56,339 bases of DNA, taken from positions 1 through 56,339 of IMG/VR virus record IMGVR_UViG_3300037246_000311; one strand, 5' to 3'. The stretch comes from a virus. Taxonomy: Duplodnaviria; Caudoviricetes. The notes beneath the pieces were generated by a model, which saw nothing but the letters and a program-made list of their open reading frames with translations, was not told the origin of the DNA and made no database searches. Positions within the stretch are counted from its first letter, which is position 1; the number at the start of each line of letters is the position of its first letter. The position numbers and the translations under genes were made by a program. This document shows positions 1 to 56,339 of this stretch, in pieces.

Positions 1-880
1 CAAGCCGTTTGCGGTCAAGGACATGATCGATGCCAAGTCGAAGTTCATGGAGAATCGCAAGCAGGTGGTCAACCGAGAAGCGAAGGAGTACATGAAAAAA
101 GTCATGGCCACCAGCCGAGGCGAGGCGATGTGGAACGCGGTCAAGGCTCGAGGCTTCCTCTTCCAGACCATAGTCGATACGACCATCGCCTACCCGACCT
201 GGTACGCGAAGTATCAGACCGGCATGGAAAACCACGGCGACGAGAAACGTGCATCCATCGAGGCCGACCAGGCTGTGGCCGAGTCAGTAGGATCCGGATC
301 CGACATGCACCTGGGCCGCATCATGCAGTCGAACCAGAACGAGTTCGTGAAGACGATGACGGTCTTCGGCTCCTGGTTCAACGCCTACTACCAGCGCCTG
401 TACAAATCCTCGAAGGGTGGCACAGACTTTCTGTCAGCTGCCTTCTTGATGGATGGACTCTTGTTACCGATAATTGCAGCGAACATGGCGCAGCTCCTGA
501 TCATGGATTTCCCTGACGATGATGAAGAGGTCGAAGAGTACATTGCGAAGAACACCTTCAAGTTCATGCTCGGCACCGTTCCCCTGGTGCGTGACATCGC
601 GTCTGCCTGGGAAGGCTTCGCACCGACCATGCCGATCAGCGCAGTGGCCGTGGCGCCGGTACGAATCAAGACCGAGATCGAGAGCTTCATGAAGGGCGAT
701 CAATCTGGGTGGAAGCTGGCTGCTGACATCGGTCGAGCCACCGGATCCGTGGTACCAATGCCAGGCTCGGGTAACCTGTGGCGCCTCCTGGATTACACCG
801 ACTCGTACCTCGAGGGAAAAGAGGGCAAGAATTTCAACCTCTACCAGGCCTTTGCCGAAGGGCGGGATAAAGACAAATAA
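1..880 (+). CDS. C-terminal fragment of the large internal virion/polyvalent protein (diverged allele of the 54563..55466 region)
   Basis: Aligns to the C-terminus of 48834..55466 (AYPTWYAKY, ESVGSGSD.HLGR, SWFNAYYQRLYKSSKGG, terminal DKDK) with many substitutions and one 8-aa indel; 5'-truncated by the window edge. Confidence 0.9.
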   Translation, partial: KPFAVKDMIDAKSKFMENRKQVVNREAKEYMKKVMATSRGEAMWNAVKARGFLFQTIVDTTIAYPTWYAKYQTGMENHGDEKRASIEADQAVAESVGSGSDMHLGRIMQSNQNEFVKTMTVFGSWFNAYYQRLYKSSKGGTDFLSAAFLMDGLLLPIIAANMAQLLIMDFPDDDEEVEEYIAKNTFKFMLGTVPLVRDIASAWEGFAPTMPISAVAVAPVRIKTEIESFMKGDQSGWKLAADIGRATGSVVPMPGSGNLWRLLDYTDSYLEGKEGKNFNLYQAFAEGRDKDK

Positions 881-2574
881 TGGTTACTTCAGCGATCTCG
901 AGGATGGGCAAGTCGCCCGAAGAGGGCATCAAGGCGCCGGTCAAAACATCGACCACAACCAACATCACGTTGTTTGGTACCGGCCAAATTCTTAACGGCG
1001 TAGTCACCAGCACCAAGGATCGTGTCTTGGTAAAGGACCAGACGAACCCAGCAGAGAACGGCACCTTCAATGTGGGACCGGATGCCTGGGAGCGCACCAC
1101 GGATATGAACGCAGCCGACGATCTGGAAGTCGGCATGCTGATCGTGGACTCCAATACCCAGGTCCTGTACAGCATCAGCTTCGTTGGTCCCTGGACGCCT
1201 GACATCACAGCCCTGGTCTTCAGTGTCCTGGTCGGCGCCATGCCTGGGCAGATCGTCCTGACCAACAGCTCACCGATTGACCTGGTCGATCACGATGTGG
1301 CCCTGGTGACCGGCGCACTGGATCCAGCGAACGAGCAGCACCTGGAGTACGACTTCCAGGCCATCCAATCCAAGAGCGATGACACCACCGCGGCACCGCT
1401 GTTTCTGAATCCGCTCGGCAGTTATACCCAGGGTCCGCAGCTCATCGCGGGTAACCCAGGCTCCGAGCAGGCCGGCATCACCATCGATGGCGTCCTCTAC
1501 CAGAGCGCACTGAAGGCGTCAGATATTGGCGGTACGAATGTCGCAGCCGTCATCATCCATCGTCACTCGACAACCCTGCCGGCAATCCTGGTTGGCTCAA
1601 GAACAGCCACCGATGACAACACCCACGCCATCGTCGCTGACAACGACACACTGCTGGCCATCATGGCCGTGGGTCATGACGGCACGGACTACAAGCAAGG
1701 TGCGCAGATCCGCTTCCAGGTCGATGGCACTCCTGGCGCTGGAGACATGCCTGGGCGCATTGTCTTCCTGACCGCACCAGCTGGTACCACCGCTGTGGTC
1801 GAGCGCGTCCGGATCCACGAGACCGGACTGCTCGAAGCATTTTTTGGATTCACTCTTGCCGGCGACATCAACCTTACCGGCGACCTCATACTCAGTGGCC
1901 TGGTCGATGGCCGAGATGTCTCGGACGATGGCACCACCCTCGATGCGCTGGTCGGCGCCTTCACTGCGCATGCCGGCGATGCGACCATCCATTTCACCGA
2001 GGCCTCGATCACGATCACGGCCAGCCAGGTCTCAGACTTCGATGCCGAGGTCGCGAACAACGCAGCTGTCGCATTGAACACCGCCAAGGTCAGCGACATT
2101 CCCGATCCCACCGCACTGTCGATCGGCACGGTTACCGGCACGACCTTCGGCATCACCAGTGATGGATCCGCGAACGATGTCGTCCTCCCGATATTCACTG
2201 ACTCAGACGCAGGCCTGGTCCGAGGATCCGGAGGTGGCACCGCCAACTTCCTCCGAGCTGACGGCGCCTTCGCAGCGCCACCAGGAGCCGGCCAGAACTT
2301 CACGGTCGTCACCGAGATCACAACCAGCAGAACTGCCGTGGCCTTCGAGGCTGTCATGGCCGACGACGATACTGCAGCCGGCATCATCACCATCACTTTG
2401 CCGGTAGGCGTTGCTGACGCCATGGTCATCGTGAAGAAGATCGGATCCTCGTTCGACGTCATCGTTGACGGCGACACAGCTGAGACCATCGACGGCCAGC
2501 TGACCTTCACCCTGACAGCGAAGTACGCATCACTGACACTAATCTACACCGGCACGGAGTGGGCAATCGTATGA
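880..2574 (+). CDS. tail fibre/spike protein 1
   Basis: N-terminal KAPV..T.NITL.G.Q...DRVLVKDQT..ENG domain typical of phage tail fibres; Gly/Thr/Ala-rich beta body; follows the internal virion gene. Confidence 0.75.
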   Translation: MVTSAISRMGKSPEEGIKAPVKTSTTTNITLFGTGQILNGVVTSTKDRVLVKDQTNPAENGTFNVGPDAWERTTDMNAADDLEVGMLIVDSNTQVLYSISFVGPWTPDITALVFSVLVGAMPGQIVLTNSSPIDLVDHDVALVTGALDPANEQHLEYDFQAIQSKSDDTTAAPLFLNPLGSYTQGPQLIAGNPGSEQAGITIDGVLYQSALKASDIGGTNVAAVIIHRHSTTLPAILVGSRTATDDNTHAIVADNDTLLAIMAVGHDGTDYKQGAQIRFQVDGTPGAGDMPGRIVFLTAPAGTTAVVERVRIHETGLLEAFFGFTLAGDINLTGDLILSGLVDGRDVSDDGTTLDALVGAFTAHAGDATIHFTEASITITASQVSDFDAEVANNAAVALNTAKVSDIPDPTALSIGTVTGTTFGITSDGSANDVVLPIFTDSDAGLVRGSGGGTANFLRADGAFAAPPGAGQNFTVVTEITTSRTAVAFEAVMADDDTAAGIITITLPVGVADAMVIVKKIGSSFDVIVDGDTAETIDGQLTFTLTAKYASLTLIYTGTEWAIV

Positions 2575-3464
2575 CATATCTCATCCCCCAACAGCCAGCA
2601 AGCGGTGGCGTCACACTCAGCAGCTCGTGGAGATTCAGCACGACCGTCACGGCTGCGGATCCTGGTAGCAAGACCATGCGGTACGACGATGCCGTACCAG
2701 GTGACGTCACCGAGTTGTACATCAACGACATCACCAACGAGAACGGGGATGCCGGTACGATCCTGGGCCTACTCGCTGCCGGCAACCGGATCTATGTCCA
2801 GCAGCAGGATGACGCCTCGAGGGCAACCCTGTTCGAGTTGACCGGCCCAGCAGTTGACAACACTGGCTGGTGGACGTTGCCGGTATCCGTAGTCAGTACC
2901 CTGGCGTTGCCGGCGAACAACAAAACCTGCGCGGTGATCATGAACCTGGGAGCCGGTGGTGGTGGTGGCAGCAACATCGTCAACCTGGGCGTGGAAGATC
3001 TGACCGGCGTCAACACGATTGACCTCGAGGGCTGGCAGACCGGCGATGTGGTTCAGGGATTCAGGGTGGACTACTGGGACGTCAACATGAACGGCAATGC
3101 CCAGGATCCAACCATCAGACTGTACGACAGCACTGGTGCCGCGGTGGCTGCTGGTTACAACAACTTCTGCTGCGAGATGGAGCAGGCTGCTTTCAATCAC
3201 ATCATCACTGCCGAGACTACCCGAGCCAGGATGGATGGCGCCAGTGGCCTGGGCCTGTTTCACGGATTCTTCGAGGGTCGCCTGGTCGATGATGTGCTTT
3301 TCAAGTGGACCATCACCGGCCAGTTCTATGACGACTTCGATGACAGCGTGATGTTTTGTTTCTGCGATGTTGACATCGGTGACGTCCTGCACGGCCTTCG
3401 GTTGCAGACCGCGAACGTGGGCAGCTTGACTGCCGGCTTCCTCAACACGAAGTACTGGACATGA
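2571..3464 (+). CDS. tail-associated structural protein
   Basis: ATGA overlap with the upstream stop; beta-rich, Gly linker; lies between two fibre genes. Confidence 0.55.
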   Translation: MTYLIPQQPASGGVTLSSSWRFSTTVTAADPGSKTMRYDDAVPGDVTELYINDITNENGDAGTILGLLAAGNRIYVQQQDDASRATLFELTGPAVDNTGWWTLPVSVVSTLALPANNKTCAVIMNLGAGGGGGSNIVNLGVEDLTGVNTIDLEGWQTGDVVQGFRVDYWDVNMNGNAQDPTIRLYDSTGAAVAAGYNNFCCEMEQAAFNHIITAETTRARMDGASGLGLFHGFFEGRLVDDVLFKWTITGQFYDDFDDSVMFCFCDVDIGDVLHGLRLQTANVGSLTAGFLNTKYWT

Positions 3465-6400
3465 CTACCAGCCAGCAATCCAGATTAGGATCCTCACCTG
3501 AAGAGGGGATGAAGGCGCCAGTCGTCGCGATCTCTTCTGGCCAGGAGACACTCTTCGGCATCGGCCAATCGATTGCCGGCATAGTGATCGCTGACATGGA
3601 TCGCGTGGCCATCAACGCCCAGACCGACCCGACCGAGAACGGGATCTACAACGCTCGAGGCGGCAAGGACTGGGAGAGGGCGACCGACTTCAACAACCCC
3701 GACGATGTCGAGAACGGGCAGCTGTTGTCGGATGGCAACACCTCCGCGGTCTACTCGATCATCGCTCCGGATCCCTGGAACCCAGGCGTTGACGTTGTGA
3801 ACTTCGGCCTGCTGCTGTCGCCTGTCGGATTCTTCTGGGGCGCCATCACTGGGACCATCTCCAACCAGGCAGACCTGCAGATCGAACTCGACGCGAAGTC
3901 TGATGTGGGCCACGGTCATGTCGAAGCTGACATCTCAGATCTCCAGGCGTACATCCTTGACGCTGCAGGATCCATCGCATCGGACGGTGAGTTCTACGCC
4001 AGGCGTAATGCTGACTGGGAAGTCATCGACTTCAGTGTCTTCGCGCCAGCTGTCCACGGCCACGTTGAAGCAGACATCAGTGATCTCGGCGCCTACCTAC
4101 TCGACGCTGCAGGATCTATCGCGAACGACAACCAACTGTGGGCCAGGGCGAACGGCGCCTGGCAGGCATTCTCGACTTCCTCCGGTACAACCGGCGAGAT
4201 CATTGCCTGGCCAGACGCGGATGTGCCGCAGAATTTTCTGGACTGCAACGGCCAGTTGCTCAACGCTGTCACCTTCGCGGATCTGTTCGCGGTGCTCGGT
4301 TACAAGTACGGTGGATCCGGATCCAACTTCAACGTGCCAGATCTGCGCGGCCAGTTCATCCGCGGCACGGCCAATGGTAGTGGCCAGGATCCTGACCGGC
4401 TGGCGAGGACTGACCGCGGCGATGGAGCAACGGGTGACCTGGTAGGTACCAAGCAATCCTACGAGCTGCAGCTGCACGGCCACACTGTGCCGTTCAAGTT
4501 TGTTGGCTCGACTGAAGGTGGTGGCGGTGACTTGGAAGTCAGGGCGCAGAACACCCCGACCAGCAACACAGGTGGCAGCGAAACCCGTCCGCGCAACATC
4601 AACATGAACTACATCATCCGCTACACAGGTGGTGGATCCGGAATCACCCAGCCTCCGAGCATCGAGGTCCAGGACGATGGCGTCAACCTGACTACCGCGG
4701 TGCAGCTGCTGAACTTCATCGGCTTCAATCTGGAGCAGCCGATCCTTGACCAGATCAACATCTCGTTTGGAGCATCGGTCAACAACGCAACCTACTGCCC
4801 GAACTACGCCTTCAACTTTATCGACACCACTTCCTGGAGCATTATCGGGTTTGATGCAACCAACCTGTTTAGCGTGGGCAGGCGCCTGCGGTTTGTCGAT
4901 GGTGCGTCCAACTACTTCGGCACCATTCTCAGCTCTGCCTTCGGGGCTGATACCACCATGAACATGTCGATGGAGTCAGGCGATGTACTGACCTCCACCA
5001 TCACTGAGGTTTGCCTGGTAAACGGTGGAGTTGCCTGGCAACCAATCAGCCAGGACCCTTTCGGGGGAACCGCGATCCGAGGCATCGAGACCGGCTCCAT
5101 CGGTGTCACGCAATACTGGGTCATTTGTGGTGATGCTGGGAAGGTTGCTTTCAGTACCGATGCTGGGTTGACCTGGACCGTAGCCACCACTGGCACATCC
5201 GAGAATCTCAATGACGTTGCTTACAACCGAGATGATGAATCGTTCCTGGTTGTTGGTAACACCGCGGTCTTGCTGCACAGCACCGATGGCGAGAACTTTG
5301 CCTTGGACACCTCCTCGATCCCTGCCCTGCCCGAGTTTATCTCTGGCCAAGCGGACATCTACTCGTGCATGTACGACCGTGGGGGTCAGGGTTACCGTGT
5401 GCAGTGGGCGATGTCCGATGTCGCACAGACGGGCAACGCTTACACTACGGATGACACTGCGACCTGGGATTCAACGCCGAACATTGGCACAAAAGTGAAC
5501 GTGGGTGAGGCGAAGATCGGGGCCATCAAGAGCGGTCTCGCTGATACCGATCTCGGGATGTTTTACCAACAGAACATCGACCTCAATCAGTTTGGGATTA
5601 TCCCTGATGAAACAGGGTCCTCGTTTGTTAACGTGTCCAGCCAGGCTGCGGTCAGAGGCTGCAGGTCATTCGTTGATCAGAACGGTTCTACTGTCAGGAT
5701 ATTCGTTGGCCGCGCTGACGGGGAGATCTTCCACAACACCTCGCTTGCGGATGACGTTACGTTTGGATCCAGTGGCATCAATGCTTTTGTGGAATCGCTT
5801 TCGCTTGAGCGGATGATCGGGGTCGCGGATGATGGCAAGATCGGGTTCTGCGACCAGGCCAACTACACTGCCAACGATGCATGGCAGCTGGTCCAGAACG
5901 GCAGCAACCCGCTGGCCAGCTTCACTGATGTAATGTGGAACGAGGTCGATGGCATGTACGTTGCGGTCAATGACCAGGGGCAGATCCTGCGCTCAACTAA
6001 CGGACTCGACACCTTGCCGCCACCAGCTCCGTTCGTGGGCTGGACTGCCATTGCTCAAGATCCATTCAGTGGCGGCAACATCCAGCACATCGCGACCGGC
6101 GTGATCGGTGGTACTGAGTACTGGGTCATTGCTGGCAGCACCTTGATCTTCACCAGCGTCGATGCCGGCGTCACCTGGGTCTCCAGGACATCCGGTGTCA
6201 GTGGATCCATCACTACGTTGAAGTACGACAACACGAACGAGGCCTTCATCGCTGGCTGCTCGAACGGTGACTTCACCAGGACAACTAATGGCACGACCTG
6301 GGTAGCGGACACCACCACGGTCCAGGCAATCCCTGGCCTCACCGGCAGCGGTCGGTTCAATGGCATGGTCTGGAGTCCAGGCGCGGCCTTGTGGTCCGTC

Positions 6401-7000
6401 TTCATGGAGTTCAATCTCGCCACAACGGGGAGCCTGACTGCTAACGCTGACATGACTGTCTGGGCGCAAGCGGATTTGACCACCAATGCCACCGGCAGTG
6501 GACCGGACAACACCATGGTGTACGATGGATTGATTGGTGGCCGAACCATCTACGCTGGCCATGCCATCTCCTACGTCTACTACTCCGATCCCACTGACAA
6601 TAGCCCAATCAGTCTCAACAACATGAGCGAACCCGTCACTGCCGCGTTTTCCAAGTTAGGCACACTGGGTGACATCCAGGATCTGTTCATCGGTGACAAT
6701 GTTGGCGACATCGAGTTGATGTCCTCGACCACTGTGAGAGCGGTCAATGATGGCGCACTGAATGGTCCGGTCAACGCCTTCTCGTACTCCAGTGTGGCTG
6801 ATCGGATGATCGCTGTCGGTAATGCCGGCGAGATCAAGACCCAGTCAGCAGCAGACCTCGAGACCGTTGGCACCTGGCGCGATGTCACGACTCCGTTTGG
6901 TGGTAATATCAACGATGTCGATTACAATGTCAGCGACGATATTTTCATTTGCGTTTGCGCCGATGGCGTGATCGCCAGATCAGTGGACGGCATCTCATGA
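3461..7000 (+). CDS. tail fibre protein 2 (collar domain plus two Asp-box/BNR beta-propeller repeats)
   Basis: N-terminal domain paralogous to 880..2574; collar motif GEIIAW..P..FL.CNG...LFAVLGYKYG..F.VPDLRGQF..ETRPRN; Asp-boxes STDAGLTW and SVDAGVTW. Confidence 0.85.
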   Translation: MTTSQQSRLGSSPEEGMKAPVVAISSGQETLFGIGQSIAGIVIADMDRVAINAQTDPTENGIYNARGGKDWERATDFNNPDDVENGQLLSDGNTSAVYSIIAPDPWNPGVDVVNFGLLLSPVGFFWGAITGTISNQADLQIELDAKSDVGHGHVEADISDLQAYILDAAGSIASDGEFYARRNADWEVIDFSVFAPAVHGHVEADISDLGAYLLDAAGSIANDNQLWARANGAWQAFSTSSGTTGEIIAWPDADVPQNFLDCNGQLLNAVTFADLFAVLGYKYGGSGSNFNVPDLRGQFIRGTANGSGQDPDRLARTDRGDGATGDLVGTKQSYELQLHGHTVPFKFVGSTEGGGGDLEVRAQNTPTSNTGGSETRPRNINMNYIIRYTGGGSGITQPPSIEVQDDGVNLTTAVQLLNFIGFNLEQPILDQINISFGASVNNATYCPNYAFNFIDTTSWSIIGFDATNLFSVGRRLRFVDGASNYFGTILSSAFGADTTMNMSMESGDVLTSTITEVCLVNGGVAWQPISQDPFGGTAIRGIETGSIGVTQYWVICGDAGKVAFSTDAGLTWTVATTGTSENLNDVAYNRDDESFLVVGNTAVLLHSTDGENFALDTSSIPALPEFISGQADIYSCMYDRGGQGYRVQWAMSDVAQTGNAYTTDDTATWDSTPNIGTKVNVGEAKIGAIKSGLADTDLGMFYQQNIDLNQFGIIPDETGSSFVNVSSQAAVRGCRSFVDQNGSTVRIFVGRADGEIFHNTSLADDVTFGSSGINAFVESLSLERMIGVADDGKIGFCDQANYTANDAWQLVQNGSNPLASFTDVMWNEVDGMYVAVNDQGQILRSTNGLDTLPPPAPFVGWTAIAQDPFSGGNIQHIATGVIGGTEYWVIAGSTLIFTSVDAGVTWVSRTSGVSGSITTLKYDNTNEAFIAGCSNGDFTRTTNGTTWVADTTTVQAIPGLTGSGRFNGMVWSPGAALWSVFMEFNLATTGSLTANADMTVWAQADLTTNATGSGPDNTMVYDGLIGGRTIYAGHAISYVYYSDPTDNSPISLNNMSEPVTAAFSKLGTLGDIQDLFIGDNVGDIELMSSTTVRAVNDGALNGPVNAFSYSSVADRMIAVGNAGEIKTQSAADLETVGTWRDVTTPFGGNINDVDYNVSDDIFICVCADGVIARSVDGIS

Positions 7001-7479
7001 TTCATCACACGCACCTGGTACACGGTGGCGACAGGGTCAACCACCCGAACAAGATCGTAGTGCATTGCATGGGTGAGTTCATCATCGATCCGGATCCCAC
7101 CCACGCACCAGACTTCCTGGATGGCTACAAGCTGTCGGCCCACCAGCTGGTCGCACCGAACGGCGACATCTACATCTGCCGCGACGACGACGAGAGAGCC
7201 TGGCATGCTCGAGGCCACAACACCAACAGCCTGGGCATCGAGTTCCTGGTCGAAGGTGAGCACACCTACGCCACGTTCCTCGAGGCCATCAAGAGTCCCT
7301 ACGTTAGCACCGCGCAGTGGGAGGCCGGCGTCGATGTTGTTACCGCGTGGATCAAGGCCTACGACATCCCGCTCGAGAAGATCGTCAGGCACTCGGACAT
7401 CTCACCAGGTCGCAAGGTTGACCCTGGTGAAGGCTTCCACTGGCAGGACTTCCTCGACCGGCTCCCCGAGATCACCTGA
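6997..7479 (+). CDS. endolysin, N-acetylmuramoyl-L-alanine amidase (Amidase_2-like)
   Basis: IVVH, SAH, AWHA, NSLGIE and HSDI.PGRK.DPG zinc-amidase motifs. Confidence 0.9.
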   Translation: MIHHTHLVHGGDRVNHPNKIVVHCMGEFIIDPDPTHAPDFLDGYKLSAHQLVAPNGDIYICRDDDERAWHARGHNTNSLGIEFLVEGEHTYATFLEAIKSPYVSTAQWEAGVDVVTAWIKAYDIPLEKIVRHSDISPGRKVDPGEGFHWQDFLDRLPEIT

Positions 7480-7856
7480 TGCAGTACATCGCCGGCTTTT
7501 TCATCATCCTCTCCGTGCTGACCGGCACCTTCGGGTTGTGGACCAAGATCCAGTTGCAGCAGGCCGAGGCCGAGATCCAGGTATTGATCATCGAAAAGGA
7601 TGCCGCTGTGGCCTCGCAGGTGGCCGCTGAAGAGGCGCAAGCATTCCAGGCGATTCAGGTACAGGAGTTCCAGGTTAGGAACGCACAGCTACAAGCGGAC
7701 GCCGTAGCGTCACGGAAGCAGGTCGAGTACACGAGAGATTTATTCAACGACCACGACTTCGCAAAGCTGATGGCGGCGAAGCCTGGGTTGATCACCAACC
7801 GAATGCAGAGGGCCACCGATGCGGTGCTTGCTGATCTCCGCGCTGTTACTGAGTAG
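7479..7856 (+). CDS. i-spanin (Rz-like)
   Basis: N-terminal TM helix plus coiled coil, directly after the endolysin. Confidence 0.75.
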   Translation: MQYIAGFFIILSVLTGTFGLWTKIQLQQAEAEIQVLIIEKDAAVASQVAAEEAQAFQAIQVQEFQVRNAQLQADAVASRKQVEYTRDLFNDHDFAKLMAAKPGLITNRMQRATDAVLADLRAVTE

Positions 7857-8163
7857 TGGCTGCTCCCTCTTCACGCCGAAGGAGCGCGTGGTGGTCCAGC
7901 ATGATAACGTCTACCTGGCAATCCTGTGTCCGGATCCTGCGAGGCCTGCGCAGATCTCCACGAGAAAAATTAGACCCCAGGTGGTGGAAGACAAAGTCGG
8001 GATTTTCTGGGTGGGCCTCACGCCTCAAGACTACGAAAACCTGGCAATCAATACACAGGAAACCATCCGATACATCAAAGACCAACACGGAGTGACCAGG
8101 TACTATCGGGAGTGCATCAAGGACTTCAACCAGTCGATCGAAGACCTGAAGGCAGCGGAGTGA
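7819..8163 (+). CDS. o-spanin (Rz1-like lipoprotein)
   Basis: Lipobox LLLSSG-C, Pro-rich segment, overlaps the i-spanin 3' end. Confidence 0.75.
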   Translation: MRCLLISALLLSSGCSLFTPKERVVVQHDNVYLAILCPDPARPAQISTRKIRPQVVEDKVGIFWVGLTPQDYENLAINTQETIRYIKDQHGVTRYYRECIKDFNQSIEDLKAAE

Positions 8164-8219
8164 TGTGGAGCTAAACTGGCCCAACAGTACTGACATCTAA
8201 CGACACCCCGCTGCCAAGA

Positions 8220-8570
8220 CTAACCTGCTTCATCCTCCTTCGTGTGGTGCTGGTAATCTTCCTTGTCGAATAGCCACTCGACCTTGCGGATCCAGGCATC
8301 ATGCGGGATGCTCCACGCCCAGGGCCTGACCACGAACAGCTCCTTGCCGTCGAAGTAAAAGGTCTGCTCTTCGTACTTGGTTTTTTCCTTCCAGTATCTC
8401 CACTTGCCACGCTTGAACATGGCGGCATCCATCGCCCAGTCGGTGCGACCGAGGACCCGACAGATCGCTTCGATCAAGGTGGCGTCGATCCGCTGGGTCA
8501 TGGTGTTGCGCTCGAATAGATTCGGCTCACGCAGACTACCCTTGATGACTTTGAATTTCTTTTTCTTCAT
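8220..8570 (-). CDS. hypothetical protein
   Basis: Start MKKKKFKV overlaps the upstream stop (ATGA); last gene of the leftward operon. Confidence 0.6.
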   Translation of the reverse strand: MKKKKFKVIKGSLREPNLFERNTMTQRIDATLIEAICRVLGRTDWAMDAAMFKRGKWRYWKEKTKYEEQTFYFDGKELFVVRPWAWSIPHDAWIRKVEWLFDKEDYQHHTKEDEAG

Positions 8571-9097
8571 ATCATTTTGTCCATCATTTCCTGCCAGTTG
8601 AACCACTCGCCTTCGAGATCTTTGATGCCGATCAGATCGCCGTGACTCTTCACGGTGTGGCTGTTGAAGCGGTCGCGATATTTTGACACGAGCAGCTCAC
8701 CGTTGGCAAAGGCCATGCCGGTCGGGGTTGGGACGTAGTAACCAGAGCCAGGCACATCCGGATCCCCGCGCCGAAGGTGCTCGATCTTGGGGTACTCAGG
8801 GTGCTTGTCATTCACCGGCTCGATCAGGCCCCAGTACTTCAAGATGCTGTAATGACTGGTCAGCACCCTGCGCTCGGATCCGAACGGATGCTCGACCGCG
8901 GTGTAGTGGACTGGGATGCCGTGCTGGGCGTAAAGCCAGGCCGTAAACATCAAGGCCCTGGCATGGTGCTGGTCCAGCTTGCGCTTCCGGATCTTGCACT
9001 TCTGTCCGCAGCATGGACACGGCACTTCCTCTCGTGCTCCCAGCGCCTGGCGCAGATTTTCTTTGTGGTAGCTCAGTGGTTTTTCTAAGTCGTTCAT
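8567..9097 (-). CDS. hypothetical protein with CPCC zinc knuckle
   Basis: GGAGG RBS before MNDLEK; VPCPCCGQKC motif. Confidence 0.65.
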   Translation of the reverse strand: MNDLEKPLSYHKENLRQALGAREEVPCPCCGQKCKIRKRKLDQHHARALMFTAWLYAQHGIPVHYTAVEHPFGSERRVLTSHYSILKYWGLIEPVNDKHPEYPKIEHLRRGDPDVPGSGYYVPTPTGMAFANGELLVSKYRDRFNSHTVKSHGDLIGIKDLEGEWFNWQEMMDKMI

Positions 9098-9420
9098 GGT
9101 TCCCTCCTGACCAGCTTGCCTTCCTGGGCTTCGACGTATCCAGTCGGCCAGGTCTCTCCGGTCAGCTCCACCAGGCCGGCTTCCTCGAGGGCTTCGGGAG
9201 CGCCTTCGTTCTCGCCCCAGCCTTTGAGCCAGACATGCCCAGGGCGAAGTGGTGCCGGTGGCTCCCACAGGCAGACGGTGTAGGTCTGCTGGTCCGGAGT
9301 GCCAGGGCTTGAGATCAATGCGGTGCTGCCATCGTGCGGGTACTCAGTGATCAGCACGGTCGCCGTCCTGAAGAGTTTGGCTGGGCCACAGACGCCCAGG
9401 ATCTCAAAAGGGGATGTCAT
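9094..9420 (-). CDS. hypothetical protein (DUF4313-like)
   Basis: Start MTSPFE; ENEG..EALEEAGLV..TG....GYV resembles DUF4313. Confidence 0.45.
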   Translation of the reverse strand: MTSPFEILGVCGPAKLFRTATVLITEYPHDGSTALISSPGTPDQQTYTVCLWEPPAPLRPGHVWLKGWGENEGAPEALEEAGLVELTGETWPTGYVEAQEGKLVRREP

Positions 9421-9853
9421 CGAAGCCGTCATCCATCGGCGCCTGTTCTTGCTTCGCTGGACCATCGCTGTCGTGCATCTCCTGCTGCGCCGGCTTGTCT
9501 CGGTGCTCTCCCTGGTGATGGGCGCCTTGGTTCCTGTTGGCACTGCCGAGCATGTCCATCCTGTGCGCGATGATCTCGGTCGAGTAGCGGTCGTTGCCGG
9601 TCTTGTCCTGCCACTTCCTGGTCCGGATCTCACCCTGGATGCCGATCAGATCTCCCTTGTGTACCCACTCGCGAACCACATCAGCCAGCTTGCCGAAGCA
9701 TACGACTCGATGCCACTCGGTCTCCTCCTCGCCTTTGTACTTCTTCGATGTTGCGATCGACATATTGGCCACGGCATTGCCGTTGGCCGCGAATCGGATC
9801 TCTGGGTCCTGGCCCATGCGTCCGACGATAATTGCTACGTTAGTTCCGCTCAT
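9404..9853 (-). CDS. ssb: single-stranded DNA-binding protein
   Basis: N.AI.VGR.GQDPE.R, TEWHRVV.FGKLA, acidic tail DDGFDDIPF. Confidence 0.95.
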   Translation of the reverse strand: MSGTNVAIIVGRMGQDPEIRFAANGNAVANMSIATSKKYKGEEETEWHRVVCFGKLADVVREWVHKGDLIGIQGEIRTRKWQDKTGNDRYSTEIIAHRMDMLGSANRNQGAHHQGEHRDKPAQQEMHDSDGPAKQEQAPMDDGFDDIPF

Positions 9854-9864
9854 GTTTCTCTCTC

Positions 9865-10770
9865 CTAATAGTTGATGATGGTGTGTCGGATCTGGTTCTT
9901 GACCAGGGCCTTCACGATTTTTTTCGAGATCTCGTCCCAGCCAATGCTGCCAGGTTCGATGGACTTCAGTATGGTCTCGATGTCTGCTGCTGCCTCGCGA
10001 TGGATCCTGCCCTTGTGCTTGGTGTCGCGTTCACGCTTCGCCTTGTCGGCAGTCTCCTGGGCCACTTTATCCTGGATCCGCTTCAGCTCGGTGGCCGACT
10101 CGATCTCGGCATTCTCCACCGCCTCTCGAGCGATGCGCTGCTCCTCCTCGATGCGGTTGTTCTCGGCCTCTTCGTTCGCACGGCGCAGGTTGTTCTCCTC
10201 CTCGAACTCACGCTCTTCCTGGGCAGGCACTGCTTCCACGAGCTGCACGATGGCTGCGTTCTTCGCATTGATCGCCTCGTCCTGGTACTCGGCGTAGAGT
10301 TTGGTGATCTTCATGTAGCGGAGCTTCTCGACATTGGCGTCGAGGGTTGCCGCTGGGATGTGGGCACCATGGTCATCGGTCAGCTCACCCAGGTCTTTGA
10401 TCACCTGGATCTTGGCCAGGATCTTGTCGATGCGTAACTGCTCGGCCTCCTCCCAGTCGGTCAGTGGCTTGCGCACCTGGAGCTTCAGGTTGTCCAGGAA
10501 GTCACGAGCACTCTTGCGCACGGCATCGACCGCAGCGATCGCTGACTTCTGCTCGGCCACGAATCCCTTTCCCAGGTCATCGATGGTGGTCTTCGATCTC
10601 GCGATCTTGTACGCCAGGCTGGTGATGGCCTTGCGACCATCAGATGTCTCGACGTCAGGCACGTTGGCGGTGACCTCGAACTCGATGGCCTTCAGCAGTG
10701 TCGGCATGAACTTCGGCTTGAACAGTTTGGCCGGCGACATCTTTTCGATTTGTTCGAGTTCAGTCTTCAT
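9865..10770 (-). CDS. conserved phage coiled-coil protein of recombination modules
   Basis: PDV.T.DGRKAI.SLAYKIARSKT.ID motif seen in lambdoid early regions; long E/K/A coiled coil. Confidence 0.65.
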   Translation of the reverse strand: MKTELEQIEKMSPAKLFKPKFMPTLLKAIEFEVTANVPDVETSDGRKAITSLAYKIARSKTTIDDLGKGFVAEQKSAIAAVDAVRKSARDFLDNLKLQVRKPLTDWEEAEQLRIDKILAKIQVIKDLGELTDDHGAHIPAATLDANVEKLRYMKITKLYAEYQDEAINAKNAAIVQLVEAVPAQEEREFEEENNLRRANEEAENNRIEEEQRIAREAVENAEIESATELKRIQDKVAQETADKAKRERDTKHKGRIHREAAADIETILKSIEPGSIGWDEISKKIVKALVKNQIRHTIINY

Positions 10771-10970
10771 GATTTTTTCTCCGGAGGTGTGGGCTTGGTC
10801 TTGACGGCATCCACGATCATGGTGCAGGCGTAGTTGCCTTTGATGTGCATGGTGATGTCCTGCACCTGGTGCTCGTCGCGGAAGATGTGCTCATTCATGT
10901 GGGTGGTCAGGATCTTGATCAGATCCAGGCTTGAGATTTTGATCTCTACTGGGTTGTGAAACTTGCTCAT
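10767..10970 (-). CDS. hypothetical protein
   Basis: Translationally coupled ORF within the operon. Confidence 0.55.
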   Translation of the reverse strand: MSKFHNPVEIKISSLDLIKILTTHMNEHIFRDEHQVQDITMHIKGNYACTMIVDAVKTKPTPPEKKS

Positions 10971-11215
10971 TTTATTTTCCTATCTGTGATAAATTTTTCA
11001 GCTATGTTGTAGGCATCGTCCAGGTCCTGTGGTGTCGATGGGTGCCTGACCCAGACGTCCTGGCCTGGTCCACCTTTGTACTTGTCCATCAGGCTGACGA
11101 TGTACATGTGGCCACCGCCCGATGCTCGGAAGGTGACCTTCAGGATCCGGACGCGGTTGGAGTGGTGCTTGATCTGATCGACCGCAACCCGACTCCAACC
11201 ACGCCGCAGGCTCAC
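10967..11215 (-). CDS. hypothetical protein
   Basis: GTG start overlapping the exonuclease stop (GTGA). Confidence 0.5.
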   Translation of the reverse strand: MSLRRGWSRVAVDQIKHHSNRVRILKVTFRASGGGHMYIVSLMDKYKGGPGQDVWVRHPSTPQDLDDAYNIAEKFITDRKIK

Positions 11216-11856
11216 GCAGCTTTCGCCAGGTCGATCCGCTGCTGGCGCAATTCCATGACGGTCTTGTCCAGGCGCATCACTTCCAGTTCCTTGGCGAACG
11301 GCACTACGATCTGATCGATCGCTCGTTGCCATACTGGATCCGCTTCGACCAGGGTCAGCAGCGGTGGCCACTCAGGGTGGTAGCTCATGAACCACCATTG
11401 CTTCATGCCGGTGACCCACATGCTGCCCTGGACCTGTGGCATGTACTTCTTCGGGCAGACGCCGCGCAGGTAGTAGGCGTTGTGAATGATCGGTGATGGG
11501 CATTTGATCTCGAGGCCTGTCTGCTTGTTCAGGAATCCATCGGGCGAACAGCCGACCAGCTTGCGCTTGTCCTTGTAGGCGAAGCCGACCGACTCGACGT
11601 CACCATGGATGATCTCGAAGTGCGCTCTGGCGGTCGGTTCCATCACGGTACCGCGGTTCACCCAGTACAGATTGGGTGGCAGTTCCTTGCACATGCCGAC
11701 GATCCACTCACCGAGCAGCTCGTAGAGATACTCTTCAGCCTGGCTGGACGGCTTCATGCTGGCCGTGATCAAACGATCGAAGTTACTGGGTGACGCGACA
11801 CCTGCTTTGATGCCACGCCACTCGTCGGTACCCTGCTCACACTTGACGGCGATCAC
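11212..11856 (-). CDS. YqaJ/lambda-exonuclease family recombination nuclease
   Basis: QGTDEW, RG...EP.AR, GCSPDG, LEIKCP, Y.PQVQG.MWVTG. Confidence 0.93.
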   Translation of the reverse strand: MIAVKCEQGTDEWRGIKAGVASPSNFDRLITASMKPSSQAEEYLYELLGEWIVGMCKELPPNLYWVNRGTVMEPTARAHFEIIHGDVESVGFAYKDKRKLVGCSPDGFLNKQTGLEIKCPSPIIHNAYYLRGVCPKKYMPQVQGSMWVTGMKQWWFMSYHPEWPPLLTLVEADPVWQRAIDQIVVPFAKELEVMRLDKTVMELRQQRIDLAKAA

Positions 11857-12638
11857 TTGTTGGCCTCCGCATTCTTATCGACAGCTGCCTTCGCTGCCAG
11901 GAGGGCGTGGACCGGCTTGTACTGATCGACCTTCAGATCAGCCAGGGTCTCGACCTTGAACAGCACGAGCAGCTTCTTGGTATCAGCACCGACCTTCGCG
12001 ATCTTGGTGGTGAGACTCTTCAGCTGGTTGGTGCTGATGTTGGCAACTACAGGGCCGGCGTTGCGGCCATCGTCGGCATCATCTGCCTTGGTGGCCAGGC
12101 CTGCGAGTGCCTCGAAGGTGATGCGCTTCAGATACGAGACCGTAGACTTCACGGCCTGGATGGAGTTCTTGCCACCGCTCGGATCCGGAAGTGCCGACAG
12201 CGATGTCTGCTCACTGTGGCCAGTGGCATGCGTGATGAAGCAGGTGACTTCGATCAGGTTACCTTCCAGGATCTTGGTCTTCCAGCTGGTCTTCATCTGC
12301 GCCTGGGTCATGGCCTCCTGGACCTTGATCAGTGAGCCGGCCAGGCTGGTGAATCCATACTCGGTTGGCGCCTTGCCATCCTTGCCTGGGTAGTTGACCC
12401 AGCTGTCGTAGGTCAGCGGCGGGACCAGGGATCCGAACACGGCCATCGCAGTGTGGTAATTCTTCCTGGCTTCGTTGGCCTCGTAGGCCAGCTGGATCTC
12501 GAACATCTTCTCGAGCTTATCAACCGGCAGGTCGGGCAGTTGCATCAGCGCCTGGATCATGGCGCCTGGGTGGACCGACATCTCCGTGCCGGCAGGGGTA
12601 GGTAGCGTGACTACCTTGGTTTTAGCTTTCGCTGTCAT
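11853..12638 (-). CDS. erf: ERF-family ssDNA annealing protein
   Basis: H..GH.E...PD.SGGKN.IQA..STVSY.KR motif plus DDADDG; adjacent to the exonuclease. Confidence 0.88.
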   Translation of the reverse strand: MTAKAKTKVVTLPTPAGTEMSVHPGAMIQALMQLPDLPVDKLEKMFEIQLAYEANEARKNYHTAMAVFGSLVPPLTYDSWVNYPGKDGKAPTEYGFTSLAGSLIKVQEAMTQAQMKTSWKTKILEGNLIEVTCFITHATGHSEQTSLSALPDPSGGKNSIQAVKSTVSYLKRITFEALAGLATKADDADDGRNAGPVVANISTNQLKSLTTKIAKVGADTKKLLVLFKVETLADLKVDQYKPVHALLAAKAAVDKNAEANK

Positions 12639-12710
12639 GGTCTTTCTCCTGGGTGTAATAAAAGTCGATCGCGCAATAGAGCACGACCAACAGTGATGTG
12701 ATAAAGAGGT

Positions 12711-12956
12711 TCATTCGAGGCGCTCCCAGTACTCGCAGTCCTTGTTCAGGTCTTCGGGGGTTGGCTCGACGTAGGGTGCGTTGGTAGGTGGTTCCCAGTC
12801 ATCACCGTACTTGGTCGGCTGGGTGGTGTCGTCGTCGTCGTCGTTCTCGTGATCCTTCTCGAGCTGCTTGTCCTTCCAGCAATCGTAGGCGTAGTCGCCA
12901 TCGTCCATGGGATCATCTTCAGGTGGATCTTCCCAGCTGTCTGGTCGCTTAGTCAT
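12711..12956 (-). CDS. small highly acidic protein
   Basis: Conserved leader/RBS upstream; very Asp/Glu-rich. Confidence 0.6.
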   Translation of the reverse strand: MTKRPDSWEDPPEDDPMDDGDYAYDCWKDKQLEKDHENDDDDDTTQPTKYGDDWEPPTNAPYVEPTPEDLNKDCEYWERLE

Positions 12957-12959
12957 ATT

Positions 12960-13250
12960 TCAATCTCCGGTGTCAACAAGTGAATAGTACCCTACTGGCT
13001 GGCTCACTGGGTGAGCCTTCATACGCTTGAACCAGTAGTCTGAATGGATGTGGCCGAGCAGCCTGATGGTCTCGCTGCTGATAACGTCACGGCCTTTCTC
13101 GTAGCCGAGGGTTGCCAGGTACAGCGGGATGGTCACCATCTGCCGGCTCGAGGGCTTGACCTGGTCCAGCATCCACATGCCGAAGTGAGTATCGACCATC
13201 GGGATTTCGCTGGGGTTCAGGTTGCTGACTTGCTCAGTGAAGTTTTTCAT
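12960..13250 (-). CDS. hypothetical protein
   Basis: Start MKNFTEQ with GAGG RBS. Confidence 0.55.
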   Translation of the reverse strand: MKNFTEQVSNLNPSEIPMVDTHFGMWMLDQVKPSSRQMVTIPLYLATLGYEKGRDVISSETIRLLGHIHSDYWFKRMKAHPVSQPVGYYSLVDTGD

Positions 13251-13413
13251 CGTCGCCTCGCTTGTGGGTGATGATGCCTCTCTCGAAGGCACCGCGGACA
13301 ATCTGCTCCTGCCTGGCGCGGGACAACTTGAACCACTTGAGGCAGGTCTTCGGGTGGAGCGCACCGGCCAGGACCGCGATGGCCTCGTCCATGTCGTATG
13401 GTTTGGTGTTCAT
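13234..13413 (-). CDS. hypothetical protein
   Basis: Start MNTKPY, GGAG RBS, coupled to the upstream stop. Confidence 0.5.
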   Translation of the reverse strand: MNTKPYDMDEAIAVLAGALHPKTCLKWFKLSRARQEQIVRGAFERGIITHKRGDDEKLH

Positions 13414-13583
13414 GCGTGTATGTCTCCGTTGTCGATCAGGTCCATCGCGGTGCGACCGAACCATCCTTGAAGAGTCCAGGCGATGCCGGTGCTAACCAGC
13501 AACTGCCAGGCCTCGAGATACTGCTCGTGATCCTCGGCGTCCTCGACGCCTTCAGCGATCATGGTGGCTGTGAATATATTCAT
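13410..13583 (-). CDS. small conserved phage early protein
   Basis: AWQ.L..TG.AW.LQGWFGR.A motif common in phage early regions. Confidence 0.6.
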   Translation of the reverse strand: MNIFTATMIAEGVEDAEDHEQYLEAWQLLVSTGIAWTLQGWFGRTAMDLIDNGDIHA

Positions 13584-13786
13584 ATCGAATCGAACTCCGC
13601 GGCAAGGCCCAGCAGCTTGTCTTCTTTGCTGAACTGGTGAGTGGCCATCCAGTCGGCGCATGCTTCACGCGCCTCCTCCATGGTGTGGACTTTACAGATG
13701 TTGCGCTTGCGACCAGCGTCAGGCTCGAGGCCGTTGGGCCAGTCGGCATTGCGCGACCACCAGGTGCGTGAGAATACTTGGTACAT
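13580..13786 (-). CDS. hypothetical protein
   Basis: Coupled ORF (TAATG and ATGA junctions). Confidence 0.55.
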   Translation of the reverse strand: MYQVFSRTWWSRNADWPNGLEPDAGRKRNICKVHTMEEAREACADWMATHQFSKEDKLLGLAAEFDSI

Positions 13787-14163
13787 TAGAGTTCACCTTC
13801 AGTTTGGTTGTCGAGCCAGGTGCGGACAACATCCATGGCGTCAGCGTCGATGCTCCAGGCAGCGACACTACCTTCCAGGTTGAGGCCGATGCCCATCTCT
13901 GCTTCCATGCCCTTGTTGCAGACGTACTCGTCACGGCCCAGCAGGGTGGTGACGTAGTAGCGGCTAACGAACTGGCCGCGGGGTCCGAACTTGGCTATGT
14001 GGGAAAGGTCGTAGAACTCGACCAGGGGGCTGTCGTCTTCGCGCTTGTCTTCACCGTGGGTGAGACAGTCGTCGCGACCGTAGCGATCGCCAATGCGCAC
14101 GATGCGCACGTTGAAGTGGCGACCTTCTTCGTTGGTAATTCTCATTGAGTTGTCAGTAGTCAT
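13786..14163 (-). CDS. conserved phage early protein
   Basis: FNVRIV..GD.YG..DCL.H, VEFYD, GQFVSRYY..TL motifs; first gene after the promoter at 14191. Confidence 0.65.
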   Translation of the reverse strand: MTTDNSMRITNEEGRHFNVRIVRIGDRYGRDDCLTHGEDKREDDSPLVEFYDLSHIAKFGPRGQFVSRYYVTTLLGRDEYVCNKGMEAEMGIGLNLEGSVAAWSIDADAMDVVRTWLDNQTEGEL

Positions 14164-14190
14164 ATTTCGTTCTCCGGTGTCAATCATCTA

Positions 14191-14218
14191 AGTATAGTGA
14201 AGTATCATCACTTTGCAA
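14191..14218 (-). promoter_or_regulatory. sigma70-type early promoter with embedded palindromic operator
   Basis: Minus strand TTGCAA-N16-TATACT; AGTGA-N7-TCACT palindrome between the boxes. Confidence 0.75.
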
Positions 14219-14420
14219 GTTTATTGCCCCGCGCCAGGCCCTTCACAAAGCTGGTGACCTTGATGTCGCAGCTGATGCAGCGCAGCGTCTGGCCCTCGTA
14301 GAAGACGTTCTCGTCCTGGTCCTCGAGGAAGGTCCCGTCCCATGCCGAGATCCGCAGGCGCTTGACCTGCTGGATCTGGTAGTAGCCGCGGGGGCTGTCG
14401 CAGTAGGGGCAGGCGCTCAT
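14208..14420 (-). CDS. small zinc-ribbon protein
   Basis: CPYC...CISC. Confidence 0.6.
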   Translation of the reverse strand: MSACPYCDSPRGYYQIQQVKRLRISAWDGTFLEDQDENVFYEGQTLRCISCDIKVTSFVKGLARGNKLAK

Positions 14421-14701
14421 GACTGCGGCTCCCTGGCCAGCTTCACGAATGCCTTGAACGGGTTGCCCTGCTTGTACTGCTTCGGCAGCAGCTGGTTGTA
14501 CTTCACCCAGGCGCTGGCCCAGTAGCCGAACATCTCGAACTTGTACCGGCCCAGGGAATCGATGGCCTTGTGGTACGCCTCGTTCCTGGCCTCGTGTACG
14601 CTGCGCAGCAGGGTCTGCTCAGTAGCTGAACCCTTCAGCGTGTCCTGCTCGTCGCGACCAGGAGAGAATGTCCTGGTGCGTGATACGTTGGGATCGCTCA
14701 T
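14417..14701 (-). CDS. hypothetical protein
   Basis: GGAG RBS; SL.RYKF.MFGYWA..WV motif. Confidence 0.6.
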   Translation of the reverse strand: MSDPNVSRTRTFSPGRDEQDTLKGSATEQTLLRSVHEARNEAYHKAIDSLGRYKFEMFGYWASAWVKYNQLLPKQYKQGNPFKAFVKLAREPQS

Positions 14702-14877
14702 TTCATCTCCTCGGCGCTGTACAAGTAGCCGACCGTTGTGGCTATTGAATGAGCCAGCGCCTCTGCGGTCTGCGGTTCCTTGCCTTGCCTTGGGTGCTGG
14801 TTGTGCTCGAGGTCAGCGTGAAGCTCGTGCAGCAGCTTCCCTGACCCATCCTTGATGACTACGATAACGTCACTCAT
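14698..14877 (-). CDS. hypothetical 59-aa protein (not in ORF track)
   Basis: MSDVIVVIKDGSGKLL...EEMK*; fills the gap with ATGA overlaps on both sides. Confidence 0.55.
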   Translation of the reverse strand: MSDVIVVIKDGSGKLLHELHADLEHNQHPRQGKEPQTAEALAHSIATTVGYLYSAEEMK

Positions 14878-15140
14878 GTTGATTCCCTCAATGCGCGTTT
14901 CGCGCTCTTGGTGATGCCGAGGCTGCGTCCGGATCTCCGGAAATGTTTCTTGGCCCTGGCGATGGGGTAGCCGACCAGCTCGATGGCTCGGATCTCGGTG
15001 TTCAAGATCTTGTTGATCCGGACACCTGGGTTGCGATCATCGATCCAGATCAGGCTGGTGAACTTGGGTCCAACTGCCACGACGAGGGCGCTGCGAACGC
15101 CGTCATCGAGGTGGACACTGTGCAGTGTGTTAGCTTCCAT
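14874..15140 (-). CDS. hypothetical basic protein
   Basis: GGAG RBS; operon context. Confidence 0.55.
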   Translation of the reverse strand: MEANTLHSVHLDDGVRSALVVAVGPKFTSLIWIDDRNPGVRINKILNTEIRAIELVGYPIARAKKHFRRSGRSLGITKSAKRALREST

Positions 15141-15798
15141 CGTTGGCTCCCTCTTTACGCGGACGCGGATCGACGGTTGCCTGGTCGAGCGAGGCCTTCC
15201 AGTTTTCCTTCAGGCCGTAGTGGTTGGCACAGGTGGGACCGTAACCAGCAGCGACAGAGTTGTCGTCGGTCAGGGCCTTGCCGCAGAAGCAGCACTCACT
15301 GAAGCGGTTGCCATACTCGGCAGCTACCTTGTGAGGATCCTGGCCGAGGCGCTTGAGCAGCTCGATCACAGTCTCGGTGCAGTCGCGTGACTTGGTCATC
15401 TCACCCTGGGTATCGATGCGTCCGTACCAGGTGTTGAATCCGTAGTCGCCGCCATCAGTGACATTGATCTGGCCAGGGTACTTCGACTTCTCGCCGGCAC
15501 GAATCAGCTTGACGACTTCACCGTCATCGGTGGCCAGTTTGATCTTCGGCCACTTGATGAAATGGCTGGCGATTGCCATCAGCTCGTAGACGCCAGACAG
15601 GTCGCCCAGGTCTTCGGTCGGGCGGTCGTTGCGATCGTTAGCTTCATCGACCAACTTGAAAACCCAGGGCCACTGCTTGTCAGAGAGATCTCCCTTCGTG
15701 GCGAACTGCTTGACCAGGCTGGGACCGAAGTCGCCGGTCACCTTGCCGGCCTGGACGTACTCCTCGAGGAGCTGGATTGCTTCGTTGTTGTTACTCAT
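15130..15798 (-). CDS. DUF6011-like zinc-finger protein
   Basis: C-terminal CCFCGKALTD..SV..GYGPTCA. Confidence 0.75.
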   Translation of the reverse strand: MSNNNEAIQLLEEYVQAGKVTGDFGPSLVKQFATKGDLSDKQWPWVFKLVDEANDRNDRPTEDLGDLSGVYELMAIASHFIKWPKIKLATDDGEVVKLIRAGEKSKYPGQINVTDGGDYGFNTWYGRIDTQGEMTKSRDCTETVIELLKRLGQDPHKVAAEYGNRFSECCFCGKALTDDNSVAAGYGPTCANHYGLKENWKASLDQATVDPRPRKEGANDGS

Positions 15799-15800
15799 GT

Positions 15801-16226
15801 CTACATGCTCCAATAAGATTCGTAAGCGGGGCTGCAGTAGACCGGAGTGTTGGCGCGTTCCTGGTATTCCTTCTTCGACATCAGGTTGATCCTGGTGACC
15901 ATCTTCTCGATGTCGTTGTGGAACTCGAGGTCGTCAGCGATGGCGTAGTCGGCCTTGTCGATCAGCCTGACTGTGCCGTTGGTGGCCTTGCAGAACTCGG
16001 TGTGGGTGAGGCCGCATTCCTGCAGCGTGTGAGCCAGGGCCTCTTGGTAGGTGTCGTTGTGGCCAGTCCAGTTTTTATTCCAGGCCTTCTCGACTTCGAG
16101 GTTGCGGATGCCTTTGGCGACTTCACGATTGAGGGCTGCGGTTGCGGCTCCCTTGCTGGCGTAGCCACCGCGCTTCATGCCAGGCATGTGGTAGGTTGAT
16201 TCGATGTTGTAGATGATGTAGCTCAT
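15801..16226 (-). CDS. hypothetical early protein
   Basis: Start MSYIIY after the conserved leader; C-terminal NTP..CSP..E.YWSM motif. Confidence 0.65.
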   Translation of the reverse strand: MSYIIYNIESTYHMPGMKRGGYASKGAATAALNREVAKGIRNLEVEKAWNKNWTGHNDTYQEALAHTLQECGLTHTEFCKATNGTVRLIDKADYAIADDLEFHNDIEKMVTRINLMSKKEYQERANTPVYCSPAYESYWSM

Positions 16227-16258
16227 ATTTCGTTCTCGTTTCGTCAAGTGGAGTGCTA

Positions 16259-16286
16259 AGTATAGTGAAGATTCGTCACTATGCAA
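16259..16286 (-). promoter_or_regulatory. sigma70-type early promoter with palindromic operator
   Basis: Minus strand TTGCAT-N16-TATACT; ATAGTGA-N7-TCACTAT palindrome. Confidence 0.75.
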
Positions 16287-16294
16287 GGTTTCTT

Positions 16295-16654
16295 TTACGG
16301 TGCTGTAGCGTCATGCTCGGTGGTGTAAACGGAATCGACCTCACCGTAGCCCTTCGCGATCTTGGTGAACAGGTCGCCGTAGGTTGGCCAGTCACCATCC
16401 CAGAAGCCGGCGCCGTGTCCGTTCCTGGTCAGCCAGAAGTCATGGCCTGCCCTGGCCACTTCGCTCTCGCCTTCCAGGTAGCAGCTGACGCGACTGAAAA
16501 AACTCAGGCAGTCGATCACGCTGTCGCGTAGGAAGAGATGGTACAGCGGGGTACCAGGGACCGGCTGATCGGTGTCACCTGTATCGGTGAAGTCGATCGC
16601 CTCGAGGTAGGCCTGGATCAGAGTGTTCTCCTGGTCGGTGGGTTCGATGTTCAT
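16295..16654 (-). CDS. conserved phage early protein
   Basis: AGHDFWLTRNGHGAGFWD motif; GAGGT RBS. Confidence 0.7.
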   Translation of the reverse strand: MNIEPTDQENTLIQAYLEAIDFTDTGDTDQPVPGTPLYHLFLRDSVIDCLSFFSRVSCYLEGESEVARAGHDFWLTRNGHGAGFWDGDWPTYGDLFTKIAKGYGEVDSVYTTEHDATAP

Positions 16655-17022
16655 TACACCACCTCGCGATAGGCAGCAAACATGGTGAGGTCGGTCTTGC
16701 GATGATCGAAGCCCATGCGGTAGGCGCGTTTGTCCGAGGCGTGATCCTTCATGTATTTGTCGTAGTGGTAGGCCAGGACCAGGCGGTCTTCCCATCCGGT
16801 GACGCCGCCGACTTCGATGGTCGGAACGTAGTTGCCTTGGTTGGGTGCGACCAGCTGATTGAAGCTGTCGAAGCCAGTCTGCTCGGTGCAGATCAGATCC
16901 AGGAGACCGCGGATGGCATGGCCAGCCTGGAGGGTGTGCCGTGCAGTGCGATAGACGCCACGCGATTGCTCGATGTTGAGGATCGCTGTGGCCAGGTGGT
17001 TGTGCTTGGATTTTCTTGGCAT
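16654..17022 (-). CDS. hypothetical protein, first leftward early gene
   Basis: Start MPRKSK after the conserved leader. Confidence 0.6.
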   Translation of the reverse strand: MPRKSKHNHLATAILNIEQSRGVYRTARHTLQAGHAIRGLLDLICTEQTGFDSFNQLVAPNQGNYVPTIEVGGVTGWEDRLVLAYHYDKYMKDHASDKRAYRMGFDHRKTDLTMFAAYREVV

Positions 17023-17056
17023 GTTATTTCTCTCTCGTTTCGTCAATGGAATCCTT

Positions 17057-17113
17057 AGTATAGTGACAATTTATCCGATTGCAAGTTGCATTATGCCTGT
17101 TTATCACTATACT
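17057..17113. promoter_or_regulatory. back-to-back divergent promoters
   Basis: Minus TTGCAA(17084-79)-N16-TATACT(17062-57); plus TTGCAT(17086-91)-N16-TATACT(17108-13); sits at the strand switch of the genome. Confidence 0.8.
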
Positions 17114-17151
17114 CCAGGGAGTACCACTTTTATTGACCACGGAAAACGAAT

Positions 17152-17493
17152 ATGAGAACTGAAGAACAGCAACGAGAATACGATGCGGCCATGGAGCAGG
17201 AAGCCATGAGCCAGGGCGAGTACATGGCAGCTGCAGTACGTCAGCACAGCGCAGTCTACGGCGCCGAGCGCCCCGACGATCGCTGGGTTCTGTCACCGTT
17301 CGACACCTGGGAGAACAACCCATGCTGGAACGGGACCGATCCCTATCAGCCTCATCCTGAAGACGAGGACGCGCAGCAGGCATATTATTTTGTGGGTCCA
17401 CCAGAACCCGAAGCTGAAGAAGAAGCTGGCCTGTCCACCTGGGTACCTGACGGTTGGACCGACGACGATGACGACGAGGATTTACCCTTTTAG
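17152..17493 (+). CDS. acidic early protein with SSB-like C-terminal tail
   Basis: First rightward gene; W.LSPFDTW..NP...G....HPED core; ends DDDDDEDLPF. Confidence 0.7.
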   Translation: MRTEEQQREYDAAMEQEAMSQGEYMAAAVRQHSAVYGAERPDDRWVLSPFDTWENNPCWNGTDPYQPHPEDEDAQQAYYFVGPPEPEAEEEAGLSTWVPDGWTDDDDDEDLPF

Positions 17494-17508
17494 CAACCAG
17501 GAAAACTA

Positions 17509-17760
17509 ATGAAGAATAAAGAAGACCAGCCAGTCAAAGTGGCCGCGGCTCTATCAGCTATTGAGAAGATGGGCGGTTCTTTGGCTGCGGCCAAAATGAT
17601 TCAAGAACTGACAGGAAAGCCCTGCACCCGAGACCGTGTCCAGAAGTGGAAGACCCATGGCATCGGGGTACCTTGGCATCCCATTGTCCACAAGCTGACC
17701 GGCATCCCATTGCCTCAACTGGATCCAGAGATTTATCCGTTTTACTTATTCACTTCGTAG
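17509..17760 (+). CDS. Cro-like HTH regulator
   Basis: AI..MGG..AAA......V.KW...G.......I.KLTG.P...L.PEIY pattern (Cro/YdaS-like); precedes the initiator. Confidence 0.7.
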   Translation: MKNKEDQPVKVAAALSAIEKMGGSLAAAKMIQELTGKPCTRDRVQKWKTHGIGVPWHPIVHKLTGIPLPQLDPEIYPFYLFTS

Positions 17761-17764
17761 TCCG

Positions 17765-18496
17765 GTGCATTTCTATCCGTTCAACATTCCTGACTACCGG
17801 CAGGACGCGGGGCATCTGACCCTCGAGGAGCACTACATCTATCGACACCTGATAGACGAGTACTACCTGGAGGAGGCGCCACTCACCCTGGACAAGCGCA
17901 TGCTCATGCGGAGGATGCGACTGACACCTGACCAGGCCTGGGCGCTCGATAGTGTGCTCGAGGAGTTTTTCAGTGAGACCGATAATGGGTACATTCATAC
18001 CCGTATAGAGGCAGAACTGAGCACCATCTATGCCAAATCGGACAAAGCGCGTGAAAGTGCGAACATGCGATGGCACCGCAATGCGAACGCACCTAAAAAG
18101 AATGCGACCGCAATGCGAACGCATACCGAACGCAATGCGAGTGCAATGCTACCTAAGACAGAAGACCTAATACCTAATACAAAAGAAACTACTTCAAGTG
18201 AAAAGCCTGCGGCTTCTTCACCCGTCCCATACCAGAAGATTGTGGACCTTTACCACGAGCACTGCCCGAAGTTTCCGAGGGTGGTGAAGCTGTCTGCCAA
18301 ACGGAAGAAACACATGTCGGCCAGGTGGAAAGATGAAGCCGACAACCTGGAGTTCTGGGCGACCTATTTCAAGCATGCAGCTACCAGCAATTTTCTGGGT
18401 GGCAGCAACGACCGCAGCTGGAAAGCTGACATAGATTTTCTGATCTCGGAACGAGCGATGATCGGGATGCAAGAGGGAAAATATCATCATGGCTGA
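17765..18496 (+). CDS. replication initiator, DUF1376/YdaU family
   Basis: FYPFNI.DY..D..HLT.EEH..Y..L.D.YY N-terminus; C-terminal FL.G.NDR.WKAD.DFL; internal iterons. Confidence 0.85.
   Translation: MHFYPFNIPDYRQDAGHLTLEEHYIYRHLIDEYYLEEAPLTLDKRMLMRRMRLTPDQAWALDSVLEEFFSETDNGYIHTRIEAELSTIYAKSDKARESANMRWHRNANAPKKNATAMRTHTERNASAMLPKTEDLIPNTKETTSSEKPAASSPVPYQKIVDLYHEHCPKFPRVVKLSAKRKKHMSARWKDEADNLEFWATYFKHAATSNFLGGSNDRSWKADIDFLISERAMIGMQEGKYHHG
18058..18190 (+). repeat. iteron-like repeats, probable replication origin inside the initiator gene
   Basis: CGCAATGCGA x3 plus further ATGCGA copies, then ACCTAA x3 and an A-rich tract; lambda-O-like arrangement. Confidence 0.7.
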
Positions 18497-18971
18497 ATAT
18501 CAAGGCAACACCGAAGAGCGCACCTACGACTCGCAACCACCGATCGCTGACGAGCAGCTGGTCCTGATCTACAAGATCTGGCGCAGGCGCCACGAGTCGA
18601 AGTACATCCCGAAGGATTACCTGGCCGCAGCCAAGTGGTGGCTCGAGCACCAGGAACCCCAGGGCAGGAACGAGGTGCCGCAGATGGACCACGACAAGAA
18701 GGGTGCGCCACATTGGAAGGTGCCGTTCATTGAACGAGTCGCTGCTACCTGGCTGACCTTCCTGGCATTCAGCGAACCGCAGAAGGCCTACGTCATCCAG
18801 CACATCGAGAGTGGTGTGCCGTACCGCGGCGACGACATCAGCTTCTACCAGGCGGTGGTCGAGGAGTCACCCAAGATGCTCGAGGCCAAGGCCTCACCGG
18901 AGGCCTGGGAGAAGTACATCACCGAAGCCTTCGCCGGTATGACCAAAGCGATCAAAGGGCTGCGGATGTGA
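18489..18971 (+). CDS. hypothetical protein (lambda P-like position)
   Basis: Overlaps the initiator stop; call rests on position only. Confidence 0.55.
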   Translation: MAEYQGNTEERTYDSQPPIADEQLVLIYKIWRRRHESKYIPKDYLAAAKWWLEHQEPQGRNEVPQMDHDKKGAPHWKVPFIERVAATWLTFLAFSEPQKAYVIQHIESGVPYRGDDISFYQAVVEESPKMLEAKASPEAWEKYITEAFAGMTKAIKGLRM

Positions 18972-19453
18972 AGGCCCAGCGATATGCCCTGGTCAACGCC
19001 GAGGTCGCCAAGAATGTAGTGACTGACATCATGGGCCGGCCAACCGATGGCACCATCGAGGTCGTCGTCCAGGCCTTGGCCACCAAGTCAGCACGGCAAC
19101 GTGGTTTGCAGCATCTGTGGTACGCCGATGTCGTGAAGAGCGGCCTGGGAGGTGAGCACGAATCTGCCGAGGATCTCCTGGACTGGGCATGCAAGTACAA
19201 GTGGTGCTTGCCGCTGCAGATCCAGGGCGATGCCAACTTTGCCGAGGTCTACCTGGGCTACTCCAGGAAATACAAATCAGATCCGGACAAGATGAAGTGG
19301 TTCGTGAAGGCCTTCGTTCACACCGAGCAGCTGTCGAACAATGAGATGGCATCTTACCTGACCAGCTTCCGCGATTACTATGACGAGATGGGAGTCAACC
19401 TTTCTGACCCAGATGAAAAAGGCTGGGCCAATTTACTGGAGCAAGTAGAATGA
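18968..19453 (+). CDS. NinB/YbcN-like protein
   Basis: S.RQ..L.H.W..DV ... T..LS..EM..YL pattern. Confidence 0.7.
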   Translation: MKAQRYALVNAEVAKNVVTDIMGRPTDGTIEVVVQALATKSARQRGLQHLWYADVVKSGLGGEHESAEDLLDWACKYKWCLPLQIQGDANFAEVYLGYSRKYKSDPDKMKWFVKAFVHTEQLSNNEMASYLTSFRDYYDEMGVNLSDPDEKGWANLLEQVE

Positions 19454-19644
19454 ACGATGACCTTGAAAACCTACAACACCAGATCAACAACCTGGCCGAC
19501 CGCCTCGATAACCTGGTGAGCCGTCTGAGCAATACCGAGCACGAGCTTACCCTCAAGATCGATGACGCCAGGAACGATGCCGAACGCGCAACCGACTCTC
19601 TGCGCACCGAACTGCAGAGTCTCGAACACAAGGTGGATTACTAA
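19450..19644 (+). CDS. small coiled-coil protein
   Basis: Heptad pattern; coupled start. Confidence 0.55.
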   Translation: MNDDLENLQHQINNLADRLDNLVSRLSNTEHELTLKIDDARNDAERATDSLRTELQSLEHKVDY

Positions 19645-19829
19645 TGAGCAGCGAAGAACGAGTAGCACGAGAAGTCGGGCGCCTGGCCCGACACGAGATC
19701 CAGGAAGAAGATTTTGATGCCGCTGTGGTATCAGAGAAAGAACGGATCCGGACACACATTCCACTGTGGCACCGGATCTTCCCATGGACCATCACCATTG
19801 AACGGAGAAAATACAATGACGACAACTGA
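19644..19829 (+). CDS. hypothetical protein
   Basis: TAATG junction. Confidence 0.55.
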   Translation: MSSEERVAREVGRLARHEIQEEDFDAAVVSEKERIRTHIPLWHRIFPWTITIERRKYNDDN

Positions 19830-20019
19830 TGTACAGAAGCCAGACCCGAAGGCAGCGATCGCCAAAGCACACCGCGAGATCGCTGAAGAGAATCAATCCA
19901 AGGCAGTGAAGATGCTGAAGATCAAGCTGCGCGAACTCGAGGCGGCGAAGGTCGTGGTCGAGAACGTCACGCGAGAGATCTCAGAGCTGGAGCTGAAGAT
20001 TGAACAGGGGAACATTTGA
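19816..20019 (+). CDS. small coiled-coil protein
   Basis: GGAG RBS before MTTTDV. Confidence 0.55.
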   Translation: MTTTDVQKPDPKAAIAKAHREIAEENQSKAVKMLKIKLRELEAAKVVVENVTREISELELKIEQGNI

Positions 20020-20605
20020 TTCACTGACCAGGCGCATGCTGTCCCGACCGATCGGGGTAGTGTGGGCCGGCTGGGAATCGAATACCCACCGCCTGCAACA
20101 GGGTGGCTGGGAGTTGGCGGTCGAGTACGATGTCCATCGCGACATGTACCGGCTGATGATTCACAGTCACCAGGGCGCCTTGTACGGTTTGAGCAATGCT
20201 ACCTACCTGGACAAGCGCCTGGCTGAAGCCTGGAACGAAGACATGCCGAAGTCATTCCAGATGCAGGGCCTGGCCAGATCCCTCGAGGTCATCCGACACG
20301 AGGAGATAGGGAACTCGTTCGCCAACTTCCACCAGATCGACGCGACACCACAGATGGTGGACCGCAAGATCGAGCGCATCGAGGACTTCAATATATTCCA
20401 AACCATCACGACCAGGGCCGACGAGATCATCATCGAGAAGGCAGACATGAGCGTGATCGAACACCTGCAGGCGATCAAGGATCTGCAGTCATTCGGCCAG
20501 GAAGAGATCCGCAACCGGATCCTGGACGACCGCGCTCGAGGTGAGAACGCCAGCCCCGATGTCACCATCCATACGAACATCGTGCAACTGAGGCCGGTGG
20601 CATGA
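20000..20605 (+). CDS. hypothetical protein
   Basis: WAGWES.T.RLQQ.GW motif; GC3-rich codons. Confidence 0.65.
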   Translation: MNRGTFDSLTRRMLSRPIGVVWAGWESNTHRLQQGGWELAVEYDVHRDMYRLMIHSHQGALYGLSNATYLDKRLAEAWNEDMPKSFQMQGLARSLEVIRHEEIGNSFANFHQIDATPQMVDRKIERIEDFNIFQTITTRADEIIIEKADMSVIEHLQAIKDLQSFGQEEIRNRILDDRARGENASPDVTIHTNIVQLRPVA

Positions 20606-21501
20606 GCAGCCACACCAGAAACTTTACTGACGGCTATGCCGAGTGGGACGAGGGCGACACCTGCTACATCAGCGTGGCCTTCACCTGGAAACTTAACCAG
20701 GCCTACGACCATGCCATGTTCGCCAAGGCGCTCGGCAAGACCGTCAAGATCGGAGGACCGGCGCTGTTCCTGAACCAGATGAAGCACCAGGTCTTCGAGG
20801 TTGCGGACGAGGTCGGCGGCGACTATCCCGAGGCAGTACTCAAACACAATCCCGATGCCACGTTCGCCAGCCGCGGATGTCCTGTCGGCTGCTGGTTCTG
20901 CATCGTGCCGGCGATGGAAGGCAAGGAGTTCACCCTGCTGCCTGACTTCATTCCCAGGCCAATACTCTGCGACAACAATCTCAGCGGCCTGCCGATCGAC
21001 TACCAGCAATACATCGTCGCCCAGTACCAGGGCATGGGCGTGAAGCTGCTCGATGCCAACTCAGGATTTGAGCCGCGCACCTTCACCCAGGAAGTCTACG
21101 AGATCTGGAAGGGCCTGATCGATGAGGGCGGTGGTCCCTGGCGATTCGCTTACGACGACATGGACGAGACCGACGAGGTCATGGCCGTGATGAAAATGCT
21201 CGAGGGAACCAGGTCCAAACGCAAGCGCGTGTACACGTTGATCGGCAACGAGCCGTTCGATGATTGCATGCGCAGAATCGAGGCAGTGATTGCCGGTGGC
21301 TGCGAACCATTTGCCCAGCCATTGATGAAGCTGAACGCACTCGACAAGAAGCCCTGGGTCCGATTCGACTGGACCGAGAAGCGGCTCAAAGATGTGGCGC
21401 GATGGGTCAACCGCAACCTGTACAAGTACTCGACCTTCGAGGAGTACGGTGGCGCCGTGAAGACCAGGCATATCTCGCTCGAGCAGGGAGTACTGATATG
21501 A
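20602..21501 (+). CDS. radical SAM protein
   Basis: SRGCPVGCWFC (CxxxCxxC), preceded by IGGP and followed by DNN. Confidence 0.85.
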   Translation: MSSHTRNFTDGYAEWDEGDTCYISVAFTWKLNQAYDHAMFAKALGKTVKIGGPALFLNQMKHQVFEVADEVGGDYPEAVLKHNPDATFASRGCPVGCWFCIVPAMEGKEFTLLPDFIPRPILCDNNLSGLPIDYQQYIVAQYQGMGVKLLDANSGFEPRTFTQEVYEIWKGLIDEGGGPWRFAYDDMDETDEVMAVMKMLEGTRSKRKRVYTLIGNEPFDDCMRRIEAVIAGGCEPFAQPLMKLNALDKKPWVRFDWTEKRLKDVARWVNRNLYKYSTFEEYGGAVKTRHISLEQGVLI

Positions 21502-21857
21502 GCGTTGCCTGCAGCTGCGATGACGGTGACGGCTGGTACTACTATGGCCCCAATGACTGGATCGTGCTCGAGACTAAGCGATCGCGCAAATGCCTTTCAT
21601 GTGGTGAGCGCATCGCTGTCGGTGAAGAGTGCGCCAGCTTTCCCAGGTACCGACCGAGCCGCGACGATGGCGGCGACGACTGGCTCGAGGAGCGCATCTA
21701 TGGCGACGAGGTCCCGATGGCTACCTGGTACGCATGCGAGACCTGTGCCGGCGTGTACTTCTCGATCACCGAGCTGGGCTACTGCGTCATGATCGGTGAC
21801 GGTATGACCATGAAAGAAAACGCACGAATGTGTGGGCAGGGGGAGATCTGGGAATGA
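21498..21857 (+). CDS. Cys-rich zinc-binding protein
   Basis: CSC, CLSC and CETC motifs; GGAG RBS. Confidence 0.65.
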   Translation: MSVACSCDDGDGWYYYGPNDWIVLETKRSRKCLSCGERIAVGEECASFPRYRPSRDDGGDDWLEERIYGDEVPMATWYACETCAGVYFSITELGYCVMIGDGMTMKENARMCGQGEIWE

Positions 21858-22153
21858 GCAAGATCACCGAAAGTGCTCGAGGCGAACAGTGCCTGATCCG
21901 GATCCCTGGCGTGTGCAACCGTGACGACTCGACCACCGTGTTCTGCCATGACCCAGTCGGGTCCGGACTGTCGATCAAGTGGCCCGATACCGAGGGTACC
22001 TACGGCTGCTCTGACTGTCATGATCTGATCGACGGTCGGGTACCGCCGCCAGCCAAGAAACTGTACAGCCGGCAGGACATCCTGGTGATGTATTACGAGG
22101 GCGCCAGGCGCACCCGAATCAAACTACTCGAGAAGGAGCTGATCAAAATATGA
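21854..22153 (+). CDS. DUF1364/YbcO-like putative nuclease
   Basis: SARGEQC.IRIPGVCN...TTV.CH ... CS.CHD.IDG. Confidence 0.85.
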   Translation: MSKITESARGEQCLIRIPGVCNRDDSTTVFCHDPVGSGLSIKWPDTEGTYGCSDCHDLIDGRVPPPAKKLYSRQDILVMYYEGARRTRIKLLEKELIKI

Positions 22154-22329
22154 ACAGCCACGAGATCCTGAAGCAGCTGAACCGGCTGCTGGTCAACCGT
22201 AACATCGACACCCGAACACAGCTGATCATCCAGCAGGCCATCCAGCACATCAAGCTGCAGGGTGCCGAGCTGCAGACGCTGAAGGATGACATCACCGACA
22301 TGACGATACCTCATGAAAACGAGAGCTGA
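22150..22329 (+). CDS. hypothetical 59-aa protein (not in ORF track)
   Basis: MNSHEILKQL...; ATGA overlap. Confidence 0.5.
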   Translation: MNSHEILKQLNRLLVNRNIDTRTQLIIQQAIQHIKLQGAELQTLKDDITDMTIPHENES

Positions 22330-22423
22330 AATTGCACGACAGCGGAGACTGGATAAGGCGACCTTCTGGTCCTCCGTGATCATCACCATAGTACTGGTCG
22401 TCTACATAATATGGATCTACTAA
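22313..22423 (+). CDS. 36-aa single-TM membrane peptide (not in ORF track)
   Basis: MKTRAEIARQRRLDKATFWSSVIITIVLVVYIIWIY*. Confidence 0.45.
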   Translation: MKTRAEIARQRRLDKATFWSSVIITIVLVVYIIWIY

Positions 22424-22436
22424 TCCGGAGAAAAAC

Positions 22437-22775
22437 ATGACTACATTAGTCCAACAAGTTGAAGACCTGAAGAAGGAAAACAAGGGCCTCAAAATGACTG
22501 TCACCAAGCAGTCAAAGAAGCTCAACGGCGCATCCACCGGCAAGGCCCTGGCCACCGGCAAACGAGTACTCGTACTCGAGGCTGATGTCGAGCAGCTGAC
22601 CGCGGAACTCGATGCCAGCCGGCGCGAGTGCGGACAGCTGGTCAAGTCAGCTGATTTACTGGAGAACACCGTGTCCTTCCTTGAACGACAGTGCGGCCAC
22701 TTCCAGCAGATGATTTTCCACACCGCTTCAGTCTCAGTCTGGAAGGTGCTCGAGCATGGTGAATCACCAAAGTGA
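22437..22775 (+). CDS. coiled-coil protein
   Basis: GGAG RBS; heptads. Confidence 0.6.
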   Translation: MTTLVQQVEDLKKENKGLKMTVTKQSKKLNGASTGKALATGKRVLVLEADVEQLTAELDASRRECGQLVKSADLLENTVSFLERQCGHFQQMIFHTASVSVWKVLEHGESPK

Positions 22776-23014
22776 TCGTCAACGGTTACAAGCCCCTCAG
22801 TGACTGGTATGTCCTGGGGGCAATCTGTTTCGTGATGATGCTCATCGGTATGATCCTCGGCCAGGTCCTGAATCCACTCCCCAGGGAGATCCAGGAGGTC
22901 CGAGTCGAGCTGATGAGATGTCATCGCGAAACCCAGGAGGTCTGCTCCCTGGTGACCATGCCGGCCAGCTCCCACGCCGCGGTCTATCTTCTGTATTCTC
23001 AATACGTTAAGTGA
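22772..23014 (+). CDS. small membrane protein
   Basis: One TM helix. Confidence 0.5.
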   Translation: MIVNGYKPLSDWYVLGAICFVMMLIGMILGQVLNPLPREIQEVRVELMRCHRETQEVCSLVTMPASSHAAVYLLYSQYVK

Positions 23015-23041
23015 TAGAGTGGCGCGGATCCGGAGAACGCC

Positions 23042-23428
23042 ATGACAGAACTCGAGCTGACGTATCCACCGTCAGTCAACAACTACTACACCAAGTGGTG
23101 CCAGTACGTTGCGAAGGCCAGCAAGCACGTTGTGAAAGTAGCCGTTGGCGATCGCGGGATGGCGTATCGAGCTGAAGTTCGCCGGTACAAACTGGTCACC
23201 CTCAAGAATCCACAACCACTCAAGGGCCGGCTCTCGATGGAGTGCCAGCTCTGGGCGCCCGACCGAAGGAAGCAGCACTACAACATCGACAACTTTCTGA
23301 AGTGCCTGCTGGACGCCATCACCTACGCTGGAATCTGGATCGATGATGACCAGGTCGATGTGCTCCTGATCCACAAGCGAGGCGTCGAGGCGCCAGGCCG
23401 AATCATCGTTACACTGAGGGAAATATAA
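23042..23428 (+). CDS. rusA: RusA-family Holliday junction resolvase
   Basis: L.YPPSVN, PDRR..NIDN.LK.LLDA...IW.DD.QV. Confidence 0.9.
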   Translation: MTELELTYPPSVNNYYTKWCQYVAKASKHVVKVAVGDRGMAYRAEVRRYKLVTLKNPQPLKGRLSMECQLWAPDRRKQHYNIDNFLKCLLDAITYAGIWIDDDQVDVLLIHKRGVEAPGRIIVTLREI

Positions 23429-23979
23429 TGGGAGATCGATTCGATGAAGAGCAATGCCCGATGTGCGGGTTCCATGAACTACACTCGGTCAGCTTCAGAT
23501 CTGCCGGTGATCCACTGGTCACCATCATTGGCTTCTGGCCCATCGAAGAAGACCAGCACAGGAACTATGACGACCGGCGAATATCCAGGTGCCACTACCG
23601 AACGGTATGCAATCACGCGCACTGGGATCTACAAATAATCGAAGAGCCTGGGCAGGCGATGATACCGAAGGGCGTACCCGTCATCGGTGTTGACGAGCCG
23701 TACAAACTCAATCCCCAGGGACCAGTGCATGTGAGCAAAGATCCACCCGAGCACATCCATGAGCTGGAGAATTTCATGCACCCAGCATCGGCCACTTACA
23801 TCCTGGGCAACACGCACTACCAGAGGCCGAGCGATCACTTCGACTGTGACCAGCTGGTCGGCATCATAATGGATGACCTGGACGCCGCGGAGTATTCGCC
23901 GTTCTATGGGAACCAGATGGCCGCGATGATCTGGTACGATCGAAAGCTGAAGGGATCCAGCTACCTGGATATTGAGTGA
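23428..23979 (+). CDS. SPOUT (SpoU/TrmH-like) methyltransferase-like protein
   Basis: VPVIGV.E, L.NF.HP..A.YI.G, CD.LV.I, A.MIWYDR..K resemble the SpoU core. Confidence 0.5.
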   Translation: MGDRFDEEQCPMCGFHELHSVSFRSAGDPLVTIIGFWPIEEDQHRNYDDRRISRCHYRTVCNHAHWDLQIIEEPGQAMIPKGVPVIGVDEPYKLNPQGPVHVSKDPPEHIHELENFMHPASATYILGNTHYQRPSDHFDCDQLVGIIMDDLDAAEYSPFYGNQMAAMIWYDRKLKGSSYLDIE

Positions 23980-24215
23980 TGGATCCTGAAGACAGATTTG
24001 TTACGCTGAAGATTGTCAACGACAAGCTGGCAGCTCAACCGATCATGCACGAGGTGGTCCAGCGGTGGGAAGATGTCGCCAACATCATGATCAAAAAGTT
24101 CATGGCCTCGAAGGAGTTCGACAGGTACGTCCAGGATGTCTTCACCCTGGGTACAGGCCGCATCGACATTGGTAAATGGGTACTGGAGAATTTTGATGAT
24201 ACTAACAAGACGTAG
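23976..24215 (+). CDS. hypothetical protein
   Basis: Coupled ORF. Confidence 0.55.
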   Translation: MMDPEDRFVTLKIVNDKLAAQPIMHEVVQRWEDVANIMIKKFMASKEFDRYVQDVFTLGTGRIDIGKWVLENFDDTNKT

Positions 24216-24750
24216 GTTTTTGCAGAGCGTAGCAGCCAGCACCCTGTTCGTGGCGCCGGCAATCGTCAGGTCCGAAAGCCTGATGAAGATCTTCATACCA
24301 GGCCAGCGCGTCAAGTTCCGTGTGCCAGATCTCCGCGGACATTTCGCAACCAACCCCGAGCCGATGAACCTCCCTGCCCAGCGTGAGATGACAGCGACCG
24401 AGGTCCTCGAGCGCCGTGAGGAAGTCAAGACAACCTGGGCGAAGCGTTGGAACGATCACATGCATGAGGACAACGCCAGGCAGATGATGCAGGCCGCGGC
24501 AACGAAAGCGGTCAACGAGAAGATCGACGCCGAAATTTACAGCCAGCTCCAGGGACACGAGATCACTGGCGTGTGGCTCGATGAATCCGATGTGGTCAAG
24601 AACCAGGTCGCCTACCACATTGAACAGAACACCGGCCAGGTCCAGGCATTCACCGATCACCCGATGGGTTGGATCCCCTGTGATGGCCGTGAGCTGTCAG
24701 CGATCGAGCACCCGAATCTGTACATGGTCCTGGGCAACAAGTATGGATAA
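24196..24750 (+). CDS. Tat-leader mosaic protein of collar, portal, capsid and terminase motifs (candidate immune decoy)
   Basis: GGAG RBS at 24185; TRRRFL leader; segments match this genome's own tail fibre, portal, capsid and TerL. Confidence 0.75.
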   Translation: MILTRRRFLQSVAASTLFVAPAIVRSESLMKIFIPGQRVKFRVPDLRGHFATNPEPMNLPAQREMTATEVLERREEVKTTWAKRWNDHMHEDNARQMMQAAATKAVNEKIDAEIYSQLQGHEITGVWLDESDVVKNQVAYHIEQNTGQVQAFTDHPMGWIPCDGRELSAIEHPNLYMVLGNKYG

Positions 24751-24934
24751 CGTCATCCCATTCCCCAGGCGCAAGCGAATCATCGTTGATGACTTCCGAC
24801 TCACGCCTGACCAGGCAGTAGCTGTCGGTAATTGGGCAGAGCAAACCCTCGAGGTCATTGAAGCCGAGATCATGCAAGACGACCTGGACGATGCGATCCG
24901 TAGAGTCCTCCGACAAGAGGGCCTGATCGAATGA
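24743..24934 (+). CDS. hypothetical protein
   Basis: Start MDNVIPFPRR overlapping the upstream stop. Confidence 0.55.
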   Translation: MDNVIPFPRRKRIIVDDFRLTPDQAVAVGNWAEQTLEVIEAEIMQDDLDDAIRRVLRQEGLIE

Positions 24935-25236
24935 CAGATCCTCGAGGACCAACCTGGCGAATAACAGCAAGCGGTCACCGCTGTGGCTGGCCTGGCTGCG
25001 AGGAGTTCATCGCTGGCCGGCTATGGGGATGTCGTGACCACTGGCTCCTGGTGCCTGTCAAATTGCGGGACGCATACATGGAAGCTGGATCCGGACAACA
25101 GAAGATCGGGGTCAGCATCCAGGAGAAGCCATCAGTCATGGCGGTCGATCAGGACATCCAGCACTGGGTGCGCCATCAACACAGCTCGGCTCATCTCCTG
25201 GGCATCACGAGCTACCCGCCTGATGATGCGGCCTGA
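24931..25236 (+). CDS. small Cys/His zinc-binding phage protein
   Basis: HRC.WPGC.....LWGC..HW..VP..LR motif. Confidence 0.65.
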   Translation: MTDPRGPTWRITASGHRCGWPGCEEFIAGRLWGCRDHWLLVPVKLRDAYMEAGSGQQKIGVSIQEKPSVMAVDQDIQHWVRHQHSSAHLLGITSYPPDDAA

Positions 25237-25853
25237 TGGTTAAGAAAAAGCCAGCGAAGAAGATAGTCACGCCGGCTGCGAAGAAGAGAGCGCAGCTGAT
25301 GAGGGCTGAACGTGCCGATGGGATCAAGCGCGAGAAGTTCTGCCAGCACTATGTCCTGACCCAGAACGCGACCGAATCCTACCAGGTGTCACACGGCACA
25401 AAGGCCCGACCGATCCAGGACAACACCGCGGCCACAGCTGGTTGGCGCCTGCTGAGAAATAGTGAGATCCACAGCAGGCTGAAGGAGCTGCGGATCCATG
25501 GCCACGAGCACCTGATGGTCAGCTTCGAGGAAACCCTGCAGGAGATCGGTGGCCTGGCCATGTTCGATCCCAAGGATATGTTCGATGACAATGGCCGAGT
25601 ACTACCGATCCACGAGATGCCGATCGTCGCCAGGAAGATGATCCACGAGTTCAAGCAGTACACCACCGAGAGCACCAACGACGAGGGCGATGTCACCGCC
25701 ACCAGGTACGAGACCGAGATCAAGTACGGCAAGGACAAGGGCAAGTACCTGGACATGGTCATGAAGTTTTACAACGCCTACCAGGAGCACCAGAAGGCTG
25801 GCAGTGGCATCATCGTCGTGCAACAATACTGCGCCCAGGATGCCAACTTGTAG
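25236..25853 (+). CDS. terS: terminase small subunit
   Basis: EKFC..Y....NAT..Y, A...G.RLLRN..I; directly upstream of TerL. Confidence 0.85.
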   Translation: MVKKKPAKKIVTPAAKKRAQLMRAERADGIKREKFCQHYVLTQNATESYQVSHGTKARPIQDNTAATAGWRLLRNSEIHSRLKELRIHGHEHLMVSFEETLQEIGGLAMFDPKDMFDDNGRVLPIHEMPIVARKMIHEFKQYTTESTNDEGDVTATRYETEIKYGKDKGKYLDMVMKFYNAYQEHQKAGSGIIVVQQYCAQDANL

Positions 25854-25859
25854 GTAGAC

Positions 25860-27356
25860 ATGAGTTTCAGTCCAGCTGCTGATGCACCCCTGAAGTTCCA
25901 GTACAAACTAACGTCCGACCAGATGTCGGCCATGAATAACCTGTCCGCTGACGCCACGCACTGTGCGCTCGGTGGGGGATCCCGCAGCGGCAAAACCTTC
26001 CTGATCGTCCGAGCCATCTTCATGAGGGCCTGCGGCGTACCCAACAGCCGGCACCTGATCTGCCGCTACCGCTTCAACGTCTGCAAGACAGCCATCGGCC
26101 TCGACACCGTGCCGAAGGTGGTCAGGCTGTGCTTCCCCGAGCTGCCACCTGCCGATGACATGCTCGACAAGACCGACTGGTACTACAAGCTGCCGAACGG
26201 ATCCGAGGTATGGATCTCTGGCCTGGACGAGGAGAAGCGCGTCGAGAAGGTCCTGGGCCACGAGTATGCGTCGATGTTCTTCAACGAGTGCAGCCAGATT
26301 CCCTGGAAGTCGGTCGAGACTGCGCTGACCAGGCTGGCCCAGAAGACCAGCTGGGACGAGTACGACAAGGACGATGTGCTCATTGCCAGGCACAAGGGCC
26401 TGAAGCTGAAGGCCTACTACGATCTAAACCCGCCGAGCAAGCGACACTGGTCCTACATTCGATTCATCTCGAAGAAGGATCCGGAGCCACCGCATCGAGT
26501 CCTGCGCAACGAGTTCGATTACAACTATCTCACAATGAATCCGCATGGCAACGCGGCGAACCTGGATCCCAAGTACCTGTCGCAACTCGAGGCCCTGGGG
26601 GAGGCGGCGAAGAAACGCTTTCTCTATGGTCAGTGGGCAGATGATACAGATGGATCCCTCTGGACCGAGGAGACCCTGTCGCAGAACAGAGTGCTCGGCC
26701 AAGAAGGGCAGAGGCTACCTCAGTGGCTTCGTGTTGTTGTTGCCGTGGATCCCAGTGGTACCAAGGGCCATGAGGACAAGCGATCAGACGAAGTCGGGAT
26801 CGTTGTCGTCGCTCTTGGTACCGATGGGCATGGGTATCTGATCGAGGATCTATCGATCAAGGCACCGCCCGAAGTCTGGGGCAAGATCGTTGCCGATGCA
26901 TACGACAGGCACAGCGCCGATCGGATTGTTGGCGAGGTCAACTATGGTGGCGACATGGTACGCGCCGTCATCCAGGCCCAGGACCCCAAGCTGCCATTCA
27001 CTGCAGTCACAGCGAGTCGAGGCAAGGAGGTTCGAGCCGAGCCGATCAGCGCCATCTATGACCAGGGCAACATCCATCACATTGGCTACTTCCCTGAACT
27101 CGAGGAGCAGCTGATGGCCATGTTGCAATCTGGCTACGTTGGGCTGAGATCACCCGACCGAGCTGACGCCATGATCTGGGGATTCACTGAGCTGTTCCCG
27201 AAGATGGTGAAGAAGGAGCACGGCCCGAGCATCCCGCCGAAGATCAACCTGGCACCCAGGTCAGCCAGGAGCCACAAGTACGCGCAGAATCAGAACGTCA
27301 AAGTCAACACATCAGGAGGGGGGGCAACCCGCCGCCGAATCCGGAGAAAGATATGA
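25860..27356 (+). CDS. terL: terminase large subunit
   Basis: Walker A GGSRSGKT, Walker B variant MFFNE, LNPP, nuclease VAVDPS, GKEVRAEP, SPDRADA. Confidence 0.95.
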   Translation: MSFSPAADAPLKFQYKLTSDQMSAMNNLSADATHCALGGGSRSGKTFLIVRAIFMRACGVPNSRHLICRYRFNVCKTAIGLDTVPKVVRLCFPELPPADDMLDKTDWYYKLPNGSEVWISGLDEEKRVEKVLGHEYASMFFNECSQIPWKSVETALTRLAQKTSWDEYDKDDVLIARHKGLKLKAYYDLNPPSKRHWSYIRFISKKDPEPPHRVLRNEFDYNYLTMNPHGNAANLDPKYLSQLEALGEAAKKRFLYGQWADDTDGSLWTEETLSQNRVLGQEGQRLPQWLRVVVAVDPSGTKGHEDKRSDEVGIVVVALGTDGHGYLIEDLSIKAPPEVWGKIVADAYDRHSADRIVGEVNYGGDMVRAVIQAQDPKLPFTAVTASRGKEVRAEPISAIYDQGNIHHIGYFPELEEQLMAMLQSGYVGLRSPDRADAMIWGFTELFPKMVKKEHGPSIPPKINLAPRSARSHKYAQNQNVKVNTSGGGATRRRIRRKI

Positions 27357-27559
27357 GCAAAGATGACAAGCCAGTGGACCCATACTACCAGGCCAAAGGC
27401 ACCGAGCTGGTGGACATGCTGTACGACAAGAGCTACATCGACAACACCACATCCCGAGAATCACTACGAGAGCTGGACGAGTACTTCGGCTTCATCCTGG
27501 CCAGCTACGTCGAGCAGGCCGTCAAGGTCGATCGACTGACCAGGAAGATAAAATCATGA
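27353..27559 (+). CDS. hypothetical protein
   Basis: Coupled ORF with RBS. Confidence 0.55.
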   Translation: MSKDDKPVDPYYQAKGTELVDMLYDKSYIDNTTSRESLRELDEYFGFILASYVEQAVKVDRLTRKIKS

Positions 27560-27813
27560 CCGAAGCAGAGAAGGATCCAGGCATCGATGACATCGTGAAG
27601 ATGAACATCCCGCCCGAGGATAAGGTCCACTTCATCGCTGACCTGGCCAAGCACCGCGGCAAGTGCATGGACCATGACGCCATCGAGATCAAAAAGGCCG
27701 TCACCATCATCAAGCAGCAGATCAGGCAGATCGAGATGCTACGGCACAAGCTCAAGGTCCGATCTCCCTGGGACAACTTCAAGATCTGGATGAACGGCTG
27801 GGCAAACTCATGA
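27556..27813 (+). CDS. hypothetical protein
   Basis: Coupled ORF. Confidence 0.55.
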   Translation: MTEAEKDPGIDDIVKMNIPPEDKVHFIADLAKHRGKCMDHDAIEIKKAVTIIKQQIRQIEMLRHKLKVRSPWDNFKIWMNGWANS

Positions 27814-28394
27814 AGTGGTTCCGCAAGATTGGCGACACCTTCGATCCTGATTCAGTCGTGCTCTCAGAAGTCCGCGACGAGCTGTACCGACAGCCACTGT
27901 TCTGGGGCAAATCGCCCAGGGTAACCTTCCCAGGATCTCCGCACCGCGACACCGAGGACATCGTGCTTCGAGGGCCGGTCGGGATCCACAGCAAGTCACT
28001 CCAGGAACTGCATGTCGAGATTGCCTGCGAGGACTACCCAGCCTCCGAGCTGATGCCGGCGACATTGAGGATGGCCAACAACCTGGCGTACCTGCTCTCG
28101 AGTCCGGAGATGCAGCACCTGGATTCACCGCTGCGCCTGGGCCGCGTGATCCTGACCAAGCTGCCACCAGGTAAGTCGATTCACCCGCACAAGGACGAGG
28201 GCGCCGTGCCTGAGTTCTATCGACGCTGCCACCTGGTGGTAGAGGGCGGCGACGAGAATGTGTTCCTGATTGCCGACGAGGTCCAGGTCATGCAGTCAGG
28301 CGAGATGTGGGAGTGTGATGTCCGAGAGCTGCACACGGTGGTCAACCTGATGGAAGACGCGAGGGTCCACCTGATCGTGGACATCGAGCGATGA
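27810..28394 (+). CDS. aspartyl/asparaginyl beta-hydroxylase-like 2OG-Fe(II) oxygenase
   Basis: L.PG..I.PHKD, R.HL, GEMW..D...H.VVN, RVHLIVD. Confidence 0.85.
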   Translation: MKWFRKIGDTFDPDSVVLSEVRDELYRQPLFWGKSPRVTFPGSPHRDTEDIVLRGPVGIHSKSLQELHVEIACEDYPASELMPATLRMANNLAYLLSSPEMQHLDSPLRLGRVILTKLPPGKSIHPHKDEGAVPEFYRRCHLVVEGGDENVFLIADEVQVMQSGEMWECDVRELHTVVNLMEDARVHLIVDIER

Positions 28395-28672
28395 CCATCC
28401 TGGTCGAGTTCGAGGATGGCCGCGGCATCTGCCAGGCTGGCCCAATCTTCATCAACCCTGACCTGGTCGCCGGCATTCAACCTGACCGCAACGATTCCAC
28501 CCTGGTCTTCACCACGGCCTACAACTGGATGGTCAAGGGTAACGTCAAGGAGGTTGCCACCAAGCTGATGATGCCCGAGATGCTGGACCGTGCCGGCATC
28601 GGGCTTGAGGCCCTGGACGAGCTGGAGAAACTAATCGAGGAGAAATTCAGTGCCGATGCATCGAAAGAATAA
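28391..28672 (+). CDS. small protein, FlbD-like
   Basis: IFINPDLV..I....T.VF......VK....V pattern. Confidence 0.45.
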   Translation: MTILVEFEDGRGICQAGPIFINPDLVAGIQPDRNDSTLVFTTAYNWMVKGNVKEVATKLMMPEMLDRAGIGLEALDELEKLIEEKFSADASKE

Positions 28673-28787
28673 ATGTAAGTCAGGCGCCCGAGCGTCATCC
28701 GATTATCAACCCTGGTTCTGGCCGAGCGTTCGACGCAGGCGCAGGCGCCGTGACCTGGCCAGGATCTCGAGGAGGATCAACCGATGA
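28656..28787 (+). CDS. 43-aa arginine-rich peptide (not in ORF track)
   Basis: MHRKNK...VRRRRRRRDLARISRRINR*; fills the gap and overlaps both neighbours. Confidence 0.45.
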   Translation: MHRKNKCKSGARASSDYQPWFWPSVRRRRRRRDLARISRRINR

Positions 28788-29023
28788 ACATACTACCCGA
28801 TGGCAGCGCCTTCGATGTCGTGACGATCGCCAGCCCGTTCAAGACCTGGTGGCAGAAGTGGAAGCACTACCTGTTCAGCTGCCCAACCTTCTGGCAATGG
28901 AAGCCGGCGTTCACCTGTCCGGAGTGTGGCGCGACCTATCGCTGCTACTGGGATGGCAATGACGCTGGTGGCCAGATCAATCTATGCACACCATGCACTG
29001 AAAAGTACGAGGAGGGATTATGA
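28784..29023 (+). CDS. small zinc-finger protein
   Basis: GGAGG RBS; CPEC...CTPC. Confidence 0.55.
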   Translation: MNILPDGSAFDVVTIASPFKTWWQKWKHYLFSCPTFWQWKPAFTCPECGATYRCYWDGNDAGGQINLCTPCTEKYEEGL

Positions 29024-29280
29024 GAGAACGACTGAAAGAATGGTACTCGATAAACCGAGACAAGTTTGCAATGTGGTTAGCCTGGAAGCTGCCGAGGCGC
29101 CTGGTCTACTGGTGCGCGATCAGAGTGAATGCCGCTGCATCGCAGGGTGGGTACGGCCACGAGATCGTACCGGAGATCACCATGATGGACGCACTCGATC
29201 GATGGGCCGGCAAGAAGTGTGAGCATGGCCGACTGGTGAAGGATTACTGCCAGCCGTGCGGGAGGGTCAACAGCGCATGA
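29020..29280 (+). CDS. hypothetical protein
   Basis: AWKLPRRLVYWCAIRV motif; GGAGG RBS. Confidence 0.6.
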   Translation: MRERLKEWYSINRDKFAMWLAWKLPRRLVYWCAIRVNAAASQGGYGHEIVPEITMMDALDRWAGKKCEHGRLVKDYCQPCGRVNSA

Positions 29281-29759
29281 TCACCTACCAGGTTGAAAAG
29301 TGGGACGACTGCTACGAGGAGGCCATCCCGATGCTCGAGGCGCACTACGTCGAGATCGCCACCGACAAACCGATCAAGCCACTGGATCCAGATCTCGAGA
29401 AGTACCAGGGCCTCGAGGAGGCAGGCCTGCTCCGGATCTTCACTGCCCGAGAGCAGTACACGAAGGATGACCGAACCGTGGCGGGACCAGGCAGGCTGAT
29501 CGGCTACTTCGTGACCATCGTGATGAAAGGCCTGCACTACCAGCAGACCACGCTGGCCGTCAACGACATCATGTATGTGGATCCAGCCTATCGTGGCGGG
29601 ACCTGCGGCTACCGGCTGATCAAACACGCAGCTCTGGATCTAAAAAACCTTGGAGCTGACATCTTGACCATACACATGAAAACTGATTACCCTTTCCGAA
29701 ACCTGCTCGTCAAGCTGGGTTTCCACTTAACTGAAGAGAACTGGGAGAGGGTATTGTAA
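29277..29759 (+). CDS. GNAT-family acetyltransferase
   Basis: LIGYFV, ND.MYV.P.YRGG..G..L, L..LGF. Confidence 0.85.
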   Translation: MITYQVEKWDDCYEEAIPMLEAHYVEIATDKPIKPLDPDLEKYQGLEEAGLLRIFTAREQYTKDDRTVAGPGRLIGYFVTIVMKGLHYQQTTLAVNDIMYVDPAYRGGTCGYRLIKHAALDLKNLGADILTIHMKTDYPFRNLLVKLGFHLTEENWERVL

Positions 29760-30007
29760 TGCCGAACTACGGATCATCTAAGCAGAACACCGGAGGCGCG
29801 AAGCCTGGCGCAGCTCAACCGGCAGGTAAGAATTTCGACGCAGGCCAGCAGGGCGGGTTTGGGAACAACAAGGGATCACGCCGCATGGGCGCTGGTCTGA
29901 AGAACGATGATGGCGGTGGTGGCGGCAAGTTCGTTGACACCTCCAACGATGCACAAGGCGGTGGACATGGAGGCAGTCTGAAGCACCCACGCGCTGGCGA
30001 TGCATAG
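29759..30007 (+). CDS. Gly-rich disordered protein
   Basis: TAATG junction; composition. Confidence 0.55.
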   Translation: MPNYGSSKQNTGGAKPGAAQPAGKNFDAGQQGGFGNNKGSRRMGAGLKNDDGGGGGKFVDTSNDAQGGGHGGSLKHPRAGDA

Positions 30008-30009
30008 TC

Positions 30010-30633
30010 ATGCCACGCGAAGATAGGGAACCGAAGGGCCGACGAGCAACAGCTGCCAAGGGCCGACCAGGCTCCAAGAACTATGAACGCGCCAGACCAG
30101 GTACCGGCATCTATGCCGTCAGAGCATCCAACCCCAGCTACAAAGGCACCAAGGACTTCGACTACAAGGGCAAGCTCAAGAAGGGCGACAAGTTCGTAGC
30201 CGGCGCCAACATCCTCGATGCCAAGGGCAAGGTCGATAAGCGCAAATCATTCAGTGACTATCTCAAATCCACCGGCAACCGAGCCGACGATCCTCGCAAC
30301 TGGGAGTTCCACTACAAGGCACCCTCCCAGGCTTTCAGCACCCAGGGCAAGAATGATCGACGGGTAGACAACCGAGCCAGGGCCAGGGGCAGAGCTGAGA
30401 AGTCAGCCAGGCGCGAGGGCAAGTCAGTCTACGAGGTGCAGAAAATCGAGTACGAGACCCAGGGGATCAAGCAGGACACCCGAGCGACTGGCTTGAAGGC
30501 GAAGGCCATGGGTGGCGCCAGCGCATTTGGATCCACCAGGGTAGCCTCGAATGTCGCAGCGCAGCGGCAGAAAGGTCAACGCAGGCAAGGTCGAGCAGCA
30601 GCTCGAGGCCCAACCACAGGAGCAATAGCATAA
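30010..30633 (+). CDS. highly basic K/R-rich protein
   Basis: 207-aa ORF; composition. Confidence 0.6.
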   Translation: MPREDREPKGRRATAAKGRPGSKNYERARPGTGIYAVRASNPSYKGTKDFDYKGKLKKGDKFVAGANILDAKGKVDKRKSFSDYLKSTGNRADDPRNWEFHYKAPSQAFSTQGKNDRRVDNRARARGRAEKSARREGKSVYEVQKIEYETQGIKQDTRATGLKAKAMGGASAFGSTRVASNVAAQRQKGQRRQGRAAARGPTTGAIA

Positions 30634-30935
30634 TGGCAGCAACAGCAGTGATGGCCGCGGTCTCGACGTACAGCTCCTACAAGAGCAGCAAGGATGCCGG
30701 CAAGGCACGAGATGCAGCCGAGAAACAATCCAAACAGGCCCGAGCAGACGCATTGAAATCCGAGAAGGAAGCCAAGGCGCAACAGGAAGAGGAAGCCAGG
30801 AAGCTGGCCGAATCAACCCCGACCGGATCCATGTCCACGACCAGCCGTATCGCAGCTCAAAAGGCGATCGCGATGCGCCGTGCCGGCACAGGTCGATCAG
30901 GTAGCGTACTCGACAAAACTTCAGCCCTGGGCTAA
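30633..30935 (+). CDS. small virion protein preceding the portal
   Basis: Ala-rich, ends R.GRSGSVL....LG, as in small pre-portal proteins of podoviruses. Confidence 0.65.
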   Translation: MAATAVMAAVSTYSSYKSSKDAGKARDAAEKQSKQARADALKSEKEAKAQQEEEARKLAESTPTGSMSTTSRIAAQKAIAMRRAGTGRSGSVLDKTSALG

Positions 30936-30938
30936 GTC

Positions 30939-32510
30939 ATGACGATGTCGCCTGGCATGCTCCGGAAGTTCTCTCGAGAGCGGTTCGAGAAGCAGTACCC
31001 TGTGCTCAGTCTCTGGCAGGAGCTGGCCGAGAACTTCTACCCCGAGCGCAACGATTTCCTCCGCACCCATTACATTGGCGAAGAGCTGACAGACAGCCTG
31101 GCCTCGAGTCAGCCCCTGTTGATTCGCCGTGAGTTAGCCAACAGTCTCGAGGCCATGCTGCGGGACGGCGAGTGGTTCTCGATCGGCATCGAGGACGAGC
31201 CTGATCACGAGGGCAAGATGTGGCTCGAGTGGGCGACCAAGCGATTGATGATGCTGATGAACCAGCGCAACGCCAACTTCCGCAGGGCCACCAAGGAGAT
31301 GGACAACGACTACATCACCTTCGGCAATGGCGTCATGTCGATCGAGCTGAATCGCCAGGCATCCGGACTACTGTTCCGCACCTGGCACATGAAGGACATG
31401 GCCTGGTGGGACGACGAGAATGGCCAGGTCGATGGCGTGGTCCGCAAGGAGGACATCGCGCTGTACAAGATGGCGCAGTACTACGGCGAGGAGAACATGC
31501 CGAAGGCGCACCAGAAGAAGCTGAAGGACCACCCGTTCCACGAGGTGCCGATCCACCACTTCGACATCACCTCGAGCATGTACGGCGATCCACAGCTCGA
31601 ACGATTCCCGCGGGTCCTGCTGACGCTCGACCTGCAGACCGAGACCATCATGGAGATCGGAGGCAGCATGCACCCCCGATACATCGTGCCTCGGTTCCAG
31701 ACCATAGCTTGCAGCCCGTATGCGTACTCGCCTGCAACTGTGGTAGGTCTCCCAGACGCTCGAACCCTTCAAGCGATGACACATACACTATTGGAAGCTG
31801 GGGAACGTCACGCGAGACCGCCTATTATTGCGACCGAGAATGTCATCCGAGGAGATGCGAATCTCTACCCTGATGGCATCACGTTCGTGAGCGAAGACTA
31901 CGACGAGCGCCTCGGCGCCAGCCTGCGGCCCCTGGTCCAGGACAGCAAGGGCTTCCCGCTCGGCATGGAAATGCGCGAGGGAATTGTCGAGGTCCTGCAG
32001 GCCGCGTTCTACGTCAACAAGATCAACATGCCTGACATCGGTCGGGAGATGACAGCCTACGAAGTCAGTGAACGCATGAAGCAATTCAGGCGTGAGAACC
32101 TGCCGCTGTTCGCACCGATCGAGCACGAGTACTCAGGCCGCATGTGTGAGCTGGCCTTCGAGACTGCGCTCAAGCATGGCTTCCTGGGATCACCCCAGGA
32201 CATCCCGAAATCCCTGCTCGGCCAGAACATCCGATTCAAGTTCGAGTCACCATTGTCCGAAGCCGACGAGGAGAAGAAGGTCACGCAGTTCCAGCAGGTC
32301 GCGCAGCTCCTGGAGACAGCAGCAGCCGGCGATCCATCCGTGGCCAACCATGTCGATTTTGGCATCTCACTACGCGATGCAATCCAGGGATCCGGAGCAC
32401 CAGAAAAATGGCTGCGTAGCCTGCAGGATGTGAAGGCCATGACCGAGCAACAACAGCAAGTCGCAGCCACCCAGCAGGCAGCTGCGATGGCGGCAGAGGA
32501 GGCAGCATGA
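30939..32510 (+). CDS. portal (head-tail connector), T7 gp8/BPP-1-like
   Basis: WQELA..FYP.R, FGNG.M, PRF......Y.YSPA, MTA.EV.ER, F.FESPL; 523 aa. Confidence 0.92.
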   Translation: MTMSPGMLRKFSRERFEKQYPVLSLWQELAENFYPERNDFLRTHYIGEELTDSLASSQPLLIRRELANSLEAMLRDGEWFSIGIEDEPDHEGKMWLEWATKRLMMLMNQRNANFRRATKEMDNDYITFGNGVMSIELNRQASGLLFRTWHMKDMAWWDDENGQVDGVVRKEDIALYKMAQYYGEENMPKAHQKKLKDHPFHEVPIHHFDITSSMYGDPQLERFPRVLLTLDLQTETIMEIGGSMHPRYIVPRFQTIACSPYAYSPATVVGLPDARTLQAMTHTLLEAGERHARPPIIATENVIRGDANLYPDGITFVSEDYDERLGASLRPLVQDSKGFPLGMEMREGIVEVLQAAFYVNKINMPDIGREMTAYEVSERMKQFRRENLPLFAPIEHEYSGRMCELAFETALKHGFLGSPQDIPKSLLGQNIRFKFESPLSEADEEKKVTQFQQVAQLLETAAAGDPSVANHVDFGISLRDAIQGSGAPEKWLRSLQDVKAMTEQQQQVAATQQAAAMAAEEAA

Positions 32511-32568
32511 TGGCAAAGAAACCACCCATGAAGAAACGTCCAACCACGCCCAGGCGTAGGAGATACTG

Positions 32569-32733
32569 ATGCCAGATCAACCACAGCATCCCCAACCAGG
32601 TGGCGCCAACACACCGAAGCCCGACTACAATCGGGACCAGGATGACAAGTCCGACGAGGCTACGAACCTGTCCAACCCGTATGACGTCCAGGGTAACGGC
32701 TTCAAGAAGCACCGAGATATGACGCCAATATGA
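32569..32733 (+). CDS. hypothetical 54-aa protein (not in ORF track)
   Basis: AGGAG RBS; MPDQPQHP...MTPI*. Confidence 0.45.
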   Translation: MPDQPQHPQPGGANTPKPDYNRDQDDKSDEATNLSNPYDVQGNGFKKHRDMTPI

Positions 32734-32741
32734 GGTAAACA

Positions 32742-33029
32742 ATGGCCGTAAAAAAGTTCAATGTCTTCGAGGTCCCAGCCTTAGAAAGACATGAGTTGAT
32801 CGCGCTGCAAATGACAGCGGATCCAGAAGAGAACGCCGAACCAGAACAGCAAGCCATCGCGATCAAAGTGATCGTTGAGAAGATCTGCTTGATGGACATC
32901 CAGCCCATCCAATTTGGCGCCCCCGACGAGACCGGCTTCATCAATGGCCGCGTGTTCGTAGGCAAAGAGATCTTCCGACAACGCCGTCGATCAGTCGGTG
33001 AGGAAGACGCCCAAAACAACAATCCATAA
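32742..33029 (+). CDS. small head-module protein (Bbp19-like position)
   Basis: A.PEQQ..A...I...IC ... T.F..GR.FVG motif between portal and scaffold. Confidence 0.65.
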   Translation: MAVKKFNVFEVPALERHELIALQMTADPEENAEPEQQAIAIKVIVEKICLMDIQPIQFGAPDETGFINGRVFVGKEIFRQRRRSVGEEDAQNNNP

Positions 33030-33043
33030 CAGGAGAATACCCA

Positions 33044-34015
33044 GTGAAATTCATGAACGACAGGTGGTCCAGTGGCCACGTTTACAGAGCCGAAGCCGGC
33101 GAAGGTGGTGAAGGCAGCGGCGGTGAAGGTGAAGGCGGCGGCGAGGGAGAAGGCGGCGAAGGCAAGGGAGGCGAAGGCGAAGGCAAAGGCGGTGAAGGCG
33201 AGGGCGAGGGCGAGGGCGAAGGTGACGGTGGATCCGGTGCCGGCGATACCTGGCGCACTAACCTGGCCGGCAAGAATGAAGAGTGGGGTAAGCGCCTCGA
33301 GCGTTACACCGACCAGGATAAATTCCTCGAGTCAGCGTTCCAGGCCCACGACAAGATCCGAGCCGGCGAGGTATCACTCGGCCTGCCCGAGGATGCATCC
33401 GAAGAGCAGATCAGCGACTTCCGCGTAGCCAATGACATCCCACTGACGGCTGACAAGTACGACTTCACCGGATCCGAGCGTGAGCTGTCCGAGATGGATC
33501 TCGAGATGATGGGACCAGTGGCCGAGATCGCTCACAAGTACAACATCTCCAACGAGGCCCTGAACGATTTGATGGGTACCTACATGGCCGAGACCGACAA
33601 GGTGGTCGAGCAGATGCATGTCCAGGACAACCTGGATGCCCAGGAGTTCACGAAGATCGCGAAGGAGAACTGGGGGCCTGAGTATCAGATCAATATGAAC
33701 CGAGCCACCAACCAGTTCAACCTGCTACCGGAAGCAGTCCGTGACGCGATCAAGCAGGCCAAGATGCCCGATGGCCGCGGCATCATGAACTGCCCCGAGT
33801 ACATGACCTGGTTGGTCAATGTCGATCGCCAGATCACACCGATGGATCCGATCAAGGGTGGCCAGGAGGCTACGCTGAACGATGCGCGTCAGGTGGTGGC
33901 CAAGGCGCTGGAGCGTATGCGTGATGATTCGGTTGCCTGGCACAAGGACAACAAGGCCCAGGATGATTACATGAAGGCCCAGACCATGATTGACCAGTTC
34001 GAGGGATCGCAGTAG
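33044..34015 (+). CDS. capsid scaffolding protein
   Basis: Gly/Glu-repeat N-terminus, WR..LAG, P....Y, K.WG.EY..N; acidic and helical; upstream of capsid. Confidence 0.8.
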   Translation: MKFMNDRWSSGHVYRAEAGEGGEGSGGEGEGGGEGEGGEGKGGEGEGKGGEGEGEGEGEGDGGSGAGDTWRTNLAGKNEEWGKRLERYTDQDKFLESAFQAHDKIRAGEVSLGLPEDASEEQISDFRVANDIPLTADKYDFTGSERELSEMDLEMMGPVAEIAHKYNISNEALNDLMGTYMAETDKVVEQMHVQDNLDAQEFTKIAKENWGPEYQINMNRATNQFNLLPEAVRDAIKQAKMPDGRGIMNCPEYMTWLVNVDRQITPMDPIKGGQEATLNDARQVVAKALERMRDDSVAWHKDNKAQDDYMKAQTMIDQFEGSQ

Positions 34016-34056
34016 ACTGGCCACTCCTGGGCTTTTCAGTAATCGGTCCAGGCTTG

Positions 34057-34097
34057 AAGCCCCACTATGATTTGCGTCTTGGATGGGGCTTTCTTTT
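34057..34097 (+). terminator. possible intrinsic terminator
   Basis: AAGCCCCA/TGGGGCTT stem with a long 19-nt loop followed by TCTTTT. Confidence 0.4.
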
Positions 34098-34110
34098 GCC
34101 TGGGCATTGG

Positions 34111-34270
34111 CGAACGCCCCACGAACGCCCCACGCAAGTCATTGATAGTAGCCTGAAATTCAATAAGGCGGTTATGAATCCCAATGCCCGAACGCCCCAC
34201 TTTATCTGGTACGGCAAGTGGAGTTGCCGAACCAAGGATCTGGTACGGCAAAGTGGAATTGCCGAACCAA
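34111..34270. repeat. intergenic repeat cluster
   Basis: CGAACGCCCCAC x3 (34111, 34122, 34189); two tandem 32-33 bp palindromic repeats (34204-34235, 34238-34270). Confidence 0.85.
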
Positions 34271-34289
34271 CTTTCTGCTGGCCCAGGGA

Positions 34290-34319
34290 TTGACCTTTTC
34301 GGGATCCGTGATCTATTAT
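34290..34319 (+). promoter_or_regulatory. putative sigma70 promoter of the capsid operon
   Basis: TTGACC-N18-TATTAT about 130 nt upstream of the capsid ATG. Confidence 0.5.
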
Positions 34320-34452
34320 CGAGATCGACGCTGAGAACGACCCTCAACCTCAACGAGCCAGCCCCGAACAACACGGCCTCCCTGGCAGACCTGACATTAG
34401 AGCCTCCTCCGACAAAGCGGTTAACTGACCACTAACTGATTAGGAGCAATCT

Positions 34453-35298
34453 ATGGCTGATACAGCCTTCCAAGAAATGTTTCGTCAAGAAGTTGTCATG
34501 GGGTTTGAAAAGGGCCAGAGTCTGGCTCGTCGGACCACTACCGTAGAGACCGAAATCAATGGCAACGAAGCCACATTTTTGGTTGCTGACAGCGGTGGGG
34601 CAACGGCAACAACCCGTGGCGTCAACGGCGACATTCCTACACGCCCCGATAACCTGAACCAGTTCACCGCGCTGCTCCAAGAGTGGCACGATGTTCCGGA
34701 ACGCACGAGATTCAACATCTATGCGTCCCAGGGTGATGGTCGTCGGATCATGCAAGAGACCTCGATGAAGGTCATCAACAGAAAGATCGATGATGACATC
34801 TACACCGAACTCAACACCGCCTCCACTACCTGGACAGGTGGCGCAGCAGCAGCGACCGTAGCACTGGTCTCGGATGCTCGGACAATCCTTGCGAATAACT
34901 TCGCTCTGGATGAAGAGCCTTTCGCGATCATCACGCCTGCCTTCTGTGGCCAACTGATGGGCTTCCGTCAATTCACTTCAAGCGACTTCGTGAACCTGAA
35001 AGGGTTCGAGAATGTCAGCAAGTCTCGTGCCTTCAACTGGTACGGGGTGAACTGGATTGTGGACGCCGGTTTGCCAGGCACTGGTACCGCTACCGCGGAT
35101 TGCTTCATGCATGCGAAGGCCGCGATCGGCCATGCGTGTGATATTGAAAACATCCGCACCGAGGTAGGGTACGACCGCAAGAACGACAAGTCGTGGGCGC
35201 GGGCAACAACCTTCATGGGTAGTAAGCTGCTGCAGGACATCGGCGTGGTCAAGATGACACACGATGATACAGCTGCCTTCCCAGTGAATACAACGTAA
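34453..35298 (+). CDS. major capsid protein
   Basis: AFQ..FRQE...GFE...S..R, NRKIDD.I; AGGAG RBS; position after the scaffold. Confidence 0.88.
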   Translation: MADTAFQEMFRQEVVMGFEKGQSLARRTTTVETEINGNEATFLVADSGGATATTRGVNGDIPTRPDNLNQFTALLQEWHDVPERTRFNIYASQGDGRRIMQETSMKVINRKIDDDIYTELNTASTTWTGGAAAATVALVSDARTILANNFALDEEPFAIITPAFCGQLMGFRQFTSSDFVNLKGFENVSKSRAFNWYGVNWIVDAGLPGTGTATADCFMHAKAAIGHACDIENIRTEVGYDRKNDKSWARATTFMGSKLLQDIGVVKMTHDDTAAFPVNTT

Positions 35299-35312
35299 GG
35301 GAGGTTGATACC

Positions 35313-35552
35313 ATGGCTTACAATAGCGCAGACCTTAACCTTATCCAGGCAAATGTCGGACACGCAGGTGGTTCCGTTTGGAACTACGTCGAACCGGCGA
35401 CTGCCCTGGCCACAATCATCGCTGCAGGTTATATCGATGACGGCTTGGATAAGGGCTTGAAAGTGAACGACCAGATTTTGGTCAGTGGCTTAACCAGCAA
35501 TCTTACGCTGGTGACAGTAGTCGCTGCCAATGGTGACGTTACATTAGTCTGA
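35313..35552 (+). CDS. capsid decoration/minor head protein
   Basis: GGAGG RBS; W.Y......I.AAGY.......L.V.D.I; directly after capsid and before a terminator. Confidence 0.65.
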   Translation: MAYNSADLNLIQANVGHAGGSVWNYVEPATALATIIAAGYIDDGLDKGLKVNDQILVSGLTSNLTLVTVVAANGDVTLV

Positions 35553-35570
35553 TCTGGTAGTTGAACTGGG

Positions 35571-35646
35571 GATCGGCCCCCTGCGTTCTCTCTCCGGAGG
35601 CGTAGGGTGCCGGTCATTTTTGGCCAGTTGATCGCTGGCCCTTTTT
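35571..35646 (+). terminator. tandem hairpins/intrinsic terminator after the head genes
   Basis: GATCGGC...GCCGGTC hairpin plus ATTTTT, then GGCCAG-N7-CTGGCC plus CTTTTT. Confidence 0.65.
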
Positions 35647-35662
35647 ATATTGGAGTCCAGTA

Positions 35663-36187
35663 ATGACCGCAAAGAAAGCAGCACCAAAAAAAGCTGCATC
35701 AGAAGTCAATCCAGAAGGCGCAACCGAGAAGGTACGTCTACCCGTTAACCCTGTCAAACCAGGTGATGTGAAGACCCAGGAGCAAATGCACAATAACTGG
35801 GCATGCTTCCTTCCCTCCCACTACAACCAGGACCAGGTCGAGGACAAGAAGACCTGGACATTCATGGCCACCCGTTTCAAGGATCTCGACCTCATCCGCT
35901 GTACTGCGGAAGATGGATCCTGGGTAGCGATGGCAGTCATTCGCCGCACGGTAACGATGGAAATCAACGTGCAGATCTATGACTGGATTGAATTGTCAGC
36001 ACCGCAGATCGCGAAGGAAATCGTGATCGGTGAGGACTATGTTGTTCGCCACTTCGGCACCGTGCGGAAGTTTGCAGTGTGCAACTTCCATGGCGGTGAA
36101 GTCGTGAAAGAGGGTTTCAATACCCAGGTACAGGCGATCAAATACATCACCGATCATATCCAGACGGCAGGTGTTGCGGTCGCATAA
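35663..36187 (+). CDS. hypothetical protein
   Basis: GGAG RBS; 174 aa. Confidence 0.65.
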   Translation: MTAKKAAPKKAASEVNPEGATEKVRLPVNPVKPGDVKTQEQMHNNWACFLPSHYNQDQVEDKKTWTFMATRFKDLDLIRCTAEDGSWVAMAVIRRTVTMEINVQIYDWIELSAPQIAKEIVIGEDYVVRHFGTVRKFAVCNFHGGEVVKEGFNTQVQAIKYITDHIQTAGVAVA

Positions 36188-36202
36188 CTGATGAGGTAGG
36201 AC

Positions 36203-37411
36203 ATGGCTACAAAGCTGTCGTTGTATAACGGCGCACTGCAACTACTCGGTGAAAGGCGACTGCTGACAGACACGGACGATGTATCCACCCGCTATGACCT
36301 GGACGCTCAGTACGATATAGATGCTGTCGATTATTGCCTGGAGATAGTCAAGCCGAGGTACGCCACTTTGCTGGCCCAGCTGACTGGTGCTCCACCTGGT
36401 GGAGATACCGGCTATGCCTTCGAGGCGCCACTGCCGGCAGACTTCGTGGCCATGTTCACCCTGATCGATGGCACTCCTGCCATCTATCGGGACAACCTCG
36501 AGCAGTCACCCATCACCAGGCTGCTTCGCCAGAGCACCAACCTGCTGACAGACGTCGAGTTCCCGTTCATCCGCTACCTGATCACGCACACGGATCCGCA
36601 GCTGGTCGATATGCCGCCATCGTTCGCGAAGGTGGTCTCGGCCTACATGGCCAGGGAGCTGGCCTGGAAGTACGATCCGGACGCGGAGGAAATGGTCCAG
36701 ACAAAACTGGAGCAGCGCATCGAGGTATCGAAGTCGGTCGAGGCCGGCAACCAGCCAGAGGTCCGCGGGTTTACTCCGGACGTCCTGACCGACACACTCC
36801 GTGCGATTTACAACGACTGCCTGCAGATCCTGCAGCTGGCCCCGATCGTCAGCAACACCGACGACAGCCTGGCCAAGAACCGGATCTCGATCTCACTGCA
36901 GAATGGCCTGGTCGGCGCGGTCCTCGAGGACACTTCCTGGAACTTCGGCCTCGAGTCGGACCAGCTGTTCCACGATCCATCGATCGATCCACCCTGGGGC
37001 TACGAGTTTGTCATGGCACTGCCATCGAACTGGCACCGGATCAATGGCGTCTATGTCGATGAACTGATGCGGACCCCGCTGCGCGATTACGTCCAGCAGC
37101 TCGACCAGGGTACCGGCAACACACTGATCTACTCGAGCCAGCAAATCATTTACGTCGAGTATGTGAGCAAGGCCTTTCTGACCGACTACGATAACTGGCC
37201 TGACTTCTTCAAGCGTCTGGTCGCAGCCAGGATGGCACTCGATGCCAACATCCCTGGCGGCAACAAAGAGGCAGCGGTGGCTCAGTACACAGCACGGCGC
37301 CGTGAGGCTATGAGCACCAACGCCATCAACGGAGTGCCGAAGCGCCTGGCCCTGGGCAGCTGGAGCCGCTCACGCCTATACCGCGGGAACATCAATAGAG
37401 ATCGTCCGTAA
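36203..37411 (+). CDS. tail tubular protein A/adaptor (T7 gp11-like), tandemly duplicated
   Basis: Two repeats of YN..L..L...TDD, GY.F...LP, Y.......P..F...V.A.MA; second copy has WNF. Confidence 0.8.
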   Translation: MATKLSLYNGALQLLGERRLLTDTDDVSTRYDLDAQYDIDAVDYCLEIVKPRYATLLAQLTGAPPGGDTGYAFEAPLPADFVAMFTLIDGTPAIYRDNLEQSPITRLLRQSTNLLTDVEFPFIRYLITHTDPQLVDMPPSFAKVVSAYMARELAWKYDPDAEEMVQTKLEQRIEVSKSVEAGNQPEVRGFTPDVLTDTLRAIYNDCLQILQLAPIVSNTDDSLAKNRISISLQNGLVGAVLEDTSWNFGLESDQLFHDPSIDPPWGYEFVMALPSNWHRINGVYVDELMRTPLRDYVQQLDQGTGNTLIYSSQQIIYVEYVSKAFLTDYDNWPDFFKRLVAARMALDANIPGGNKEAAVAQYTARRREAMSTNAINGVPKRLALGSWSRSRLYRGNINRDRP

Positions 37412-40242
37412 TGGCCTCGAGTATTGGCAAGGGGCTATTCAACAAGTTCAACAGGGGCGAGGTGAGCAAGGATGCCTTTGCTCGTGAGGACGTCACCAGG
37501 ATAGACAACAGCTGCGAGATCATGGAGAACTTCGCGCCCGAGCGCCTGGGGCCGATGTCATTCCGACCTGGCACCGAGGCGATCGACTTCAGCCCTGGTG
37601 TCGTGGTCCACGCCATCGATGACGAGAGCCTCCTGGTACCCTTCCCGACATCGATTGATGATCCCTGCATGATGGTCTTCGGCACCAACTTCGGCCTGCC
37701 GTCGATCGACTTCATGCGCGGCAACACCTACCAGTTCTTCGAGAGAGCACTCACCACCACGACCTGGCTCGAGGGCGACTTCGGGATCCCGCTGGGTACC
37801 GGCTGGACCGACGACGATGTCGGTGGCGCCGTGAGCAGCATCGCAGGTGGCCGGCTGACCATGACCGGCACCGGCACCGACGAGGCCAAGGTCCATCAAA
37901 CCTCGAGCACCACCGAGCCAGATGTCGAGCACGGATTCTTTTTCGTGGTGGACAAGGGTGAGGTCCTTTGCCAGATCGGTACTGGCGGCGTTGACTCCGC
38001 GGATCTGTTCGAGTCATTCCTGCAGATCGGCTACCACCACATCGCGGTCAACCCAGGCAGCGACGACATCACTGTCACGCTGTCGAACTCGAACCTGCGC
38101 CAGGGCAGAATGCTCGACGCTGAACTTCTCGGTGACGTTGCCATCGATGTGCAGCTCGAGACCGCACTGCGCTGTTCAATCCTGCAGGGTGGTGCCTTTG
38201 CCTACCCGATCCTGCGCTCACTGCGCTGGGCTGGATCCGCGGACATCATGTACTTCTGTGGTGGCCGTGACGTCGAGCAGGGCTTCCAGGGCTGGCTACC
38301 GTTTGAGGTACGCCGGCACAACCCGACCAGCTTCTCGGTCCAGAGATTCGTGAATGTCTTCGGACCCTACCAGACCATCAACATCGGCAACGTCACGATG
38401 GAACCGCAAGGCGCCATCGATGGCAACATGACGGTCGCCCCGAGCCGGCCATACTTCGAGGCATCGGCGCCGGCTTACGGCTTCGGCAACAATGACTACG
38501 GCTTCGGTACCCTGCTGAAGATCGCAGTTAATGGCCAGATCCAGAGCGTGTCCGGCATCGCTGCCAACACGGCCACTGCCGGCGTATTCGTTTTCGGTAC
38601 CGGCGATGCCAGGAACTTCGACATCAGCGTCACCCAGACAGGTGGCTACACCCGCATCGAGCTGCAGAAATCGTTCGATGAGATCACCTGGCAGCTGGTA
38701 CCTGGTGAGGCCTACACTGCCGGCACCACGTTCACCAAGACTTTCAATGACGGCCTCGATGGCGCCGAGATCTTCTACCGCCTGCAGCTGATCACACCAG
38801 GTGGCGCTGCGACACTGACCATGCAGATCGATTACGCCTACGGCACTCTCGAGAGCCAGGGCCGAGTGGTCGAGAACGACAACAACCAGGACGTCGAGAT
38901 CGAATGGTTCGTTGCCTTCAATGGCCCGATCGGCGTCGAGTATCCTGACTGGTTCATCGGATCCTGGGGTGGCAAGCGTGGCATGCCGACCGCGTGTGCA
39001 TTCCATGAAGGCCGGCTGTGGTTCGCTGGTGGCAATCAGATCTGGGGATCCGAGTCCGACTTCTACGAGAGCTTCGACCGATTGATCGAGGGCGCGAGTG
39101 CGTCCATCCAGAAGACCATCGGCTTCGGTGCTGCCGAGAAGATCCACTGGCTTGCACCATCTGCCAGGCTGGTTGCGGCCACAGCGATCGCGGAGATCGA
39201 TGTACGCTCGAGCGCCTTCGGTGAGATCCTGACGCCAGAGAACACCAACCTCAAGGCCGGCTCGGACATGGGTACCGCGGACATCGTGCCGATCGTACTC
39301 GACAACGAGATCCTGTTCATCCAACGCGGTGGCAAGAAACTGATCGGCATCGACTTCAACATGAACGCCGAGAAGCATGCGGTCGAAGATTTCAACATGC
39401 TCAACAACGACATCCTCCGTGCCGGCGATGGCGTGGTGCAGATCGTGTTCGCCAGGAACCCAGAGACCCGCGTCTACATCGTGATGAACGATGGCACCAT
39501 GCGCGTCCTCCTGCGCGACATCACTGAGGGGATCCTCGGCTGGTCGCGCATGACCATCCGAGACAATGCGCTCGGTCAGGAGAACGTCACCAGCGTGGCA
39601 GTGCTGCCAGGCAATGACGAGGACGAGGTCTGGATCACCACCGATTCAGCCAAGGTCCTGAAGTTCGCACCATTCAGCAAGGCCGAGGGACAGCTCGACT
39701 CCAGGCACTACGATTCATTCCAGTATTTCGCCTCACCTGGTAGCACGACACTGACCCTGCACAGCCTGGGCAATGGCACCACGGTTGGCGCCTGGGTTGA
39801 TGGTACCGATGTCGGTGACTTCACTGTCTCCGGTGGCCAGATCACTGGCGTCACTGGTGCGGATGTCGCGGCCAATGTCACGGTCGGGTACCGCTACGAG
39901 GCAACCTACCTGTCCAACAAGCTGACCGACTTCGCAGGGATCTCGGTCGTGGCCCAGCGCAAGCGGATCGTCAACACCGGACTGCTGATGCGCAACTATG
40001 TCACAGGTGTGGTCACGGTCGGATTCGACCTGGACAACCTGGCACCGATGCCGACCATCGAGGACGGCAAGGCAGTGGTTGTCGGCACCGAAGAGTACGA
40101 TCATTTTCCTTTCCCGTACAACGGCACCAGCGAGACCGATCCACGGATCGCGATCAAGGCCACCGGCCCAGTGAAAATGCTGGCCTACGTTTACGATGTG
40201 AAAGACACCGCGTCCAAGACGCCAACGAAGACGGGACAATAA
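37411..40242 (+). CDS. tail tubular protein B/nozzle (T7 gp12-like)
   Basis: FNRGEVS, NF.P...GP...RPGT, P....FHEGRLWF, W.S....Y.SF, GWSR, VGY.Y. Confidence 0.88.
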   Translation: MASSIGKGLFNKFNRGEVSKDAFAREDVTRIDNSCEIMENFAPERLGPMSFRPGTEAIDFSPGVVVHAIDDESLLVPFPTSIDDPCMMVFGTNFGLPSIDFMRGNTYQFFERALTTTTWLEGDFGIPLGTGWTDDDVGGAVSSIAGGRLTMTGTGTDEAKVHQTSSTTEPDVEHGFFFVVDKGEVLCQIGTGGVDSADLFESFLQIGYHHIAVNPGSDDITVTLSNSNLRQGRMLDAELLGDVAIDVQLETALRCSILQGGAFAYPILRSLRWAGSADIMYFCGGRDVEQGFQGWLPFEVRRHNPTSFSVQRFVNVFGPYQTINIGNVTMEPQGAIDGNMTVAPSRPYFEASAPAYGFGNNDYGFGTLLKIAVNGQIQSVSGIAANTATAGVFVFGTGDARNFDISVTQTGGYTRIELQKSFDEITWQLVPGEAYTAGTTFTKTFNDGLDGAEIFYRLQLITPGGAATLTMQIDYAYGTLESQGRVVENDNNQDVEIEWFVAFNGPIGVEYPDWFIGSWGGKRGMPTACAFHEGRLWFAGGNQIWGSESDFYESFDRLIEGASASIQKTIGFGAAEKIHWLAPSARLVAATAIAEIDVRSSAFGEILTPENTNLKAGSDMGTADIVPIVLDNEILFIQRGGKKLIGIDFNMNAEKHAVEDFNMLNNDILRAGDGVVQIVFARNPETRVYIVMNDGTMRVLLRDITEGILGWSRMTIRDNALGQENVTSVAVLPGNDEDEVWITTDSAKVLKFAPFSKAEGQLDSRHYDSFQYFASPGSTTLTLHSLGNGTTVGAWVDGTDVGDFTVSGGQITGVTGADVAANVTVGYRYEATYLSNKLTDFAGISVVAQRKRIVNTGLLMRNYVTGVVTVGFDLDNLAPMPTIEDGKAVVVGTEEYDHFPFPYNGTSETDPRIAIKATGPVKMLAYVYDVKDTASKTPTKTGQ

Positions 40243-40243
40243 A

Positions 40244-40792
40244 ATGCCAATGAACTGGGGTGCAGTCATCTCAAGTGTCGGACAGAGTTTCCTGTCGATG
40301 AATGAGGCGTACAACAAGTCGAAGATCCTCGAGTCGCAGAGCAAGCTCGACTTCACCCTGGCCGGTATCGAAGCCAGGCAGATGGATCGTGCGGCCACCG
40401 GCATCGAGAACCAGGGCGTCCGTGCGGCGATGATCGAACAGTACAAGACCAGGGTGGTCACCTCCGATGCCATCGCGGCCATGGCTGCAGGTGGTGGTGG
40501 TGTGGACCCATTGATGCTGGCCAAGATCAAGCAGCGCGGCGACTACAATTCCATGTCGGCCATCTTTGATGCCAGGACCGAGGCCATCGATCTGCGCTAC
40601 CAGGCAGACATGACTCGCATCGGCGCCGAGTACGAAAAGGGCGCCAGCAAACGCTACGGCAAGTCACTGCGGCGTGAGGCAACGACCGGCGCCGTTTTCA
40701 ATTCGATGGACCTGTTCGCCAAGGCGTACTCGCCCAAACCTAAAACCAAGCCAGCTAAGTACGAGCACTGGCAATCAAGCCCGAGTTTCTAA
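40244..40792 (+). CDS. internal virion (ejection) protein, gp14-like
   Basis: Ala/Gly-rich helical, A.MAAGG.GVD; position after the nozzle. Confidence 0.7.
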   Translation: MPMNWGAVISSVGQSFLSMNEAYNKSKILESQSKLDFTLAGIEARQMDRAATGIENQGVRAAMIEQYKTRVVTSDAIAAMAAGGGGVDPLMLAKIKQRGDYNSMSAIFDARTEAIDLRYQADMTRIGAEYEKGASKRYGKSLRREATTGAVFNSMDLFAKAYSPKPKTKPAKYEHWQSSPSF

Positions 40793-42618
40793 TGGCCACT
40801 ATTCCAACAGCTGAAGACCTGGGCCTCCGCGCCCCGACCACGGTTGCCCGAGGCGCCTCCACTCGAGGCGTTCTAACGGGTCGTGCCAGGGCAATGGACC
40901 TGAAGTCGGTCGAGACTACCGCTGCCCAGGAAGGCCTGAAAGAGGTAAGCGACCGCATCGCCAACGAAGAGCTGGCCACTGCCGAGGTCCAGTTCCAGCT
41001 GGGCGCTATGGCCGAGGCCAACAAGTACAAAGACGATCCGGATCTCGACACCATCGAAGAGCGCCACGCTGCCGGCATGCAGGACCAGCTGGGCAAGGCC
41101 TCGGCCAACATCACCAGCGCCAAGACTCGAGCACTGTTTATCACCCGCGGTGAGCTGGGCGTGGCCAGGGCCAACTACAACATTTCCGAGAAGACTACGG
41201 CCAGGAAGAACGATCGCGAGAAAGGCCACATGGCCAACGCCATCGACCTGATGGTGAAGGGCGGCATGGATCTCGAGTACGGGGATCCAGGTACCGCCGC
41301 GGTCGGCATCCAGCTGACCCTGGACTCGATGGTCGAGCGCAACGTCATCAGCGCCGTCGATGGCCAGCAAACCATGAAGAAGGCCCAGCTCGACATGGCC
41401 TACGGCAGGCTGAAGCAGATGGCACCGGAACAGCAGCTCGAGATCTTGAACAGCCCAGATCCGAAGACGCAGAAGTGGCTGGCCGATGTGCCGCCCGATG
41501 TGCTCCGCAGCCTGAAGGATGAAGCTCTGCGCCAGGAAGCAAACGGCAGGGCCTTGACCATGGCCTTCGAGATGTCGGGCATGGACGAGGCCGAAGGCCT
41601 GGCGAAGCTCGAGCAGGATTTTGTCAACGGTGATCTCTCTGACGCCGACTACGAGAAGACCCGCCTGCGGTTCATGCGCGTGAAGAATGACCAGGATACC
41701 GTGCAGCTGAATGCCATCGAGGCCTACCTCGAGGAAGGCATGGCTGAGATCGCTTACGGCAGTACCACGGTCGCGCAGATCGAGTCCACACCTGGTGGCA
41801 TCGACATGCTGAAGAAGATGACCCAGGCCCAGCGTAACAACCTGTACGCGGCTGAAGACAACGCGATGAAACGTGCTGCCGGCATGGGCCTCAAGTACTC
41901 CGACTGGCCCACGAAGTCTCACCTGCGAGAGCTGCTGGCGACAGACCAGCATGTCAAGGCTCGTAAGTACTGGTCCGAAAATTCAGCGAAGTTCAACGAT
42001 GGTGACTGGAAGTACTTCAATGCGGCGACCTCACCCTCGAAGAGCAAGGCAGCTGAGTGGGATCCAATCCGGTCAGCGCGTCAAACCCTGGCCGAGTACA
42101 AGAAGCAGAACAAGGATATGACCGACCAGCAGGAGTCGGACATCTGGGATCGGATCGATGTCAAATCCAAGACGTACTTCAACGAGAACAATGGCAAGAA
42201 GGCACCCGATGCGCTGATGAATGAGTGGATCGATTTTGAGTTCATCAAGATCAAGCACACTGAAAACTGGTGGCCCGATGAAGAGAAGTTCCTGTTCCAG
42301 ATGGATAACACCGGCCTGCTGCAGCGTGACGAGGTTGTGGCCCAGATCGACTTCCTCCAGGAAGCGACCACCCTACCTCGAGCAGCCGCTGGCCAGCTGA
42401 TGGCTGGGTACTCCGGTGACAACTACGAGTTCGTGCCGAAGATGAAGGAGGCGCTCGGCGTGGTGCGCTCGGAGTTCCCGAACGAGGAGCCGTGGCAGCA
42501 CTGGGCGCGTATCAAAAGGTACCTGCATATTGACGAGGGAGGACCGGCGCAGGGATTCACGGGTAACCCATCGGTCGAGGACAAAGTCGGTCTCGGCCTC
42601 AATATCCCAGGGCAGTAG
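40792..42618 (+). CDS. internal virion protein, gp15-like
   Basis: MA.IPT start, helical 608 aa; position. Confidence 0.7.
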   Translation: MATIPTAEDLGLRAPTTVARGASTRGVLTGRARAMDLKSVETTAAQEGLKEVSDRIANEELATAEVQFQLGAMAEANKYKDDPDLDTIEERHAAGMQDQLGKASANITSAKTRALFITRGELGVARANYNISEKTTARKNDREKGHMANAIDLMVKGGMDLEYGDPGTAAVGIQLTLDSMVERNVISAVDGQQTMKKAQLDMAYGRLKQMAPEQQLEILNSPDPKTQKWLADVPPDVLRSLKDEALRQEANGRALTMAFEMSGMDEAEGLAKLEQDFVNGDLSDADYEKTRLRFMRVKNDQDTVQLNAIEAYLEEGMAEIAYGSTTVAQIESTPGGIDMLKKMTQAQRNNLYAAEDNAMKRAAGMGLKYSDWPTKSHLRELLATDQHVKARKYWSENSAKFNDGDWKYFNAATSPSKSKAAEWDPIRSARQTLAEYKKQNKDMTDQQESDIWDRIDVKSKTYFNENNGKKAPDALMNEWIDFEFIKIKHTENWWPDEEKFLFQMDNTGLLQRDEVVAQIDFLQEATTLPRAAAGQLMAGYSGDNYEFVPKMKEALGVVRSEFPNEEPWQHWARIKRYLHIDEGGPAQGFTGNPSVEDKVGLGLNIPGQ

Positions 42619-42620
42619 CG

Positions 42621-45119
42621 ATGGCTCTTACTGCAGAAGATCTCGAGCTACTACGGGGCGACATCAGTGACGCGGTTGATCCCTCGTTGGAGCGAACAGA
42701 TGTCCAGGTCAACGCCAACCTGGTACGCGCTGCCGATGGCAATGCAGACCAGTATGCTGCTGACCGAAAGCTCGGCCAGGAGACTGGCGTCAGCACCGAC
42801 ATCGCCTCGCGCAACCGGCCCCAGCTGGAGAAGCTGAAGTACCTCGATGAGCTGGATCTCCAGGCGCTTCGGGAAACTCCTGTCACCCAGGAGTGGTTGA
42901 AGAACGACGAGAACGCCAAGATCGCCTACGACGACATCGCCGTGCTGCAGAAGTTCGAGCGCGAGAGCGACCGCACCTGGTGGGAAGCCGGCGAAAAAGC
43001 ATTCGAGAATTTCGGGAAGTCTTCCCTGCTCGGCCTGGGTAAAGCCTGGGATGGTATCGCTCTCGCAGTTCTGAACGAAGCGAAGGAAGGCCAGGGGCCT
43101 GGGAGCGTAGCCTCGATGGAACGCTTCGAGCAAAACCTGAACCTCACTGACGAGCAGAAAGCCAAGCGGGAAGTGTGGAAGGAAGAGGCAGCAGCCAACC
43201 GCGAGAAGCTGATCGGTGAACGCAGACTCAGCATGGAGAAGGCCGAGAAAGAAATCGGCAGGCTGACTCCCAGGGGCATGACCGTGATGGAAGAAAGTAT
43301 CCGCGGCGGCATGCAGATGGGTATCGATTTTGCACCAGGCCTGATTGTCTCAGCTGTTACCCGCGGCAGGATCAACCCGACACTGGCACTCATGGGCGTC
43401 AAGGTCTACGGCGAAAGCTACTCCAGCGCCATCCTCGAGGGCCTGGACCACAAGACCGCGATGCGGTATGCGACCATCGATACGGTTATCGAGATCGCAA
43501 CTGAACGATTCCCAGTCAAGCGCCTCGAGGGCGTGGTCGGGGATCTCGGTGGCAAGAGCGTCAAGTCCTGGATGAAGCGATTCCTGTTCGAGGACATCGT
43601 CGGTGAGCAGGCAGCTGCACTCGGCCAGACCATGAACGCCTACGCGCACGACCTGGACGAGGAGCTGGCCAACGCCAGGGACTGGAAGGAGATGATGGAC
43701 ATCCAGGGTCGTCGCCAGGCTGTCGCTCTGATCTCCACAATGATCGGTGGTGGATCCATTGCCGGCACTGTCAAGAGCGTTGACTACCTGGCCAGTCGTG
43801 AACAACGTGCCATGACCAAGCTGATGTCCGACACGAATAAGCGACGAGGATCCGAGTTCGATCAGAAGCGCCTCGACTCCCTGATCTCCCTGTCCCAGGC
43901 CAGCAAGACCAACGAACGCGCTGCCGATGTGTTCCAGGAACTGGTGGACAAGATGGATCCGGACCAGCAGATCTACATGGATGCCGAGGCCGTCGAGCTG
44001 CTGGACAACCCGCCTGCCTACCTGGTCGAACAAATGGTGGATGGATCCGGTGGCACCGTGAGCATGCCGCTGTCCACATTCCTGAAGGACTTCGCCAACG
44101 ATGACAAGCTGATGGAGATCGTGCGCCCGTTCATCAAGACCAACGAGAAGCACCATAACCAGACCGAAACCGAGCAGGAGGATGACAGTGACTACATCAA
44201 GACGATACTCGCCAAGGCAGCTGAGACCCAAGAGACAAAGAGTACAGCTGACGCGATCTATGAGCAGGTCACTGATCAGCTTATCGCGACAGGCCAACTC
44301 TCGGCAGCGTCTGCACGGCAGGCAGCAGCCCTCGTCCCAGCGCAGGTCACCGTACAGTATGAATATCTCAAGAGTACAGGTTACAAGAACGAGGATGGAT
44401 CCGAGGTCACGCTCGAGCAGGTCTTTGCCACCATCGGCCTCGAGATCGTCGGACCCCAGGTCGATGTCGCGGCGGTAGATTTCATCAACCAGGATGACGT
44501 TCCCGACTCCCAGAAGCCGCTCGTCAGTGGCCTGGCCTTGTTGCCATCCGCGGACCAGGAGACCATCCAGGCCGCGGCGTTCCAGTCACCCGATGGCAGT
44601 GTCGGTGACAACACGCAGCTGATGGATTTCTTTGCCAGGAAAGCCGGCTACAAGAATGCTACCGAGTACAACGCTGCGGTGCGCCAGCAGGACGAGGCCT
44701 ACGATGCCTTGCTCCAGGATCCTGCGCAGCTGATGCTCCTGGCCAACAACCCAGAGATGGCATTGAACATGGACATCGGTGAAGCGTACAAGACCATCGC
44801 ACTGGCGGTCGCCAACAAGCGAGGCCTGCGGATCCTCCGAGATCGCGCCGAGGTCCAGCAGCTCGAGGACTCCCTGGCTGACGCCACGCCCGAGGAGCTG
44901 ACCTCGATCATCGCGAACGAGTTCCAGGACACTGCAGAGATTTTAGATTTCCCGAGGGTTCTCAAGCAGCAGAACTTCAGTACCATTGAGCTGGTCGAGG
45001 ACAGGGTCGATGCTGCCGGCAACGCTCTGACCATCACCGAGAATGCGGGAGAGCTGTGGGACCAGCAGCAAGAGCGCATGAACAACATTGAAAAATTGAG
45101 GAACTGTCTCCGTGGCTGA
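42621..45119 (+). CDS. internal virion protein
   Basis: 832 aa helical; NAKIA.DD...L and QL.ATG motifs; ends NCLRG. Confidence 0.7.
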   Translation: MALTAEDLELLRGDISDAVDPSLERTDVQVNANLVRAADGNADQYAADRKLGQETGVSTDIASRNRPQLEKLKYLDELDLQALRETPVTQEWLKNDENAKIAYDDIAVLQKFERESDRTWWEAGEKAFENFGKSSLLGLGKAWDGIALAVLNEAKEGQGPGSVASMERFEQNLNLTDEQKAKREVWKEEAAANREKLIGERRLSMEKAEKEIGRLTPRGMTVMEESIRGGMQMGIDFAPGLIVSAVTRGRINPTLALMGVKVYGESYSSAILEGLDHKTAMRYATIDTVIEIATERFPVKRLEGVVGDLGGKSVKSWMKRFLFEDIVGEQAAALGQTMNAYAHDLDEELANARDWKEMMDIQGRRQAVALISTMIGGGSIAGTVKSVDYLASREQRAMTKLMSDTNKRRGSEFDQKRLDSLISLSQASKTNERAADVFQELVDKMDPDQQIYMDAEAVELLDNPPAYLVEQMVDGSGGTVSMPLSTFLKDFANDDKLMEIVRPFIKTNEKHHNQTETEQEDDSDYIKTILAKAAETQETKSTADAIYEQVTDQLIATGQLSAASARQAAALVPAQVTVQYEYLKSTGYKNEDGSEVTLEQVFATIGLEIVGPQVDVAAVDFINQDDVPDSQKPLVSGLALLPSADQETIQAAAFQSPDGSVGDNTQLMDFFARKAGYKNATEYNAAVRQQDEAYDALLQDPAQLMLLANNPEMALNMDIGEAYKTIALAVANKRGLRILRDRAEVQQLEDSLADATPEELTSIIANEFQDTAEILDFPRVLKQQNFSTIELVEDRVDAAGNALTITENAGELWDQQQERMNNIEKLRNCLRG

Positions 45120-45546
45120 TCCGATTAGTAAGCAGGAAATTGCAGAGATTGAGAAGCGTGGCGGCAAGGTGTCGCTGATGGCCAAGATCGTTTCGATCCC
45201 AGGGCTGGAGAAGCTGGTGCGTCATTTCCATGAGATGAAGCACGAGCAGACCAAGACCTACGCTGCGGTCCATGCTGCGAAGATTGCGAAGCTCGACCAG
45301 CTCATCGAGGCGGTCAAAGGGAGCAAGGGTGACATGATGCCGGTGATGGTTGAGCTGATCAAAATCCAGAAGGAACATGTCACATTGATCGCAGACTTCA
45401 ACGCGCACAAGGAGCACTGCGACCAGGAAGACGACGACGAGCCATGCGCGTACAGGGTCACCGGCAAGCGCGACCGCCGCGGGTTCATCGACCTGGAAGT
45501 AGGCCTGCTGTTTACGCCGGTACCGAAGGAGGAGAACGATGAGTGA
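45112..45546 (+). CDS. hypothetical protein
   Basis: GTG start overlapping the upstream stop; C-terminal RD.RGFI. Confidence 0.6.
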   Translation: MADPISKQEIAEIEKRGGKVSLMAKIVSIPGLEKLVRHFHEMKHEQTKTYAAVHAAKIAKLDQLIEAVKGSKGDMMPVMVELIKIQKEHVTLIADFNAHKEHCDQEDDDEPCAYRVTGKRDRRGFIDLEVGLLFTPVPKEENDE

Positions 45547-45706
45547 CGGCATGAGATCTCGCAAGTTCTGGATGGCCTGCTTCATCCTGTTCGTGTCGGC
45601 CATTGGATTGTTCTGGTCGCTGATTGATGGTGGCACCTGGGTGGCCGCAAGCTCCTTGTGCCTGGGCATTTACGGTGCCGCGAATGTGATGGAGAAGAAG
45701 CAGTGA
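45539..45706 (+). CDS. putative holin, 55 aa (not in ORF track)
   Basis: GGAGGAG RBS; MSDGMRSRKFWMACFILFVSAIGLFWSLIDGGTWVAASSLCLGIYGAANVMEKKQ has two TMs, an SRKFW motif and two possible starts. Confidence 0.65.
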   Translation: MSDGMRSRKFWMACFILFVSAIGLFWSLIDGGTWVAASSLCLGIYGAANVMEKKQ

Positions 45707-46002
45707 CCCTGACCAAAACACAAACCATCATCGGCATCTGCGCGTCATCGATCGTTGTCCTGGCGTTCGTGTTCGCCGGCATCCTGTGGGCAGCTGAGAC
45801 TCACTTCGAGACTGTCCACGCGCACAACGTCAGCATGGAGCTGGCCGCGTCCAGCTTCGACAAGGCGCTGAAGACTGAGGCTGCGCGTGAGATCAAGCGA
45901 GAGATTCGCCGGCTCGAGTACCGTGAGAAAAAAGGCATCATCACCGACCAGGAGCTGTACGAGCTGCAAGGCCTGTACCAGGAGCTGAAGGATCTGTCGT
46001 GA
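45703..46002 (+). CDS. single-TM coiled-coil membrane protein
   Basis: GTGA overlap; TM then heptads. Confidence 0.6.
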   Translation: MTLTKTQTIIGICASSIVVLAFVFAGILWAAETHFETVHAHNVSMELAASSFDKALKTEAAREIKREIRRLEYREKKGIITDQELYELQGLYQELKDLS

Positions 46003-46397
46003 AGATTTCCTACTATTTTTCCCTGTTTTTCCCACTCCTGTTTGTGGTAGGGATTGCCGATGCTCACAAGAAGCACGGCCACCACCACGAGGCGCCTGTG
46101 ATCACCAACGTGACCGAGGTGACCAACGTGACCAACGTGACGACCGGCATCGAGGACGACGAGTTCAATGGTGCGATCGCCGCGGCCCTGGCAGCTGACG
46201 CGATCCACTGCACCACCAGCTCACGCAAGCACCAGATGGGGATCGGGATGGGCAACAGCGATGGCCAGAGCGGTGTCGCCATTGGCTACTGCCACAGCGT
46301 CGAGATCCAGAACCAGCCGGTCATGATCGGCATCAAGGCCTCGAGCGCCGAGGACACTGATGCGAAATATAGTGTCGGCCTCAACTGGACTTTCTGA
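45999..46397 (+). CDS. miniature trimeric autotransporter (YadA-like anchor)
   Basis: Signal peptide ending ADA; GAIAAALAA helix; GIGMG..DGQSGVAIG strands; terminal GLNWTF. Confidence 0.75.
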   Translation: MKISYYFSLFFPLLFVVGIADAHKKHGHHHEAPVITNVTEVTNVTNVTTGIEDDEFNGAIAAALAADAIHCTTSSRKHQMGIGMGNSDGQSGVAIGYCHSVEIQNQPVMIGIKASSAEDTDAKYSVGLNWTF

Positions 46398-46927
46398 TGA
46401 ACGAGGATACCAAAGACTACCCCGAGCAAGATACCGAAGAGGTAATCCTGTCTCGTGCCGGCAAGATCAAGCAGTGGTTCGAGATTGCGATGGCCACCAG
46501 GAAAGTTGCCATGCTGATCTGGGGCCTGGTGGTTGCCACTGGTGGATCCCTGGTTGTTGGCCAGGTCACCGATACAACTCCGATCCGCGATGCCGCGGTG
46601 GCGATCGGCCTGGTCGATGAAGCATCCAGGGACATCGTCGGCAATGACGCGATCTATGACGAGCTGTCGAATCTCATCGAGGATGTGGAGCGCCTGGACG
46701 CGCTGACGGCCCAGCTCCAGGAAGAGATGACCAAGCACGGCCACCCACTGCCCGAAGGAATAGCAGGAATAGCGGGAATAGCAGGCCCAGCTGGCCCACC
46801 AGGTCCGCAAGGTCCTCGAGGAGTAGCGGGAGCAGCAGGGCCTCCAGGAAGTGCAGCTGTGAGCGAGGCAGCAATCCGTGCCGAACTCGAGAAGCTCCTG
46901 CCACCAAACCACACGAGCCTACACTGA
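46397..46927 (+). CDS. membrane-anchored collagen-like protein
   Basis: TM helix, coiled coil, about 11 Gly-X-Y triplets. Confidence 0.7.
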   Translation: MNEDTKDYPEQDTEEVILSRAGKIKQWFEIAMATRKVAMLIWGLVVATGGSLVVGQVTDTTPIRDAAVAIGLVDEASRDIVGNDAIYDELSNLIEDVERLDALTAQLQEEMTKHGHPLPEGIAGIAGIAGPAGPPGPQGPRGVAGAAGPPGSAAVSEAAIRAELEKLLPPNHTSLH

Positions 46928-47160
46928 TGAGCAACGGCCAACAGCTTCCGGATCCAGCCACCAGGATCGTCAGGCCTCCGAAGGAACGCGCAGTCAGCGC
47001 ACTGCTCAAGTTCCTGGTGCTGCCTGGTGCTCGACCGAACCGTGCCGCCATCGAGGCGCACCTGCGAGTTGCTGCCAAGCTCACGCAGGGGCAAGTGGAT
47101 CGAAACCTGGTCAGGATGTACAACGAGTGCGTGACCCTGGGGGTGCTCAATGCTCGATGA
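46927..47160 (+). CDS. hypothetical protein
   Basis: TGATG junction. Confidence 0.55.
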   Translation: MSNGQQLPDPATRIVRPPKERAVSALLKFLVLPGARPNRAAIEAHLRVAAKLTQGQVDRNLVRMYNECVTLGVLNAR

Positions 47161-47263
47161 TCTTGAGTTCGATAACCTGATGGACCTGCTGGAAAAGGTT
47201 GCGCGGATGCCGGTCGATGAGATTATTCTGCCACTGGATCCTGGGGATTTTCCTCATGCCTGA
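47150..47263 (+). CDS. 37-aa acidic peptide (not in ORF track)
   Basis: MLDDLEFDNL...DFPHA*; bridges both neighbours. Confidence 0.35.
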   Translation: MLDDLEFDNLMDLLEKVARMPVDEIILPLDPGDFPHA

Positions 47264-48563
47264 AGTCATCATCGCCGTTGAAGAAGCCGACAACTTCTGG
47301 TCAACCTGGCAGCATGTGTTCCAGGGTCCGAACCAGACCTGGCTGAACAACAATGAGCGCATGACCATCGGCAACTTCTTCATTGGATTGCAAGCCCAGA
47401 CTGCTAACAGCTGGGACGCGCAGATCCCGCCGAACTCGGACATCACGGCAGCGACCATGGAGTACACGCCGTTCAATACCAATCTGAACCCACTGCCGTT
47501 CTCTGCCACCATGAACACACCGGATCGGTTTGGCGCGGATGCCCAGGGCCAGGATCCGCTTCATCTTCCATTCACGCCGTTCGAGGGCTGGCGCCGTGAC
47601 GCCTGGTCGAACCAGGAGATCGCTGTTGTCAGCACCACGTTTACTTTCATGGCGCAGCCAATCGGTTTCGATGTCGGCAACCGTGAGTGGGCGTTGCGCT
47701 TTGCTACTGTGGTTGGTGGCAGTCTCCCGCAGAGCGATCAACTGGCGCAGCTGATCACGCCCGTAGCAGGCAACACCGAGGTGCTGTTCATCTCCTACCA
47801 GATGCGACGATTCAACAATCCGACCGGCAATGTTATCTGCCACATCCAGGGCGTCACGATTGACCGCGGGGTCAACATACCGGACGGCGTTGATATTACC
47901 AATGGAACCAGCATACCGATTGCAGCCAGCACCTTGGCGCTCGTTCCCCTTCCATTGAGCGGCATCATTTTCCGCTTCACGACTAACCCGACACTGGTAG
48001 CCGGCCAGGATTACTTCCTGGTCATCACGGTCGAGTACGCAGCTGACTTTACTAACTTCATCTCTGTCGGCCACCTGAACGAGTTCCTGTCGAATGGTCA
48101 GCTGTACCACTTCGGTGACGGCCTGGGTCATGACTACCAGAACTACCCTGGCAATGTTGATTTGGATTTTGCCATTTCCAACAACCTCGTTACTCCGTAT
48201 GCCAGTGCCGATGTTCTCTGGCCAATCAACACCCAGGTCCTCGGTGTGGCCGAGACATCACCCGACATCAGTGCGCTGATCCAGGACCAGGTCAGTGCGC
48301 CTGGCTACTCGATTGACTCAGGCATCATCATCAATCTAAGCAGGGTCACCGATCCCAACCAGGGACGGTTCATCAGCGCCAACGCACATCTAACATTGCC
48401 TGGTGCGATTCTGCGGGTAACGTATGGAGATCCCATACCAGAGGGCGACGAGAGTGAGACCCACGACAGATTCAATAATCAGAGTGAACAGATCCATCGC
48501 GAAGACGATGATCTACTCATGATGACCCATGGCCTGGTGCAACTTTGCAACCGGCTACATTAA
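47256..48563 (+). CDS. beta-sandwich virion/adhesion protein (DNRLRE-like domain with an inserted domain)
   Basis: IP.NS.IT.AT ... SPDIS.LIQ..V..PGY ... L.VTY flanking a LAQ.IT...L.AGQ.Y.LVI module. Confidence 0.55.
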   Translation: MPEVIIAVEEADNFWSTWQHVFQGPNQTWLNNNERMTIGNFFIGLQAQTANSWDAQIPPNSDITAATMEYTPFNTNLNPLPFSATMNTPDRFGADAQGQDPLHLPFTPFEGWRRDAWSNQEIAVVSTTFTFMAQPIGFDVGNREWALRFATVVGGSLPQSDQLAQLITPVAGNTEVLFISYQMRRFNNPTGNVICHIQGVTIDRGVNIPDGVDITNGTSIPIAASTLALVPLPLSGIIFRFTTNPTLVAGQDYFLVITVEYAADFTNFISVGHLNEFLSNGQLYHFGDGLGHDYQNYPGNVDLDFAISNNLVTPYASADVLWPINTQVLGVAETSPDISALIQDQVSAPGYSIDSGIIINLSRVTDPNQGRFISANAHLTLPGAILRVTYGDPIPEGDESETHDRFNNQSEQIHREDDDLLMMTHGLVQLCNRLH

Positions 48564-48578
48564 CCCAGTGAGGAAAAT

Positions 48579-48830
48579 ATGACACAAGCAAACGTACAGA
48601 AACGAGACAAGAACAAGGTCAACAACGACAAGCCTGGTCCGGAGTCCCAGCTGCCGCAGATGCCGCAGGTCCAGATGATCAATGCGGTGGTCGTGCCGGT
48701 CGAGATCTTCGACAAGATGAAGCATGCCATCAAGTGCCTGCCCGTCAACGAAGTCGAGCTGCTGCTCGGTGCCATGAAGAACCTGCAGCCACAGCAGGTC
48801 ACCATGACACAGGCGCCAGGCCAGGGGTAA
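48579..48830 (+). CDS. hypothetical protein
   Basis: GAGG RBS; 83 aa. Confidence 0.55.
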   Translation: MTQANVQKRDKNKVNNDKPGPESQLPQMPQVQMINAVVVPVEIFDKMKHAIKCLPVNEVELLLGAMKNLQPQQVTMTQAPGQG

Positions 48831-48833
48831 GCC

Positions 48834-51800
48834 ATGCCATTAGACGCCTGCATCGCCAAGGTTGGAACACTGTCTGAAAACGACATTGCCTTCCTGCGCA
48901 AGGAGATCCTCGACGGCAGCACCGACGAGCAGGCGATTGCCAACCTCGAGGTCCTGGTCGAGCAGGAGGCCGAGGCCCTGGTCGCCAGGATCGAGGAAGC
49001 GGGTGGCACCATCGAGCGCGAGGCGCCACCTGTGGACCGGCCTGACGCTGCCGAAGCGGCATCGCTCGAGAACAACATCAAGCTGGCCGAGGCTACCAAG
49101 TACAACACCAACCGCGAACTGAAGGAGGTGATGCAGGCCAACGTGCTCCAGGCCTACCTGGAATCGCAGGGCTTCGAGGACACTGGCACTCTCGAGGAGC
49201 GCACCGCGGACAACGCCGCGCACCTGGCTGCAGTCGGTACCGCCGATGCAATCTTCGCGCTGCAGGACAACGCTGACGCTGTCGGCTGGTACGACAGGAC
49301 AGTGAGCAAGGCGCTCGAGGTCCTGGGTACCATCCACCCCGAGATCCTGACAGATCCCAACGCCAGGTTTGCATTCACCTTTGCCCTGGCTGTGACCAGC
49401 AACGGCATGAAGGTGGACAACAATTTCAAGATGGCTGAAGCCGCGTATCGTGCCTACAAGAAGGATGGCAAGATGCCGAACAACATCGGTGAGGGTACCG
49501 CTGGCGGCAAGATGAATGAGCACATGGACCTGTTCAATAAACTGGTTGATGAGATGGGCCTCGAGAACTTTGGCGCGATGTTCCAGAGCCAGTTCACTGT
49601 TGCCCAGCTGAAGCGGATGGACCTGGACCCAGGAGGTGAGCTGGTGGACACCGTAGTGTATGGTGCCGCGGTCCTCGGCCCCAAGATCGGCAACGGCTTC
49701 TTCATGAATCTCAACGGCGAGTACGACCAGCTGACCATGGACCGCTGGCTGATGCGGACCTGGGGCCGGTGGACTGGATCCCTGATCAAGGATCGACCTG
49801 ACCTGGTCGAGGCGAAGGTCGCTGACATGGAGAAGAAGCTGACCAGGATGTCGAAGGCCTCGAAGGCCTGGGGGTTTTTCCAGAAGACCCTCGACATGGA
49901 TCTCACCAACCATGGCAAGCCTGGTGGTCCGACCTACATCGAGATCGCACAGCGGATCCAGCTGAAGTCAGTCAACCCCGATTCCAGGTCCGACATGAAC
50001 CGCACTGTCATCGGTAGTCAGCTGCGCAAGCTGGGCAATGGCCTGGCCAAAGATGTGGACGGCCAGAAGGAGGCGCCACAGAACGGAACCGAGCGCAACT
50101 GGATCAGGGGAGTGTTCACTACCATCCTGGAAAACATGCATAACCAGGGCTATACTGATATGACGATGGCCGATCTCCAGGCCTTGTTGTGGTACCCAGA
50201 GAAGCGGCTCTACGACAAGGCAAAATCTGAAGAGGATGTGGCCAACGGTTACGACCTGGATGAGGCGCCCGACTACGCGAACGCTGCCGCTAAACTGGCA
50301 AAGGCGCGGGGCATCAAACCTGCCGCAATCAAGTCGGCACAACAACGAGCGGAGCAGCAACATGCGGATCAAGTCAGCGCAGGACGAGCAGCAGGAGAAC
50401 TTCCAGCACAAGCCGCGGAAGGGCAACCGGCAGCTGCTCGAGGCCTTGCTCGAAAAGAACGCAGCGCGTTCCTTAGAAGGAATATCCTCGTCCCAAATCG
50501 GGTTAGTCGAAGCGATAATGAGAAAGCTAAAAGTTACACGGCTCCGAGCCGAGGAACTCTTGGAAATGTACTCGGCGTAATACACAAACCCAGGCAGGAT
50601 TACTCCAACGAGTTAGCTGCAGCTGAAGTCACACCGATGACCATGGTGGAGATGGAAGCCACACCTGAGAACGCGGACCTCTTCGCGCAATCCATTCAGA
50701 ATATCAAGGACGCTCACCCCGAGGGTGCCGCGGTCTATGTGTACCCGACTGACGAGTACGCCGGCATGAAGCTGTTCGTGAACGAGGACCAGACTGCCGG
50801 CTTCGCCGTGAAGGCAGATGGCGACATCGTCAGCGTCTTCGCCGCACCGAATCGTGACGAGCCTGGTCGCGTCTACTCGATGCTGGCCCTGGCCGTCGAA
50901 CGCGCTGGCGGTACCAAGCTCGACGCATTCGACACCATCCTGCCCCAGGTCTACGCGATGGCCGGCTTCGTAGAAGTTGGTCGGGATCCCTGGGTAGAAA
51001 AATTCAAGCCAGCTGACTGGGACAAGGCGACCTTCATCGAGTACAACAACGGTGAGCCTGACATCGTCTACATGGAATATCAGAATGCTGTGCCTGAGTA
51101 CTTCGCGCAGTCTGATGTCAGCAAGGACGAGGCCCTGATCGAGATCGACAATGCCCTGGAAGATGGGTCCATCAAAATCACCCAGGCCGAGGCTGAAGCC
51201 CTGGTCGAAATGGGATTCACTCACCCCGATGTCCGGAGGACTGAAGATGACAAAGCTACTGAAGCAGCTGCTCGATCCCCAGAGGAAGCAGCCCAAGCCC
51301 GAGAAGATTACGCCGCAGCGACGAGCCGAACTGACAGCGAAGTATCTGCCGAGTTCGCAAGAGCGAAACGTGGCGAAGCTGTTACATTCCTCCACCGAAG
51401 CCATGTAGCTTTCTCGCACTTCGATGACGGGTACCTGGGCGGCAACACTGGCCGGCCTACCGCGCACCTGGGACACTTCCTGACTGCAATGTCTTACGAT
51501 GCGCCTGAGTTTGGCGACAACCTCGTTACCGTTACTTTCCAATTCAAGAAGCCCCTGGTCATCTCGTCCGAAGAGTTCGTCGCGATGGGCGACCGATCTA
51601 TCCAGGCAAACAAGCAGGACCGCCTCGACCTGATGGCCCAGGGCTATGACGGCATCCTGGTCGATGGCCTGGAGTGGGCGATCGCATTCGAGGGTAAAAA
51701 CCTGACGCTGGCGCACGACACATCAGGCCTCGAGTGGATGGAGGCTGAAGTGGAGAAGGGCGAGGGCTTCCTGGAACAGCCTGACCGCGGACGCTACTAC

Positions 51801-54800
51801 CCTGACGTCAGTGGCAAGCGCATCATCCAGCTGACCCAGGCTGCAGATCTCTCGACCTTCTTGCACGAGACCGGACACATGTTCCTGGATATTCAGCGGG
51901 TGTGGGTCGAGAAGTACGGCATCAACGAGAACCAGCAGGCCATGCTTGACTGGCTCGGCGTCGAGAGCTTCGAGGACATCACCAGGGAACAACACGAGAC
52001 CTGGGCCGAGACCTTCGAGGTCTACCTGCGCGAGGGCAAGGCGCCATCGATCGGCCTGCGCCGAGCGTTCGCATCATTCACTTCCTGGTTGAAGCGACTG
52101 TACCGGACGCTGTCGGATCCGCGGCTGACTCGTGCCAAGATGTCGCCTGAGATCACCGAGATCTTCGACCGCATGCTGGCCACCGAGGCTGAGATCGACC
52201 TGGCCGCGAGTACGCCTGAGTACGGTGAGCTGTTCCAATCCCAGGAGCAGGCCGGCATGACTGATGAGCAGTGGAAAAAGTACAAGAAGCTGGCCGAACG
52301 CAAGAACAAAACTGCCGAGGCCACGCTCGATGCCAAGGTGATGAAGCAGTACAAGCAAATGAAGTCGAAGGAGTGGGCAGCTGAGAAGGCGCCACTGGTC
52401 GAGGCCGAGGTCGAGCGCCTGGGCCAGGAGCCAATCCACCAGGCAATCGCTGAGATGTCTACGGACGAGGGCAAGGTGGACTGGCACATGCTGCGCGATG
52501 CGATCGGTGGCTGGCCGAACGGTAAGAACTGGATCGGCAAGGCTGTCGGTGGTGGCCAGGACCCTGGTCTCGTCGCTGAGAAGTACGGCTTCGCCAGCGT
52601 CAAAGACATGTACGAGCAGGTGAAGGAATCCCCGACAATGAAGCAGGCATCCGAGCAGGCTGCTGAAGAGATCATGGTCCAGCGCCACGGCGACATCCTC
52701 AACGATGGTACGCTCGAGCAGGAGGTCCGTGAGGCGATGCTGAACGATGACCAGGCCGAGCTGCTACTGATGGAGCTGAAGGCCGAGAACCGCAAGGCGC
52801 CGAAGATCAATCGGAAGAACCTCCAGCACGAGGCCGAGCTATTGATCGGGACCTACACCTACAAGGAGATCCGACCGAACAAGTTTTACAACCAGATGAT
52901 CAAGGCGGCGAAGGCTGCAGCTGCGGCTGTTGCCAAGGGCGAGGACGCCACCCCGCACAAGATCCAGCAGCTGGCGAACCACTACCTGTACAGGGCAGCG
53001 ATGGACGCCAGGACCAAGATGGAGAAGAGCCGCAAGTTCGTGAAGGCAGTGCAGAAACGGATCGAAGCCGGCAAGATGAAGCCCACCCAGGTGGACCTGC
53101 AATACATCCAGGCTATGGCCAACCTGTCCAAGGCCTACGACATGCGACTGAAGCCAGAGGAACGAGCGCAGTATGCTCGGAATGTCATGGACTTCTTCGA
53201 GGCCCAGACCAATCCCGAGAACAAGGACGAGGGCGATCTGGTAGGCCTGGAGATGCTGGACCCGAACGTGATCGCAGCCATCCAATTCCGACACAAGAAC
53301 GGCACCCTCGAGGGCTTCGAGCTGAAGACCTTTGACGAGATGACTGTCGGTGAGATGAAGGGCGTGGTCCTCATGCTCGAGCACCTGCGCTATGTCGGTG
53401 GCCAGATCGCATCGAAGGGCAGCGAGGAGGCTGCTGACATGCGCGAAGCCGGCCTCGAGTCCATCGATGAGAATGGTGGCAAGGATTATCCTGTCTCACC
53501 GAAGAAGGTACGCGCCGGCAAAATAGCCAGGCTGACCTGGGGAGACTACTGGGCATCACTGCCCTCGATCGTCAACATGGTCCGCAAGATGGATGGCTTC
53601 AAGGATGGGGGCTGGGCGTTCGAGAATATCCTCAAACCACTCCAGGCTGCGGTCGATAAAAAGTTCGAGCTGCAGATGCAGATGTTCAAGCAGATGGAGA
53701 CTTTCATGAGCGGGATCTCTGGCGTAGGCCTGCGCCAGGATGACGCGCTGCCATTCACAACCGAGGATGGCCTGGAGCAGGAGTACACCAGCGAGGAGAT
53801 CTTCATGCTGGCTGTCTACTGGGGAACCGAGTCCTCGAGGGCGGCAGTCATGGAGGGCCACGAGATCAACGAGAATGACGCCATGGCGTTGATGGAGCGG
53901 CTCACACCTGAACAGCTTGAGCTGGCCAACCAGGTCTGGGCGATGAATGAATCACAGTGGCCTGACCTGGCAAGAACAGCCAAGGCAATGATGGGTGTGG
54001 CGCCACCGAAACTGATGGCTACTCCGTTCACCGTCAACGGTGTGCAGATGACGGGTGGCCACATGCAGCTGATGTACACCAGCCAGAGCACTCAGCTGGC
54101 CGATGAACAAGAGCGAGGCATGCGGACCAGCAACGTGGTACCGATGGCGGCAGGATCCACCCACGCCAGGAAAGGATCCGGAGGCAGGGTCGTGAACCTC
54201 GATGCGAGTAACATCTCGATGTCGATTGAAGACAAGACGCAGTACATCGCCTTCTCTGAAGCCGGCAGGCACCTGCGATCAATCCTGAACAATCGCGAGA
54301 TCCAGGACATGATCGTGAAGAAGCACGGCGCCCCGTACTACCGGAACCTGGTGCATGCCGTGGCCGCGGTGGCCGCTGCCCAGCCGGCACAGGAATCTTC
54401 ACAATGGATTGCTCGAGCATCGAAGTGGGTACGCCAGTCAGCGACCTTGATGCACCTGGCCTACTCGTTTCGTAACGTGGCACAGCAGCCAGCTGCAGCA
54501 GCAGCGTCGATCAGGGAAGTCGGGATCATTCCGTTCATCCAGGGCGTGGGCATGTTTGGATCCAACTACTCAGCCATGACTAAAATGATCAAAGAGAAAT
54601 CCAAGTTCATGGAGAATCGTGCCGACCTGGTCAACCGTGAAGCGCGTGAGACCATGAAGAAAGTCATGGCGACTACGAAGTTCAGGATCACCTGGCGTGG
54701 CATCGAGGGGCAGTACTGGAATGCATTCAAGTCCTACGGCTTCATCATGCAGACCATGGTCGATTCAGCTGTGGCCTATCCCACCTGGTACGCGAAGTAC

Positions 54801-55466
54801 AACCTGGGCATCGAGGCGCACGGCGACGAGGCCAGGGCGGTCATCGAGGCTGACAGCGCGGTGGCCGAGTCAGTGGGATCTGGTTCCGACCTGCACCTGG
54901 GCCGGCTGCTGCAGAGCAACCAGACCGAGCTGGTGAAGAGCATGACGGTCTTCCAGTCCTGGTTCAACGCCTACTACCAGCGCCTGTACAAATCCTCGAA
55001 GGGTGGCGAAACTTTTCTTAACCCTGCCTTCTTGATGGAAGCCGTGGTGCTCCCCATAATAATCGCTAACCTGACACAGCTGGCAATCGGTGACTGGCCA
55101 GACGAGGAGGAGGAGTGGCACGAGTGGGCAACAAAGAACTACCTGAAGTTCATGATCGCGACCTTGCCATTGGTCAGGGAAGCCGGCTCGGTGTGGGAGG
55201 GATTCACCCCGACTTCACCGATCACCACCCTGGTCACCGCGCCGTTCAGATTGGAGAGCGAGATCGATTCCTACCTGGAAGGCAGGCAGACCCTGATGAA
55301 GCTCATGTCTGATGTTGGCAAGACCGTGACCTCGGTAGTACCAGCTCCTGGATCCGGGAACATCTGGCGCGTAATCGAGTACACCGATTCATTCAACCAG
55401 GGCAAAGAGGGCGACATCTACAACCCGTACCTGGCATTTACTGAGGGGGCTGACAAAGACAAATAA
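48834..55466 (+). CDS. large polyvalent internal virion protein (2210 aa)
   Basis: Glycosylase-like (GWY, GPKIG.FF.NL, T.DRW, LQA.LW), GNAT-like (LDAFD..LP..Y...GF), ART-like (H.S...F..FD, G.FLT, GYDGI) and zincin (STFLHETGH) modules, then a helical body. Confidence 0.85.
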   Translation: MPLDACIAKVGTLSENDIAFLRKEILDGSTDEQAIANLEVLVEQEAEALVARIEEAGGTIEREAPPVDRPDAAEAASLENNIKLAEATKYNTNRELKEVMQANVLQAYLESQGFEDTGTLEERTADNAAHLAAVGTADAIFALQDNADAVGWYDRTVSKALEVLGTIHPEILTDPNARFAFTFALAVTSNGMKVDNNFKMAEAAYRAYKKDGKMPNNIGEGTAGGKMNEHMDLFNKLVDEMGLENFGAMFQSQFTVAQLKRMDLDPGGELVDTVVYGAAVLGPKIGNGFFMNLNGEYDQLTMDRWLMRTWGRWTGSLIKDRPDLVEAKVADMEKKLTRMSKASKAWGFFQKTLDMDLTNHGKPGGPTYIEIAQRIQLKSVNPDSRSDMNRTVIGSQLRKLGNGLAKDVDGQKEAPQNGTERNWIRGVFTTILENMHNQGYTDMTMADLQALLWYPEKRLYDKAKSEEDVANGYDLDEAPDYANAAAKLAKARGIKPAAIKSAQQRAEQQHADQVSAGRAAGELPAQAAEGQPAAARGLARKERSAFLRRNILVPNRVSRSDNEKAKSYTAPSRGTLGNVLGVIHKPRQDYSNELAAAEVTPMTMVEMEATPENADLFAQSIQNIKDAHPEGAAVYVYPTDEYAGMKLFVNEDQTAGFAVKADGDIVSVFAAPNRDEPGRVYSMLALAVERAGGTKLDAFDTILPQVYAMAGFVEVGRDPWVEKFKPADWDKATFIEYNNGEPDIVYMEYQNAVPEYFAQSDVSKDEALIEIDNALEDGSIKITQAEAEALVEMGFTHPDVRRTEDDKATEAAARSPEEAAQAREDYAAATSRTDSEVSAEFARAKRGEAVTFLHRSHVAFSHFDDGYLGGNTGRPTAHLGHFLTAMSYDAPEFGDNLVTVTFQFKKPLVISSEEFVAMGDRSIQANKQDRLDLMAQGYDGILVDGLEWAIAFEGKNLTLAHDTSGLEWMEAEVEKGEGFLEQPDRGRYYPDVSGKRIIQLTQAADLSTFLHETGHMFLDIQRVWVEKYGINENQQAMLDWLGVESFEDITREQHETWAETFEVYLREGKAPSIGLRRAFASFTSWLKRLYRTLSDPRLTRAKMSPEITEIFDRMLATEAEIDLAASTPEYGELFQSQEQAGMTDEQWKKYKKLAERKNKTAEATLDAKVMKQYKQMKSKEWAAEKAPLVEAEVERLGQEPIHQAIAEMSTDEGKVDWHMLRDAIGGWPNGKNWIGKAVGGGQDPGLVAEKYGFASVKDMYEQVKESPTMKQASEQAAEEIMVQRHGDILNDGTLEQEVREAMLNDDQAELLLMELKAENRKAPKINRKNLQHEAELLIGTYTYKEIRPNKFYNQMIKAAKAAAAAVAKGEDATPHKIQQLANHYLYRAAMDARTKMEKSRKFVKAVQKRIEAGKMKPTQVDLQYIQAMANLSKAYDMRLKPEERAQYARNVMDFFEAQTNPENKDEGDLVGLEMLDPNVIAAIQFRHKNGTLEGFELKTFDEMTVGEMKGVVLMLEHLRYVGGQIASKGSEEAADMREAGLESIDENGGKDYPVSPKKVRAGKIARLTWGDYWASLPSIVNMVRKMDGFKDGGWAFENILKPLQAAVDKKFELQMQMFKQMETFMSGISGVGLRQDDALPFTTEDGLEQEYTSEEIFMLAVYWGTESSRAAVMEGHEINENDAMALMERLTPEQLELANQVWAMNESQWPDLARTAKAMMGVAPPKLMATPFTVNGVQMTGGHMQLMYTSQSTQLADEQERGMRTSNVVPMAAGSTHARKGSGGRVVNLDASNISMSIEDKTQYIAFSEAGRHLRSILNNREIQDMIVKKHGAPYYRNLVHAVAAVAAAQPAQESSQWIARASKWVRQSATLMHLAYSFRNVAQQPAAAAASIREVGIIPFIQGVGMFGSNYSAMTKMIKEKSKFMENRADLVNREARETMKKVMATTKFRITWRGIEGQYWNAFKSYGFIMQTMVDSAVAYPTWYAKYNLGIEAHGDEARAVIEADSAVAESVGSGSDLHLGRLLQSNQTELVKSMTVFQSWFNAYYQRLYKSSKGGETFLNPAFLMEAVVLPIIIANLTQLAIGDWPDEEEEWHEWATKNYLKFMIATLPLVREAGSVWEGFTPTSPITTLVTAPFRLESEIDSYLEGRQTLMKLMSDVGKTVTSVVPAPGSGNIWRVIEYTDSFNQGKEGDIYNPYLAFTEGADKDK
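50362..50580 (+). CDS. nested +1-frame gene inside the polyvalent protein (72 aa)
   Basis: GGAG 7 nt before the ATG; genome-typical GC3 codons shift into this frame. Confidence 0.5.
   Translation: MRIKSAQDEQQENFQHKPRKGNRQLLEALLEKNAARSLEGISSSQIGLVEAIMRKLKVTRLRAEELLEMYSA
51247..51408 (+). CDS. nested +1-frame gene inside the polyvalent protein (53 aa)
   Basis: GGAGGA 6 nt before the ATG; GC3-rich codons in this frame. Confidence 0.5.
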   Translation: MTKLLKQLLDPQRKQPKPEKITPQRRAELTAKYLPSSQERNVAKLLHSSTEAM

Positions 55467-56339
55467 TGGTTACTTCCGCTATTTCGAGAATGGGCAAGTC
55501 GCCCGAAGAGGGGATCAAGGCGCCGGTCAAAACATCGACCACGACTAACATCACGCTGAAGGGTACCGGCCAGGTTCTCAACGGAGTGGTGACCAGCACC
55601 AAGGATCGTGTCCTGGTCAAGGACCAGACCGCGCCGAATGAGAACGGCACCTACAACGTGGGTCCGGATGCCTGGGAACGCACGACCGACATGAACGCTG
55701 CCGACGATCTCGAAGTCGGCATGCTGATTGTGGATTCCAACACCCAGGTCATTTACAGCATTTCGTTCACAGGACCCTGGTCACCAGGTATCACCGCTCT
55801 CAGCTTCAACGTGCTGATCGGCGCCATGCCTGGGCAGATCGTCCTGACCAACGCCAGTGCGGTTGACCTGGTCGATCACGATGTAGCCCTGGTTACCGGC
55901 GCACTGGATCCAAGCATCTCGCAGCACCTGGAGTACGACTTCCAGGCCATCCAATCCAAGAGCGATGACACCACCGCGGCACCGCTGTTCCTGAATCCGC
56001 TCGGCAGTTATACCCAGGGACCGCAGATCATCGCGGGTAACCCAGGCCTCGAGCAAGCCGGCATCACCATCGATGGCGTTCTCTACCAGAGCGCACTGAA
56101 GGCGTCAGATATTGGCGGCACGAATGTCGCGGCGGTCATCATCCATCGTCACTCGACAACCCTGCCGGCAATCCTGGTTGGCTCAAGAACGGCCACCGAT
56201 GACGACACCCATGCCATCGTCGCTGACAACGACACACTGCTGGCCATCATGGCCGTGGGTCATGACGGCACGGACTACAAGCAAGGTGCGCAGATCCGCT
56301 TCCAGGTCGATGGCACTCCTGGCGCTGGAGACATGCCTG
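54563..56339 (+). repeat. diverged terminal redundancy with 1..1753
   Basis: Offset 54586 (54562 upstream of a 24-nt indel); identity rises toward the end; 56213..56339 is identical to 1627..1753. Confidence 0.95.
55466..56339 (+). CDS. tail fibre protein 1, N-terminal part (second allele, truncated by the window end)
   Basis: MVTSAISRMGKSPEEG..., collinear with 880..1753. Confidence 0.9.
   Translation, partial: MVTSAISRMGKSPEEGIKAPVKTSTTTNITLKGTGQVLNGVVTSTKDRVLVKDQTAPNENGTYNVGPDAWERTTDMNAADDLEVGMLIVDSNTQVIYSISFTGPWSPGITALSFNVLIGAMPGQIVLTNASAVDLVDHDVALVTGALDPSISQHLEYDFQAIQSKSDDTTAAPLFLNPLGSYTQGPQIIAGNPGLEQAGITIDGVLYQSALKASDIGGTNVAAVIIHRHSTTLPAILVGSRTATDDDTHAIVADNDTLLAIMAVGHDGTDYKQGAQIRFQVDGTPGAGDMP

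Follow-up and report, generated by a model that had tools for sequence, protein, structure and literature searches.

A Small Phage Protein with a Tat-Type Leader, a Permuted Collar Domain, and a Capsid-Like Segment

We analyzed a stretch of viral DNA of 56,339 nucleotides (the window) and found that one of its small genes, encoding the protein P0001, is a real, conserved, and comparatively fast-evolving accessory gene of a podovirus with a T7-like portal. Sequence comparisons indicate that P0001 consists of a Tat-type leader, a short and extremely conserved motif next to the predicted cleavage site, and a Collar domain in circular permutation; the two Collar pieces are separated by an insert, the core of which shares homology with the HK97-fold capsid protein of the same phage, in its spine-helix region. 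We have very high confidence in this architecture and in the family that shares it. Our reading of its role is tentative and held with somewhat less than even confidence: P0001 may be a Tat-exported protein that binds a target at the level of the envelope, perhaps for superinfection exclusion. The relevant features of the window are listed in Table 1.

Table 1. Positions in the window of P0001, its segments, and the genes to which they were compared
Feature	Position	Strand	Basis or description
Shine-Dalgarno-like GGAG	24185..24188	+	7 nt 5' of the ATG at 24196; read from the sequence
Gene for P0001 (184 aa plus stop)	24196..24750	+	ORF and 12 homologues
Tat-type signal peptide, aa 1-26 (predicted)	24196..24273	+	T-R-R-R-F-L-Q, h-region F8-V24, c-region V-R-S
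Post-cleavage motif E-S-L-M-K-I-F-I-P	24274..24300	+	Superfamily consensus [ED][SN][LI]MK[ILV]xVP; alignments
Collar piece 1, aa 36-50, GQRVKFRVPDLRGHF	24301..24345	+	Last strand of the Collar domain
Helix with motif REMTATEVLERR, aa 61-80	24376..24435	+	Portal-like, borderline
Capsid-like segment, aa 84-126	24445..24573	+	Homologous to the spine-helix region of the own major capsid protein
Collar piece 2, aa 146-184	24631..24747	+	First two thirds of the Collar domain; ends ...LGNKYG
Intact Collar domain of the 1179-aa tail fiber (gene 3461-7000)	4190..4357	+	Pfam Collar, E 8.3e-18
terS	25236-25853	+	PF03592, E 4e-13; annotation; without real similarity to P0001
terL	25860-27356	+	Annotation; without real similarity to P0001
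Portal motif EMTAYEVSERMKQFRRE, aa 367-386 of the portal gene (30939-32510)	32037..32096	+	PF12236, E 1.5e-46
Major capsid protein gene, 281 aa	34453..35298	+	PF19821, E 8.8e-25; phrog_3437, E 1.6e-52

The ORF and every string quoted for it in the original prediction were present at the positions given there. Twelve homologues with 44–77% identity had a common architecture; 10 of the 12 begin with MILTRR, in agreement with an ATG start at 24196, and all 12 end in ...GNKYG. The same open frame and both ends were kept in all 13 family members, down to 44% identity, and the alignment of the 13 contained 42 invariant columns. Comparison with the gene in contig L002 gave a dN/dS of 0.35 (74 codons). 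Relative to contig L001, the P0001 gene was the most diverged alignable segment, with 66% DNA identity vs. 74–89% for its neighbors; for the contig pair L002/L020, the capsid protein was 100% identical and the P0001 counterpart 77%. A Logan contig from run X2, possibly the source sample, covered 24246–24909 with no differences; in runs X1, X3, and X4, parts of the window were without cover. In other metagenome runs, there are contigs of relatives that end exactly at the start (24196) and at the stop (24746–24750) of the P0001 gene. A sigma-70-like site at 24163–24191 was rejected as evidence, because the region holds three such sites and is poorer in them than its shuffles (mean 6.0).

When 50,697 cultured phage records were searched with P0001 by tblastn, the collar piece alone was matched, in two Arthrobacter phage minor tail proteins. 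Superinfection-exclusion, holin, and spanin families in Pfam and PHROGs gave no match to P0001. PADLOC, whose models describe defense and not anti-defense, gave no matches for any of 10 proteins (P0001, its four neighbors, and five other leader proteins), and no link from P0001 to a defense sensor was found in that set.

Two pieces of P0001 matched the Collar domain. Collar piece 2 matched Pfam Collar (PF07484) with an E-value of 1.8e-10, aa 151–184 aligning to positions 7–40 of the 57 in the profile; P0001 scored 41.1 bits against a cut-off of 24, and all 13 family members matched. The observed score of this piece against the fiber, to which the original prediction had compared aa 146–184, was reached by none of 1000 shuffles. 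The other likeness that it had proposed, FRVPDLRGHF to FNVPDLRGQF of the tail fiber, was also upheld: the DNAs share a 17-mer at 4334–4350 with one mismatch, two matches occurred in none of 100 shuffles, and the pattern F.[VLI]PD[LM]RG was present in only two of 484 six-frame ORFs, namely P0001 and the fiber. An HMM that we built from six intact Collar domains aligned aa 40–49 to its positions 38–47 of 48 (i-E 0.0024) and aa 156–184 to positions 3–31 (i-E 4e-11). The two pieces jointly span positions 2–47 of the 48, and the break falls directly after YG. This HMM matched 15 of 15 proteins in two pieces, and none of the 15 had the normal N-to-C order of a whole Collar domain. Because the order of the pieces is swapped throughout, we conclude that P0001 very probably carries a circular permutation of the domain. 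The profile of the P0001 family matched fiber aa 269–310 and 314–327 (ORF numbering from 3383), which are adjacent there, and the fiber Collar is itself homologous to T4 gp12 (1ocy_A, E 6e-9). The insert between the two pieces of P0001 is approximately 95 residues long, and two other proteins, P0020 and P0017, have the leader and the permuted collar with no insert.

The capsid match, which the original prediction had based on an ungapped stretch of 24 residues (11 identical, by eye), turned out to be stronger than claimed. Smith-Waterman comparison of P0001 with the capsid protein gave a score of 81, against a shuffle maximum of 57 (0 of 1000), and BLASTP aligned aa 22–124 with capsid residues 23–126 (E 3e-7). 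When the family profile was searched against the 484 ORFs, the capsid protein was found with an E-value of 4.4e-6; hhalign gave a probability of 90.6% (E 1.3e-6). Conversely, 12 of the 13 family members were found by a capsid HMM (E<0.05), their alignments running colinear to hmm positions 84–126; the best E-value among 880 shuffles was 0.14. Pfam Phage_capsid_2 matched three of the 13, under its cut-off (best E 0.0025). The aligned part of the capsid protein is residues ~23–126 (nt 34519–34830). The full-length HK97 fold, with N-arm, E-loop, and P- and A-domains, is absent from P0001, of which ~40–90 residues align. These comparisons argue firmly that the core of the insert is homologous to the spine-helix region.

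The other two likenesses to packaging proteins fared less well. The portal strings are present, and the match alone is not significant: its pairwise score was reached by 49 of 1000 shuffles, and the family profile found the portal with an E-value of 1.2. By hhalign the P-value was 0.0018 over 20 columns (probability 14.8%), and a portal HMM gave 4.6–8.0 bits on family members and at most 2.4 bits on 880 shuffles. The motif REMTATEVLERR also occurs in leader proteins P0066 and P0163. The apparent likeness of aa 61–80 to the portal is thus borderline. The supposed terminase Walker B segment proved to be a chance match, its score being reached by 783 of 1000 shuffles; against terL, the family profile gave an E-value of 38, hhalign a P-value of 0.038, and the terL HMM E-values of at least 0.86, as for shuffles. 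The supposed echo of the terminase xNP motif in ATNP is a string of four letters, too short to give such a comparison any power. The idea of a mosaic therefore stands for the mature part, which is assembled from collar- and capsid-homologous pieces, and falls for an ad hoc origin, because a single architecture is found in 13 of 13 members.

That P0001 begins with a Tat-type leader was borne out both by matches to Tat-signal HMMs and by residue features. In P0001, T4-R-R-R-F-L-Q10 follows the twin-arginine consensus S/T-R-R-x-F-L-K; the h-region F8–V24 is without charge, and the c-region V-R-S after it is basic at −2. The residue at −1 in P0001 is Ser instead of Ala. P0001 itself scored 12.6 bits on TIGR01409, under the cut-off of 16.7, and 11 of the 13 family members matched this model at E<=1 (best 2.9e-4); Pfam TAT_signal matched four of the 13 at E<=1 and 24 of 75 other leader proteins at E<=0.01, some of them, such as P0091 with 29.2 bits, being above the cut-off. 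Among 88 leader proteins, the motif [RK]R.[hydrophobic][hydrophobic] was present in 85, small residues at −1 and −3 with a basic −2 in 86, and, by a crude count, an uncharged run of at least 13 residues in 58. The leader also resembles the signal of a "putative exported protein" (PDB 3qsl_A), with which it shares APAIVRA. From these features we think it fairly likely that P0001 really is exported by the Tat pathway.

The leader is under selection as a peptide, because synonymous codons are freely used across its 41 distinct DNAs; the Met of the post-cleavage motif was unchanged in all 41. Other explanations for the leader and the motif were considered. A conserved DNA element, such as a recombination site or mobile end, was rejected, because all synonymous codons are in use, with both AGC and TCG for Ser and AGG as well as CGN for Arg. 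Derivation from the capsid N-arm was rejected when a leader-only profile was compared to the capsid alignment (P 0.41). An internal start at the invariant Met, which would yield a leaderless isoform, was not supported: the Glu/Asp codon preceding it showed no preference for GAG (GAA 14, GAG 11, GAC 8, GAT 7). The likeness of ESLMKIWVP to the TonB box of colicins was dropped, being by eye a poor fit, with M-K invariant.

Searches with the leader identified 360 representatives at E<=1e-3 and a superfamily of at least 614 protein clusters. We located 48 leader loci on viral contigs and three in 185,579 species genomes, all three in MAG records. The superfamily thus appears to be restricted to phages, with a near-invariant leader and very diverse cargo, and, as the original prediction had asked of homologues collected through the leader, the cargo modules vary combinatorially. 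All cargos with a curated family match above the cut-off were pieces of virion proteins or adhesin-type domains: Collar (intact or permuted), LamG, fn3, and N-terminal pieces of major capsid proteins. The last were above the Pfam cut-off in P0148 (SU10_MCP, E 1e-12) and P0194 (GP7, E 1.5e-8), and cargo of the Phage_capsid_2 type was detected by our own profiles only; capsid N-arm cargo was found in P0163, P0155, and L141. The notion that cargo is always copied from the phage's own genes was rejected, since it held in one of five whole records (L115, LamG; BLAST). Record G001, which is 81% complete, has capsid-N-arm-like cargo, yet a search of it turned up no capsid of the matching family. Among the 50,697 cultured phage records, P0094 and P0091 were unmatched, a search in which the BLAST low-complexity filter may hide the leader. 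Searches of the published literature gave no description of the leader family.

The genomic position of P0001 agrees with the original prediction, the gene lying 486 nt upstream of terS and, in L001 as in the window, a short way upstream of terS/terL. Farther along the window are the scaffold gene (33044–34015) and the genes for internal or ejection proteins (40244–45119). In 17 of 48 loci, terL or portal is no more than 4 kb away from the leader gene, and in L124 the leader gene is located between the two. At 47 loci, the 4 kb around the leader gene contained no conserved partner. A check by reading for spanin pairs showed no lipobox ORF embedded in, adjoining, or following the P0001 gene.

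To be small, variable, and exported is typical of phage exclusion proteins, of which T4 Sp and Imm, T5 Llp, and HK97 gp15 are examples. In the role that we tentatively favor, the leader would serve as an address that stays constant, and the cargo as a warhead that varies. The host Tat pathway would export folded P0001, and signal peptidase would cut after V-R-[A/S]; the two collar pieces would close to one collar-like fold displaying the capsid-derived helix, and the protein would act as a binding module in the periplasm or envelope. Other phages might then be excluded by its binding to the ejection machinery of an incoming virion, or to a receptor or envelope component. A role of this exclusion type is possible and we regard it as doubtful. 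A capsid-derived cargo would have no obvious periplasmic partner, because neither the capsid shell nor the portal of a superinfecting phage ever reaches the periplasm; that P0001 might bind ejected core proteins is something we purely infer. The 17 of 48 loci with the gene beside terL or portal could point just as well to a role in assembly or lysis.

A wider reading, which we consider rather unlikely, is that a wide range of phages, including podoviruses at one end and contigs of more than 200 kb at the other, export mimics of their own virion parts by means of a shared address label, made up of the ultra-conserved leader and ESLMKIWVP. The mimics (capsid N-arm and spine helix, collar, LamG, fn3, and possibly a portal helix) would be sent to the Tat translocon or the periplasm as decoys for the usual binders of those parts. 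They might target the core proteins that rival phages eject, host sensors at the envelope, or cytoplasmic sensors dragged out as hitchhikers. P0001 would then be a member with two epitopes, its permuted collar serving as the scaffold on which the capsid helix is displayed.

The original prediction saw in P0001 a decoy or bait for host immune sensors of virion proteins; in the cytoplasm, its capsid- and collar-like pieces would occupy sensors of the CapRel or Avs type. One could also imagine a bolder variant, with the Tat leader pulling the bound sensor to the membrane or across it. We judge this improbable. It draws on the real homology to the N-terminal third of the capsid protein, on the recurrence of capsid N-terminal pieces as cargo (SU10 and GP7 above the Pfam cut-off, Phage_capsid_2 by our own profiles), on the triggering of several abortive-infection systems by capsid proteins, and on the fast evolution of the gene, as an arms race would predict. 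However, Avs and CapRel act in the cytoplasm, and the canonical export signal argues against such a bait because it would take P0001 out of that compartment; a near-invariant signal of this kind is ill-suited to a cytoplasmic job. The epitopes relevant to Avs are missing or weak, because the terminase match is due to chance and the portal match is borderline, and most of the cargos (LamG, fn3, intact collar, and small domains of no named family) are not known triggers. A sensor-binding fragment that resembles the real trigger would also be expected to fire the sensor, not to block it, and the PADLOC search of 10 proteins gave no match in its favor. Somewhat less improbable is a factor tethered to the inner membrane, in which the leader would be an uncleaved signal anchor or remain docked on TatBC, and the cargo would bind capsid, scaffold, or fiber so as to nucleate or time assembly, or to couple the timing of lysis to the build-up of virion proteins. 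The location of the gene just upstream of terS/terL here and in L001, the 17 of 48 loci within 4 kb of terL or portal, and the gene between these two in L124 are in line with it, as are the lysis cassettes that often adjoin terminase genes and, in P22 and 80-alpha, the known binding of scaffold to the capsid N-arm. By the positive-inside rule, however, the twin arginines would be inside and the cargo would face the periplasm, on the far side of the membrane from capsid and scaffold. With ~17 residues, the h-region is short, and a good peptidase site is present in 86 of 88 leader proteins, whereas a second membrane segment in P0001, an embedded or adjacent lipobox ORF, and matches to holin or spanin families are all absent.

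A minor virion or decoration protein, with cargo that attaches to the particle and a leader that serves as a propeptide or targeting sequence, would explain why every cargo that belongs to a named PHROG or Pfam family is a virion-type domain and why the gene often lies inside or beside the structural module. The leader, however, fits Tat-signal models and the signal of a bacterial exported protein, not a known capsid-targeting sequence, and its profile is unlike the capsid N-arm (P 0.41). In addition, a search for leader-bearing proteins of 327–2000 aa (fused long forms) found none, which is weak evidence against this explanation; we give it little credence. That P0001 is functionless debris, a chimeric remnant of illegitimate recombination among a fiber, a capsid, and a leader gene, might be suggested by its patchwork composition and by the contigs of relatives that break exactly at its start and stop, as for a shuffled cassette. 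Such debris would not be expected to keep its frame and ends intact in 13 of 13 family members, with 42 invariant columns, a dN/dS of 0.35, and a leader peptide conserved despite free synonymous change in 41 distinct DNAs, and we consider this explanation very remote.

Should the leader prove to be a functional Tat signal, it would define a large phage-specific family of exported proteins. Its constancy makes it a simple means of retrieving, from metagenomes, hundreds of candidates for phage effectors that act at the envelope. N-terminal pieces of capsid proteins have been captured as cargo repeatedly and independently, which suggests that mimicry of this part pays because something binds it; such a part would bear on how capsids are recognized by cells or by rival phages. 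P0001 is also a clean natural example of a Collar domain that is circularly permuted and interrupted by a foreign segment, and as such is of interest to work on the evolution and design of proteins.

Compared with the known exclusion proteins (T4 Sp and Imm, T5 Llp, and HK97 gp15), P0001 is likewise small, phage-encoded, putatively envelope-targeted, and the product of a fast-evolving accessory gene; it has no sequence homology to them, and they use Sec, lipoprotein, or membrane-anchor routes, not Tat. The constant leader with variable, modular cargo in at least 614 clusters recalls the polymorphic toxin and effector families. Unlike these, the leader proteins are encoded by phages, their cargos are binding or structural pieces and not toxin or enzyme domains, and their genes have no immunity gene or conserved partner nearby. 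With Tat signals (PDB 3QSL), the leader shares T/S-R-R-x-F-L-K/Q, an h-region of mild hydrophobicity, a basic c-region, small-x-small, and APAIVRA; it differs in being near-invariant over hundreds of unrelated cargos, almost only in phage contigs, and in running into the mature-side ESLMKIWVP, a motif that the bacterial example does not have. The resemblance to the phage's own capsid protein (PF19821, Phage_capsid_2) extends over aa 84–126 (by hhalign up to ~34–124), colinear with capsid residues ~35–126, and includes the N-x-K-I-D-x-x-I of the spine helix, whereas P0001 has approximately one third of the fold at 24–33% identity and neither the A-domain nor the P-domain sheet. As in the Collar domain (PF07484) of T4 gp12 (PDB 1OCY/1PDI/5IV5), P0001 has W-x-x-C-D-G...L-G-x-x-Y-G and F-x-V-P-D-L-R-G, but in swapped order with ~95 residues between the pieces, and in a putative exported protein of 184 aa rather than a fiber.

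Relatives of P0001, the 184-aa protein studied here, were sought in 5.8 billion protein clusters. The search gave 16 matches, one of them the window's own protein, and 12 of the 16 were full-length or near-full-length relatives with 44–77% identity. The string FRVPDLRGH and the end ...GNKYG were kept in all 12, and 42 columns were invariant. The original prediction had described a motif mosaic; the alignment instead showed one conserved architecture across the 12 relatives, which with P0001 make up a family of 13 members. The chosen start codon has GGAG 7 nt upstream and agrees with the N-terminus MILTRR of 10 of the 12 homologues. A contig from an independent assembler (metagenome run X2, possibly the source sample) matched positions 24246–24909 with 0 differences and no sign of a misjoin inside the gene.

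The 56,339-base record was scored 100% complete by CheckV, is classed as linear in IMG/VR, and has a podovirus-type genome (see table). The closest cultured relatives of its terL are two Synechococcus phages, with 48% identity. ORFs run off both record ends, and by arithmetic they would be out of frame if the ends were simply abutted.

Features of the record, with coordinates where assigned
Feature	Coordinates	Strand	Length	Match or remark
End ORF	1–880			runs off record end
ORF, presumably RusA-like	23042–23428	+	128 aa	
Cys-rich ORF, family unknown	23428–23979	+	183 aa	Pfam scan, zero matches
P0001 gene	24196–24750	+	184 aa	
Cys/His-rich protein (GHRCGWPGCEEF...GCRDHW)	24931–25236	+	101 aa	phrog_18063 (function unknown), E 5e-8; directly upstream of terS; kept in related contig L001 at 7482–7838
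2-Oxoglutarate-oxygenase-like protein	27810–28394	+	194 aa	Asp/Asn beta-hydroxylase PF05118, E 3e-12; just after terL, within packaging/head module
ORF in tail/internal-protein region	48834–55466	+	2210 aa	
End ORF	55466–56338			runs off record end
Portal, T7-like				PF12236, E 1.5e-46
HK97-fold capsid protein, Phage_capsid_2 type				PF19821, E 8.8e-25
Fibre			1179 aa	carries Collar domain
terS, terL and tail-tube proteins				present

The related contig L001 is syntenic, with a RusA-like gene, a 186-aa gene, the P0001 homologue gene, terS and terL; the two ORFs that precede the gene in the window have counterparts there, and a 79-aa ORF that overlaps the P0001 start in the window is missing. 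At the DNA level the P0001 gene is 66% identical to that of L001 and its neighbours 74–89%, making it the most diverged alignable segment. A second contig, L002, encodes a 100% identical capsid protein and a P0001 counterpart of 77% identity; dN/dS between these two P0001 genes was 0.35 over 74 codons. We concluded that selection on the gene is purifying but relaxed.

All strings quoted in the original prediction, which had assigned tail collar, portal, capsid and terminase signatures to P0001, were found at their positions. The signatures were assayed in four independent ways: by scoring P0001 against each named protein alongside 1000 shuffles of preserved composition; by searching the window's complete set of 484 six-frame ORFs with the 13-member family profile; by profile–profile comparison with three alignments from related contigs (34 capsids, 41 portals and 21 terL proteins); and by running capsid, portal and terL HMMs against 88 leader-bearing proteins and 880 shuffled controls. 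The collar signature was real, with a score of 78 against the fibre (shuffle maximum 59, 0/1000) and a profile E of 6.7e-6. So was the capsid signature (score 81, shuffle maximum 57, 0/1000; profile E 4.4e-6). P0001 aa 22–124 aligned with capsid 23–126 by BLASTP (E 3e-7), and hhalign of family and capsid gave a probability of 90.6% (E 1.3e-6, 82 columns). With the capsid HMM, E fell below 0.05 for 12 of the 13 family members, reaching 6e-8; these matches were colinear with HMM positions 84–126, and the best E on shuffled controls was 0.14. The Pfam Phage_capsid_2 model matched three of the 13, all below its cut-off (best E 0.0025). The portal signature was borderline. Its score was reached by 49 of 1000 shuffles, its profile E was 1.2, and the hhalign P of 0.0018 over 20 columns (probability 14.8%) corresponds to about 0.13 expected by chance over the ~70 genes of the genome; the portal HMM gave 4.6–8.0 bits, versus at most 2.4 bits for shuffles. 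The terminase signature was attributable to chance (783/1000 shuffles; profile E 38; hhalign P 0.038; HMM E at least 0.86). Of the four signatures, two are therefore real, a third is suggestive and the fourth is absent.

The collar of P0001 is circularly permuted. The Pfam Collar model matched only over its positions 7–40 of 57, where the protein ends, and the missing last strand, F-x-V-P-D-L-R-G, was found at aa 41–48. An HMM built from six intact Collar domains gave two matches in swapped order in 15 of 15 proteins (the 13 family members plus P0020 and P0017, which share the leader): an N-terminal piece covering HMM positions 35–47 (i-E 2.5e-4 to 4e-3) and a C-terminal piece covering positions 2–31 (i-E 1e-8 to 3e-13), with the break right after Y-G. 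The phage's own fibre has the two pieces side by side, in a Collar domain homologous to that of T4 gp12 (1ocy_A, E 6e-9). Because a short linker is all that P0020 (113 aa) and P0017 (119 aa) have besides the leader and the permuted collar, the ~95 residues between the collar pieces of P0001 look like an insert, the core of which is the capsid-like helix.

Two motifs, T-R-R-R-F-L-Q and V-R-S, stand in the leader (aa 1–26), whose residues F8 to V24 are uncharged. At E≤1, the Tat model TIGR01409 matched 11 of the 13 family members, with 2.9e-4 as the lowest E, P0001 itself scoring 12.6 bits, below the 16.7 cut-off; Pfam TAT_signal matched four of the 13 and 24 of 75 other leader proteins. A twin-arginine motif was present in 85 of 88 leader proteins, and small residues at −1/−3 with a basic residue at −2 in 86. 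The best PDB match of the profile was weak (E 0.2) and fell on the signal of a 'putative exported protein', 3qsl_A, with APAIVRA in both. Searching 1.84 billion representatives with a profile gave 360 matches at E≤1e-3 in two classes, Collar proteins resembling the C-terminus and many 79–144-aa proteins alike only over the first 35–60 positions. A leader-based profile yielded at least 614 clusters, and 48 loci in viral contigs of 4–322 kb. Only three leader loci, all in MAG records, were found in one genome per species from 185,579 prokaryote species, and tblastn of two leader proteins against 50,697 cultured-phage records gave no match. Very large phage contigs also carried leader genes (L100, 224 kb; L121, 226 kb), a 322,570-base viral contig having two (L109 and L117) about 16 kb apart. 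The peptide APAIV[KR]A[ED][SN][LI]MK was kept in a set of 41 distinct leader DNAs whose synonymous codons varied freely, and the leader Met was invariant (41/41). The segment ESLMKIWVP, after the predicted cut, was as conserved as the signal itself, which is unusual.

Behind the leader, module combinations differed between members in our HMM-supported reading of the alignments. P0001 has leader, collar strand, MTATEV helix, capsid helix and collar; P0020 has leader, collar strand and collar; P0026, P0015 and P0016 have leader, capsid-like helix and the end ...KYG; and P0163 has leader, MTATEV helix and capsid N-arm. The cargo figures come from Pfam and PHROG models and cover subsets of 75 and 120 proteins, fewer than the 614 clusters. 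Pfam matches among the 75 leader proteins outside the core family were Collar (7), Laminin_G_3 (2), SU10_MCP (2) and, weakly, PhiKZ_MCP (1); two further one-off weak matches were taken as noise. Among the best 120 of the 614 clusters, precomputed Pfam matches were to Collar (15), LamG (8), SU10_MCP, GP7 capsid and fn3 (1 each). All named PHROG matches were virion proteins, namely tail/collar fibres, five different major-head families and baseplate wedge; most cargos had no recognisable domain. P0148 joins the leader to SU10 capsid profile positions 11–129 of 292 (E 1e-12, 48.6 bits, cut-off 24.1), and P0194 to GP7 capsid positions 3–50 of 313 (E 1.5e-8, 34.4 bits, cut-off 27). The N-arm of the window's capsid family (HMM 2–27) matched P0163 (E 4.5e-5), P0155 (1.6e-3) and L141 (7.8e-3). 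These five cargos indicate repeated placement of capsid N-terminal pieces behind the leader; for SU10 and GP7 the matches lie above Pfam cut-offs, and the Phage_capsid_2-type cases rest on our own profiles. The L100 cargo had a weak match, below cut-off, to the PhiKZ capsid model at its C-terminal end (E 6e-4). A simple rule that cargos copy the phage's own virion did not hold generally: by BLAST in five whole records, only one of five cargos (L115, LamG) matched large proteins of its own phage. In the 81%-complete record G001, which has an N-arm-like cargo, no capsid of the matching family was found.

Relatives' contigs from metagenome runs X3 and X4 matched the window from exactly 24196 and were unlike it before; in other relatives' contigs (runs X1, X3 and X4 as a set) matching stopped at 24746–24750, with unrelated sequence beyond. 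Since these breakpoints fall at the start and stop codons, the gene behaves as a cassette. One low-depth X3 contig (3.16, shorter side 31 letters) joins 24419 to 24552, skipping 132 bases, and relatives' contigs turn unlike at 24419 (X4), 24528 (X2) and 24556 (X3). The capsid-like middle segment (24420–24551, aa ~76–119) may thus be swapped or absent in some relatives, a weak hint because joints at 85% likeness in metagenomes are unreliable. No universal neighbour of leader genes was found among the loci compared. terL or portal lay within 4 kb of the leader gene in 17 of 48 loci; the leader gene was divergent from terL in 10 loci and lay between terL and portal in L124. A sub-family of 149–242 aa (L114, L128, L130, L131, L133, L135, L137, L138, L140) shares a common cargo of unknown type (...HHIPERWATVWGVGWDFEV...), and each gene stands head-to-head with a terL of 594 aa, after which comes a portal of 774 aa.

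These comparisons demonstrated the architecture, the family, the homologies and conservation at the peptide level. From its sequence, P0001 would be exported folded by the Tat pathway and its signal cleaved after V-R-S/A; the collar pieces would close into one fold displaying the capsid-derived helix, and the protein may serve as a binding module of the periplasm or envelope. Interference at the envelope, for example superinfection exclusion, is tentatively the best-fitting function, favoured because the protein appears small, exported, fast-evolving, polymorphic and phage-only, with binding-type cargo. A weakness of this reading is that capsid shells stay out of the periplasm, so the capsid-derived piece lacks an obvious partner there. 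Ejected internal proteins might provide one; inside the virion they touch the portal and the interior of the capsid.

The original prediction was of a decoy for the Avs and CapRel sensors. Two things speak against such a cytoplasmic role, the export signal and the loss of the terminase and portal epitopes, and we consider it improbable; a PADLOC scan gave zero matches. A membrane-tethered role in assembly or lysis is unlikely, and a place as a virion component is improbable. The constituent parts of P0001 are already known: a Tat signal, a Collar domain and an HK97 capsid helix. A literature search of limited depth found no description of a permuted collar with a capsid-derived insert, nor of a leader-defined, phage-restricted, cargo-swapping superfamily. 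The nearest known kinds, with which we file P0001, are exported phage accessory proteins and polymorphic effector families.

Follow-up and report, generated by a model that had tools for sequence, protein, structure and literature searches.

The hallmarks of a twin-arginine (Tat) signal peptide are a moderately hydrophobic h-region after the RR motif, followed by a basic c-region and a small-x-small peptidase site. Class I Tat signals (PF10518, TIGR01409; SufI-type signals, for example) resemble the phage leader analyzed here in their S/T-R-R-x-F-L motif, h-region, basic c-region and small-x-small site. The ordinary Tat signals of unrelated proteins have only the motif in common with one another; in the leader family, ~35-45 residues are near-invariant, including at least 10 past the predicted cut. 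The internal proteins of phage T4 offer a second parallel: they combine a conserved N-terminal capsid-targeting sequence, which directs them into the procapsid and is cleaved off by the protease of the head, with hypervariable bodies. A short conserved N-terminal address on fast-changing small cargo at an accessory locus is common to both cases, which differ in that the present leader has Tat hallmarks and its cargo apparently copies virion proteins.

The Gol region of the T4 capsid protein gp23 is read by the host in Lit exclusion. Avs7 and Dsr1 are described as capsid-sensing defence proteins in the available part of a recent preprint (bioRxiv 10.64898/2026.01.04.697583). In these systems, host immunity reads short parts or monomers of capsid proteins, and this is a type of partner for which a capsid mimic could compete. 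The difference is that real capsid parts trigger defence there, whereas the present case, known from sequence alone, is a separate gene specifying a diverged copy behind an export leader. For enzyme subunits it is established that Tat can translocate a signal-less partner together with the signal-bearing one (hitchhiking; available text of PMC13673990). The hitchhiker substrates treated there (hydrogenases, arsenite oxidase) likewise involve a small signal-bearing protein that could carry a partner; unlike them, the protein described below has no cofactor-binding domain, and the leader genes lack a conserved partner gene at their side. Finally, the collar domain (PF07484) of tail fibres and of small bacterial proteins of the 'microcystin-dependent protein' type is matched above threshold by residues 151-184 of the protein (one homologue bears that very annotation in JGI). 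Unlike in PF07484, the missing end of the domain (F-x-V-P-D-L-R-G-x-F) is found ~100 residues upstream, with a capsid-like segment in between.

The gene and its twin-arginine leader

The gene comes from an uncultured marine phage and has an accessory location between replication and packaging genes in the window (the whole stretch of DNA analyzed, 56,339 nt). The features in its immediate surroundings are:

23976..24215, + strand: upstream 79-aa open reading frame (ORF), no family match
24185..24189, + strand: Shine-Dalgarno-like GGAGA, 6 nt 5' of the ATG at 24196
24196..24750, + strand: Tat-type-leader gene, an ORF of 184 codons plus stop with 13 full-length homologues
24196..24300, + strand: conserved leader module, aa 1-35, delimited by leader profile and alignments (TIGR01409 12.6 bits, under cut-off)
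24743..24934, + strand: downstream 63-aa ORF, no family match

The 184-aa product of ORF 24196..24750 (+) has the N-terminus MILTRRRFLQSVAASTLFVAPAIVRSESLMKI. The stop codon of the upstream ORF (24213-24215) lies inside the leader gene, the overlap amounting to the first 20 nt of the latter, and the ATG of the downstream ORF (24743) overlaps the leader gene's stop. The 13 full-length homologues (44-77% identity) are alike at both ends, and no frameshifts or stops are seen in their alignment. These common ends, together with the ribosome site and the overlapping starts and stops of the neighbours, show that the ORF is a genuine gene, conserved among phages. In the stored annotation (P0001, 176 aa) the protein apparently starts at codon 9 (TTG) and would lose the RR; homologues beginning MILTRR speak for the ATG at 24196. 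An internal start at the invariant Met30 was considered and rejected, a Shine-Dalgarno-like word preceding Met30 in 1 of 43 leaders and the true start in 26 of 43. A lysis-cassette assignment, prompted by the place of the gene before the terminase, was also discarded (no lysis family in the five ORFs of 23428-25236). Scanning for promoters and terminators round the leader gene yielded nothing exceeding shuffles.

A reading made from the letters of the sequence had proposed that the N-terminus fits the Tat consensus, with a hydrophobic region following the RR motif; both elements are confirmed, and the peptide quoted in that reading is the exact translation of 24196-24291 (the first 32 codons). 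The n-region contains T-R-R-R-F-L (aa 4-9), in which T4-R5-R6-R7-F8-L9 satisfies (S/T)RRxFL; an uncharged h-region (aa 8-24), R25 and a conserved ESLMKIFIP follow. The h-region, F8-V24, consists of 17 uncharged residues with a mean Kyte-Doolittle value of 1.77 and one proline, and the c-region provides the basic R25 and two predicted signal-peptidase sites of small-x-small type, A20-P21-A22 and V24-R25-S26.

It is homology that places this leader above chance, since a loose Tat-like pattern by itself occurs at chance level (5 candidate N-termini, at 3 distinct places, of 2391 in the window; shuffle mean 2.8, maximum 8 in 30 shuffles). The leader is conserved in the 13 full-length homologues, and a profile of it has a single match in the window, at the 24196 gene (E 1.7e-23; the profile includes the window copy). 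The TIGR01409 score of the window leader compares with a curated cut-off of 16.7 bits, which is passed by two of nine other leaders (P0002, 17.8; P0011, 21.0) and missed by seven, one of them without any match. PF10518 is absent from the window protein at E<=0.1 and is matched by 63 of 149 family members at E<=0.01. Among PDB entries, the bacterial 'putative exported protein' 3qsl_A matches at E 0.16, and its own RR leader contains ...LAPAIVRAQ; a Protein Atlas look-up of the leader was uninformative (scores <=0.80). No TatA-type gene is encoded in any of five phage records searched, so that the host Tat system would be needed. By its sequence the leader is of Tat type; its export is a prediction.

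A family of leader-tagged mini-proteins

The sequence-only reading had also suggested that TRRxFL...APAIV leaders on other small phage proteins might mark a family with swappable cargo. This is now strongly supported: such leaders are carried by thousands of small phage proteins with unrelated cargo. A 36-position leader profile retrieves 4266 protein clusters at E<=1e-3 from 1.84 billion representatives searched, and the best 150 of the 4266 clusters are all 66-250 aa in length. The survey of cargo behind homologous leaders, which that reading had advocated, finds it hypervariable: 149 proteins fall into 109 cargo clusters, 94 of them singletons. Pfam assigns 8 capsid-family matches, 1 portal, 7 laminin-G, 1 fn3 and 1 collar match within the 149 members. 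Viral contigs carrying the leader number 54. Of 26 candidate long proteins (323-2000 aa), none bears it at E<=0.001 (weak evidence).

In 44 related leaders the first R is invariant, and the second R, the F and the L are present in 42, 38 and 36, respectively; RR, A-P-A-I-V, A and M vary little or not at all. Third codon positions of these leaders are saturated (entropy ~1.6-2.0 bits, near-maximal). Saturated third positions combined with invariant residues imply selection at the protein level, and the same entropy disposes of a DNA or RNA element in place of a protein motif. Twelve of 18 leader residues of the window protein are shared identically with an unrelated family member. The conserved stretch APAIV(R/K)A(E/D)(S/N)(L/I)M(K/R)I runs past the predicted cleavage site; conservation so far in excess of the needs of a signal peptide hints at an extra or different role of the leader. 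The family is very large, old and strongly selected.

Two accounts of this excess conservation have to be weighed. The leader might be merely Tat-descended and serve now for docking to some conserved protein of the host or of the phage (a signal-binding chaperone, for example), the whole protein acting in the cytoplasm on capsid or fibre assembly, its own or a competitor's. That would suit a leader whose sequence and length are both conserved beyond what export requires, as well as a cargo whose originals act in the cytoplasm, and general chaperones do bind Tat leaders (SlyD is the case given in the part of the source available). This account is nonetheless unlikely: thousands of clusters retain all four Tat hallmarks, and this would be difficult to account for if Tat played no part. 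Nor does a conserved partner gene turn up beside the leader genes in 42 records (the commonest neighbour family is present in 11 of the 42, leader ORFs and antisense frames excluded), which tells against a partner encoded by the phage, though not against one supplied by the host. (The leader genes of other phages adjoin replication, terminase or portal genes.)

The second account, to which a similarly low probability is given, holds that the leader stays uncut, either as a membrane tether like that of the Rieske-type class III Tat substrates or by stalling in the translocase and blocking it, and that the mimic remains at the membrane. Uncleaved Tat signals exist, and conservation through and past the predicted cleavage site fits retention of all 35-45 residues in the working protein. 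Substrates with exposed hydrophobic regions can halt translocation late, with growth defects (PMC13673990, in the text available), but the present cargo has no hydrophobic patch with which to stall transport. As a stable anchor, 17 uncharged residues with a proline are short or borderline, and most family members have, in V-(R/K)-A, a good site of signal-peptidase type.

The family is one of uncultured phages. When 50,697 records of cultured phages are searched by tblastn, the window protein finds 2 matches, both to its collar part only, and another family member (P0021) finds one weak match (E 0.3). The nearest cultured relative by terminase, a Synechococcus phage, is without the leader gene. 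Species genomes contribute one confirmed locus, on a contig of a metagenome-assembled genome, and this is an undercount because only one peptide pattern was scanned. A full-text literature search returned no paper describing a leader-tagged mini-protein family.

The mosaic cargo

As read from its sequence, the window protein is made of two modules, a twin-arginine-type signal peptide (aa 1-35) and a hydrophilic mosaic (aa 36-184) in which a capsid-like segment is set between two collar parts in swapped order. The pieces and their counterparts in the same phage are:

24301..24345, + strand: N-terminal collar piece, aa 36-50, GQRVKFRVPDLRGHF, the last part of the collar, corresponding to own fibre aa 285-299
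24307..24561, + strand: capsid-like segment, aa 38-122, similar to aa 39-124 of the major capsid protein of this phage
24631..24747, + strand: C-terminal collar piece, aa 146-184, the first two thirds of the collar domain, matching own fibre aa 244-284
4190..4357, + strand: collar domain in canonical order, aa 244-299 of the 1179-aa tail-fibre gene 3461..7000
34453..35298, + strand: major capsid protein gene, 281 aa (phrog_3437, E 1.6e-52; PF19821, E 8.8e-25)

The description of the product as a mosaic is thus borne out, with pieces that resemble the capsid protein and the tail-fibre collar of the same phage. The C-terminal piece scores 41.1 bits with Pfam Collar (PF07484) over aa 151-184 (gathering threshold 24; E 1.8e-10), contains positions 7-40 of the 57 in the profile, and ends with a stop directly after GNKYG; aa 146-184 match the own-fibre segment 244-284 at E 3e-6. 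Residues 36-50 are identical to own fibre aa 285-299 at 9 of 15 positions (E 0.010), and P-D-L-R is invariant within the subfamily of 13 homologues. The two parts of the fibre collar occurring in swapped order implies that the collar domain is circularly permuted; the whole domain in canonical order is absent from the window protein. An AlphaFold2 monomer model of the protein is poor (mean pLDDT 48.4) and gives no support for the fold of a permuted collar. (The collar match of aa 36-50 is short, 15 residues, and overlaps a stretch that hhalign gives to the capsid protein.)

Gene 34453..35298 resembles the middle piece and may be its source or model. BLASTP of the capsid-like segment against the phage's own capsid protein gives E 3e-7, with 24% identity over 113 columns, and hhalign gives a probability of 84.5% (E 7e-6). 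In a control, none of 9 neighbouring small ORFs matches any protein of the same phage. (The capsid similarity is weak, at 24-29% identity.) Profile searches of the PDB detect no solved relative of the cargo. The own capsid protein aligns to a solved phage capsid over residues 132-235 only, so that its copied N-terminal part is not placeable on a structure.

Judging by such matches, cargo resembling the own capsid protein is also present in other lineages, whose capsid proteins are of different families. Of the 11 leader proteins in 10 whole records, 4 match an ORF of their own phage at E<1e-3 and 7 have no own-genome match; shuffles (20 each) give none. The own-phage targets with a nameable family are capsid proteins, belonging to different Pfam families. 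In L052, the cargo and the N-terminus of the P22-type coat protein encoded next to it share 46% identity over 67 aa (E 5e-20).

A mosaic make-up and an accessory position are what recombination debris, that is, a functionless chance fusion of gene fragments, would also present, and homology blocks in related strains start exactly at the start codon and stop within the cargo. Such an origin without function is nevertheless very improbable: 13 homologues, with identities as low as 44%, preserve the cargo and its invariant motifs and end at the same stop, and the leader is under strong selection at the protein level.

The collar matches raise a different possibility, that of an exported envelope protein whose collar-type cargo binds a surface or periplasmic glycan or receptor and, by masking it, guards against superinfection or keeps progeny from re-adsorbing. 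The collar, laminin-G and fn3 types of cargo within the family are binding modules typical of tail fibres, and other members (L046 and L008) carry a full collar domain in normal order directly behind the leader. The capsid-like and portal-like pieces are left unexplained by a masking function, which is improbable.

What leader and cargo may do together

The best reading, to which a probability of roughly 0.45 is assigned, is that the window protein mimics virion proteins and bears a Tat address. The leader would direct it to the cytoplasmic membrane and to the Tat translocase of the host, which is assumed to possess one. Export is probable, with a predicted cut after V-R-S (or A-P-A) releasing a mature protein that begins ESLMKI. 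The cargo suits Tat in being hydrophilic (GRAVY -0.72) and devoid of any hydrophobic stretch; according to the available text of PMC13673990, Tat accepts cargo that is small and hydrophilic or even unfolded. More tentatively, the cargo may mimic virion proteins and compete with the real capsid or fibre proteins for a binding partner, for which a host factor, a sensor or a protein of another phage are candidates. The leader would then set the place of the competition, which would be the membrane or the envelope and not the cytoplasm, the site of virion assembly. Since capsid proteins act in the cytoplasm, a periplasmic capsid mimic would be without an obvious target.

One proposal for the partner is that the protein is a bait for cytoplasmic sensors of host immunity, the leader taking a bound sensor along as a hitchhiker through Tat or holding it at the translocon and so disarming immunity. 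The hitchhiking export of host sensors is speculation, and the proposal as a whole is unlikely. The sensors are very large and oligomeric, at or beyond the known size of Tat cargo, and a copy of a trigger could equally well activate immunity. On the other side of the ledger, the gene has an accessory position between replication and packaging genes, and the cargo repertoire (capsid, portal, tail-fibre and lectin-like) overlaps with proteins reported as detected by bacterial sensors: the accessible part of bioRxiv 10.64898/2026.01.04.697583 gives capsid, portal and tail proteins as triggers. In that same portion of the source, however, the modelled sensors bind an A-domain interface, and the pieces copied here are N-terminal capsid segments. 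The precedent of a signal-less partner co-translocated by Tat also counts in favour of the bait (PMC13673990, as far as its available text extends).

A broader extension of the mimic reading is likewise unlikely: that these proteins constitute a new class of phage counter-defence or interference, mini-proteins displaying composite capsid and fibre surfaces, whose Tat address pulls their recognizers (host sensors or assembly proteins of rivals) out of the cytoplasm. The recognizers would end at the membrane or cross it, and the near-invariant leader could be thought of as a portable 'disposal tag' that is recombined with new baits.

For all its size, age and strong selection, the family did not turn up in the searches of cultured phages, so that its function is a real gap. 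No phage model system is known to show such behaviour, and the full-text search of the literature disclosed no paper describing copies of a phage's own virion parts sent to Tat. The window member is a clean example of circular permutation of a tail collar, and the leader is a ready-made, highly conserved module for export experiments. The question raised is why an export tag should be placed on pieces of capsid whose originals act in the cytoplasm. The protein lends itself directly to tests of molecular mimicry in conflicts between phage and host or among phages and, if the leader works as its sequence suggests, thousands of uncultured phages send small copies of virion parts to the Tat translocase of their hosts.

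The leader gene and its genomic setting

The peptide quoted in the sequence-only reading, MILTRRRFLQSVAASTLFVAPAIVRSESLMKI, is exactly the start of the translation of a 184-residue ORF whose ATG at 24196 is preceded by GGAGA with 6-nt spacing. The 79-aa ORF upstream ends, and the 63-aa ORF downstream begins, inside the gene, as in a compact operon; scanning for promoters and terminators around the gene gave nothing exceeding shuffles. It lies between a resolvase gene and the terminase genes.

Features of the window
3461-7000: gene of the phage's own 1179-aa fibre
23042-23428: RusA resolvase gene
24196-24750, + strand: leader gene (Tat-type leader, residues 1-35; mosaic cargo, residues 36-184)
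25236-27356: small and large terminase genes
34453-35298: gene of the phage's own 281-aa capsid protein

Metagenome contigs from two runs of another study (X3 and X4, compared at 80% likeness) align with the window from exactly 24196 and are dissimilar upstream, and the match of one X4 contig ends at 24419, within the cargo. The pattern points to breakpoints of recombination at the start of the gene and inside it, and fits exchange of the leader gene as a module.

CheckV rates the record as 100% complete. Its structural genes, of short-tailed type, encode a head-tail adaptor/portal, a major head protein, two tail tubular proteins, an internal virion protein and several fibres; a search of the window for tRNA genes found none. 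By large terminase it is closest, among cultured phages, to two Synechococcus phages of ~54 kb (48% identity), and its DNA is present in marine sediment and marine metagenome runs. The final 1.76 kb (54585-56339) resembles the initial 1.75 kb (23-1753) at 78.9% nucleotide identity. This end repeat spans the 3' end of the gene of a 2210-aa protein and the beginning of a fibre gene; over 291 aa, the fibre N-termini of the two copies share 92.8% identity. The repeat could reflect a duplication that has diverged. Alternatively, a circularly permuted assembly may have joined two strain variants at its ends, and the real genome would then measure ~54.6 kb. Residues 807-2119 of the 2210-aa protein (48834-55466) match phrog_9880, of unknown function (E 2e-169), and ORF 23-880 shows similarity to that family's C-terminal part. 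A 194-aa ORF (27810-28394) lying between the large terminase and portal genes matches the aspartyl/asparaginyl beta-hydroxylase family PF05118 (E 3e-12), which is unusual inside a packaging module. Directly before the small terminase gene, a 101-aa ORF (24931-25236) with a Cys/His-rich N-terminal part (CGWPGCEEF...WGCRDHW) matches phrog_18063, also of unknown function (E 5.2e-8).

Conservation and spread of the leader

Textbook features of a twin-arginine signal are an RR motif, an uncharged h-region, a basic residue and a small-x-small site. The window leader has a T-R-R-R-F-L motif, 17 uncharged residues of mean hydropathy 1.77, the basic residue R25, and the small-x-small sites A-P-A and V-R-S. 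A loose Tat-like pattern is by itself not above chance (5 of 2391 candidate N-termini in the window fit it, where 30 shuffles average 2.8); homology is what counts. The verdict of curated Tat models is mixed: TIGR01409 scores the window leader at 12.6 bits, below its cut-off of 16.7, and is passed by two of nine other leaders tested (one is without any match), while PF10518 is not listed for the window protein and matches 63 of 149 members of the family. The APAIVRA ending is also found in an ordinary bacterial leader: PDB entry 3qsl_A, a bacterial 'putative exported protein', has ...LAPAIVRAQ within its own RR leader (E 0.16).

What is unusual about the leader is its degree of conservation. 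A set of 44 leaders, drawn from 42 records, shows no variation at the first R, the P, the A after it, the V and the M, and almost none at the second R, the A preceding P, the I and the A following R/K; most of them keep one distance between RR and APAIV. Third codon positions at conserved sites carry about 1.6-2.0 bits of entropy (Ile and Met codons excepted), which places the constraint on protein rather than on DNA or RNA. The conserved stretch runs past the predicted cut as (E/D)(S/N)(L/I)M(K/R)(I/L/V), often with W-V-P-P, suggesting that the leader may do more than address the protein. The invariant Met was rejected as a candidate internal start: a ribosome-site word precedes it in 1 of 43 cases, versus 26 of 43 for the true start.

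A 36-position leader profile, built from the first 36-39 residues of 12 homologues, has a single match in the window, at the leader gene (E 1.7e-23, the window copy being included in the profile). Among 1.84 billion representative proteins it matches 4266 clusters at E<=1e-3, of which 75 reach E<=1e-10. Among the 4266, the best 150 are all of 66-250 aa, and the match begins at or before residue 8 in 144 and at residues 23-60 in the other six. No protein of 323-2000 aa with the leader was found, which is weak evidence. The whole window protein has 16 homologues (E<=0.001) among 48 candidates of 101-322 aa; 13 share the entire architecture, at identities down to 44% and with the same GNKYG end.

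The leader occurs at 54 IMG/VR loci (41 without near-duplicates), once in most records and twice in four; nine further whole or near-whole records have one copy (eight) or two (one). It is hardly found outside uncultured viral sequence. One peptide pattern scanned through 185,579 species genomes hit one contig of a metagenome-assembled genome, an undercount because only that pattern was used; two tblastn queries against 50,697 GenBank phages gave no match except a weak one (E 0.3) across leader and cargo residues; and the one cultured cyanophage searched lacks it. The titles, abstract starts and passages surveyed yielded no paper describing such a leader family. The 108 ORFs of at least 150 aa within 5 kb downstream of leader genes include 9 portals and about 8 large terminases, and upstream ORFs are mainly replication and methylase genes; no conserved partner gene stands beside the leader genes. 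Three family proteins (P0023, P0068 and P0104) have two tandem leader modules in one ORF. Why an exported protein would contain a second Tat leader is not obvious, and these ORFs may have arisen by gene fusion or as artefacts of assembly.

Cargo and the phage's own virion proteins

In the window protein, Pfam places a tail-collar domain at residues 151-184, covering only profile positions 7-40 of 57, where the ORF ends. Residues 146-184 resemble residues 244-284 of the phage's own fibre (E 3e-6) and residues 36-50 (GQRVKFRVPDLRGHF) resemble fibre residues 285-299 (9/15 identical, E 0.010), these E-values and the others for cargo against own proteins, here and in L037 and the whole records, being those of single comparisons or single genomes. 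The two fibre stretches are directly adjacent, so the collar parts stand in swapped order, a circular permutation; P-D-L-R is invariant throughout the subfamily. The segment between the collar parts (residues 38-122) is similar to residues 39-124 of the own capsid protein (BLASTP E 3e-7, 24% identity; hhalign of cargo against capsid protein, probability 84.5%, E 7e-6), most clearly in RQMMQAAATKAVNEKIDAEIY of the leader protein against RRIMQETSMKVINRKIDDDIY of the capsid protein. Residues 38-50 are assigned ambiguously, as the PDLRG piece and the beginning of the capsid alignment overlap there. Of nine small ORFs nearby, none has a match to an own protein (E<=0.01). The cargo, with a GRAVY of -0.72 and a net charge of -6, is hydrophilic and has no hydrophobic stretch. 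A poor AlphaFold2 monomer (pLDDT 48.4), which cannot show the fold, suggests a long helix at residues 67-118. Collar-type cargo in normal order directly follows the leader at two other loci, L046 (6017-6349, domain complete) and L008 (10001-10387), possible forerunners of the permuted form.

Across the family the cargo is hypervariable: that of 149 leader proteins falls into 109 clusters, 94 of them singletons (BLASTP E<1e-3). Pfam matches in the 149, all fragments given the sizes of the proteins, comprise eight to capsid families (PhiKZ_MCP 4, SU10_MCP 3, GP7 1), one portal, seven laminin-G, one fn3 and one collar, the window protein. Four of 11 leader proteins in 10 whole records match an ORF of their own genome at E<1e-3 (none in 20 shuffles each) and seven do not. 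The matching records are the window phage, G004 (a P22-type coat protein), G005 (an unnamed 399-aa ORF) and G009. In the last, the 62-aa cargo of leader ORF 65-484 consists of three separate pieces, stitched together, of a 480-aa ORF (12358-13797; residues 76-101, 226-245 and 446-464), itself capsid-like below the Pfam cut-off. Elsewhere, the cargo at locus L052 shares 46% identity across 67 residues with the N-terminus of the P22-type coat protein encoded next to it (E 5e-20), and the cargo at L037 contains a copy of 23 residues from a GP7-type capsid protein.

A proposed Tat-addressed mimic

From this anatomy and selection, which are seen directly, we infer a mechanism. Delivery of the protein to the host Tat translocase would be the simplest reading of the full Tat hallmarks; a TatA gene is present in none of five phage records. 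Passages of PMC13673990 describe small hydrophilic cargo, folded or unfolded, as tolerated by Tat, and both uncleaved signals and co-transport of partners as known. Its composition suggests that the cargo mimics virion proteins. What is puzzling is that capsid proteins work in the cytoplasm, whereas the leader is Tat-type. The mimic might act before targeting or in the course of it, serving as a decoy, a tether or a hitchhiker; otherwise its exported form might have an unseen target. Worded in this way, the Tat-addressed mimic ranks first, at somewhat less than even odds (about 0.45). Export of bound host sensors by hitchhiking, as the sequence-only reading proposed, would be a special case of it, one that we consider improbable.

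The copying of own capsid proteins in several lineages implies that the design arose, or was kept, with at least three capsid families, which Pfam names differently. To this the window member contributes the permuted collar and a mosaic from two sources.

Follow-up and report, generated by a model that had tools for sequence, protein, structure and literature searches.

A probable conserved gene nested out of frame within a giant virion-protein gene of short-tailed phages

Introduction

The Rz/Rz1 genes of phage lambda and the 18.5/18.7 genes of T7 are embedded spanin genes, in which the small gene sits on the strand of its host gene, has a start signal of its own and is read in the +1 frame; one late mRNA serves for both products. 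Rz1, a secreted lipoprotein that carries a lipobox cysteine, acts in lysis as partner to the product of its host gene. Immunity genes follow toxin domains in polymorphic toxin and polyvalent-protein loci. The polymerase spacer of hepatitis B virus (HBV) overlaps the surface gene, and, according to the passages of PMC8227390 that treat this overlap, codon usage argues that the small gene is the older one and that the spacer frame arose de novo.

Here we describe a locus in a tailed phage (Caudoviricetes) in which an open reading frame, called X, lies within the gene of a giant virion protein. The window is the whole stretch that was analysed, the 56,339 nucleotides of IMG/VR record IMGVR_UViG_3300037246_000311. 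Judged from sequence comparison, positions 50362-50580 very probably constitute a genuine conserved protein-coding gene that is read in the +1 frame within the giant gene, at the very point where the conserved N-terminal domain of the giant protein stops, and that has a predicted independent start.

The locus and its predicted products

The features of the locus are as follows.

48834..55466, + strand: giant ORF, host gene, 2210 aa, in a podovirus-type structural module (ORF list, translation)
49200..50330, + strand: conserved all-alpha N-terminal domain, ending ...LLWYPEKRLYD...APDYANAA
50310..50620, + strand: inter-domain linker in the main frame, overprinted with X; R/A/G/S-rich, with atypical A/T-ending codons
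50351..50354, + strand: GGAG, Shine-Dalgarno-like (SD) core, 7 nt before the nested ATG at 50362
50362..50580, + strand: X, predicted nested gene, 72 codons plus TAA (50578-50580), in the +1 frame of the giant ORF
50739..51011, + strand: next conserved main-frame domain, phrog_2563 (unknown function), PHROG match at E 3.3e-13

An earlier note on this DNA had described a GGAG-N7-ATG opening a 72-aa ORF at 50362, and the sequence bears this out (signal at 50351-50364, ORF at 50362-50580). In a PHROG search positions 51200-55400 of the giant ORF are matched by phrog_9880, and the neighbours of the giant ORF match the tail protein phrog_376 and the internal virion protein phrog_418. The N-terminal domain is found in 41 viral loci at 33-55% identity, has 53 invariant columns in an alignment of 19 sequences, and is modelled by AF2 as all-alpha with a pLDDT of 88.8. 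It has no match in Pfam or among PDB sequences, and Foldseek returned no PDB fold match at E<=0.001; the label 'glycosylase-like', which had been attached to this domain earlier, is thus unsupported. The domain at 50739-51011 likewise has no Pfam match. The linker peptide between the two is still recognisable in the main frame of other loci, at 42% identity over 66 aa in L020 and 39% over 74 aa in L002.

The AF2 model of X has four helices and a mean pLDDT of 67.8, with residues 51-70 at 83-86. Both a cysteine and a hydrophobic N-terminus are absent from X and from its close homologues, as read from their sequences. Searches of X against Pfam, PHROGs, PDB profiles, Foldseek and the ESM Atlas yielded no usable relative. 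TAL effector repeats gave strong-looking E-values for whole sequences, yet no single stretch passed alone, and we read these scores as probably non-homologous, a helix-cap motif matching each of many repeats weakly and the weak scores adding up. The segment ...PGLTREKAEEMARAFGF of X presumably resembles a helix-hairpin-helix (HhH) motif. A DNA-binding motif of this kind was nevertheless rejected, as no HHH family appeared among the Pfam matches of 17 X members even at E<=10, the HhH chains of topoisomerase V reached only E ~0.1 against X, and Foldseek gave no match at E<=0.001.

Codon composition and chance expectation

The training genes of the window have GC contents of 0.60/0.40/0.76 at the first, second and third codon positions. 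Over 50362-50577 the main frame departs from this pattern (0.72/0.58/0.35), and the +1 frame has a genome-typical one (0.58/0.35/0.72). The switch that had been noted earlier, of the main frame to A/T-ending codons and of the +1 frame to genome-typical ones, is thus real and large, with a frame-specific GC3 of 0.35 vs 0.72, and at fine scale the dip in main-frame GC3 extends over ~50310-50620. When the main-frame peptide was held fixed and its codons were drawn from genome usage (n=5000), the expected GC3 was 0.73 (sd 0.05), and the observed value of 0.34 was reached in 0/5000 draws. Holding the 72-aa X peptide fixed instead predicts a main-frame GC3 of 0.34, the same as observed.

Openness of the +1 frame is a different matter. 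With the main peptide kept, this frame is open in 2713/5000 codon draws and an ATG falls at the same place in 1310/5000; moreover, a +1 stretch at least as long occurs in 215/500 synonymous shuffles of the window. Such openness is to be expected here because of the amino-acid composition of the linker, and, the shuffle test being non-significant for the window, openness was set aside as evidence there. These results could be taken to favour the view that there is no second gene at all. In a GC-rich genome a low-complexity, hydrophobic-poor linker might yield such an ORF as a by-product, and the likeness of the ORF among loci would follow the conservation of the main frame. In keeping with that view, only 24/98 loci score at <=25/500 in the shuffle test, most mid- and high-GC loci being non-significant; off-frame identity is 0.2-0.4 everywhere where main-frame identity is 0.5-0.75; and further +1 ORFs of 79-86 aa occur within the same giant ORF. 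A by-product, however, leaves the collapse of main-frame GC3 unexplained, and equally the +1 stretches of 128-139 codons in 18 AT-rich loci (genomes of 32-38% GC), which were matched by 0/500 shuffles. Nor does it account for the enrichment of the SD core, for the four- to five-fold drop in third-position change with its shift of periodicity to the +1 frame, or for the excess of X-silent over linker-silent changes, all of which are given below. We therefore regard the absence of a second gene as very improbable.

Conservation among homologous loci

The comparison covers 111 distinct homologous loci with GC contents of 31-71%, which include independent assemblies and one isolate genome. An ATG-initiated +1 ORF lies at the end of the N-terminal domain in 99 of them, with a length of at least 40 aa in 78 and under 40 aa in 21. 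Ten of the 12 misses have no ATG at this spot (one, L133, having no +1 ORF beyond 8 codons) and two are cut by contig ends. An SD core is present at -17..-5 in 46/99 loci, vs 329/4597 (7%) of the other +1-frame ATGs in the same ORFs (p=2e-25; p-values are descriptive throughout, because loci and pairs are phylogenetically non-independent). Conservation of ribosome-binding site, start codon and open frame among homologues, which the earlier note had asked for, is thus borne out. In L002 and L020 the distance from ATG to stop is exactly 72 codons, like that of the window, and among these three sequences indels are absent over 216 nt and the changes in the +1 peptide are conservative.

It might be supposed that X is translated only as a frameshift extension: some ribosomes would slip into the +1 frame close to where the N-terminal domain ends, and would make a fusion of this domain to X that ends at 50580, with no free 72-aa protein. 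In the window the +1 frame is already open from 50164, and a slip anywhere in ~200 nt would therefore do; moreover, one database protein, P0022 (448 aa), consists of the N-terminal domain joined to X via the +1 frame. The frame change in P0022, however, lies well upstream, inside the domain, as it might in an assembly error or a pseudogene. In 33/99 loci the 10 codons ahead of the nested ATG include a +1 stop: it is two codons upstream in L020 and directly precedes the ATG in L073 and L095. The nested ATG and SD core are moreover conserved and enriched, and a shared slippery motif was not seen by eye in the short interval available. On this evidence expression by frameshifting alone is improbable, and an independent start of X is preferred.

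A second possibility concerns the giant ORF itself, which could be an assembly artefact in which a one-base error fused two genes, the true upstream gene ending in the +1 frame at 50580. The genome-typical composition of the +1 frame would be expected of a single true coding frame. Against this, the main frame is open through the segment in 111/111 distinct loci, from independent assemblies and the isolate genome, its amino acids are conserved, and its first and second positions are constrained as they are in the flanks. With the X peptide fixed, only 494/5000 random draws leave the main frame open, and in L002 and L020 a conserved start codon for the downstream part is absent. An artefact of this kind is scarcely credible.

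Selection on the two frames

Two close metagenomic relatives, L124 and L126, were compared with the window sequence (W) by main-frame codon position (d1/d2/d3). Between W and L124 the differences inside X are 9/8/5 of 72, and in the flanks 33/24/101 of 315, so that d3 is 0.069 inside X vs 0.321 in the flanks (Fisher p=3.6e-6). For W and L126 the corresponding counts are 9/11/5 of 72 and 34/21/77 of 259, with d3 at 0.069 vs ~0.30 (p=2.4e-5). Third-position change is thus down four- to five-fold inside X in both comparisons, and both relatives preserve the nested ATG and GGAG. Changes that are silent in X and alter the linker number 10 (L124) and 11 (L126), whereas the converse, silence in the linker with an altered X, accounts for 5 and 4 changes. 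Over its C-terminal half X has 2/32 differences in either relative, vs 9/33 and 8/33 in the main frame. In another pair, L044 and L045, the third main-frame position is the most conserved inside the segment (0.17-0.3) and the first the most variable (0.33-0.40), and the periodicity of selection is therefore shifted to the +1 frame. Across clades, d3 suppression reaches p<0.01 in 25/35 pairs and is absent at p<0.05 in 9/35. The suppression of host-frame synonymous change that was to be sought if the segment were doubly coding is thus present in the close relatives and in most pairs. In these alignments both frames bear the marks of purifying selection, with X the stronger constraint, above all over its predicted C-terminal helical hairpin.

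Lowered third-position change alone cannot separate a coding from a non-coding overlap. Synonymous constraint could also be imposed by a non-coding element of the mRNA or DNA where the two domains meet, for example by a folded RNA, a site of translational pausing or one that serves packaging or regulation. Rare A/T-ending codons at a domain boundary, for instance, could slow translation for folding. Yet the constraint has a period of three that follows the +1 frame, and the +1 peptide evolves as a protein would in W, L002 and L020. The start, stop and SD core of the ORF are conserved, main-frame GC3 equals the value predicted from coding for X, and a promoter and terminator scan around X gave nothing above shuffles. 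We accordingly assign very little probability to a non-coding element as the source of the constraint. The overprinted +1 gene put forward in the earlier note, in turn, gains support from the conserved ATG, ribosome-binding site and open frame, the suppressed host synonymous change and the +1 periodicity.

The X family in databases

Standard gene callers throw out genes that lie within another gene in a different frame, and X is missed by standard annotation. Some members have nonetheless been called as proteins: 13 called-protein matches were found, six of them 66-89% identical to X, and a profile search reached at least 217 small-protein clusters at E<=0.001, nearly all of 55-148 aa and ending with the profile. 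Peptide pattern and tblastn searches with the 72-aa X alone found no viral relative, with no match at E<=1e-3 in the first 42 viral loci, and GenBank phages held no tblastn match to either X or the marine form of 135 aa. The distant relatives were recognised by reading the +1 frame of loci found via the main frame; because pairwise tblastn is non-significant, the family membership of these ORFs is based on the profile, on motifs in common and on position.

Phage DC33, which has been cultured and is described with its host Limnohabitans sp. DCL3 in PMC12195039, carries GAAGGAG-N7-ATG and a 71-aa X homologue, which is unannotated, as is X in all three GenBank phage records with the N-terminal domain. 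No nested or frameshifted gene of these giant proteins came up in full-text literature searches or in term look-ups within PMC10386132, PMC4819975 and PMC12195039; supplements may hold ORF tables for DC33.

Expression, origin and possible function

In the expression scheme that we propose, the late structural mRNA would be entered by some ribosomes at the internal GGAG-N7-ATG, and this independent start would yield a 72-aa helical protein. For ribosomes in the main frame the segment would encode a linker under loose constraint, and they would then continue into the downstream domains.

Within its own clade X would be the older frame and the linker the overprinted one, by the criterion of codon usage, because the X frame is genome-typical and the linker frame is not. 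The earlier suggestion that X was captured without breaking the giant ORF fits this codon usage. The order may fail elsewhere, the codon-usage argument being reversed in the AT-rich marine clade, where the GC3 of the X frame is 0.62 vs 0.15-0.18 for the genome.

As no relative of X was found in Pfam, the PDB, fold searches or the atlas, we infer its function from position only. X starts at the end of the N-terminal domain in 99/111 loci, whatever domain follows, and for this reason the most likely role, albeit a tentative one, is that of an accessory partner of this domain or of the giant protein, possibly a chaperone for its assembly or loading or a factor that keeps it inactive. An accessory protein of this kind would be made in step with its partner domain or with the giant protein. 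Prediction of a complex between the N-terminal domain and X, run without controls, gave scores of 0.21 and 0.04 (mark 0.32). The earlier idea of a cognate inhibitor or chaperone for the neighbouring domain, on the model of a toxin-immunity pair, is speculative; searches identified that domain neither as a glycosylase nor as another known effector.

A bolder scenario, to which we attach a lower likelihood still, is that X arose long ago as a partner of the N-terminal domain, translated on its own, and predates the giant architecture. The giant proteins would then have been built by out-of-frame read-through of a pre-existing small gene, the linker being overprinted and X surviving inside it, and X would be needed for inactivity of the domain or for capsid loading. 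The phages to which this scenario would extend form an assemblage of short-tailed phages from freshwater, marine and soil sources, with GC contents of 31-71%.

Whatever its role, X appears to be maintained by selection in a very broad range of short-tailed phages, all but one of them uncultivated, and it would add a conserved player to the poorly understood internal/ejection protein module.

Comparison with known systems

Like Rz1, X is a small predicted phage gene contained entirely in a larger one on the same strand; it is shifted to the +1 frame and has a separate start signal. It differs from Rz1 in having no cysteine and no hydrophobic leader, in having as its host the gene of a 2210-aa virion protein and not a lysis gene, and in that its partnership with the host protein is a putative one. 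An embedded o-spanin of the Rz1 type was ruled out, since X lacks the lipobox cysteine and leader and the host gene is not a membrane i-spanin.

The position of X right after a conserved domain of a large, multidomain and probably injected protein is shared with immunity genes. Unlike these, X overlaps the same ORF and is not placed after its stop codon, and the domain before it could not be recognised as a toxin or enzyme: the neighbour that a toxin-immunity pair calls for was sought in Pfam, PDB sequences and PDB folds, and no such identity emerged for the N-terminal domain.

As in HBV, a flexible linker of a multidomain protein shares its DNA with a separate protein in another frame (PMC8227390, in its account of the HBV overlap). 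HBV, however, is an animal virus whose 3-kb genome is under extreme compression, whereas the phage genome is at least 56 kb, a need for compression is not evident, and the overlap is of 216 nt. The ancestry of X is, moreover, deduced from the composition of a single clade, and the AT-rich clade seems to point the other way.

With the overprinted genes of phiX174 and G4, as these are treated in parts of PMC8227390, X has in common that the overlap is on one strand and in the +1 frame, that the host frame is low in synonymous change, and that the product is an orphan whose database relatives are confined to its own group. Cases of that type belong to small ssDNA or RNA genomes, whereas X is found in large dsDNA tailed phages of 31-71% GC. 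X would offer a clear example from nature of one DNA segment coding twice in a large dsDNA phage, with the small gene, and not its host, as the stronger constraint.

Layout of the nested gene

The 3' third of the window is a podovirus-type structural module, and the features of the locus are as follows.

48834-55466, + strand: giant ORF, 2210 aa, whose C-terminal 1300 residues match phrog_9880
50351-50354, + strand: Shine-Dalgarno-like GGAG, 7 nt before the ATG at 50362
50362-50580, + strand: X, a nested +1-frame ORF of 72 codons, TAA at 50578-50580
3' third of the window: module genes for tail protein (phrog_376) and internal virion protein (phrog_418), and tail-fibre-like genes

The GGAG-N7-ATG described in an earlier note does open a 72-codon +1 frame in the window sequence. 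X starts at the exact end of the conserved N-terminal domain of the giant protein (...LLWYPEKRLYD...APDYANAA) and ends just 5' of the next conserved main-frame domain, phrog_2563 (about 50739-51011). The N-terminal domain, in which many charged residues are invariant, is confidently predicted to be all-alpha (pLDDT 88.8). Because it has no relative in Pfam, among PDB sequences or among PDB folds, the labels 'glycosylase-like' and 'effector' that the note had attached to it are unsupported. The domain was found in 41 viral contigs, and a profile search extended this to 171, of which 80 matches were kept.

By eye, the peptide IKSAQ can be read twice at 50329-50400, 40 nt apart: AAIKSAQQRAEQQ is main-frame and MRIKSAQDEQQEN is +1-frame. 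GenBank record MW202722 likewise has SAQ in each of the two frames, separated by a few bases. This doubling is probably GCN-CAG-type repetitiveness that reads alike in several frames.

Composition and selection in the two frames

Genes of the window have GC1/2/3 of 0.60/0.40/0.76. Across X these values are 0.72/0.58/0.35 in the main frame and 0.58/0.35/0.72 in the +1 frame, with the main-frame GC3 dip spanning about 50310-50620. Codon draws for the main-frame peptide with genome usage gave a GC3 of 0.73 +/- 0.05 and never reached 0.34 (0/5000), and draws for the 72-aa X peptide predicted the main-frame GC3 that is observed, 0.34. The earlier observation of A/T-ending main-frame codons opposite a genome-typical +1 frame is thereby strongly confirmed.

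The open +1 frame by itself is no evidence of a gene. Codon draws on the linker, the main-frame peptide across X, left the +1 frame open in 2713/5000 cases, as this peptide is poor in L, V, I and M; 215/500 synonymous shuffles of the window gave a +1 stretch at least as long as observed, and a result of <=25/500 was obtained in only 24 of 98 distinct loci.

The two closest first-found relatives, L002 and L020 (also L044 and L045), share the post-domain segment with the window. Their main-frame linkers are 39-42% identical to that of the window, and both have a +1 ATG at the matching place with a stop exactly 72 codons on, their peptides aligning with X without gaps at 33% and 26% identity. Differences between the two per main-frame codon position are typical outside the segment (~0.1-0.2, 0.05-0.15 and 0.5-0.6) and 0.33-0.40, 0.20 and 0.17-0.30 inside it, so that there position 3 is the most conserved and position 1, the third position of the +1 frame, the most variable.

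A metagenome scan added L124, L125 and L126 from the window's own clade, L124 and L125 being identical over their shared part.

Differences from the window at main-frame codon positions 1/2/3 (d1/d2/d3)
Relative; inside X (of 72); flanks; d3 inside X vs flanks; Fisher p
L124; 9/8/5; 33/24/101 of 315; 0.069 vs 0.321; 3.6e-6
L126; 9/11/5; 34/21/77 of 259; 0.069 vs 0.297; 2.4e-5

Since d1 and d2 inside X are about equal to those in the flanks, the main frame is constrained too. Single-base differences that are silent in X and alter the linker number 10 (L124) and 11 (L126), those silent in the linker and altering X number 5 and 4, and those altering both 7 and 10; no difference is silent in the two frames at once. 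In its C-terminal half X has 2/32 differences, compared with 9/33 (L124) and 8/33 (L126) in the main frame of the same DNA, and L124 and L126 both retain GGAG and ATG. These patterns mark true dual coding in the window clade, X being the more strongly constrained frame.

Another +1-frame ATG ORF (51151-51408, + strand, 85 aa) lies in the linker that follows in the giant ORF, where the main-frame GC3 dip (0.44-0.57) is weaker than at X. Its stop is kept in L125, and L126 is open but lacks that stop; third-position change is low relative to L125, not to L126. No SD-like motif precedes its start, and more distant relatives lack both segment and ORF.

Distribution and expression

The survey covered 111 distinct loci, five more being set aside because they lack the WYPE landmark. 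A +1 ATG ORF is present at the domain end in 99, of at least 40 aa in 78 and at least 60 aa in 54; 10 have no ATG at this spot, and in 2 the contig stops short. Of the 99 X ATGs, 46 have a Shine-Dalgarno core at -17..-5, against 329/4597 other +1-frame ATGs of the same giant ORFs (p=2e-25, uncorrected for relatedness). In 35 pairs chosen across clades, d3 was suppressed relative to the flanks at p<0.01 in 25, with p>=0.05 in 9. The retention of ATG, ribosome-binding site and open frame in homologues, together with this third-position suppression, bears out the proposal of an overprinted gene, and X is very probably a real, conserved, unannotated overlapping gene.

L133, one of the 10 loci lacking the ATG, with a +1 stretch of only 8 codons and a short linker, is the only locus without a +1 ORF at the spot. 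After its WYPE motif the main frame reads ...TLSAEERAAMLKEF..., a resemblance to the C-terminal motif of X that may be accidental or may reflect an in-frame relic.

Ribosomes would initiate independently at the internal GGAG-N7-ATG on late mRNA to give a free 72-aa helical protein, and main-frame ribosomes would translate the same DNA as the linker. Translation of X through a frameshift from the main frame is unlikely, because a third of the loci (33/99) have a +1 stop no more than 10 codons 5' of the ATG, and because ATG and SD are conserved.

In 18 AT-rich loci (32-38% GC) the +1 open stretch reaches 128-139 codons, matched by 0/500 shuffles, with ATG-to-stop ORFs of 107-135 aa. Here the codon-usage asymmetry is reversed relative to the window: +1-frame GC3 is 0.62 in marine-type genomes with a GC3 of 0.15-0.18, and therefore the main frame looks dominant in this clade. 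The marine-type loci (L083 and L090-L113, e.g. L101:2700-3104) have an acidic +1 ORF ending ...DEEISDSQLESLEDLFE, which overlaps a folded-looking main-frame domain (...TVTVYHHT...GDT...DDEFPNGRRD...); several carry GAGGAGG 6 nt 5' of the ATG.

The X protein family

Window-type +1 peptides share a plan that opens with a Q/E-rich stretch (...SAQxEQ...) and continues with a helix, an S-rich loop and, C-terminally, a hairpin (...P.LTxExAxxhxxxFG.). A profile built from 17 such peptides matched 13 called proteins in one database, 6 of which are 66-89% identical to X with conservative, protein-like changes. Against 1.84 billion representatives it gave 217 matches at E<=0.001 and 40 at E<=1e-10, nearly all of 55-148 aa with their C-terminus at the profile end. 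In one match (P0022) the N-terminal domain is joined to the X module via an upstream frame change. The AlphaFold2 model of X has four helices (mean pLDDT 67.8; 83-86 at residues 51-70), and Pfam, PHROG, PDB, fold and atlas searches returned no relative.

Three matches (P0081, P0030 and P0153; 203, 148 and 168 aa) carry the X-like C-terminal module behind unrelated N-terminal sequence. Another, P0146, contains three copies of a ...FGLTREEAEEK... motif, followed by a nuclease-like C-terminus; its match to PF18741 is weak and falls short of the cut-off.

Since X begins where the N-terminal domain stops, regardless of the sequence that comes next, its position hints, tentatively, that it assists this domain or the giant protein as an accessory partner.

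Novelty and origin

The N-terminal domain occurs in only three GenBank phage records; in MW202722 and Limnohabitans phage DC33, a cultured short-tailed phage (PMC12195039), the giant CDS alone is annotated. DC33 has, at the same place, GAAGGAG-N7-ATG and a 71-aa X homologue ending ...GLTRQEIVEMAEKFGF, and a main-frame GC3 dip as in the window. The taxonomy line of its record (PQ492659.1) reads Inoviridae; with an icosahedral head, a 32-nm tail and a 39-kb dsDNA genome (PMC12195039), this placement looks like a record error.

Same-strand +1 nested phage genes are well known as a kind. Full-text literature searches and look-ups in relevant papers turned up no account of such a nested gene, and the X family and its location are, as far as the searches reach, new to annotation.

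Codon usage serves as a criterion of age in overlapping genes, the genome-typical frame being the older (PMC8227390). Since the X frame is genome-typical, we infer that in the window clade X may be the older frame, with the linker overprinted; the marine clade is a warning against extending this order to all relatives. In its inferred origin the X/linker pair of the window clade resembles the spacer-over-S overlap of hepatitis B virus (PMC8227390).
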